From Methanobacteriota archaeon (GTDB lineage: Archaea > Thermoplasmatota > Thermoplasmata > SG8-5 > DAIRED01): 32,711 nucleotides of DNA. Within the stretch, counting starts at the first letter, position 1. Every line of letters starts with the position of its first letter. The DNA is taken from positions 1 to 32,711 of the forward strand of contig JAZDNO010000024.1 in assembly GCA_043799545.1 (NCBI GenBank), read 5' to 3'. The notes beneath the pieces were generated by a model that was given only the letters and a program-made list of their open reading frames with translations, did no database searches and had not been told where the DNA came from. Position numbers and translations under genes: made by a program. This document shows positions 1 to 32,711 of this stretch, one piece after another.

Positions 1-2
1 TT

Positions 3-752
3 CCCGGACAACGTGCCGTATTAAAAGACAATAATGGGAACTATGTTTCGTTATTGGATGATAGATCAATAGACTCTTTAAATAATCTTCACATCATTTA
101 CAGTAATAGTTCAGATGGCTTCGTTTGGCGGAAGATTAATGACGACGGATTTGTCATAAATTCGGAACATATCAATGGTAGTATTTCTCCTTTATTTTAC
201 AAAGTCGAGATAGGGCCAGCAGATACCCTTCATTGTATCGGTTTGATGGGTGATTCTTTATTTCACGTCAGTTTAGACCGCAACGGCTCAATTCTAGCAG
301 GACTTGATGCTATAAATTTCGACAACGTTACACATATTTATAAAGACCATGCGTGGTCTATGGCGTTGGGCAACGAAGATACTATCCACATTGTATATTA
401 TGATGCTACAATTTCTAGAGCTGGGATATACTACACACAACTCGACAATTATGGCGACGTAATAATCGAGCCAAAACTTGTAAGCAAAGCCAATCCTGAT
501 AATATTGACATTGATAGCGATGCTGAGAATAATGTTCATACTACTTGGGGGTCTAAAGGAATTATTAATTACATAAAACTTGATTCAGCCGGCAACATCC
601 TGAAAGGTCCAATCGACGTGATCAAAGCCGCCCAGGATACGAACAACAACATCTATTACCTCGTCGGTGGAATCTCTGGGCTATTGATAGCAACCGTTGC
701 GGTAATATATTACTGGCGAGAGAAGAAGAAGGAGCGAAATGACCATCCGTAA
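3..752 (+). CDS. Membrane-anchored exported protein, 5'-truncated at the window edge (beta-rich repeats, C-terminal TM anchor)
   Basis: The frame is open from base 3 (PGQRAVLKDNNGNYVSLLDDRS...), so the TTG at 54 is not the true start. It has repeated 'IDxDxxxxxHIVY/W...IxYxxLDxxG' units and ends in hydrophobic IYYLVGGISGLLIATVAVIYYW followed by basic REKKKER. Confidence 0.8.
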   Translation, partial: PGQRAVLKDNNGNYVSLLDDRSIDSLNNLHIIYSNSSDGFVWRKINDDGFVINSEHINGSISPLFYKVEIGPADTLHCIGLMGDSLFHVSLDRNGSILAGLDAINFDNVTHIYKDHAWSMALGNEDTIHIVYYDATISRAGIYYTQLDNYGDVIIEPKLVSKANPDNIDIDSDAENNVHTTWGSKGIINYIKLDSAGNILKGPIDVIKAAQDTNNNIYYLVGGISGLLIATVAVIYYWREKKKERNDHP

Positions 753-823
753 CGCCTGGACATACTGCCGGAAACGACATAAAAGCGTGGCTGGGGGCGT
801 ATTGGATTCATATTGGTGAAAAA

Positions 824-3800
824 ATGCGAAAAAAATGCAGATTCAAAATCAAGCCAATCTCGCGAGTTTGCATTCCATTGGTAGTTTTCGCTATGGTGGG
901 AATTAATCTTTTTTCATTCATCTCCCGACCCATTGCGCTTGACCCCCGCTGGGGTGATGGGTTCACGAACACCCGTATTACTCCGGCAGAAGGTTTCGCA
1001 TTTGATTACGCCATTTCCGAGGATGGAGCGGGTGGTATTTTTATTACATGGAGAGATGGAGAAAGAGGAGATAATTTGTTCGCTCAAAGGATGAATGATC
1101 GGGGCGAACTTCTATGGGATTCAAATGGAATCGACATATCGGCTGGACAGTGTTACCACCCCCATATGATTCAAGACGGTTCTGGCGGGACGATAATTGT
1201 GTGGGAAAAATATGGAACCTCATTGAACATTTTCGCGCAGAGATTGGACGCGAACGGCAACAAGCTTTGGGGAGCGAATGGCATTGCTGTGTGTACTGCT
1301 GCATACACTCAACAAAATCCAAAAGTCCTTCTAAATTATCCAGAAGGTGCCTATATTGTATGGGAGGATTTGCGTGTTCCACCAGGGATATATGCGCAGT
1401 ATGTCGACATGGATGGAAATATTGCATGGGCAACTAATGGCATTCCATTGACGACAGAGCAACATTCGCATTGGACACCATGTATGATTAACGATGGCAC
1501 TGGGGGAGCCATTGTGACGTGGTCGCGGTTGCCTACAAATCCAGGTATAGCGGTCCTTTATGGCCAACGCATCAACCCCACAGGCCATTTGATGTGGGGG
1601 GCGAATGGGACGATGTTATGCACACAGAAATCATTAGACCCGACGATGATACCCGATGGGCTAGGCGGGGCAATCATTACCTGGACTGGTGGCCCGGGCT
1701 GGTGGGACATCTATGCACAACATATCAACGCCACTGGAGTGCCGCAATGGGCTGTAGATGGTGTTCCGATTTGCATCAACCCAGAGAACCAATTCACCCC
1801 AAAGATAATTAGTGATGATTGTGGTGGCGCAATAATTGTCTGGTCAGACATGCGGACCGGCATTGCATATGACATATATGGGCAACGGATTAATGAATCC
1901 GGAGTTGTCCAATGGGTTAATAATGGAATACCTATTTGTACCGGCCCTGAAAATCAATGGGTCTCTGGAATGATTTCCGATGGTGGGATTGGGGGTGCAT
2001 TTATCACGTGGTATGATGATAGAACTGGTAATTATGACATATATTTACATCACATTGACAGGGATGGTAATTCATTATGGAGTCCAAATGGAAAGGCGAT
2101 TTGTAGCGCACCAGGTTCCCAGAATGGTCCGAAGATCGTTTCTGACTCGAAGGGGGGGGCAATTGTAGTTTGGCACGACTATAGCGGGCCATCATTTACA
2201 TATTTGTGTGCTCAGCGAATCGGAGTGATGATAACAACTTCCCAACCACCCCTCAGTGTGTTAGAGGATCAAGCGTACTATTATAATTTCAACTCAAATG
2301 ATGATAACAATATTACCTGGTCAATTTCCACGAACGCATCGTGGCTATCATTCAATCCATCAACAGGAATCTTGTCTGGAACTCCGACAAACACCCACGT
2401 GGGTAGTTACAGGGTGAATGTTTCCATTCAGGGTCAAGGAATTTGGCGTGACTGGGTCAATTATCAATTATCTGTTATCAATGTCAATGATGCTCCAGTC
2501 ATTATCACCAGCGATAAAAAAACGACATCTGAAGATATGGTTTATTACAACGACTATGAAGCAAGCGATATCGATCCTATGGATATTTTGACTTGGGAAC
2601 TCACGACTAATGCAAACTGGCTAGGTATTGACACAGGTACTGGTGTGGTATCGGGAATCCCATCGAATAGCCAAGTTGGTACATATTGGGTGAAGGTAAC
2701 CGTGAAGGATGGTAATGGCGGGGCTGCGTTTCATAATTTTACTTTGACAGTAAATAACGTAAATGACCCACCCATAATAACAACTACAGATACTCTTATC
2801 GCGTCTGAAGATACCCTATTTTATGTCGATTATAATGCAACTGATATCGACCCTACTGGCGACACAGTCATCTGGAAGTTAAAATCAAATGCGACATGGA
2901 TTTCAATTAACACAAATTCTGGGATTCTCAATGGATTGCCGACTAACTCCGACGTAGGTGTTAATTGGGTCAACGTAAGTTGTGAGGATGGAAGGGGGGG
3001 GAAAGACTATTCAAACTTCACCCTAACGGTAATTAACTCTAACGATAATCCCCAAATAACCTCAACACCATACAATACGGCGACTGAGGATACCCCCTAT
3101 CAATACATCGTGAAGGCAGTAGACATCGATCCTACATATGATACACTTACATGGACTCTGGACACAAACGCTACTTGGCTTTTTATGGAGTCTACTACTG
3201 GAAAATTGATGGGTACGCCCACTAATGCGAATGTTGGGAATAATTGGGTGAACATCACAGCGTCTGACGGTAATGGAGGAATTTGCTGGCAAAATTATTC
3301 ACTAACAGTTATGAACGTTAATGACCGGCCTACTATTACCGTAAATAACATGGTAAACGCCACTGAGGATGCCGTTTACTCAACACGTTATAAAGCCACG
3401 GATATCGACCCCACCCATGATGTATTTACATGGACTTTAAAGACTAACGCCTCATGGTTGGTTATAAATTCTAATTATGGTTATTTGAATGGCACTCCAA
3501 GAAATGACGACATCGGAGAGTATTGGGTAAATATTACTGTGAGCGATGGTCGCAATGGTTATGATCACACGAATTTCACTCTATCAGTGTTAAATGTAAA
3601 TGATCCACCAATTATTATTACTGACGATGTTATAATTTCCTCTGAAGGAGCCATATATAACGTAGATTACGAAGCAAATGACCTTGACCCAACCATGGAT
3701 ATCCTTACTTGGAGTTTGAACACAAACGCATCCTGGCTGACTATAGATCCAAACTCGGGACTGTTGACGGGTACATCAAGACCTGGAATATTCTATGTTA

Positions 3801-4258
3801 ACGTATCGGTCGCAGATGGTGTTGGGGGAATGGAGTGTCATAATTTCACTTTGACTGTTTCATCGCTATCGGATACGGATGGCGATGGTGTTCCTGACCC
3901 CGACGATGCCTTCCCAGACAATCCAAACGAATGGAAAGACACAGATGGCGATGGCATAGAGGACAATGCTGACACAGACGATGACGGGGATGGCTACCTC
4001 GACATTTGGGAGATATTCCTAGGCACCAATCTCCTTGACCCGAACGATAAACCGACAGACACCGATGAGGACGGAAAGCCAGATGGTGATGCTGCGAATT
4101 CGCAACCTTGGATGGACACCGATGACGATGGTGACGGGATTATAGATGGTGAAATATTTCATGCGAAGGATAATACTATGTTCTACATCTTAACAGGGTT
4201 TATATTGTTTATAATCGCCTTTCTTGAAATACTGTTAATAGGTAAACGTGAAATCTGA
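824..4258 (+). CDS. Large cell-surface protein/putative adhesin: signal peptide, ~8 beta-propeller-like repeats, 6 cadherin/putative-Ig-like repeats, TSP3-like Ca-binding repeats, C-terminal TM anchor
   Basis: RBS-like GGTGA lies before the ATG. The N-terminus is basic then hydrophobic. Repeats seen: ~55-aa 'IxDGxGGAIIxWxDxR...DIYAQRIxxxG...WxxNG' units, ~93-aa 'EDxxYxxxxxAxDIDP...W...NAxWL...G.L.GTPxN...V.V.DG...NFTLTVxNVND.P' units, and DxDxDG repeats. It ends in a TM helix plus GKREI. Confidence 0.9.
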   Translation: MRKKCRFKIKPISRVCIPLVVFAMVGINLFSFISRPIALDPRWGDGFTNTRITPAEGFAFDYAISEDGAGGIFITWRDGERGDNLFAQRMNDRGELLWDSNGIDISAGQCYHPHMIQDGSGGTIIVWEKYGTSLNIFAQRLDANGNKLWGANGIAVCTAAYTQQNPKVLLNYPEGAYIVWEDLRVPPGIYAQYVDMDGNIAWATNGIPLTTEQHSHWTPCMINDGTGGAIVTWSRLPTNPGIAVLYGQRINPTGHLMWGANGTMLCTQKSLDPTMIPDGLGGAIITWTGGPGWWDIYAQHINATGVPQWAVDGVPICINPENQFTPKIISDDCGGAIIVWSDMRTGIAYDIYGQRINESGVVQWVNNGIPICTGPENQWVSGMISDGGIGGAFITWYDDRTGNYDIYLHHIDRDGNSLWSPNGKAICSAPGSQNGPKIVSDSKGGAIVVWHDYSGPSFTYLCAQRIGVMITTSQPPLSVLEDQAYYYNFNSNDDNNITWSISTNASWLSFNPSTGILSGTPTNTHVGSYRVNVSIQGQGIWRDWVNYQLSVINVNDAPVIITSDKKTTSEDMVYYNDYEASDIDPMDILTWELTTNANWLGIDTGTGVVSGIPSNSQVGTYWVKVTVKDGNGGAAFHNFTLTVNNVNDPPIITTTDTLIASEDTLFYVDYNATDIDPTGDTVIWKLKSNATWISINTNSGILNGLPTNSDVGVNWVNVSCEDGRGGKDYSNFTLTVINSNDNPQITSTPYNTATEDTPYQYIVKAVDIDPTYDTLTWTLDTNATWLFMESTTGKLMGTPTNANVGNNWVNITASDGNGGICWQNYSLTVMNVNDRPTITVNNMVNATEDAVYSTRYKATDIDPTHDVFTWTLKTNASWLVINSNYGYLNGTPRNDDIGEYWVNITVSDGRNGYDHTNFTLSVLNVNDPPIIITDDVIISSEGAIYNVDYEANDLDPTMDILTWSLNTNASWLTIDPNSGLLTGTSRPGIFYVNVSVADGVGGMECHNFTLTVSSLSDTDGDGVPDPDDAFPDNPNEWKDTDGDGIEDNADTDDDGDGYLDIWEIFLGTNLLDPNDKPTDTDEDGKPDGDAANSQPWMDTDDDGDGIIDGEIFHAKDNTMFYILTGFILFIIAFLEILLIGKREI

Positions 4259-4305
4259 GATTAGTAGTTAAGTTGATGAGTTGAGACAAATCAAGTTTAA
4301 CCTGA

Positions 4306-4620
4306 TTATTTAATCCTCCTCAACACGATCTTGTTCAAACCCATAAACCTGAGCGGCATCACGAATTTGTACACCCCTAGGCATTTCGGCCTCGGGCGCG
4401 TCGATAATAGCACGAAAGTACCCGACTTATGGCCCTTTCCGCGCAAATAAGCCTCGATCTCCTCGGCAGTCGTGGATTCATGCTTTCCGGTCTCTTCGAC
4501 ATCTCCGACCTTGCGCAGGCCGTTCTTCGTGCAGTGCCGTAATATATATCTCTGCCTCCCCCGCTCGCAGGGTACGAGCGTTGGGTGGCTCCGACCGTCC
4601 GTTTTCTTGCGTTTCGTCAT
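4306..4620 (-). CDS. Hypothetical small basic protein (104 aa)
   Basis: ATG start with protein-like composition, converging on the surface-protein gene. No family recognised. Confidence 0.5.
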   Translation of the reverse strand: MTKRKKTDGRSHPTLVPCERGRQRYILRHCTKNGLRKVGDVEETGKHESTTAEEIEAYLRGKGHKSGTFVLLSTRPRPKCLGVYKFVMPLRFMGLNKIVLRRIK

Positions 4621-4750
4621 GCGTTTTCCCTCTGCTGGCTCGAAAGAAAATCGAAAGGTTTTGTACGGCCAGTGCTCAATTGCGTGCTAATTGACCGAAA
4701 AATGGCGACTGCTGGCTTTGCTGTTATGCGAACTCCTTCAGGCCCGCCAT

Positions 4751-5056
4751 TTATCTGGCCATTTTCCTTTTCTTCCGGACCTCTCGCAGTTTCGTTTGCT
4801 TTCGCGAGTACTCCTCCCAATCCGCGCAATCCAGAACTTTCAGGACTATGTAGTCGATTGTGTATTTCCGAAAGAACTTGTCATCCTTTTTCAGCCCCGT
4901 GCCCCAGTTTTGGAAGACTGAATCTCTGATGTCTCTCAAATGGTAGCCAGATTCGAAGAGCTCAGTAATTTTCCTTGCCTTTTCATCATTCTTCCATTTG
5001 GATGCCTCTTCTTTCGCCCGTGCTTTGATACCTGCATTTCCTTTCGATTCTTTCAA
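4751..5056 (-). CDS. Hypothetical small charged, Lys-rich protein (101 aa), possibly DNA-binding
   Basis: TTG start preceded by AGGGAG. Helical, charged composition (ARKITELFESGYHLRDIRDSVF). No family recognised. Confidence 0.55.
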   Translation of the reverse strand: MKESKGNAGIKARAKEEASKWKNDEKARKITELFESGYHLRDIRDSVFQNWGTGLKKDDKFFRKYTIDYIVLKVLDCADWEEYSRKQTKLREVRKKRKMAR

Positions 5057-5138
5057 TTTTCAATCTCCCTGGCTTGTTTCCCATTGTGCGGATTGCTTCT
5101 TCTGCTTAGTATACGTCACAAGTATCAATATCGTAGAT

Positions 5139-5621
5139 TTAATGGTGATGGCGCCGCATTTTTCGAAGTTCGAGCAGCCGATTGTGTTGCCATTCCAGCT
5201 CTTTGGCGACGGCCTCATCAGCATTCTCTAGGCCGGAGGCTCTATGCACCGCTTGAAGGGCGTACCGTGCAGCACCGATGGAATGCGTGCGGACGTGCGC
5301 GACGGCGACTGCATGGCCCGCGGCGCGGGCGGCCGAGCGTGCGGCGTTATCTTCACCGACCGCGCGGGCGGCCGTATGGGCGTCAAGGGAAGCCTTGCGT
5401 ATGACGGCCATGTGAAATGCCCCGGTGTCTATCCACGTCCTGAGCGTTTCGATGGCGGTCCTTGGGCGCAGGTCCTCCGGATGCTCTTCCTCGAAATAGG
5501 GCAGAACCCGCTCCGCGCAGTCGATCGCCCAAGCCGCCAACGTCCTGTGTCCGGTTTTTCCAACGAGTTCCACGATTCTGTCGTTTTTGTAACGCGTGAG
5601 CGGGCAATCGGATTTTTTCAT
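5139..5621 (-). CDS. Imm5-like putative immunity protein
   Basis: Characteristic motifs 'HRTLAAWAIDCAERVLPYFE...PEDLRPRTAIE...W...RKASLDAHTAAR...AARSAARAAGHAVAVAHV.THSIGAA.YA...E.EWQ...L'. Confidence 0.8.
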   Translation of the reverse strand: MKKSDCPLTRYKNDRIVELVGKTGHRTLAAWAIDCAERVLPYFEEEHPEDLRPRTAIETLRTWIDTGAFHMAVIRKASLDAHTAARAVGEDNAARSAARAAGHAVAVAHVRTHSIGAARYALQAVHRASGLENADEAVAKELEWQHNRLLELRKMRRHHH

Positions 5622-5649
5622 GCCGATTCATCCCCGGCACTCGGACGGC

Positions 5650-8600
5650 TCACCAATCCACCGTCCACACGGAATCCGCTTGGACATGGACCCAGTAGCC
5701 TTCGCCGGGTTTCATTATGTAAGCCGGTCCGACGACCTTCGTCCGATACGGGGCTCCCTGGTCGAAGACCTCGACGCAGTCGGCGCCCGTGCCCCAGAAC
5801 GCGTTGCCCACGGTGATGTTGGCGCACAGCGATGGATATCCGACGAGGTTCCAGCCAGCGCGTAGCGGTATCCGCGTGGCGCTCGCCACAATCCCAGTCA
5901 AATTCAGATATCCGTCGCCAAGGTTTGTGATGTTTATCCAGATGCCCATCGTGTTGTCCGCATTCTTGAAATCGTTCCATGCCGTAAGCCAGTTGGTATT
6001 GTGCTGCTGCCAATGGTCAATCGAATTGCCGACGTCGTACCGCATCGCCCGGTCCCAGAGCGTGTCCCCGTCATTGTCCCTCAGGGATGTCAGCAGCGCA
6101 GAATCAAATGGAATCGTCGGAACCGAAATGAGGTTCCAGCCGAGGACGACCGGGATGCGGAAATCGGCGAGCGGGGGGTCGGGCAAAACGCCGGGAGTCA
6201 TGAGCGGATAGCGGTCGAGGGCGCCCGTGCCGCCCTGGATGTTGAGATACGGCGCGTCTCCGACGCCATCGGGGCCGCTTTGGTCTTGCGCGGGTCCGTA
6301 GAAATGGTCAATGCCCGAATAGTCGCCCCAGTAGTTGCCCCCGGAAGGGTAGCCATTGTCCCAACGGTTATTGCATTTGTCGTCATAGGCCTGTTTTGTA
6401 TTGTTGAAGAATTCATTGAGGTATATTTTGTTGCTTTCAGAATCTGCTAGATACACTGCATAATTAATGTTTTCGGACATATTGTTATTCCTAATTGTGT
6501 TGCTGTTCGAACCCGATAATAGATAGATTCCATGCATGTTGTTTGCCATCGTATTGTTTGAAACGATGCACCCGGTGCTTAGTAAAAAGTAGAATCCCAT
6601 GTCGTCATTGAAGGATGCTGTGTTATTATCTAATGTGTCGTTGCGAGAGTTGATGATGGTAATGCCCACATTATTGCCTATAAACGTCGAGTTCGCGATG
6701 AGGTTGTTACTCGAAGCCTTGACGGATATTCCGGAAAGGGCATTGCTCTGAATCATCGAGTCGATAATCATGTTTCTAGTCGATTCTTCGAGGACTATTC
6801 CATCGTTGTTATTACCCTCCACAGAGCAATTCGATACGAGTAGATTGGGGCGAAAGTATGAATACGGTTTGTAGTTTCTTATCCCATCGTTATTGCCGGT
6901 GATGACGCAGTCTGTGACATTGACCATGCTCGCGTACAAAAGGATGCCCGACTCTGTGAAGCGGCTGGCGTTTTGTATGGTGAGGCCGGAGATGTCCACC
7001 CATCTGGCATTGTTGATGTTGACAGTTGTATTTCCTTCGCCGTCGATAAAGGTATTGCCCCAGCTCTCCCCTCGCAATTGGACGCTTTTATTGATTAATA
7101 TGCGTTCTGTATACGTACCTGACTCCACAAAAATTTCGTGTCCGGCAGATGCATCGTCGATTCCGGATTGGATTGTGGGGTAGCGGGTGCCCTTGTCGAG
7201 ATTGTGTACTCTGTATACAGCCGCTGTGACTGACTTCTCAACATGGTTGTTTATTGTAAGGTTCTCGCCCGCGATGGTCGCCGCCCGAATTTCGATTGCA
7301 TAAACGCCAGTCGAACCGGGCGTCCAAGGGAAATCAAGGTCGGTCGAGCCTCCCGAGGCCAAATAGGGGATGGCGGTCGTTTCCTTGGTAACTCCATTTA
7401 CATTGAAATCGACTGCAAGGTTCGACTCGCCGCTCGCGCCTTTGTTGTGGACGGTGACATTCGCATACGTTGTTTCTCCAACCTCCGTGGTCGTGGGGGC
7501 CACGAAATCCCCTATCGAAATATCATGCTGGGGGAGAAGCATCTCCAGTTCAACTGGTACAACTATCCTTGCATTATCCAAATCGTTGCTGGTGATGATG
7601 ATTCCACCGAAGTAGGTGCCCGCCTCAAGCTCTGTGGTCAGCGAAAGGGTGAGGTCTGTCTGATTGCCGACGGCGACGGACCCACCAGTCTCATGGACCG
7701 AGAGCCACGAGGCATTGACGATGTCCGTTATCGCGAAATCCAGATTGGCCGTTCCAGCGTTCCCGACCGCGATGCCCGCTTCGATAGGCTCGGTTGAACA
7801 ATACGTGTAATGGGCATAAAACACCCATCCGTCGTCGTACGGCTCGAAAGGTGTTGTGTCTATCTCGCCAGTTGTGTAGTTGATGGTGTAGTCGTTGTTC
7901 TCCTCCATTTCATACCACTCTGTGCCAGCAACGTCCAGGTATAGCGTGCAATTGATAATATTGCTGTTGTCCAACCACATCGGACCCGTTTCACCCGCAG
8001 TCGAAGGGCCGTACACAGTCTCGTTCAAGGCCTCCTCGTAAATGTTTCGTGGCTCCCCGGTTATTTTCAATGTTTCAGGTGTTACCAGGATGTCGGGGTA
8101 TGATGCGGCAACGACGGTCGTGTTCCTCCTGTTGTTTTTAGTTATACTCTCCCCCGGGACCGGGGACACATCTAACTCAATTTCATATTCCCCCAGACCG
8201 GGCGCTGTCCAATCAAAACAGACGGTTGCGTGCATCCCTTTCTGCACGGAGGCGACCGCCGTGCTGTTATCAACCACTCCGTTTACGGACAGATATATAT
8301 CAATATCACTCTCGTCATTGGTTCCAGCATTGTAAATTGTCGCGTTGACGGTTATTTTTGCACCAGGCCTTGAATTGGTGGGGGCCGTGATATCGGTGAC
8401 AGTCACGTCATGGTCCTGAACGGAGCGATCCTTGATTGATATCTCCGGGTCGCCAAAGAGTGTGATCTCGTAGTAGCACCACCTCATGTCGCAACTGTCC
8501 CTCTCGCCGTTGTGGAGATAACCGATATTGTCCTCCTTGGAGTCCTGATTCGCTCTTCCGAGGTTTCGTATGCTCTCCCCGTACAAAGCATCGAAGAATT

Positions 8601-10428
8601 GCCTGTTATAGCGATTTCCAGCCCCGTCAGTGCTCTCGTATTTGCCGATGCCATACCTTGTATTGGCCACGAATGCAAAGGCCCCGGTCGGGTTGCACAC
8701 CAAATGCTCGATGATGCAGTCGTTGTTGTCAAAAGCCCCGGGATAGCATCCTTGGCTGTATCCGAAGAAATATTTATTGTTGGTTAATTTGTCAACGTCA
8801 GAAATCCTCATCTTCATCACGAGCCCTATCCACGCGTGCCCGAGACCGTTCACGATGTGGGTGCCGTTGTTGATTATCCCTGTCAAATCGCTTGCGGTCC
8901 AGGCCGCATCCTCGGCGTATAACGTTGACACGTAGTATTCATCGGGGATGCCGGCGGTGGTGTAGCCATGTGCATCCGAGCCGTCCTTGATTTCGTCCAT
9001 GGACTTGCCAGCATACTCCGCATCGCCGCCAAATCCGAGCCATTCCCCGACCATCAACATTTCTCCGAGATAGGGATCTGTCGCATTCTCATATGATAGT
9101 GTCTTCATTACAAAATTCGATACTTCGGTTTCGTTGTCCACCGGCGCCCTTCCGGTGAAAACCTCCGCGACAAGATCGACTTCCCCCCCGTCTGTTCCGT
9201 CGGTTGGCTCGGCCCAGAAGATGTCCTCGTCGCTGTTGAAGTTGCCGTCCAGGCATGCGTAATATAGGTCTGATGGTATTTTATCGTCCTCTAGAAATTC
9301 ACCAGAGCTGAGAGCCTCACCCAGACAATAGGCGTAGAAACCGCGAATAGGAACGATGTTCTGCCCTCCCGCAACAAGGTCGCCATCTCCGCCAAGCAAT
9401 ATATATTCAGTATTCCAATTGACATACGCATCCTTAATAAAATTGCGAATTTGCGCCTGCGTGTCATTGAAAAGAGGGTTCGAATCCCAATATTCTTGTT
9501 CAACGACAATCTCTTCGACTGTTACTATCGTGGCGTTCAGGCCCCTAATCGTCTTGGAGTCCACAAGGTCCTGAAATGTGTAGCTGCCCGATGAAGCTTT
9601 TAATTCCTCATTCGTTATTATTACGTATTCATATGTGTCCGATGGGTCAACGATTGAGGACAAGCTGCCCTCCGCAACCCCCCTGGTTTCGGTCGTTTGC
9701 TTATAACGAGTGGTCGCCCCGGGGTTGTCAACCATCTGTTTTACTCGCATCTCGTCGATGGGGGAATGTCGGAGCATCGCAGCGTCGTGTGTGTCAATCG
9801 CTCTGTGTGCGGTTGTGATTTTCACACTAATCTCCTCATAATAGGTGATTGTCCCCGATTGTGGCACATATTGAACGGGATAGAGATTCAAAATATGGAT
9901 GCCGTAACCCCTAAATTGCTGTGTTGATCCCGTGGAATACAGTTGTCCGGGGTAGGGATTCGACGATGAATATATATCTTCGTCCGGAGGCGTCCACACA
10001 CTTTTTATGCCCTGGGACAGGGTGACGGACCTTTGGCCTGGTATGATGTCATAGCTGCCATCCAGTACACTCCTTCCGCTGCCGAGAACACTGATGCTCT
10101 GAACATTTGCCGATGGAGGAAGAAGCAACCTTGCAGTTTTAAACGGGAGGATGGGCTCTCCCTGCGAACCGTAACTTTGGAGGCCCGGCATTGTTATCGA
10201 GGCGTATCCGTCTGCGAATTCCAATTTAGGGGGTGGAAAATGGTAGGTGAACTCCATGGCATCGGGCGCAGGCAAAACGCCTTCATCCCCGATACTTCCA
10301 GCCGCATCCTCACGCTCGGCTGAAATCGATTGCATCCCCGCAGATGGATAGATGCTGAGTATGAACATCGCCGCGATGATGAGCGCGCCGATTCTGCCCT
10401 TCGTGCATTTGCGAAAATCCAACATCAA
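5650..10428 (-). CDS. Secreted multidomain C25 (gingipain-like) cysteine peptidase with propeptide, two CARDB-like domains, a BACON/Ig-like domain, a NosD-like right-handed beta-helix and a C-terminal domain
   Basis: A signal peptide follows RBS GGGGGAGG (start TTG 10428 or ATG 10425). The C25 core has YILLGGD, PSDLYYACLDG, GRAPVD, His in NGLGHA, Cys in SQGCYPG, ANTRYG and LFGDP. HDVxVxDI..P CARDB starts and N-rich beta-helix repeats follow. The C-terminal domain carries two GWNLI/VxxP motifs. Confidence 0.9.
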   Translation of the reverse strand: MMLDFRKCTKGRIGALIIAAMFILSIYPSAGMQSISAEREDAAGSIGDEGVLPAPDAMEFTYHFPPPKLEFADGYASITMPGLQSYGSQGEPILPFKTARLLLPPSANVQSISVLGSGRSVLDGSYDIIPGQRSVTLSQGIKSVWTPPDEDIYSSSNPYPGQLYSTGSTQQFRGYGIHILNLYPVQYVPQSGTITYYEEISVKITTAHRAIDTHDAAMLRHSPIDEMRVKQMVDNPGATTRYKQTTETRGVAEGSLSSIVDPSDTYEYVIITNEELKASSGSYTFQDLVDSKTIRGLNATIVTVEEIVVEQEYWDSNPLFNDTQAQIRNFIKDAYVNWNTEYILLGGDGDLVAGGQNIVPIRGFYAYCLGEALSSGEFLEDDKIPSDLYYACLDGNFNSDEDIFWAEPTDGTDGGEVDLVAEVFTGRAPVDNETEVSNFVMKTLSYENATDPYLGEMLMVGEWLGFGGDAEYAGKSMDEIKDGSDAHGYTTAGIPDEYYVSTLYAEDAAWTASDLTGIINNGTHIVNGLGHAWIGLVMKMRISDVDKLTNNKYFFGYSQGCYPGAFDNNDCIIEHLVCNPTGAFAFVANTRYGIGKYESTDGAGNRYNRQFFDALYGESIRNLGRANQDSKEDNIGYLHNGERDSCDMRWCYYEITLFGDPEISIKDRSVQDHDVTVTDITAPTNSRPGAKITVNATIYNAGTNDESDIDIYLSVNGVVDNSTAVASVQKGMHATVCFDWTAPGLGEYEIELDVSPVPGESITKNNRRNTTVVAASYPDILVTPETLKITGEPRNIYEEALNETVYGPSTAGETGPMWLDNSNIINCTLYLDVAGTEWYEMEENNDYTINYTTGEIDTTPFEPYDDGWVFYAHYTYCSTEPIEAGIAVGNAGTANLDFAITDIVNASWLSVHETGGSVAVGNQTDLTLSLTTELEAGTYFGGIIITSNDLDNARIVVPVELEMLLPQHDISIGDFVAPTTTEVGETTYANVTVHNKGASGESNLAVDFNVNGVTKETTAIPYLASGGSTDLDFPWTPGSTGVYAIEIRAATIAGENLTINNHVEKSVTAAVYRVHNLDKGTRYPTIQSGIDDASAGHEIFVESGTYTERILINKSVQLRGESWGNTFIDGEGNTTVNINNARWVDISGLTIQNASRFTESGILLYASMVNVTDCVITGNNDGIRNYKPYSYFRPNLLVSNCSVEGNNNDGIVLEESTRNMIIDSMIQSNALSGISVKASSNNLIANSTFIGNNVGITIINSRNDTLDNNTASFNDDMGFYFLLSTGCIVSNNTMANNMHGIYLLSGSNSNTIRNNNMSENINYAVYLADSESNKIYLNEFFNNTKQAYDDKCNNRWDNGYPSGGNYWGDYSGIDHFYGPAQDQSGPDGVGDAPYLNIQGGTGALDRYPLMTPGVLPDPPLADFRIPVVLGWNLISVPTIPFDSALLTSLRDNDGDTLWDRAMRYDVGNSIDHWQQHNTNWLTAWNDFKNADNTMGIWINITNLGDGYLNLTGIVASATRIPLRAGWNLVGYPSLCANITVGNAFWGTGADCVEVFDQGAPYRTKVVGPAYIMKPGEGYWVHVQADSVWTVDW

Positions 10429-10707
10429 CGCCTCCCCCTCGATGGCACAATAGCCCGGTTTCCGCGAGTCGGGGATGCAATCGAGCCGTCAAACGACCCA
10501 GAAATCCCTTTATCGGGTGATGGAACATCGGCGTTCTTATGGACCACATGGCGAATATCCGTTTACTGTCTATTAAAACTATCGCACCCGTCAGATTCGA
10601 TGAAACGGATTCGTGGGCAGTTGCATTGCGAGCGGCTTACCATTTTCGCCCACCCCCGCGTCAGATTTATCTACCTCCCCGCCCAATATACTCTGACGGT
10701 GATTACC

Positions 10708-11193
10708 ATGGGTCTGTTCGGAGGGGACAAAATCAAGGTGAAGCTGCGCGGCGCGACCGCCATCGCGTTCATCGAAGCAAAGGGGCCGTACGGGAAGATT
10801 CCGTACGACGAGATGTACGGAAAGCTTTTCGCGTGGGCCAAGGAGTCCGGCTCCAAGCCGGGGTTCAGCACGCTCAACATCTACGACAGCGACCCGAACG
10901 TGACACCGGAAGCTGAGCTGGCAACGCGCGTCGCGATACCGCTGTACAAGGCAGGCGAGCCGAAGGGCGAGGTCGTGGTCGGGCAGCTGGCGGAGATGGA
11001 AGTGGCGGTGAAGAAGTTCGAGGGGCCGTCGGAGGGGTACAACGCCGCCTACGCCGAGCTGGGGAAGTGGATTGCGGACAACGGCTACAACGTCGCGGGG
11101 CCCCCGATGGAGGTCTTCACGAAGAAGCCGAAGGTCAAGGACGGGAAGACAATCATCTACAGCGAGATACAGTTCCCCGTGGCGAAGAAGTAA
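10708..11193 (+). CDS. GyrI-like small-molecule-binding (AraC effector-binding) domain protein
   Basis: The real start is probably ATG 10708 (MGLFGGDKIK), just after RBS GGTGAT; the upstream part of track ORF 10330 is not protein-like. Motifs include 'GPYxxIPYxxMYxxLFAWA', 'FEGPSEGYNAAYAELGKWI.DNGY...GPPMEVF' and 'EIQFPV'. Confidence 0.85.
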   Translation: MGLFGGDKIKVKLRGATAIAFIEAKGPYGKIPYDEMYGKLFAWAKESGSKPGFSTLNIYDSDPNVTPEAELATRVAIPLYKAGEPKGEVVVGQLAEMEVAVKKFEGPSEGYNAAYAELGKWIADNGYNVAGPPMEVFTKKPKVKDGKTIIYSEIQFPVAKK

Positions 11194-11254
11194 AGGGCAT
11201 GCCCCCGCCGCTCTGCCGAAAACGATAATAACAGCCGCGACTATCTGAATCCCC

Positions 11255-12676
11255 ATGAACAAGGAAGAGTTGCTAGCTACGCTGAACCCGCACCAGCTAG
11301 CCTACGTGAATCTTGGCCTGCCGAACCCGAGGAACGGAGAGTACATGCTGTGCGCCTTCAGGCTCGTCCCAGGAGGCAAGCTGAATATGCTCCAGGCGGC
11401 CTGCGAGGTCGCGGCCGAGTCGTCGACGGGGACGAATTTCCTGGTCAACACCGAGACTCCGTTCTCGCGCGAGATGAACGCCCTCGTGTACGACATAGAC
11501 GGCGGTCATGTCTGGATAGCCTACCCGACGCGCCTTTTCGACCGCGGGGGGAACATCCAGAACATCCTCACGTACGTCGTGGGCAACGTCCTCGGCATGA
11601 AGGAGGTCCATTCTCTCAGATTGGAGGACGTCTGGTTCCCGCCGGCGATGCTGGAGCAGTACGACGGACCAAGCTACACCCTTGACGACATGAGGAAATA
11701 CCTGGACGTCCACGGCCGGCCGATTTTGGGCACCATCGTGAAGCCGAAGATGGGGCTCACATCCGCGGAGTACGCGGAGGTCTGCTACGACTTCTGGGTG
11801 GGCGGAGGCGATTTCGTGAAGAACGACGAGCCGCAGGCCAACCAGGACTTCTGCCCGTATGACAAGATGGTCCGCCACGTCAAGACCGCGATGGACAAGG
11901 CCGTGAAGGAGACTGGCAGGAAGAAGGTCCACTCGTTCAACGTCTCGGCGGCCGATTACGACACGATGATAAAGCGGTGCGAGATGGTCAGGGGCGCTGG
12001 ATTCGAGCCGGGCTCCTACGCCTTCCTGATAGACGGCATAACCGCGGGCTGGATGGCCGTCCAGACCCTCCGCAGAAAGTACCCGGACGTCTTCATACAC
12101 TTCCACAGGGCGTCGCACGGCGCCTACACGCGCCCCGAGAACCCGATTGGCTTCTCTGTGCTGGTGCTCTCGAAGTTCGCTAGGCTGGCGGGCGCATCGG
12201 GCATCCACACCGGGACCGCCGGCGTGGGCAAGATGGCCGGAACGCCGGAGGAGGACGTCACGGCCGCCAACAGCATCCTGCGCTACAGGGCCAAGGGGCA
12301 TTTCTTCGTGCAATCATGGGCGACGATTTCCGAAACCGACGAGGACATCGAGAGGCTCGCCACGGAGGACTATGCCGGGAAGCCGATTCTGCTGGACGAC
12401 GATTGGCGGGGGATGAAGAAGTGCTGCCCGATAATCTCCGGGGGCCTCAACCCCACGCTGCTGAAGCCGTTCATCGACGTGATGGGTCACACGGATTTCA
12501 TCACCACGATGGGCGCCGGCTGCCACGCCCATCCGCGGGGGACCAAGGCTGGGGCGACCGCGCTCGTCCAGGCCTGCGAGGCTTACACGAAGAAGGTGGA
12601 CATCGCAGAATACTCCAAGACGCGGAAGGAGCTGGCCGAGGCGATCGAATTCTTCGGGAAGGCGAAGAGGGAGTGA
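11255..12676 (+). CDS. rbcL: Ribulose-1,5-bisphosphate carboxylase, form II/III, with Rubisco assembly domain-like insert
   Basis: All catalytic motifs are present: AAESSTGT, VGNVLGM, IVKPKMGL, GGDFVKNDEPQ (carbamylated Lys-x-Asp-Glu), FHRASHG, GIHTGT, GKM, SGG and GAG. There is an extra ~30-aa segment, SWATISETDEDIERLATEDYAGKPILLDDDWRG, before KKCCPIISGG. Confidence 0.95.
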   Translation: MNKEELLATLNPHQLAYVNLGLPNPRNGEYMLCAFRLVPGGKLNMLQAACEVAAESSTGTNFLVNTETPFSREMNALVYDIDGGHVWIAYPTRLFDRGGNIQNILTYVVGNVLGMKEVHSLRLEDVWFPPAMLEQYDGPSYTLDDMRKYLDVHGRPILGTIVKPKMGLTSAEYAEVCYDFWVGGGDFVKNDEPQANQDFCPYDKMVRHVKTAMDKAVKETGRKKVHSFNVSAADYDTMIKRCEMVRGAGFEPGSYAFLIDGITAGWMAVQTLRRKYPDVFIHFHRASHGAYTRPENPIGFSVLVLSKFARLAGASGIHTGTAGVGKMAGTPEEDVTAANSILRYRAKGHFFVQSWATISETDEDIERLATEDYAGKPILLDDDWRGMKKCCPIISGGLNPTLLKPFIDVMGHTDFITTMGAGCHAHPRGTKAGATALVQACEAYTKKVDIAEYSKTRKELAEAIEFFGKAKRE

Positions 12677-12727
12677 AGCGCAGGATTCCTGTGAAGGATT
12701 TGCCTGCAGCGAAGGGGTGAGGAATCG

Positions 12728-13213
12728 ATGGCGAGGAAAAACGCGACGTTCGCCGCCGGATGCTTCTGGGGAGTGGAACGCGAGTTCAGCCGCGTGAAGG
12801 GGGTCTCGGGGACCGAGGTAGGCTACACGGGAGGGCACACGGAAAACCCGACCTACGAGCAGGTCTGCACCGACAAGACCGGCCACGCCGAAGCCGTGCG
12901 CGTGGAGTACGACCCGTCCGTCGTGACCTACGGAGAGCTTCTCGACGAATTCTGGAGCATCCACGACCCGACGCTGGTGAACCGCCAAGGCCCTGACGTC
13001 GGGAGCCAGTACCGCTCGGCGATATTCTACCACGACGAGATTCAGATGCGCGAGGCCATGGCGTCGAAGAAGCGCCTCGATGCGTCCGGCGAGCTCTCCC
13101 GCCCCGTCGCCACAGAGATAGCGCCGGCGCAGCCCTTCCACCGCGCCGAGGAGCACCACCAGCGCTACCACGAGAAGAACGGCACGGCCGGGTGCGCCAT
13201 AAGGCGCAAATGA
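12728..13213 (+). CDS. msrA: Peptide-methionine (S)-S-oxide reductase
   Basis: Motifs [35 protein letters not shown] and AEEHHQRY, plus a C-terminal Cys. Confidence 0.95.
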
Positions 13214-13258
13214 GCAGGCAGTCAATCTTATACGCGCGTTGTGTGATGTCGAGGGGAC

Positions 13259-13843
13259 ATGAAAGCGGTAAAATCGCTGATGCTGGTGTCCTCTTCCCCG
13301 AGGCGCTTTGAGATTCTCATGGGGGTCGTGCCAGGGCTCAAGGTAATTTCCCCGACCTGCAAAGAAGTCCCTGTGCTCACCAAGGATGACCTAATATCCA
13401 ACGCTGCCCGAAAGCTGGAATCCGTGAAGCTAGCCAAAAAGGGTGTCGCAATCTCCGCGGACACTGCAGTTTTCCTCGACGGTCGCGCGCTGGGCAAGCC
13501 ATCGTCGCCCGCGGAGGCCGTCGAAATGCTCCGCTCGCTCTCCGGCCGCTGGCACGAGGTGGTCACCGGGGTCGCGCTTTATATCGACGGCAAGGTCGAG
13601 ACGTCCAGCGAGACGACGAGGGTGCTTTTCAAAAAACTGGATGACGCGGCCATTCGCTCGTACGTTGCGACCGGCGAGCCCCTCGACAAAGCCGGCGCCT
13701 ACGGCATCCAGGGGCTCGGCGGGCGTCTCGTCGAGAAGATAGAAGGGGATTATCACAACGTCGTCGGGCTGCCTTTGCCCTTGCTGGAAAGCATGCTGGA
13801 ATCGCACGGGCTCGCGCTCCCGGAGCCAGGGAAAGATATATAA
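13259..13843 (+). CDS. maf: Maf-family nucleoside triphosphate pyrophosphatase (YhdE-like)
   Basis: Motifs SSSPRR, ISADTAV, LGKP, LSGRWHEVVTG, YVATGEPLDKAGAYGIQG and GDYHNVVGLP. Confidence 0.93.
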   Translation: MKAVKSLMLVSSSPRRFEILMGVVPGLKVISPTCKEVPVLTKDDLISNAARKLESVKLAKKGVAISADTAVFLDGRALGKPSSPAEAVEMLRSLSGRWHEVVTGVALYIDGKVETSSETTRVLFKKLDDAAIRSYVATGEPLDKAGAYGIQGLGGRLVEKIEGDYHNVVGLPLPLLESMLESHGLALPEPGKDI

Positions 13844-13867
13844 CCCCCCAGGTTTTGGCAATGAACG

Positions 13868-14749
13868 ATGTCGAAGGCGAAGGCCGTATGGGAGCTGACG
13901 AGGCTGGAGCACGGCCTCATGCTCGGCGTGGCGGTCCTGACCGGGGCGCTGATAGCGGCCGGAGAGCTTCCGGCTGCCTGGAACTTCGCGCTCGCTTTCC
14001 TGACCGCGCTGCTGATCGAGGCCAGCACCTTCGCGCTGAACGATTATTACGACTTCGAGATTGACAAGGCGAACGGGCGCACCGACAGGCCGCTCGTGCG
14101 CGGCGATTTGGCGAAGCGCGACGCTCTCTTAGTCTTCGCGGCGCTGTTTCCTTTGGGGATCATATGCTCGTTCCTAGTTAACTGGACGTGCTTCCTCATC
14201 GCGCTGGCGTCTGCGGTCCTGGCCGTCGCCTACGACGCGGGGATGAAGCGCTTCAAGCCCTTGGGCAACCTGTACATTGCGTACACGATGGCGGTTCCGT
14301 TCGTCTTCGGCGCTGCGGCGGTCGTGGACGGTTCTGGCCTTGACCTGAACCTTTCCACCCCCGTGCTGATCCTTGCATCGGTAGCCTTCCTGGCAGGGGC
14401 GGGGCGCGAGGCGATGAAGGATGCGGAGGACGTTACCGGGGACTCCAAATCGGGTGTGAAGTCCTATGCGACGATTCTCGGACCCCGGAGGGCGCTGGCC
14501 GTGGCTGCCGAGTTCTACTGCATCGCGGTCGCGCTCGCGTTCGTGCCCTTCCTGTCGTCCAACTTCGGCAGTTATTATAATAATATATATTATATCCTTC
14601 CAGTCCTCGTCACGGATGCCATGCTGCTCTTCACGGTCGCCTCGATCCTCTCCAAGCCGGAGCCCGACCTGAAGTTCCACCGGAGGTTGACGCTGGCGGC
14701 GCTGCTGGTCGGCCTTGTCGGATTCCTTATGGGCGCGTTCGTGGGCTGA
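13868..14749 (+). CDS. UbiA-family prenyltransferase, probable digeranylgeranylglyceryl phosphate synthase
   Basis: Multi-TM protein with NDYYDFEIDKANGRTDRPL and REAMKDAEDVTGD aspartate-rich motifs, and the N-terminal 'ELTRLEH' typical of DGGGPS. Confidence 0.88.
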   Translation: MSKAKAVWELTRLEHGLMLGVAVLTGALIAAGELPAAWNFALAFLTALLIEASTFALNDYYDFEIDKANGRTDRPLVRGDLAKRDALLVFAALFPLGIICSFLVNWTCFLIALASAVLAVAYDAGMKRFKPLGNLYIAYTMAVPFVFGAAAVVDGSGLDLNLSTPVLILASVAFLAGAGREAMKDAEDVTGDSKSGVKSYATILGPRRALAVAAEFYCIAVALAFVPFLSSNFGSYYNNIYYILPVLVTDAMLLFTVASILSKPEPDLKFHRRLTLAALLVGLVGFLMGAFVG

Positions 14750-14794
14750 GGGCGCTGGAGCGGCTGCGTGATGCGCCAACCGCCGACGGAAGCG

Positions 14795-14800
14795 TTAAAT
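14795..14800 (+). promoter_or_regulatory. Probable TATA box of the tRNA-Ala promoter
   Basis: TTAAAT preceded by a purine-rich BRE-like GGAAGCG, about 28 nt upstream of the tRNA 5' end. Confidence 0.55.
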
Positions 14801-14827
14801 CCCCGGGGGTATTCCCAGGCAACGCGC

Positions 14828-14901
14828 GGGCTCATAGATCAGACCGGAAGATCGCCTGCTTTGCAAGCAGGAGGCCGCGGGTTCAAATCCCGCTGAGTCC
14901 A
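14828..14901 (+). tRNA. tRNA-Ala (anticodon TGC), CCA not encoded
   Basis: Cloverleaf read directly: acceptor GGGCTCA/TGAGTCC with the G3:U70 alanine determinant, D-stem GATC/GATC, anticodon stem CCTGC-TTTGCAA-GCAGG, T-arm GCGGG-TTCAAAT-CCCGC, discriminator A. Confidence 0.97.
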
Positions 14902-14919
14902 TTTTTCTGTTTTGCTTTT
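14902..14919 (+). terminator. Oligo-T archaeal terminator after tRNA-Ala
   Basis: TTTTTCTGTTTTGCTTTT lies immediately 3' of the tRNA. An A-run at ~14931-14940 gives a T-tract on the minus strand for the convergent ATPase gene. Confidence 0.6.
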
Positions 14920-15028
14920 AAGCCGACGGAAGAAAAAAAATGGAAAGGACTAGAGGTTTCCGTCGATTTCCGAACAAGGAGCTAGCCCGGCCCTGTGGCA
15001 AGGACAACATTTTGCGAGCCTTGCCCGA

Positions 15029-17800
15029 TTAGATGCTCTTGTGTGCAGCCGGTGAATTTTGGGCATTGACGGCTTTCCTCCTCTCCCACACCCGCCTCGC
15101 CGCCTTCTCCGCCTCCACTAGGACGAAGACGCTGCTGGACACCAGGACGCACAATCCGAAGTAGAATGGCGTCAGGGGCTCGAGCTCGAATATCGTCGCC
15201 AGGGCGGGGATGTACAGGACCGCAAGCATCAGCCCGGTGCTCACGGCCACTGCCGCCAGCAGCCAGGGATTGGCGAAGAACTTGCGCGAGAGGACCGTGC
15301 CGCCCTCGATGCGTATCGCCAGGACGTGCCAGAGCTGGAAGAAAGCCAGCGTGGTGAAGCAGAGGGTGTGGGCATGTTCGATTCCCTCGGTCAGTCCGTA
15401 ATCGAAGAGCCACAAGCACCCCGACATCATGAGGAGCCCGACCCAGGCGATATGGAGGGCTATCCCGCCTGCGAGTATACTCTCCTTCGGGTCGCGCGGC
15501 GGGCGCTTCATTATCCCCCCCTCGGGCGGCTCGACGCTGAGCGCGAGCGCGGGAAGACCGTCGGTGACGAGGTTAATCCAAAGTATCTGGATGGCCACTA
15601 AGATTGGGAACGATTCGTCCGGCCAGAGCAACATGGGCCCAAAGATGGAAGCCACGAATATCACCAGCACCTCGCCGGAGTTTGTGCTCAGCATGTACCT
15701 GATGAACTTGCGCATGTTGTCGTAGACTGCTCGGCCCTCCTCGGCCGCGGCGACAACGGTTGCAAAGTTGTCGTCCGCCAAGACCATCGCGGCGCTCTCC
15801 TTTGCCACGTCAGTGCCGGTGATTCCCATAGCCACGCCTATGTCGGCTCCCTTCAGCGCAGGGCCGTCGTTCACGCCGTCGCCGGTCATGGCGACGATGT
15901 GGCCCCTGGCCTTCAGCGCCTTGACGATTCTGACCTTGTGCTCCGGCGAGACCCTCGCGTAGACGGACAAATTCTCCACGCCGCGCTCCAGCTCGTCGTC
16001 GGACATGAGGGCCAGCTCGTCCCCGAGCAACGACTGGTCGCCTGGCTTGAGGATGTTCATCTCCTTCGCGATTGCCAGCGCCGTGAGCTGGTGGTCGCCG
16101 GTGATCATGACGACCCTGATGCCCGCATCGTTGCATCGAGCGATGGCGTCAAGCGCCTCCAGCCTGGGGGCGTCCATAATTCCGAAAAGAGCCGTGAAGC
16201 AGAATCCCTCCTCCGAGGACTCGTCGAACTTTGCAGGTGAGCTTTCTAGATCCTTGGTCGCCAGCGCTATGACGCGCAGCCCCCTGGACGCCATCTCCTT
16301 GTAAGCGCTCATCGTCGCGGCCGCGTCTCTGTCGTTGAGCGGTGCCGCCGCACAGCCAGACGCGACGAAAGCGCATTTGCTGAGCACAACCTCCGGGGCG
16401 CCCTTGAGCACGGCCAGCGTCCGCCCTTCTGACCTGTGCACAGTGGTCATGCGCTTGCGCTCCGATGTGAAGCCGACCTCGCCCACTCTGGGCCATGACG
16501 CTCGCACAGAATCTATTGAGAGCCCGCAACGCGCGGCCGCGACGACGAGGGCGCCCTCAGTCGGGTCCTCAGTCACGTCCCACCGACCGTCCTTCTCGTA
16601 CATCGAGGAATCGCTGCAGAGCGCCGCGGCCTCTAGCGCCTTGAGCAGCTCTCTCTCTCCGTCAGGAGCCAGAGCGACACCGCCTCGATGCAAAGTGCCC
16701 TCGGGAGAGTAGCCCTCCCCCTTTATTTCGTAGAGATGGCCGCCGACGCGCACCTCGCGAACATTCATCTTGCCTTCGGTCAGCGTCCCGGTCTTGTCGC
16801 TGCAGATGACCGTGACCGCCCCGAGCGTCTCTACGGACTGGAGCTTGCGGATGAGGGCGTGGCGGCGCGACATCCTGACCATGCCGAGGGCTAGGGCGAT
16901 AGTCACGACCGCCGGGAGCCCTTCCGGCACCGCGGCGACGGCCAGGCTCACCGAGGTGAGGAATCCCGTCAGGATGTCGTCAGGGTTTTGGATGTAACCG
17001 ACGGCGAAGACGAGCGCGCTGACGCCGATAACAGCCAAACCGATTGATTTCCCGAGCTTGTCCAGGCGCTTCTGCAGGGGCGTGTCCTCAGACTTCTCGG
17101 ACTGGACGAGCCCCGCTATCTTGCCCAATTCGGTCCGCATGCCAGTGGCCGTGACGACCGCCTTTCCACGCCCCCTCTCGACGATTGTCCCGCTGAAGAC
17201 CATGTTGGCCCGGTCGTTGATGATCGCCTTAGCGCCCATGGGTCCGACGGACTTATGGACCGAGACTGATTCGCCGGTCAGCGAAGCCTCGTTGACGTGC
17301 AAACCGATCGACTCGATCACGCGGCAGTCCGCTGGGACCTTGGAACCGGCGCTGAGCACTATGACGTCACCTTGCACAAGCTTCTTCGACTCGACTGTTG
17401 CGACCGCCCCCTCGCGCACGGCCTGAGCCTTCGGTGCTGCCATTGCCTTGAGGGCATGGATTGCCCTCTCCGCCTTGTACTCCTGGAAGAACCCGAAGGC
17501 CGCGTTGAAGGCGACGATGACGAGGATGACGACCGCGTCGTACAGCTCCGCATCCGAACCCTGACTCAGGCCGATGTAGGTGGAGATGGCCGCAGCGAAT
17601 ATTAGGATGATTACGAGGAAGTTCGTGAACTGGCCAAGGAATATCGAGAGGGGGCCGCGCATCTTCGCCGCGACCAGCTCGTTTGGCCCGTGCTCGGCCA
17701 GCCGTTTCGAAGCCTCGCTGTGTGCCAGCCCGTTTCCCGAACTTCCGAGCTTTTCTAAGGCGTCGTCCACCGATAGAGTGTACCATTCGTCCTCAGGCAT
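15029..17800 (-). CDS. Cation-transporting P-type ATPase, type II (SERCA/Ca2+-like)
   Basis: Motifs GPNEL, LTGES, VPEGLP, DKTGTLT (phosphorylated Asp), [23 protein letters not shown] and WINLVTDG. Likely start is ATG 17800 (MPEDEW), with an AT-rich promoter-like sequence ~20-30 nt upstream. Confidence 0.95.
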
Positions 17801-17920
17801 CCGTGTTGAATCGGCACATTGATAGATAAGGATGACGCCCGTCCAACTCGCTTCCAAATCAAGTCAGAAATACGCAACCTATTTATCTCCCCCCCGCCTC
17901 CCTCATGACAGGGGATACGG

Positions 17921-18214
17921 ATGGCGGTTGAAATCAAGCACGTTCCGGGAAAGAAGAAGAACTGCAAGGTCATGATATACGCGCTCAGTACCTGCGGGTG
18001 GTGCAAGAAGACGAAGCAGATGCTGAAGGACGGCGAGGTGGAATATTTCTACATAGACGTTGACCTGGTCACCGGGACCGAGGACAAGCGCAAGGTCGTC
18101 GAAGAGATGAAGAAGTGGAATCCGTTCAAGTCCTTCCCGACCATCGTCATCGACGACAAGGAGTGCATCATGGGCTTCGACGAGGAGAAGCTCCGAAAGG
18201 TGATTGATAAATGA
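17921..18214 (+). CDS. Glutaredoxin-like protein (methanoredoxin/NrdH-like), CGWC active site
   Basis: Motifs [13 protein letters not shown], NPxxSFPTIVI and GFDEEKL. Overlaps the next gene by ATGA. Confidence 0.9.
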
Positions 18215-18723
18215 GCGCGCCCGACGAGGCTGGAGTCCAGAATACCTACGACAAGCTCAAGCGCGAGGCCGAGGCCGGGGGATACCGGCTCAACCCGGAC
18301 GTGGAATTCACCAAGGAATTGATACGAGGACTGCTGGCGAACGAGGAGCGCCTGGGCTACTGGGCGTGCCCGTGCAGGCTCGCCTCGGGGGACAAGGCCG
18401 AGGACACGGACATCATATGCCCGTGCGACTACCGCGACCCGGACCTGTCGGATTTCGGCGCGTGCTACTGCGCCCTCTACGTTTCCGAAGCCATAGCCAG
18501 GGGCGAGAAGAATGCCGCCGCCATCCCGGAGCGCCGCATACCTCCGGAGGACAGGGTCGCCCCGGCCGCGCCATCGGCGGCGGGCCAAGCCTTCGGCGCC
18601 AAGCCGCTGTCCAAGCCAGTGTGGCGCTGCAAGGTTTGCGGGTACCTCTGCGCGCGCGACGGCCCGCCGGACGTCTGCCCGATATGCAAGGTCAAGAAGG
18701 AGAGGTTCGAGCGCTTTGCATAG
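18211..18723 (+). CDS. Ferredoxin:thioredoxin reductase catalytic-type protein with C-terminal rubredoxin-like domain (FDR-like)
   Basis: CPC...CPC...CYC FTR motif ([25 protein letters not shown]), a linker, then WRCKVCGY...PPDVCPIC. Confidence 0.92.
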
Positions 18724-18778
18724 TACTCAATCGTTAAATAGGGGCTCGGATATAGGTTTTAAAACCGAGTGAGGAAAC

Positions 18779-20080
18779 ATGATACGTTTTGGACCTGCTG
18801 GTATACCGCTCTCGTGCAAGGGAAGAACGCTCCGCGACGGCATCGAGGACGTCCACATTCTGGGGCTCAACGCGATGGAGGTACAGCTCGTCAGGACGAA
18901 CGTTATTGACCGGGTCGCCAGCGAGGAGGAGATAGGCTTCACGCCCCGGACCATTCCCGAGGAGCTCGTCGTCGAGATTCTCAGGGATTCCAAGAAGAAG
19001 GGCGAGCGGATTTTCGACCTCGACGAAAAGATACAGAAGGGGGACATCCTGCGCGTCATGGCGTCGGCGATTGCCAAGGACCACGAGCAGCTGAAGCGCC
19101 TCGGGGACCTGGCGCGCGACCTGGACGTGGGAATCTCCATGCACACTCCGTATTATATAGATTTGGTTAGCGACGACGACATCACACAGCGCAGCGTGGA
19201 CAGCGTGATATGGGGCGGCATGCTCACCCAGGAGCTGGGGGGCGGCATACTGGTCACGCACCTCGGGCTCTACGGCAATGTCGAGTCAGACGCCGCACTG
19301 GCCCGAGTCCGCAAGCACCTCGATGGCATCATGAAGATATTCAAGCAGAGCGGCATAACTGTGAAGCTCGGCATCGAGCCGAGCGGGCGCCAGGAGGTCG
19401 TGGGGAGCCTCGAGGAGATAATCGACCTCTGCGATGAGATCGACGGCGTCGTCCCGGTCCTCAACTTCCCCCACATCCACGCGCGCGGGAACGGGAGCCT
19501 CAAGGTTAAGGAGGATTTCCAGAAGCTCTTCGACACCGCGGCCAAGTATTACTCAGGCGAGTTCTACGCCCACTTCTCCGGCGTCGAACACGAGGAGGGG
19601 AACGAGATACGCTACACCCCCATCAAGAAGGGGGACCTCAAGTTCGAGCCTCTGGCCGAGTGCATCCTCGACAAGGGCTACGACATGACGATCATCTCCG
19701 GCTCCCCGCTTCTAGAGCACGATGCGATGTACATGAAGGTCATACTGGAACGCATCTTGGCACGAAGAAGGGCGAAGCCTGTGGCCAAGCCTACCCCGCC
19801 GAAACCTGCGCCGAAGGCGGCGGCGAAGGGCAAGAAGCCCGTCAAGCCGGTCCCTAAGAAGCCTGCCAAGCCGTCCAAGGAACCTGCTGGCAAGAAGCCA
19901 GCGGCAAAGCCGGTAAAGAAGGCGCCGTCCAAACCAGCGCCGAAGAAGGTCGCGCCAAAGAAGCCGGCTGCGAAGCCCAAGGCCAAACCCGCGCCGAAGA
20001 AGGTTGCGGCGAAGAAGCCGGCTGCGAAGCCCAAGGCCAAGCCGAAGAGCGCGCCCAAGAAGAAGCCTGGAAAGAGGTAG
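18779..20080 (+). CDS. Endonuclease IV/AP-endonuclease-like TIM-barrel protein with a ~100-aa Lys/Pro/Ala-rich (histone H1-like) C-terminal tail
   Basis: N-terminal IRFGPAGIP, plus SMHTPYYIDL, LVTHLG, GIEPSG, NFPHIHAR, YAHFSGVE, EIRYTPI and TIISGSP. The tail consists of KKPAAKP-type repeats. Confidence 0.8.
   Translation: MIRFGPAGIPLSCKGRTLRDGIEDVHILGLNAMEVQLVRTNVIDRVASEEEIGFTPRTIPEELVVEILRDSKKKGERIFDLDEKIQKGDILRVMASAIAKDHEQLKRLGDLARDLDVGISMHTPYYIDLVSDDDITQRSVDSVIWGGMLTQELGGGILVTHLGLYGNVESDAALARVRKHLDGIMKIFKQSGITVKLGIEPSGRQEVVGSLEEIIDLCDEIDGVVPVLNFPHIHARGNGSLKVKEDFQKLFDTAAKYYSGEFYAHFSGVEHEEGNEIRYTPIKKGDLKFEPLAECILDKGYDMTIISGSPLLEHDAMYMKVILERILARRRAKPVAKPTPPKPAPKAAAKGKKPVKPVPKKPAKPSKEPAGKKPAAKPVKKAPSKPAPKKVAPKKPAAKPKAKPAPKKVAAKKPAAKPKAKPKSAPKKKPGKR
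19937..20044 (+). repeat. Two tandem 54-bp coding repeats (APKKVA[P/A]KKPAAKPKAKP)
   Basis: Units at 19937-19990 and 19991-20044 are near-identical in DNA. Confidence 0.9.
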
Positions 20081-20087
20081 CGCAGCG

Positions 20088-20627
20088 ATGGACCCGGCGG
20101 CCGGTTACATTTTAAAAGAGGTCGGGTCGGCGCTCGACCGGATACCAGACAAATCGATCTCATCATGCATCGAGATGGTGATGAAAGCCAGGCGGACGTT
20201 CGTCTTCGGTGTCGGGCGCTCGGGGCTCGTCGGCCAGGCGTTCGCCGTGCGGCTGGTGCAGCTCGGCCTGGACGTGCATTTCGTGGGCGACACCACCACG
20301 CCCATCGTGCAGGAGAACGACCTCCTCATTGCGATATCGAACACCGGGGAGACGATGTCCGCCGTCCAGACCGCCAACATCGTGCGGAGGCTCGGGGCGT
20401 CTGTCATAGTCATCACGGGGCGGGAGAACTCCAAGCTCGCCCATGCGGCGAACCTCATCATCCTCGTCAGGGAGCCATCCGACAGAAGCAAGTCGAAGCA
20501 GGCGCCGCTGGGCACGATATTCGAGGACGGTGCGATGATATTCCTGGACGGCCTCATCCCTTTGCTCATGGGGAAGCTGAATCAGACGGAGAACGACATG
20601 CGGGGAAGGCACGCCATCTGGGTCTGA
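20088..20627 (+). CDS. hxlB: 6-phospho-3-hexuloisomerase (SIS domain)
   Basis: Start MDPAAGYIL at 20088. Motifs FVFGVGRSGLV..AFAVRLVQLG, VGDTTTP, AISNTGET and APLGTIFE. Confidence 0.85.
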   Translation: MDPAAGYILKEVGSALDRIPDKSISSCIEMVMKARRTFVFGVGRSGLVGQAFAVRLVQLGLDVHFVGDTTTPIVQENDLLIAISNTGETMSAVQTANIVRRLGASVIVITGRENSKLAHAANLIILVREPSDRSKSKQAPLGTIFEDGAMIFLDGLIPLLMGKLNQTENDMRGRHAIWV

Positions 20628-20751
20628 GTGCGAGCCGTCACGCGTGCGGAGGTCAACCTGCCGTCATCCGAACGATTTTGCCGCCGTTTGTAACAGGACC
20701 ACCCCGCAAACGATATATCCATTATGCCCATTCCGAGATTGAGGTCTCATA

Positions 20752-21816
20752 ATGACGCACAGGATAGCGCTCATAGGCTGCGGGACGGTCGGGATAGGTT
20801 TTCTGAAAATACTGAGGGACAAGGGTGAGCACCTCAGGGCCAGGTACGGCTTCGAGGCCAAGGTCGTGGCGGTCTCGGACAAGGTGAAGGGTGCCGTGAT
20901 GGCCGACGGCGGCCTGGACCTCAGGGCGTTCGTGGCGCACGTGGAATCGGGAAAGCCGATCGGCGAGTTCGACCCGAAGGCGGTTCACGGTCTGGACTCA
21001 GTCGAGACCATACGCCGGGCCAAGGCCAGCATCGTCGTGGAGGTCGCCTGGACGGACATAAAGACCGGCGAGCCGGCGGCCACGCACATCAGGGAGTCGT
21101 TCAAGGCCGGAGCGAACGTCGTGACCACGAACAAGGGGCCGGCGACGCTCTTCCACGGCGAGCTCACGGAGCTGGCCAAAGAGCACAACGTCTTGTGGAG
21201 GCACGAAGGCGTCGTGATGAGCGGGACGCCGGTTTTCGACCTGCTGGAGTTCTGCCTCGCCGGCAACGACGTCAAGGAGATCAAAGGCATCCTGAACGGC
21301 ACGACCAACTTCATCCTCACGAAGATGGAGGACGAGGGGATGGCCTACAAGGACGCGCTGGCGCTTGCGCAGAAGCTCGGCTACGCAGAGGCGGACCCGA
21401 CGGCGGACGTCGAGGGCTTCGACGCGCTCGCGAAGATTCTCGTGCTCTCTAACATCGTCCTGGGCGCGAACCTCAAGACCGACCAGGTCGCCCGCCATGG
21501 GATTTCAGCAATCACATTGGAAGACATCGCGAAGGCCAAGAAGGACGGAAAGCGCTACAAGCTCGTCGCAAGCGCGAAGCGCGAGGGCGGCAAGGTCGTC
21601 GCCCAGGTCGAGCCGGTCCAGCTCCCGCTGAGCGACCCGCTCGCCGGAGTGAGCGGGGCGATGAACGCCGTCACATTCACCACCGATTTATCCGGGCCAA
21701 TCACAATCCAGGGGCCTGGCGCTGGGCAGCTCGAGACGGGATTCGCCGTTCTAATCGACGCGCTGAACATACACAGAGCATGCCAGAGCAAAAAGCACGG
21801 ACGCCCCGGCAACTGA
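20752..21816 (+). CDS. hom: Homoserine dehydrogenase (no ACT domain)
   Basis: Rossmann GCGTVG, VVTTNKGP, GILNGTTNFIL, AQKLGYAEADPTADVEGFDA..K and GPGAG..ET. Confidence 0.93.
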   Translation: MTHRIALIGCGTVGIGFLKILRDKGEHLRARYGFEAKVVAVSDKVKGAVMADGGLDLRAFVAHVESGKPIGEFDPKAVHGLDSVETIRRAKASIVVEVAWTDIKTGEPAATHIRESFKAGANVVTTNKGPATLFHGELTELAKEHNVLWRHEGVVMSGTPVFDLLEFCLAGNDVKEIKGILNGTTNFILTKMEDEGMAYKDALALAQKLGYAEADPTADVEGFDALAKILVLSNIVLGANLKTDQVARHGISAITLEDIAKAKKDGKRYKLVASAKREGGKVVAQVEPVQLPLSDPLAGVSGAMNAVTFTTDLSGPITIQGPGAGQLETGFAVLIDALNIHRACQSKKHGRPGN

Positions 21817-21825
21817 GGGAGCTTG

Positions 21826-23604
21826 ATGTCCGGCGGCTACATGGGCAAGTGCATCGAGGTCGACCTGACCAAAGGCACTTCCGAGCCCATGGGGCTTGAC
21901 CGGTCGCGCCTTGAGAAGTGGGTCGGCGGCAAGGGGCTCGGCATTTCATTGCTATTGGAGATGGACCGCTCCGAGGACCCGCTGGACGCAGCCAATCCGC
22001 TCATTTTCCTCACGGGGCCGCTCACCGGTTCCGGAGTCCAGACCTCGGCGCGCTCCTGTCTGGTGACCCGCTCGCCCCTGACCGGTGGTTTCCTGGACTC
22101 GCACGCCGGTGGGCTCTTTGGCGCGTGGTTCAAGAGGACCGGGCACGACTACATGATCGTGAAGGGGGCTTCCAGCAAGCCAGTCTACATCCGCCTTGCG
22201 AAGGATGGGGCGGCGATCGAGGACGCCTCGGAACTCTGGGGCAAGGGCTGCATCGAGACCGAGGACATCCTGAAGGAAAAGCACAGCGGCGCCAAGGTCG
22301 CCGCCATCGGTCCAGCCGGAGAGAACAAGGTGCGCTTCGCCTGCATCACCGCCGATTACTCGCGCAACTACGGAAGGGGGGGCGCCGGCGCCGTCATGGG
22401 CTCTAAAAATCTCAAGGCGGTCGTCGTCCAGGGAAGCGAGCCGATAGGCTACCACGACCCGGCAAGGTTCAAGGCCCTCTCAGCGGAGATGGCGAAGAAC
22501 ATCGCGGAGCACCCGTCCAAGAAGCGCCGGTACGAGCTTGGCACGATGATGTGGGTGCGGATGGGCCAGGAAATCGGCGGCTTCCTTCCGACGAAGAATT
22601 TCAAGCACGGCCAGTGGGACGAGTACGAGAAGATTACCGCCGAGGCCACGGGCAAGGCGCTCGCTTGGGAGCACTGCGGCTGCTTCGGCTGCCGAATCCA
22701 ATGCTCCAAGCGGGCCAAGTGGGACGGCAAGATGATTGAGGGTCCAGAGTACGAAACGGCGGCATACCTGGGCTCTGGATGCCTCATCAACGACCCCAAG
22801 GCGATCGCAGAGGCCAACTGGCTCTGCAACGACCTCGGTCTCGACACGATATCGGCGGGGGTGACGATATCGTTCGCGATGGAAGCAGCCGAGAAAGGTT
22901 TGCTGGACAAGGAGGACAACGAATCGATAAGATGGGGCTCTCCGCAGGCTGTCTACGACCTGCTCGGCAAGATTGCCAGGCGGGATGGAATCGGCAACGT
23001 CCTCGCCGAGGGCACGCGCCGCGCCTCCGCGAAAATCGGAAAGGGGAGCGATTACTTCGCCATCCAGATTGCCGGGATGGAGCTCTCGGGGGTGAACCCG
23101 CTGGGGTCGTACTCCATGCTGCTCTCGCTCGCTACGGCCGACTTCGCCAGCCACACCCGGTTCTGGAGTTGCAGCGACGAGATGGCCAGCAAGCTGAAAA
23201 TCGATTCGTTGGCGAAATACATCGCGGACGGACAGGACGAGGTCTGCGCGCGCAACTCGCTCATAGTCTGCGACTTCCTCCCGTACGGATTCGCGGAGCT
23301 GGCGCCGTTCCTAGAAGCGGCGACGGGCTCGCCTGCGACGAAGGATTCGCTGCAGACCCTCGGCCAGCGGATTTCGGCGCTGGCCCGGCTGTACAACCTG
23401 CGGACCGGAAGGACGCACGCCGACGACCTGGCGATACCCGGCAGGTTCCTCAGCGAGGCGTCCGTTTCAGGCCTCATGAAAGGTCGGAAGGTCGCTCCGG
23501 AGACGTTCGAGCGCCACGTGGCGGAGATTTTCGAGGCTCGGGGCTGGGACGCCGAAGGCAGGCCGACCCAGGAGACGCTGGAGCGGCTGGGCATCGACGT
23601 TTAA
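21826..23604 (+). CDS. aor: Aldehyde:ferredoxin oxidoreductase family protein (W-pterin, 4Fe-4S)
   Basis: Motifs GGKGLG, NPLIFLTGPLTG, SPLTG, AIGPAGEN.VRFA.I, GRGGAGAVMGSKNLKA, CFGCRIQC, EGPEYET, GLDTISAG, VCDF and RGWD..G.PT.ETL..LG. ATG at 21826, after GAGGGAG. Confidence 0.93.
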   Translation: MSGGYMGKCIEVDLTKGTSEPMGLDRSRLEKWVGGKGLGISLLLEMDRSEDPLDAANPLIFLTGPLTGSGVQTSARSCLVTRSPLTGGFLDSHAGGLFGAWFKRTGHDYMIVKGASSKPVYIRLAKDGAAIEDASELWGKGCIETEDILKEKHSGAKVAAIGPAGENKVRFACITADYSRNYGRGGAGAVMGSKNLKAVVVQGSEPIGYHDPARFKALSAEMAKNIAEHPSKKRRYELGTMMWVRMGQEIGGFLPTKNFKHGQWDEYEKITAEATGKALAWEHCGCFGCRIQCSKRAKWDGKMIEGPEYETAAYLGSGCLINDPKAIAEANWLCNDLGLDTISAGVTISFAMEAAEKGLLDKEDNESIRWGSPQAVYDLLGKIARRDGIGNVLAEGTRRASAKIGKGSDYFAIQIAGMELSGVNPLGSYSMLLSLATADFASHTRFWSCSDEMASKLKIDSLAKYIADGQDEVCARNSLIVCDFLPYGFAELAPFLEAATGSPATKDSLQTLGQRISALARLYNLRTGRTHADDLAIPGRFLSEASVSGLMKGRKVAPETFERHVAEIFEARGWDAEGRPTQETLERLGIDV

Positions 23605-24863
23605 CGGTGGTGCAGCTTCGGCGCCGCGATGAAGCTCAAGCCATTCTCCGTGAGCGCCTTCGCCGTCACGTTGACTGACTCGTGCTTGTCCATGTAGTTC
23701 TGGGCGACGAGGGGCATGAGCCCGTCCTTCTCGATGTCCGCGCGCGTGGCGAAGTACTCCAGAATGTCGGACGGGTGCTTGCGGGACTGCTCCGTGGCTA
23801 TCTCCCCGCCCTCGTGCTTGGCACTGATGTTGGGGACCTTCCGCGCGACCTCGAGAAGCTCGCCGCGGCGGTTGTACGGCTGCCGTACGATGTGCTTCCA
23901 GGTCTCGGTGATGTGGTGCTCCAGCCTCACGTTGTCCGTGAAGCCGAACTTCCCCCGGATGCGGTCCGCTGCTTCGATGGTCCCGTTGTCGACCGAGTTC
24001 GATAGGTTGAACCCGATGAGCGGCGTGGTGCCGTCCGCCCTGCTCAGGAGCTTCGCTGTCATCAGGGTCCAGAAGATGGAGTACGGGTTGTCGTTCCCCA
24101 TGAATACGGATATCTTGAACTCTAGGTCCACTCCAGCTTTATAGAGCATGTACCCCAGTATGACCGTTCCCGGATTCACGTTCAAAACCTGTTTGACTCC
24201 GAAGTTGGTGTGGTAATACAGAAACTCGTCTATCCAGGCGAGCGCGTGGTCGTTGGGCTGGCCCACGCCGCCGAAGTACCCTGTGATGGTGTCCGGCCCG
24301 CCCAGGTGCACGTTCGAGCCGTCGGTGCCCTTGGTGTCCAGGGTCTCGCAGACGCTCGCCCCCATCATCGCCATCGCGGCCTGGACCGCCGCCAGGTCGC
24401 CGTCCGCCTCCTGCTCCTTCATCATCCTCACGCGGATGAACCGCCCAGGCATGAGCTCCCTTTTCTCGATTGCCTGGCGGGCCTCCTGCATCAGGAACGG
24501 GAAGTACTGGAGCGCGCTGATTTCGAGCGTGACTGGTTTGCTCTCGTCGAATTTCGTCTGAGGGTACTTCGCACCCAGAACGCTTTTTCTGTAGTCCCCG
24601 ACGGATACGAACGCGCCTTTTTCCATCTGCGCGGAAAGCCAATCCAGCCCCTTGACGTGCTCATCATGGCCGCCTTTCTTCAGGCTCGCCATCAGGCTCT
24701 CGATTCTGGCGGACTCGCGGTGCTTCCTGTTTATCTCCGCCACCCCGCCGTGCCTGTCGATTATCCGCTGGAGGCCGTTGGTGAGCGGGTTGTCCCCCGC
24801 CGCCAGAAAATCGTTCACTTCCATCATCCGCTTCTCCGGTATGCCGAACTTGTCATCGCCCAT
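23601..24863 (-). CDS. Uncharacterised 420-aa soluble protein (enzyme-like; I recall this family as conserved but unannotated)
   Basis: Long ORF with typical codon usage and an upstream GAGGGTGGAG RBS. Contains dense motif-like segments: TLEISALQYFP, MPGRFIRVR, ETLDTKGTDGSNVHLGG, GYFGGVGQPN, FKISVFMGNDN, EHHITET, SAKHEGG and YMDKH. Confidence 0.85.
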   Translation of the reverse strand: MGDDKFGIPEKRMMEVNDFLAAGDNPLTNGLQRIIDRHGGVAEINRKHRESARIESLMASLKKGGHDEHVKGLDWLSAQMEKGAFVSVGDYRKSVLGAKYPQTKFDESKPVTLEISALQYFPFLMQEARQAIEKRELMPGRFIRVRMMKEQEADGDLAAVQAAMAMMGASVCETLDTKGTDGSNVHLGGPDTITGYFGGVGQPNDHALAWIDEFLYYHTNFGVKQVLNVNPGTVILGYMLYKAGVDLEFKISVFMGNDNPYSIFWTLMTAKLLSRADGTTPLIGFNLSNSVDNGTIEAADRIRGKFGFTDNVRLEHHITETWKHIVRQPYNRRGELLEVARKVPNISAKHEGGEIATEQSRKHPSDILEYFATRADIEKDGLMPLVAQNYMDKHESVNVTAKALTENGLSFIAAPKLHHR

Positions 24864-24988
24864 GGCTCCACCCTCTCAAAACTACCGTCGAGAATATCGG
24901 GTCATCGTTATTAACCGTTTCGCCCCCGGCCAAAGCGCACTTTAAAATATCACGGTTCGATTTGGAAGCGACAGGAGAAGAAAGGCAC

Positions 24989-26149
24989 ATGCTCGGGACC
25001 GCGAAGAAGGCCGAGAGGTTGACGGGCCAGGCGGCCTTCAAGACCCTGGCCAGGGCGAGGGAGCTGGAGAGGAAGGGCGTCGACGTCCTCCACTTCGAAA
25101 TCGGCGAGCCAGACGGCCCGTCGCCCCCCCACGTAGTCGAGGCCGCGAAGAAGGCGCTCGACGGGGAGTACACCCATTACATCGCATCCTCCGGAATCCC
25201 AGAGCTGAGGGAGGCGGTGCGCGACGAGGTCGAGGCCGCCAGGGGTTTCCGCCCCGACATGGACCAGGTACTCATCACCCCCGGGGCGAACCCGATAATC
25301 TACTTCGCCGCATCGGTGCTGATGGAGCAAGACGACGAGGTCATCCTTCCCGACCCCGGTTTCATGTCCTACCAGTCGGTCTTCAACTACCTCGGCGTCC
25401 CGAAGCGCGGAATCAGGCTTCGGGAGGACAACAAATTCAGGATGAGCCCGGCGGACGTCGAAGCCGCGATATCACCGAAGACAAAGCTCATAGTCATGAA
25501 CTCGCCCCAGAACCCGACAGGCTCCGTGATGACCGGGGCGGAGGTCGAGGAGATGGCCGACATCGCCGAGCGGAGCGGCTCGTATCTGCTGAGCGACGAG
25601 ATTTACGGCAAGCTCACCTACGGGGTGAAGCACCACTCGCCCGCTGCCCGAGACGAATGCAAGGAGAGGACGATATTGCTGGATGGTTTCTCCAAGGCGT
25701 ACGCGATGACGGGCTGGCGGCTCGGATACTGCGTCGGGCCCAGGGACGTCATCGCCAAGATGGCCTTGCTCCTGGAAACGACTGTCTCGTGCACGACCTC
25801 GTTCGTCCAGAAGGGCGGCGTCGCGGCGCTGAAGGGCCCGCAGGATTCGGTCAGGGCGATGAGGGACCAGTTCCGGGAGCGCAGGGACGCCATCGTCGCG
25901 GGGCTGAACTCAGTGCCGAACGTGAGCTGCATCGTGCCGGACGGGGCATTCTACGCGTTCCCCAACATCACCAAGACGGGTATGACGAGCGAGCAGTTCT
26001 CCGAGCACCTCCTCAACGACCTGGGAATCGCCGCGCTGCCCGGAACGGCGTTCGGGCCCGGGGGCGAGGGGTACGTGAGGTTCTCGTACGCGACGTCGCT
26101 GGAATCGATAGAGAAGGCAATTGGGCGGATGAAAAAGGATTCCTTTTGA
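24989..26149 (+). CDS. aspC: Class I/II PLP-dependent aminotransferase (aspartate aminotransferase-like)
   Basis: Motifs FEIGEPD, ITPGA, NSPQNPTG, SDEIY, DGFSKAYAMTGWRLGY (PLP Lys), GAFYAF and GEGYVRFSYA. ATG at 24989. Confidence 0.9.
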   Translation: MLGTAKKAERLTGQAAFKTLARARELERKGVDVLHFEIGEPDGPSPPHVVEAAKKALDGEYTHYIASSGIPELREAVRDEVEAARGFRPDMDQVLITPGANPIIYFAASVLMEQDDEVILPDPGFMSYQSVFNYLGVPKRGIRLREDNKFRMSPADVEAAISPKTKLIVMNSPQNPTGSVMTGAEVEEMADIAERSGSYLLSDEIYGKLTYGVKHHSPAARDECKERTILLDGFSKAYAMTGWRLGYCVGPRDVIAKMALLLETTVSCTTSFVQKGGVAALKGPQDSVRAMRDQFRERRDAIVAGLNSVPNVSCIVPDGAFYAFPNITKTGMTSEQFSEHLLNDLGIAALPGTAFGPGGEGYVRFSYATSLESIEKAIGRMKKDSF

Positions 26150-26174
26150 GAGTCGCCTTTTACGTATGAAGAGT

Positions 26175-26741
26175 TCATTCGATATATATCCCAAACCTCG
26201 CCGGGACGTACCCGCCCGAATCGAGCCGGAACGCGCCGGCCTCCTCCTTCACCGGGTCGACGACCAAAGCGACGTGCCCGGCGCCGGAGAACATCGCGCG
26301 CTGCGTCGCAACGTCCGTCTCAGAGAGGAAGCAGCCGAAGCCAGGGTGGCTGTGGTACCATCCGATTACGACGTATTCGAAATCGACCTTAGCGAGCGAC
26401 GCCGCCAGCTCGTCCAGGCCTTCGCGCGAGAACCTGACGCCCACCAGGGTCGCGTCGAGCTGGGTGGTGACTGCCTTCCTCGCCAGCGCGTATTCCAACC
26501 CCAAGTCCCTCCGCATCTCGCCCAGCAAAAGCCCCATGACCTCCAGGCGCTCTCCCTTGTGGGCCACGGCGTGCTTCCTGAGCGCCTCCTCGGCGAGGCT
26601 GCTGAGGTAGAGGGCGCAAGGCTCCCCCTTCCGCGGACGGCACGGCTCTATGGACCAGGGATGGCTCAAGGCGGGTTTGGGCGGCGGAGAGTCCGCCACC
26701 TTCGCCTCCTCATGGCCGACTATGCGCGGCTTCGGGCTCAA
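26175..26741 (-). CDS. JAB/MPN+ (JAMM) metalloprotease, Rpn11-like
   Basis: Catalytic Glu in LEVMGLLLG and the JAMM motif IGWYHSHPGFGCFLSETD (HxH-x7-S-x2-D), followed by ALVVDP. Start reassigned to TTG 26741 (MSPKPRIV), 7 nt after GGAGG. Confidence 0.92.
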   Translation of the reverse strand: MSPKPRIVGHEEAKVADSPPPKPALSHPWSIEPCRPRKGEPCALYLSSLAEEALRKHAVAHKGERLEVMGLLLGEMRRDLGLEYALARKAVTTQLDATLVGVRFSREGLDELAASLAKVDFEYVVIGWYHSHPGFGCFLSETDVATQRAMFSGAGHVALVVDPVKEEAGAFRLDSGGYVPARFGIYIE

Positions 26742-26763
26742 CCGGATGCCTCCGATACGGCCA

Positions 26764-27270
26764 TCATCCCAGCACCCTCGGTGGCGGGGCCTCCGCCACA
26801 ACGACGGGAGGGCAGTACCTGTGCTCCCTGAAGTATCCCGCCGCGGTCATGCAGCTCTCGCTGGCGTACGGGTTGTCCGGGTTCGGGTTCATGAGCAGGC
26901 TCTCAAGGCCCCTGACGAAGCTGGAAAGGTTCGATGAAAAGCTCCAGTCGTCCAGCAGCTTGGTGCACACGTATCCGCCGTCGCGGGCGAGCATGATGTT
27001 CGGGTGGAAGATGGGGCTCTGCCAGCGCACGATGGGCTTCTCGTACGGATATTCCCCCGTGACTATGATTTTCAGCCGGTGCTCGTAAGCGTGCGCCACC
27101 TTTCCCGAGCGCATGACGGGCCCAGGGGTCTTGACGAGCGTGACGTCGATTTCGACGGGAAATGCATCCGGCGCCGCCTCGGGCGCCTCCAGCCTGTGCC
27201 TCAGGCTGCGCCTACACATCTCCAGTTCGTTGCGGACCCTGGCCGCGAGTATGTCTGCCGGCAGCCCCAT
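26764..27270 (-). CDS. Ubiquitin-conjugating enzyme E2 (UBC fold)
   Basis: HRLKIIVTGEYPYEKPIVRWQSPIFHPNI...GYVCTKLLDDWS...LESLLMNPNPDNP carries the YPxxxP, HPN, catalytic Cys, W and NPxxP signatures of UBC domains. The ATG is 1 nt after the Ubl stop codon. Confidence 0.92.
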   Translation of the reverse strand: MGLPADILAARVRNELEMCRRSLRHRLEAPEAAPDAFPVEIDVTLVKTPGPVMRSGKVAHAYEHRLKIIVTGEYPYEKPIVRWQSPIFHPNIMLARDGGYVCTKLLDDWSFSSNLSSFVRGLESLLMNPNPDNPYASESCMTAAGYFREHRYCPPVVVAEAPPPRVLG

Positions 27271-27271
27271 C

Positions 27272-27541
27272 TCAGCGCCGTCCGGCTTCGCGGCGAAGAC
27301 GCCGTCCGCCTTCCGGGTCCGGTATCAGTTCCAGAACGTCCCCGTCGCGTATCCCAGCGACCGCAAGCCCCGCGTTCCCGCGCAGAATCGACTTTCCCCT
27401 CCGGACGACGTACGCGCCGGCGGATTTCTCCCAGTAGCTGGCCGCGCTCTCGATTATCTCGTCGACCGAATTGTCGCTCTCCAGCTCCATGTCGACGCTC
27501 GCGCCCGTTTCAGCGTTCCTTACCTTGATCCTAAGGCTCAT
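27272..27541 (-). CDS. Ubiquitin-like (beta-grasp) protein precursor: Gly-Gly at residues 78-79 plus a 10-aa extension
   Basis: ATG 27541 follows RBS GGTGAGAGG. MSLRIKVRNAETGASVDMELESDNSVDEII...LRGNAGLAVAGIRDGDVLELIPDPEGG|RRLRREAGRR shows ubiquitin-like strand/helix spacing and a 'GIRDGDVLEL' equivalent of ubiquitin's late strand. Confidence 0.85.
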   Translation of the reverse strand: MSLRIKVRNAETGASVDMELESDNSVDEIIESAASYWEKSAGAYVVRRGKSILRGNAGLAVAGIRDGDVLELIPDPEGGRRLRREAGRR

Positions 27542-27588
27542 CCTCTCACCGCTGGGGGAAAACAAAGACCGGAGATAAACCTTTTGGA

Positions 27589-27720
27589 TTACTCCTCGTA
27601 ATAATGGCAGTACTCGCAGATGTTGCCCAGCGTGGGCTGCGAGGTCATCCCCTTGGTGCCCAGCCAGCTCTGGCATCTTCCGTGCATCTGGGGCTGGAGG
27701 CCCATCTTGCATTGTGCCAT
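27589..27720 (-). CDS. 43-aa Cys-rich microprotein (putative Zn-binding), first gene of the Ubl operon
   Basis: Translated by hand: MAQCKMGLQPQMHGRCQSWLGTKGMTSQPTLGNICEYCHYYEE*. RBS GGTGAT lies 3 nt before the ATG and a TATA-like CTTTATTTAT ~30 nt upstream. Pattern C-x11-C-x18-C-x2-C-H. Too short for the ORF track. Confidence 0.75.
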   Translation of the reverse strand: MAQCKMGLQPQMHGRCQSWLGTKGMTSQPTLGNICEYCHYYEE

Positions 27721-27749
27721 GCGATCACCGAACCTTCATCCCCGAGGCG

Positions 27750-27804
27750 ATAAATAAAGGTTGCCACGGTGCCAGGACCGTTTTTCTACCAATTTTATTA
27801 TATA
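27750..27804. promoter_or_regulatory. Back-to-back TATA-like boxes driving the Ubl operon (minus) and the membrane/AAA operon (plus)
   Basis: Minus-strand CTTTATTTAT at 27759-27750 and plus-strand TTTTATTATATA at 27793-27804, inside a 124-bp AT-rich intergenic gap in otherwise GC-rich DNA. Confidence 0.6.
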
Positions 27805-27844
27805 CGCCCAGAAACATTTGCCTAACCCCCAAAGGGGCTGTCAC

Positions 27845-29170
27845 ATGGCAAAGAGGCTCGCGCTGTTGTTCACCGTAGCACTTCTCGCTGTCCCGCTGCT
27901 CGCCGCTGCGTCATCTTCGGGTATGGATCCGTCGGGCGCGGAAACGAGGGCCCCCACGGTGACAGAGCGATACGAAATGATGCCCTTCGACAACGGAACC
28001 CTCCTGATTCCCATGGACTCGATGCAGGCGGACAGGCTCTCGGTCTTCGGCATGATTCACGCACTCCTGCGCAACGACACCCCGCTCCACAGGATAATCA
28101 CCCCTCCGGACCAGTTCATAAAGACGAGGAACAGGCCCGGGGGGGCCAACTACAGCGGGGGGCCGTTCCTGGTGACTGAGTTCGACGAGACGCTCATCGA
28201 CGAGATGCGCTACAAGTTCCAGAACGTGACCCTGGACTACGTATCCGAGCTTTTCGTCTCTTCGAGCGTCTACAACGTGAAGAAGGCCACGAGCATCCTG
28301 CTGATAACTGGCATGTACGACTGGGGCAGGACGCACACCCTGCTTGACCGGATGTCGATACCGTACCACAAGACCACCACGACGACGGTCACGGGCCAAC
28401 CCGAGATGATGCTCGACTACGACCTGATAATAGACGACAGCAAGGGGTGGGCCGCGGATTGGGATTCCGCGTCCAACCCGAACCAGGTCCAGAAGGTCTA
28501 CCAGCTCACTGGGATGATGAGGACCGCCGTGAACGGCGGAAAGCACATGATCTTCACCGACATAGCGATGAAGGACATGGTCAGGGCCTTCCCCAACTAC
28601 ATGACGATAACCAGCAACGGAATAGACGGCGTCGTGGAAAACGACGTGCATTGCCAGGTTCAAACCCTGAGCGAGTCCCCCGCGCAGTACTCCGGCGCGA
28701 AGAACATCACTGTGAAACTGCCTGTGGGCGGGGTCATCATCAGAAGGCCGGTTTCCTCCGCAGTCCGCGTCGTCCTCGACAGCGACGACTACCGCGGGGA
28801 TTACAGGATGATGGCGGCCTACTTCTACTACGGCAAGGGAACGGTCGAGGCGATGGCCTACCTCCCATACGAGCAGTCCGGCGATTCGTACATCCTGTCC
28901 AGCCTGTTCTACGGCAACAGGTTCGTGCAGGCCCCGCCGGCGCCCCTCAAGGCCACTCTTCCCCTCGCCCCGGACGGGCTGGGGTTCCCGCTCCCCGCGG
29001 CGCCGCCGCCGCCACCGCCGCCGCCACCGCCACCGCCGGCCGTCATCGCCGGGGCCGGTGTGGGCTCGGGGGTCGGGGGAATCGGAGTGCTCAGCCTCAC
29101 TGGATTGCTGGTCGCCGACAGGCTGAAGCTGAGGAGGGCGCACAGGCAGAAGATGGTGGTGAGCGCGTGA
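27845..29170 (+). CDS. Exported protein with signal peptide, 12-Pro linker and C-terminal Gly-rich TM anchor
   Basis: ATG 27845 gives MAKRLALLFTVALLAVPLLAAA. The globular body has N-x-S/T sequons, followed by PPPPPPPPPPPP, the GVGSGVGGIGVLSLTGLLVA TM segment and basic RLKLRRAHRQK. Confidence 0.85.
   Translation: MAKRLALLFTVALLAVPLLAAASSSGMDPSGAETRAPTVTERYEMMPFDNGTLLIPMDSMQADRLSVFGMIHALLRNDTPLHRIITPPDQFIKTRNRPGGANYSGGPFLVTEFDETLIDEMRYKFQNVTLDYVSELFVSSSVYNVKKATSILLITGMYDWGRTHTLLDRMSIPYHKTTTTTVTGQPEMMLDYDLIIDDSKGWAADWDSASNPNQVQKVYQLTGMMRTAVNGGKHMIFTDIAMKDMVRAFPNYMTITSNGIDGVVENDVHCQVQTLSESPAQYSGAKNITVKLPVGGVIIRRPVSSAVRVVLDSDDYRGDYRMMAAYFYYGKGTVEAMAYLPYEQSGDSYILSSLFYGNRFVQAPPAPLKATLPLAPDGLGFPLPAAPPPPPPPPPPPPAVIAGAGVGSGVGGIGVLSLTGLLVADRLKLRRAHRQKMVVSA
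29003..29038 (+). repeat. CCG/CCA trinucleotide run encoding a 12-residue polyproline linker
   Basis: ccg ccg ccg cca ccg ccg ccg cca ccg cca ccg ccg, read directly. Confidence 0.9.
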
Positions 29171-30239
29171 GGCGCATCCTAGCGGTCGTGGCGGTGGCAC
29201 TCGTCGCCCTGGTCATGGCGCAGGCCGCCCCCGCGGACGGGCACACCCGCGCCGACAGCCTCGGCTGGCAGTACGAGTCGTTCCAGGACAACGTCAATCT
29301 GACGTTCTCGCCCAAGAGCCCGACCCCGATGGAGCCCGTCGTGATACGCGCCCAGTCCAGGAACCCGCTCGTCCACATCCAGGTGGCCTACTCGTACATG
29401 ACGATACAGCTGCCGAACTCCGGGCCCGTAACGACTGGCCTGACGTTCAGCAGGTGGAACGAGACCGTGATGACCTGCACCCTCTCGGCCTATCCGAACG
29501 GCACGCTGGTGCGGTTCTACGTCAACGTCCTGGACTACTACAACACGCCCGCGGTATCCGGCAATTACACATACACGGTCGCAGGGCAGGACAGGCCCGG
29601 CGGATGGGCGCACACGGAGTTCGAGAAGAACCTGAACATCACCTGGTTGCCGAACCCGCCGAACGCCACAGAGCCTTCTGCCGTGACGATACGGAGCAAG
29701 GAGGGGACGGCGATATACGGGGCCTACCTGTACCTGACCTACGAGGTCAAGGTCGGCCAGCCCCAGTCCGGCGGCTACCCGTTCGTGCGCGTCAACCAGA
29801 CGGCGATGTCGTGCGAAATCCCGGGCTACCCGATGGGCACGGGGGTGCGCTTCTGGGTTTCCGCGTGGGACAAGTACAACAACCTGACCATATCCGGATA
29901 CTACAATTACACGGTCCCCAGGGAGGGGGACTACACCAGCCACGAATTCGTTCCCATCGACGGCTTGAGCGTCGTGGGCGGCCTAGCGGCCTTCGCGGCC
30001 GTCGGCGCAGTTGCGTACGTGCGAGTGCTTCGCGAGGAGCGCAAGCGCCGCGAGAAGGGCACCAAGTACGGCAAGACCGGATTCGAAAAGGAGAATGCAG
30101 AGCCATCCAGGGCTGCGGACGCCTCCAAACCCGCCGAGCCGGTAAAGGCGCCCGCGCCGCAAGCGAAGGGCGCCGGGCCCGCCAAACCCGCTGCCCCGGC
30201 AAACCGGAGGCGCAGCCCAAAAAGGAGGCACCGGGATGA
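29167..30239 (+). CDS. Single-pass membrane protein with two tandem Ig-like extracellular domains and an Ala/Pro/Lys tail; apparent 1-nt frameshift near 30200
   Basis: GTG start overlaps the upstream stop (GTGA). It has a signal peptide, two ~115-aa homologous domains ending V(R)F.V...D.YN....SG.Y.YTV, and a TM VVGGLAAFAAVGAVAYV. The natural-looking C-terminus KPEAQPKKEAPG* lies in the -1 frame and ends in an ATGA overlap with the next gene. Confidence 0.75.
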
Positions 30240-32711
30240 GCCTGGACTCGCAGGGGCCGGAGCCGCTGCCGAAGCGCATCAGGCTGTTCGTAAAGAGCCC
30301 GCGCACGGCCAGAAGCGTCGCTTTCTTCCTGCTCGGGGCGCTCGCCGGCCTGTGGGTCCCGTTCTACCCGGTCTGGATGGCGCTGTTCTTCGGCATGCTC
30401 TCCGCGGTCATAGGCTACTCGTTCCCGCTGATGGCGCTCATAGCCGACGCGGTCTTCGTCACAGGAGCCGCCGGATACCAGTCTCCCGAGTTCGGTCTCG
30501 TCTTCCTCGTGCTGTCGCTCATCCTGCTCTTCGCCTCCCTCTACGACTGGAAGTTCGGCTTCATAGTCTTCGCGGCGATATACGGCAGCAGGTTCGGCCT
30601 CACGCTCCCTATATTATTGGCCGCGGCCGCGATATACCCGATGATGCTCTCGCTCTCCGCGGCGATGGCCTCTTCCATCAGCCTCATGGTCGTAACGTCG
30701 TGCGCGAACATGACGTCCCTGGGTTTCTTCGTCGCGGCCCCGCACACTTCGAGCTTCATGCTCTTCTACGAGCCCTCGGGGGCGTTCTCGCTCAGGGACA
30801 TGCTGGTCGCGTACGGCGACCTCCAGAGGGCGGAGCTTTCGATAGTCGGGCCGGTGCTGGTGGACAACCTCGGCGCGTCCGTGGTGCCGATATTCGAAAT
30901 CGCGGCGTGGATGGCCATGGCGCTGCTGGTCGTGTTCGCCTCGCGGCGCGCGGAGCGCGACAGGTTCCAGGGGATTCTCCTCACCGCGGCAGTGGGCTTC
31001 GCGGCGATGATGACGTTCATAGGCGCGCACCTGGCCATGGGGCTGGACGTCCCGGTGGCGGGCGCTGGCGCGTCCGTCCTGCTGCTGGCCAGCGCGCCCG
31101 CGGCCCTGGGGATTTCGCTCCTGGTCAAGGAGGAGTTCAGGGACTTCTTCGCCGAGCAGGGGATGCTCAGCTCCGTCGGCACGCGCGTGGCCGAATCGGC
31201 CAACCTGGGCCGGAGCAGCTTCGACCAGGTCGGCGGCCTGGCCGAGGTCAAGAACGAGCTGAAGGAGTCGATAATGGTCCCGCTTCTCAGGCCCGACCTC
31301 GCAATCCGCTTCGGCATAGACCCGCCGAAGGGAATCCTCCTGTTCGGCCCGCCCGGCTGCGGGAAGACGATGCTGATGAAGGCGCTGGCGAACGAGCTGA
31401 AGGTCGAGATGGTCACCGTCAAGTGCTCCGACATCATGTCCAAGTGGTACGGCGAGTCCGAGGGGAAGGTGTCGGAGCTCTTCCAGGCGGCGAAGGCCAG
31501 GCGCCCGGCCATCATCTTCTTCGACGACCTCGAGGCGATGGCGAAGAACAGGGACTTCTACGGCGGCGACGACGTAACGCCGCGCCTGCTCAGCATCATC
31601 CTCTCGGAGCTTGACGGCATGGACCGCTCCTCGGGGATAGTCCTGGTCGGGACGACAAACAAACCCGGGCTCATAGACCCAGCGCTTCTGAGGCCAGGGC
31701 GTTTCGACAAGGTCATCTACATCCCTCCGCCGAACGAGCACGAGAGGGCCGAGATTCTCGAAGTCCACCTTTCGGAGAAGCCCGTGGCGCCGGACCTCGA
31801 CCTCGAGGAAATTGCTGCGCGGTGCGAGCGGTTCTCCGGAGCCGATTTGGCGAACATGGTCAAGGAGGCGACGGTGCTGGCGATGCGCAGGACGCTCGAG
31901 ACCGAGGCGGTCAGCGTCGTGACGAACGCGGACCTCCTGGCTGTCGTGGCGAACATCAAGCCGAGCATAACGATTGCGATGCTGGAGGACTACGAGCTCC
32001 TCAAGATGGACTACGAGCGCAAGATGCACACGGTCGTCCGGGAGGACATGCGCGGCCCCTCGCTGCGCTGGAACGACATCATCGGCGCCGAGCGCACGAA
32101 GCGCGACATCAGGGAGTACATGGAAGTCCTTCTCCACGCCCCCGAGATAATGGAGGACTTCAGGCTCAGGGCGGGGAGGGGAATCCTGATAATCGGCCCC
32201 CACGGCTGCGGCAAGTCGCTCATAGTGCGGGCGGCGGCTCACGCGCTCGACATCCCGCTCCAGCGCGTCAACTGCGCCGAGCTTGTCTCGGTCGGGGACG
32301 GCACGACGGTCAAGGAGGTGTTCCACAGGGCCAGGGAGAACGCTCCCGCGATGGTTTTGCTTGAGGACTTGGAGGCCATCGCTGCCAGCGCCATATCCGG
32401 TTCGACGGTCGAAAGCAGGACGATTCTGGGCCAGCTCCTCGGCGAGATAGACGGGATAGGGGAGCGCGAGCAGGTGCTCATCGTGGCGACGACGCACATG
32501 CCCGACACGCTCCAGGCGTCGGTGCTCAGGCCGGGGCGCTTCGACAAGCTGTTCTACGTCCCGCCGCCCGACATAGGTTCCAGGAAGGGGATAATGGAGC
32601 TTCTCCTCCGCGACGTGCCGAAGGGCGCGGACATCGACGACTCGTTCCTTTCCTCGATCGCCTCGAAGACAGAGGGCTACAGCGCCGCGGACCTGGCGTC
32701 CATAGTCGACG
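30236..32711 (+). CDS. Membrane-bound double-AAA ATPase (Cdc48/VAT-like, multi-TM N-terminus), 3'-truncated at the window edge
   Basis: Not in the ORF track because it has no stop in the window. ATG 30236 lies 7 nt after AGGAGG. A ~300-aa hydrophobic multi-helix N-terminus precedes D1 (VGGL..VK.EL.E...VPL, GILLFGPPGCGKT, SKWYGESE, IIFFDDLE, TNKP..IDPALLRPGRFD) and D2 (GPHGCGKS, VLLEDLE, LRPGRFDKLFYVPPP). Confidence 0.92.
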   Translation, partial: MSLDSQGPEPLPKRIRLFVKSPRTARSVAFFLLGALAGLWVPFYPVWMALFFGMLSAVIGYSFPLMALIADAVFVTGAAGYQSPEFGLVFLVLSLILLFASLYDWKFGFIVFAAIYGSRFGLTLPILLAAAAIYPMMLSLSAAMASSISLMVVTSCANMTSLGFFVAAPHTSSFMLFYEPSGAFSLRDMLVAYGDLQRAELSIVGPVLVDNLGASVVPIFEIAAWMAMALLVVFASRRAERDRFQGILLTAAVGFAAMMTFIGAHLAMGLDVPVAGAGASVLLLASAPAALGISLLVKEEFRDFFAEQGMLSSVGTRVAESANLGRSSFDQVGGLAEVKNELKESIMVPLLRPDLAIRFGIDPPKGILLFGPPGCGKTMLMKALANELKVEMVTVKCSDIMSKWYGESEGKVSELFQAAKARRPAIIFFDDLEAMAKNRDFYGGDDVTPRLLSIILSELDGMDRSSGIVLVGTTNKPGLIDPALLRPGRFDKVIYIPPPNEHERAEILEVHLSEKPVAPDLDLEEIAARCERFSGADLANMVKEATVLAMRRTLETEAVSVVTNADLLAVVANIKPSITIAMLEDYELLKMDYERKMHTVVREDMRGPSLRWNDIIGAERTKRDIREYMEVLLHAPEIMEDFRLRAGRGILIIGPHGCGKSLIVRAAAHALDIPLQRVNCAELVSVGDGTTVKEVFHRARENAPAMVLLEDLEAIAASAISGSTVESRTILGQLLGEIDGIGEREQVLIVATTHMPDTLQASVLRPGRFDKLFYVPPPDIGSRKGIMELLLRDVPKGADIDDSFLSSIASKTEGYSAADLASIVD

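Follow-up and report, generated by a model that had tools for sequence, protein, structure and literature searches.

A rearranged Thermoplasmatota cassette encoding a ubiquitin-like protein, an E2 and an Rpn11-like protease, probably parts of a minimal modification system

To our knowledge, E2-dependent tagging of the ubiquitin type has been characterised among the archaea only in Caldiarchaeum and is inferred in Asgard archaea, in both cases with RING E3s. These systems have been used as an argument for an archaeal origin of the eukaryotic system. Sampylation in Haloferax (SAMP/UbaA/JAMM1) uses tags of the ThiS/MoaD type and has no E2. The operons of Caldiarchaeum subterraneum (Aigarchaeota) and of Asgard archaea encode ubiquitin, E1-like and E2-like proteins, a small RING E3 and Rpn11 (PMC3082918; PMC5654768; PMC6043591). 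The Rpn11-like JAMM protease of Caldiarchaeum has been shown to trim its ubiquitin precursor to Gly-Gly, and it both matures and deconjugates the tag (Fuchs et al. 2018, PMC6043591). The same authors describe a 'JAMM-3' group 'found in operons with Ub-, E1-, and E2-homologs'. Our literature search found no paper describing or testing an E2 system of Thermoplasmata or Methanomassiliicoccales.

The whole stretch of DNA analysed here (the window) is the 32,711 nt of contig JAZDNO010000024.1 (GCA_043799545.1), from a Methanobacteriota archaeon (Thermoplasmatota; Thermoplasmata; SG8-5; DAIRED01). Four genes lie in the same direction on the minus strand at 26175–27720, encoding a Cys/His microprotein, a ubiquitin-like protein (Ubl), an E2 and a JAB protease (Table 1). 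An earlier note on this DNA had described this packing, with spacings of 47, 1 and 22 bp. All four open reading frames were found, and the spacings are right because the alignment of orthologs, which start MSxKPKIVG, sets the start of JAB at a TTG inside an open reading frame spanning 26175–26801. The microprotein and Ubl genes are probably cotranscribed, to judge from their arrangement. Three of the four genes (Ubl, E2 and JAB) constitute a genuine module. The same order was seen at 72 of the 80 related loci, which is far beyond chance. The domain matches in Table 1, the intact motifs and this recurrent synteny agree with the proposal of the earlier note that the locus is a resident, E2-containing module, putatively for Ubl conjugation and deconjugation. 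The nearest relatives are Thermoplasmatota/Thermoplasmata MAGs, so that the eukaryote-style genes do belong, as had been thought, to a non-Asgard archaeon. We consider it likely that Ubl, E2 and JAB serve as tag, conjugating enzyme and protease in a minimal, vertically inherited Ubl modification system, in which no E3 was found.

Table 1. Positions of the genes, motifs and neighbouring features in the window
Feature	Position	Strand	Basis or remark
Rpn11/CSN5-like JAMM metalloprotease (JAB), 188 aa from TTG 26741	26175..26741	-	Pfam JAB 2.6e-12, ortholog alignment
JAB HxH...S..D motif	26313-26354	-	catalytic Glu in LEVMG 5′ of motif
UBC-fold E2, 168 aa	26764..27270	-	Pfam UQ_con 7.5e-13, above cut-off
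E2 HPN (H89-P90-N91)	codons 26998-27006	-	translation, ortholog alignment
E2 catalytic Cys102 (predicted)	codon 26965-26967	-	translation, ortholog alignment
Ubl precursor, 89 aa	27272..27541	-	translation, Pfam YukD 6e-7
Ubl Gly78-Gly79	codons 27305-27310	-	translation
Ubl 10-aa tail RRLRREAGRR after Gly-Gly	27275-27304	-	translation
Ubl stop codon	27272-27274	-	translation
Cys/His microprotein, 43 aa	27589..27720	-	conserved gene; neighbour of module, not core
Candidate TATA box TTTATTTAT	27750..27758	-	~30 nt 5′ of microprotein ATG; putative, read from sequence
Shine-Dalgarno-like GGTGAGAGG	27542..27550	-	directly 5′ of Ubl ATG, inside 47-bp spacer; putative, read from sequence
AP_endonuc_2 TIM-barrel gene	18779-20080	+	Pfam; ancestral convergent cassette neighbour
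SIS-domain gene	within ORF 20004-20627	+	Pfam; ancestral convergent cassette neighbour
Block between JAB and SIS/AP_endonuc_2 genes, 5.5 kb	20752-26149		homoserine dehydrogenase, AOR, 420-aa unknown, aminotransferase

The HPN asparagine of E2 enzymes is needed for aminolysis. The E2 encoded here belongs to a family with three extra residues in the loop between HPN and cysteine, and seven positions are invariant in 41 orthologs (H89, P90, N91, C102, W109, P129 and N130). The HPN and the predicted catalytic cysteine pointed out in the earlier note are thus both borne out. A search of the PDB gave UBE2A/Rad6 as the closest solved relatives (2e-11). The AlphaFold2 model (pLDDT 89.2) has the UBC fold, and every top Foldseek match was a canonical eukaryotic E2; the alignments are moderate, with TM 0.55–0.65 and an rmsd of about 4 Å.

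JAB is the sole PF01398 match in the genome to which the window belongs. Its JAMM motif is complete, E...HSHPGFGCFLSETD, as had been read from the translation, and is invariant across the family. Matches in the PDB were strongest to yeast and human Rpn11 (2.4e-16), followed by the Caldiarchaeum Rpn11-like protease (1.9e-13) and CSN5 (3.7e-13), and were weak to AMSH and BRCC36 (about 1e-5).

The Ubl carries an invariant ELIPDPEGG, followed by the tail of ten residues. In an alignment of 45 Ubl sequences the invariant positions are A1, G13, W37, Y44, G49, L72, P74, D75, P76, G78 and G79. The protein falls below the Pfam ubiquitin cut-off (E 0.15; 12.3 bits against 25.4), has no Pfam ThiS match, and found no match when the PDB was searched by sequence. 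Its AlphaFold2 model (pLDDT 82.9) is a beta-grasp of the order beta-beta-alpha-beta-beta-short helix-beta with a disordered tail, and its best Foldseek matches were SUMO1, Hub1, ubiquitin, Caldiarchaeum Ub (TM 0.76), ISG15 and NEDD8, within a TM range of 0.73–0.78; ThiS and MoaD were absent among the matches listed. The earlier note had named the lack of a beta-grasp fold as a point that would speak against it, and the predicted fold is of the ubiquitin/SUMO type. That note had also called the protein a pro-Ubl. The tail and the Gly-Gly are real here, but the tail is not conserved: 41 of 66 orthologs terminate at Gly-Gly, tails across the family run from 0 to 15 residues, and the 15-residue tail in a genome of the same genus is unrelated in sequence. 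The tail is thus a variable translated spacer. Such variable lengths past Gly-Gly are compatible with trimming by a protease, by analogy with the Caldiarchaeum precursor. The remnant that trypsin is expected to leave on a Ubl-modified lysine is the 14-residue DGDVLELIPDPEGG; for GluC a di-Gly remnant is expected, as the Ubl has PDPE before its Gly-Gly.

Thermoplasmatota have a cassette of four genes in the order ThiF-E1–Ubl–E2–JAB, of which the locus is a rearranged copy. A survey of distribution and synteny over the phylum, suggested in the earlier note, found the cassette to be widespread, with its E2 family in 75 of 301 sampled Thermoplasmatota genomes, closed genomes of 1.5–1.9 Mb among them. 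The impression that the locus is an isolated oddity therefore did not survive, and the cassette has already been annotated automatically in public MAGs, with the E2 labelled as such by pipelines. A ThiF E1 lies directly 5′ of Ubl in about 55 of the 80 related loci. Independent gene calls gave the same succession: ThiF, an 80-aa ORF, UQ_con and JAB, convergent SIS and AP_endonuc_2 genes, then L18e/L13. The AP_endonuc_2 ortholog lies 1–2 kb past JAB in 15 of 16 related loci checked. The locus in the window shares with the cassette a Ubl of about 79 aa ending ELIPDPEGG (followed here by the tail), an E2 directly 3′ of Ubl and a JAB directly 3′ of E2; the three proteins are orthologous (E2 35–87% identical), and the convergent SIS and AP_endonuc_2 genes are present. 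It differs in that the E1 has moved off, an unrelated microprotein now lies 5′, and 5.5 kb of metabolic genes have been inserted 3′, between JAB and SIS. Identity of the E2 falls from 87% within the genus to 54–68% within the order and 35–60% within the class. As identity drops with taxonomic distance and the chromosomal neighbours are conserved, the data point to vertical inheritance of the cassette across Thermoplasmatota.

The Thermoplasmatota cassette is probably the 'JAMM-3' of Fuchs et al. (2018, PMC6043591). With its strong matches to Rpn11 and CSN5 and its weak ones to AMSH and BRCC36, JAB agrees with the description of JAMM-3; we infer the equation, because these authors give JAMM-3 no taxonomy.

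The window contains no ThiF gene, so the E1 slot 5′ of Ubl is empty. A full-length E1 ortholog of about 265 aa is encoded, unlinked, on another contig of the genome (C24, 15823–16668), and is 53–57% identical to the E1s of the operons. It has a Gly-rich ATP loop, a CxxC...CPxH zinc site and the conserved R-x-S/G-C-T-G cysteine. Its best PDB matches were the adenylation domains of UBA1, SAE2 and UBA6, ahead of MoeB (2.7e-22). Canonical E1s bind E2s through a catalytic-cysteine domain and a ubiquitin-fold domain. The E1 found here has neither of these domains, and is close in size to MoeB, whose solved structure has 249 aa. Among 41 relatives, E1 ortholog and E2 were both found in 21 and both missing in 18; one genome, 72% complete, had E1 only and one had E2 only. 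We take the E1 on C24 to be the putative partner of Ubl and E2; as it lies outside the locus, the basis is orthology and co-occurrence only. The earlier note had suggested the genome's ThiF/UbaA as partner. A ThiF-type E1 does exist unlinked, but it is of the cassette's own subfamily and not a generic one. The second ThiF of the genome, on contig C10, is paired with a ThiS gene, and the content of this pair indicates sulfur-carrier chemistry.

Most beta-grasp/ThiF pairs of prokaryotes serve sulfur transfer, and the Ubl could likewise be only a sulfur carrier or a non-conjugated beta-grasp protein, with the E2-like and JAB-like proteins in non-catalytic or unrelated roles. YukD, a beta-grasp family that is not conjugated, is the only Pfam match of the Ubl, and the E1 resembles MoeB in size and matches it. 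We nevertheless regard this explanation as improbable. The genome has its separate ThiF-ThiS pair, the Ubl model is like SUMO and ubiquitin, and E1, Ubl, E2 and JAB travel together; the invariance of HPN, Cys and JAMM in the family argues for catalysis. The locus shares with Haloferax sampylation an archaeal beta-grasp tag, a ThiF-type E1 and a JAMM protease, but differs from it in the presence of an E2, in the separate ThiS gene elsewhere and in JAB, which scores 30.5 bits against the desampylase model, whose cut-off is 130.

The displacement of E1 could also mean that the locus is a decaying remnant, in which loss of E1 left a non-functional Ubl-E2-JAB trio with the unprocessed Ubl tail as a symptom. 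The slot of E1 is empty, Ubl reads past the usual stop codon and the flanking DNA is rearranged; elsewhere, moreover, a dead derivative occurs in which Ubl and E2 are fused, His replaces the catalytic Cys and Gly-Gly is missing. Set against this, the catalytic residues are all intact here, an intact E1 ortholog is present on C24, and in the genome of the same genus the tailed Ubl adjoins an intact JAB. All three families of the order that possess the E2 (f1–f3) have retained the split arrangement, in which E1 lies on a different contig, at 54–87% E2 identity; this implies long-term purifying selection. Decay is thus very unlikely.

The bacterial BilABCD system likewise consists of four components, an E1, an E2, one beta-grasp Ubl and a JAB for preprocessing the Ubl; it has no E3, and its E1 is without a ubiquitin-fold domain (bioRxiv 10.1101/2023.09.26.559546). 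The cassette might accordingly serve in antiviral defence, as Bil, Bub or CBASS-Cap2 do, tagging proteins of phages or viruses and not those of the host. JAB matches BilC weakly (1.1e-3), E1 gave partial matches to Cap2 'E1-E2' models (at most 57 bits), and the E1 of a related operon matches BilD (2e-5). BilD was, however, not among the best 25 models listed for the E1 of the window's genome, for which UBA1 (94 bits) is a nearer match than any Cap2 model. Ubl and E2 match no PADLOC model, those of BilABCD included, and the E2, with its canonical HPN, matches the eukaryote-type Pfam UQ_con and not a prokaryotic E2 family. The cassette occupies one conserved housekeeping site, beside SIS, AP_endonuc_2 and ribosomal-protein genes across families, and not a defence island; it is single copy in the small genomes examined (that of the window and the closed genomes of 1.5–1.9 Mb), and its sequence identity follows taxonomy. 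The metabolic neighbours in the window are at core GC and none matches a defence model (PADLOC), in keeping with the housekeeping setting recognised in the earlier note. A role in defence therefore appears to have little probability.

The likeness to the Caldiarchaeum and Asgard operons lies in an operon-encoded Gly-Gly tag of ubiquitin fold, sometimes made as a precursor, a UBC-fold E2 and an Rpn11-like JAMM protease. Precursor cleavage by JAB is putative, from its similarity to the Caldiarchaeum enzyme. The locus differs from those operons in that no RING E3 was found in it, in a Ubl that is not recognisable as Pfam ubiquitin, in the small E1 and in its host phylum, Thermoplasmatota, which lies outside Asgard and TACK.

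The steps of a reaction pathway can be inferred from homology. Ubl would be made with its C-terminal extension of ten residues, which the Rpn11-like JAB would cut off, exposing Gly79. The cassette-type ThiF E1 would adenylate Gly79 and probably form a thioester on the crossover-loop cysteine (R-x-S/G-C-T-G), from which Ubl would be handed on to Cys102 of E2. The E2, which keeps the HPN asparagine, would then place Ubl on target lysines, directly or via a partner, and the same JAB may remove the tag again. Ubc9 can transfer its tag to targets directly. A further proposal, which we put forward only tentatively and think rather doubtful, is that a functional conjugation system dependent on an E2 has been passed down vertically in Thermoplasmatota, with no dedicated E3, an E1 the size of MoeB and a protease resembling Rpn11. 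The E2 would in that case select substrates itself, and tagging may be linked through JAB to Cdc48/proteasome-dependent turnover. If this proposal is true, tagging by way of an E2 extends beyond the Asgard/TACK-eukaryote lineage, and methanogen relatives that can be cultivated would allow in vivo work on it. The cassette is simpler than the known archaeal systems, with a near-canonical UBC enzyme and no identified E3, and is spread through a euryarchaeal phylum. It would offer a second, independent view of E1-E2 cascades before E3s, and a minimal system for how a MoeB-sized E1 passes a tag to an E2. The point added by the window itself is that E1 is separable from the cassette over long evolution, in three families, while the other parts have not decayed.

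The microprotein had been counted as a zinc-binding member of the operon. It is a real conserved gene, with C4, H13, C16, C35 and C38 invariant among 22 invariant columns in an alignment of 11 orthologs, yet its distribution is independent of E2 and it usually lies beside a GNAT acetyltransferase gene. It matched nothing in Pfam, NCBIfam or PADLOC, and its best score in an atlas search was at most 0.77. This protein might be thought to act in the Ubl system as a minimal E3 or adaptor: it lies 47 bp 5′ of Ubl on the same strand, where it is probably cotranscribed, the four Cys and the one His that are invariant in it are compatible with a single zinc site, and Caldiarchaeum operons have a small RING protein in a comparable slot (PMC6043591). 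The adjacency to Ubl is seen again in two other genomes (G001 and G002), and only in these and the window's. The gene was found in 30 of 151 genomes of the class, however, including E2-less families (f4, 5/5; f12, 7/7; f15, 2/2), and is missing from many E2-bearing ones (f7, f11, f17); in f3 and f4 it precedes the GNAT gene, on other contigs than the cassette in the E2-bearing f3. It has no RING or U-box signature. Such a role is thus highly improbable. A complex predicted from microprotein, E2, mature Ubl and zinc, run without controls, scored 0.01, a value that speaks neither for binding nor against it.

None of the four locus proteins matched RING or U-box in Pfam. Genome-wide, RING searches gave no match above threshold and one sub-threshold zf-RING_2 match, on C11; U-box gave none, a weak negative, as that model matched no control genome either. 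The C11 match lies in a DUF835 membrane protein with a sub-threshold C4HC3 finger, which was rejected as an E3: genomes in which no E2 turned up, such as G032 and G010, have orthologs of it too, and it therefore does not co-occur with E2. A 381-aa protein encoded 3′ of JAB in 38 relatives was likewise set aside, as it carries a signal peptide, a C-terminal membrane anchor and an ectodomain with many N-x-S/T sequons; it is absent from the window's genome, has no Pfam match, and its atlas matches are all hypothetical proteins. An ERAD-like partner was sought in the divergent AAA ATPase and secreted-protein genes at 27845–32710, and these were set aside, their adjacency being confined to the same genus (0 of 16 related loci). 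The match of this ATPase to IetA (PADLOC) is limited to the AAA core. Among the neighbours of the cassette in other genomes, an M29-like peptidase with no established functional link to it is encoded 5′ of E1 in about 26 loci, and paralogs of it are present in the window's genome.

The minus strand between 26175 and 27720 holds four ORFs, all in the same orientation, with intergenic gaps of 47, 1 and 22 bp. The start of the JAB protease was set by alignment with its orthologs, which begin MSxKPKIVG. The GC content of the locus (0.61–0.64) is that of the window from 11 kb on. Both the compact co-oriented arrangement and the core GC proposed in the earlier note were thus borne out.

Genes of the locus and the neighbours retained in the window
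Feature	Position	Strand	Remarks
Microprotein, Cys/His, 43 aa	27589-27720	-	ORF reading
Ubl (ubiquitin-like tag), 89 aa, Gly78-Gly79 then RRLRREAGRR	27272-27541	-	ORF reading
E2 (conjugating enzyme), 168 aa	26764-27270	-	ORF reading
JAB (JAMM protease) ORF	26175-26801	-	start reset to TTG at 26741, giving 188 aa
AP_endonuc_2 + SIS	18779-20627		

The E2 matches Pfam UQ_con over the cut-off (7.5e-13), and the solved structures closest to it are human and yeast UBE2A/Rad6 (2e-11). H89-P90-N91, C102, W109 and P129-N130 are unchanged throughout an alignment of 41 orthologs, and the HPN-to-cysteine stretch of this family contains three extra residues. The AlphaFold model (pLDDT 89.2) shows the UBC helix, beta-meander and helices, and its top Foldseek matches are without exception canonical eukaryotic E2s (UbcH5, Ubc12, Rad6, UBE2E1 and Ubc9; 22–26% identity, TM 0.55–0.65). 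When the family profile was compared with 1.8 billion representatives, just 32 clusters fell below 1e-30, and eukaryotic E2s came next at 1e-20 to 1e-28. The JAB matches Pfam JAB (2.6e-12), contains the complete E...HxH-x7-S-x2-D motif and is the sole PF01398 match in the window's genome. Its nearest solved proteins are yeast and human Rpn11 (2.4e-16), then Caldiarchaeum Rpn11-like (1.9e-13) and CSN5 (3.7e-13), with AMSH and BRCC36 at ~1e-5 at most. The signatures read earlier from the sequence, HPN with a catalytic Cys in the E2 and a full JAMM motif in the JAB, are therefore present.

Among Pfam families the Ubl matches only YukD (beta-grasp), and no PDB sequence was matched. Its model (pLDDT 82.9) is beta-beta-alpha-beta-beta-short helix-beta, a predicted beta-grasp bearing the expected Gly-Gly, with a disordered tail; the best structural matches are SUMO1, Hub1, ubiquitin, Caldiarchaeum ubiquitin, ISG15 and NEDD8 (TM 0.73–0.78). 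Gly-Gly is the exact C-terminus in 41 of 66 orthologs, and the other 25 carry tails of 1–15 residues with unrelated sequences. In the same-genus genome G001 the tail reads APLAASGFDIYLGGR, as against RRLRREAGRR in the window, and the two have in common TGAGATGGGG, the junction with the E2 start. The tail is therefore translated Ubl–E2 spacer without conserved sequence; being variable and so often missing, it does not bear out the role of basic propeptide assigned to it previously. A tail after Gly-Gly implies that in the window's genus the tag would need trimming before activation, which would be in keeping both with the JAB in the operon and with the action shown for Caldiarchaeum Rpn11 on its own ubiquitin precursor (PMC6043591).

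The closest relatives are MAGs of Thermoplasmatota, Thermoplasmata and Methanomassiliicoccales. Ubl and JAB lie on either side of the E2 in 72 of 80 related loci; in ~55 of the 80 the gene immediately preceding the Ubl, in the same orientation, codes for a ThiF-family E1 (~265 aa; Pfam ThiF, 9e-45). Metagenome contigs with independently called genes show the order ThiF (255 aa), 80-aa ORF, UQ_con (161 aa), JAB (166 aa), and beyond JAB convergent SIS and AP_endonuc_2, then ribosomal L18e/L13. The same compact operon occurs in four closed genomes of 1.5–1.9 Mb, and the E2 profile was present in 75 of 301 sampled Thermoplasmatota genomes (completeness at least 80%), with 5–7 copies in some large ones. 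In the window, a 5.5-kb block (homoserine dehydrogenase, aldehyde:ferredoxin oxidoreductase, a 420-aa unknown and an aminotransferase) separates the AP_endonuc_2/SIS genes from JAB. The window carries a rearranged version of a cassette, E1–Ubl–E2–JAB, that occurs across the phylum Thermoplasmatota.

Two further genes accompany the cassette elsewhere. Directly downstream of JAB on the same strand, 38 loci (L048:7214-8359 and 37 others) encode a ~381-aa surface protein that has a signal peptide and is anchored in the membrane at its C-terminus, with many N-x-S/T sequons in its ectodomain; no such gene turned up in the window's genome. A Peptidase_M29-like gene (~375–420 aa) immediately precedes E1, in the same orientation, at L046:3577-4833 and ~25 other loci, and its ortholog in the window's genome is on contig C5, besides several paralogs.

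The window's genome (2.06 Mb, 94% complete) contains two ThiF genes, both unlinked to the locus. That on contig C24 (282-aa ORF) is 53–57% identical to the operon E1s over its full length and carries the motifs shared by the family: GAGAxGNE, DMDxVxxSNLxRC, GCLDN, the CxxC...PxCPxH zinc site and the conserved R-x-S/G-C-T-G cysteine. Among solved structures it best matches the active adenylation domains of UBA1 (1e-25), SAE2 and UBA6, with MoeB behind (2.7e-22). The ThiF on contig C10 has a ThiS-family gene no more than 5 bp downstream and forms with it a separate sulfur-carrier pair; that the Ubl of the locus, itself a beta-grasp protein, is a sulfur carrier and nothing else seems improbable. 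With an E of 1e-54 or better defining a strong E1 ortholog, 41 relatives had both E1 and E2 (21), neither found (18), E1 alone (1, a genome 72% complete) or E2 alone (1, in fused form). E1 adjoins E2 in families f7, f11 and f17, and is on a different contig in f1–f3, all the E2-bearing families of the window's order. It follows that the separation is long-standing and stable, not a recent accident. Decay of the locus into a remnant, which the absence of E1 from the operon could bring to mind, is very unlikely.

The best-supported reading, and in our judgement a probable one, is a minimal conjugation cascade with no identified E3, each step resting on homology, conserved residues, synteny and co-occurrence. 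The JAB would mature the tag, which the unlinked cassette E1 would adenylate, probably forming a thioester. The tag would then move to Cys102 of the E2 and, by HPN-assisted aminolysis, onto target lysines, from which the same JAB would take it off.

No RING or U-box was matched in the four proteins, nor a U-box genome-wide with a model that matched no control genome either; the single RING match in the genome was a sub-threshold zf-RING_2 in a DUF835 membrane protein, rejected as an E3 candidate on its widespread orthologs, whose distribution is not E2-linked. This protein (G000:C11:6187-8157 in the window's genome; L119:1245-3155) has an ectodomain, transmembrane segments, a cytosolic C4HC3 RING/PHD-like finger (zf-RING_2 18–24 bits, under the cut-off) and a second zinc ribbon.

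The microprotein is a real gene, since 22 positions are invariant among eleven orthologs, C4, H13, C16, C35 and C38 among them. The pattern MxCKxGxxPxxHGRCxxWxGxxGMxSQPTLGNICxYC is kept across the order and some other families (L109-L118), and matches no known family. The gene was found in 30 of 151 class genomes; it is present in f4 (5/5), f12 (7/7) and f15 (2/2), where E2 was not found, and was not found in the E2-bearing f7, f11 and f17. The Ubl is its direct neighbour only in G000 (the window's genome), G001 and G002, with 1.5 kb between the two in G005, and in f3 and f4 a ~290-aa GNAT acetyltransferase usually follows it, on contigs other than the Ubl's. Its distribution is independent of the cassette, and the operon role given to it earlier was not upheld. 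Despite its Cys/His content and position, it is most doubtful as an E3; we read it as a neighbouring gene, perhaps transcribed together with the module here.

The predicted cascade would work like the Caldiarchaeum/Asgard Ub-E1-E2-RING-Rpn11 operons, but no RING E3 was found and the tag is not recognisable as ubiquitin from sequence. Its likeness to bacterial BilABCD is formal: the E2 and Ubl match no Bil model, the JAB matches BilC marginally (1e-3), as does a related operon's E1 BilD (2e-5), and the cassette sits in a conserved housekeeping context. No PADLOC model matched the E2 or Ubl, E1 matched Cap2 models only in the generic adenylation core (at most 57 bits), and the window's metabolic neighbours matched no defence model. 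The absence of defence-island signs was thus confirmed, and we give a defence module little credence.

The 'JAMM-3' proteins of Fuchs et al. 2018 (PMC6043591), a group close to Rpn11 and CSN5 whose taxa the paper does not name, are described there as 'found in operons with Ub-, E1-, and E2-homologs'; the window JAB fits this description. Public pipelines already annotate these genes as 'ubiquitin-conjugating enzyme E2 [Thermoplasmata archaeon]', and for neither Thermoplasmatota nor Methanomassiliicoccales did we find a paper that describes or tests the system. The feature is real and well supported, as a rearranged member of an uncharacterised cassette; the core idea of the earlier note stands, without its roles for the microprotein and basic propeptide.

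Variant E2s were also seen. A 227-aa Ubl-E2 fusion (L022:7824-8507, G035:C52) keeps HPN but looks catalytically dead, because His replaces the catalytic Cys and the junction lacks Gly-Gly; many ~225-aa proteins in the representative search share its layout, with the E2 domain at residues 79-224. A second, divergent type (HPNIIPxQRGxVC) lies beside a larger JAB protein at L025:5881-8001 (G023:C24) and L026:7293-9547 (G014:C15), the latter with a long Pro/Gln-rich repeat tail and a terminal CxxC...CxxC zinc ribbon.

Elsewhere in the window, positions 1-10000 have a GC of 0.42–0.52 (0.59–0.66 in the remainder) and very long ORFs at 824-4258 (+, 1144 aa) and 5650-10428 (-, 1592 aa), and may be foreign or compositionally distinct. 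A Cdc48-like ORF with two AAA domains (30236-32710, open at the window end) has ~360 residues before the first; its AAA core is matched by PADLOC IetA models (2.5e-52), and its position beside the Ubl locus is kept within the genus only. A 170-aa ORF at 18211-18723 joins FeThRed_B (ferredoxin:thioredoxin reductase catalytic domain, 5.7e-21) to a C-terminal rubredoxin-like RUBY_RBDX (4.6e-14).
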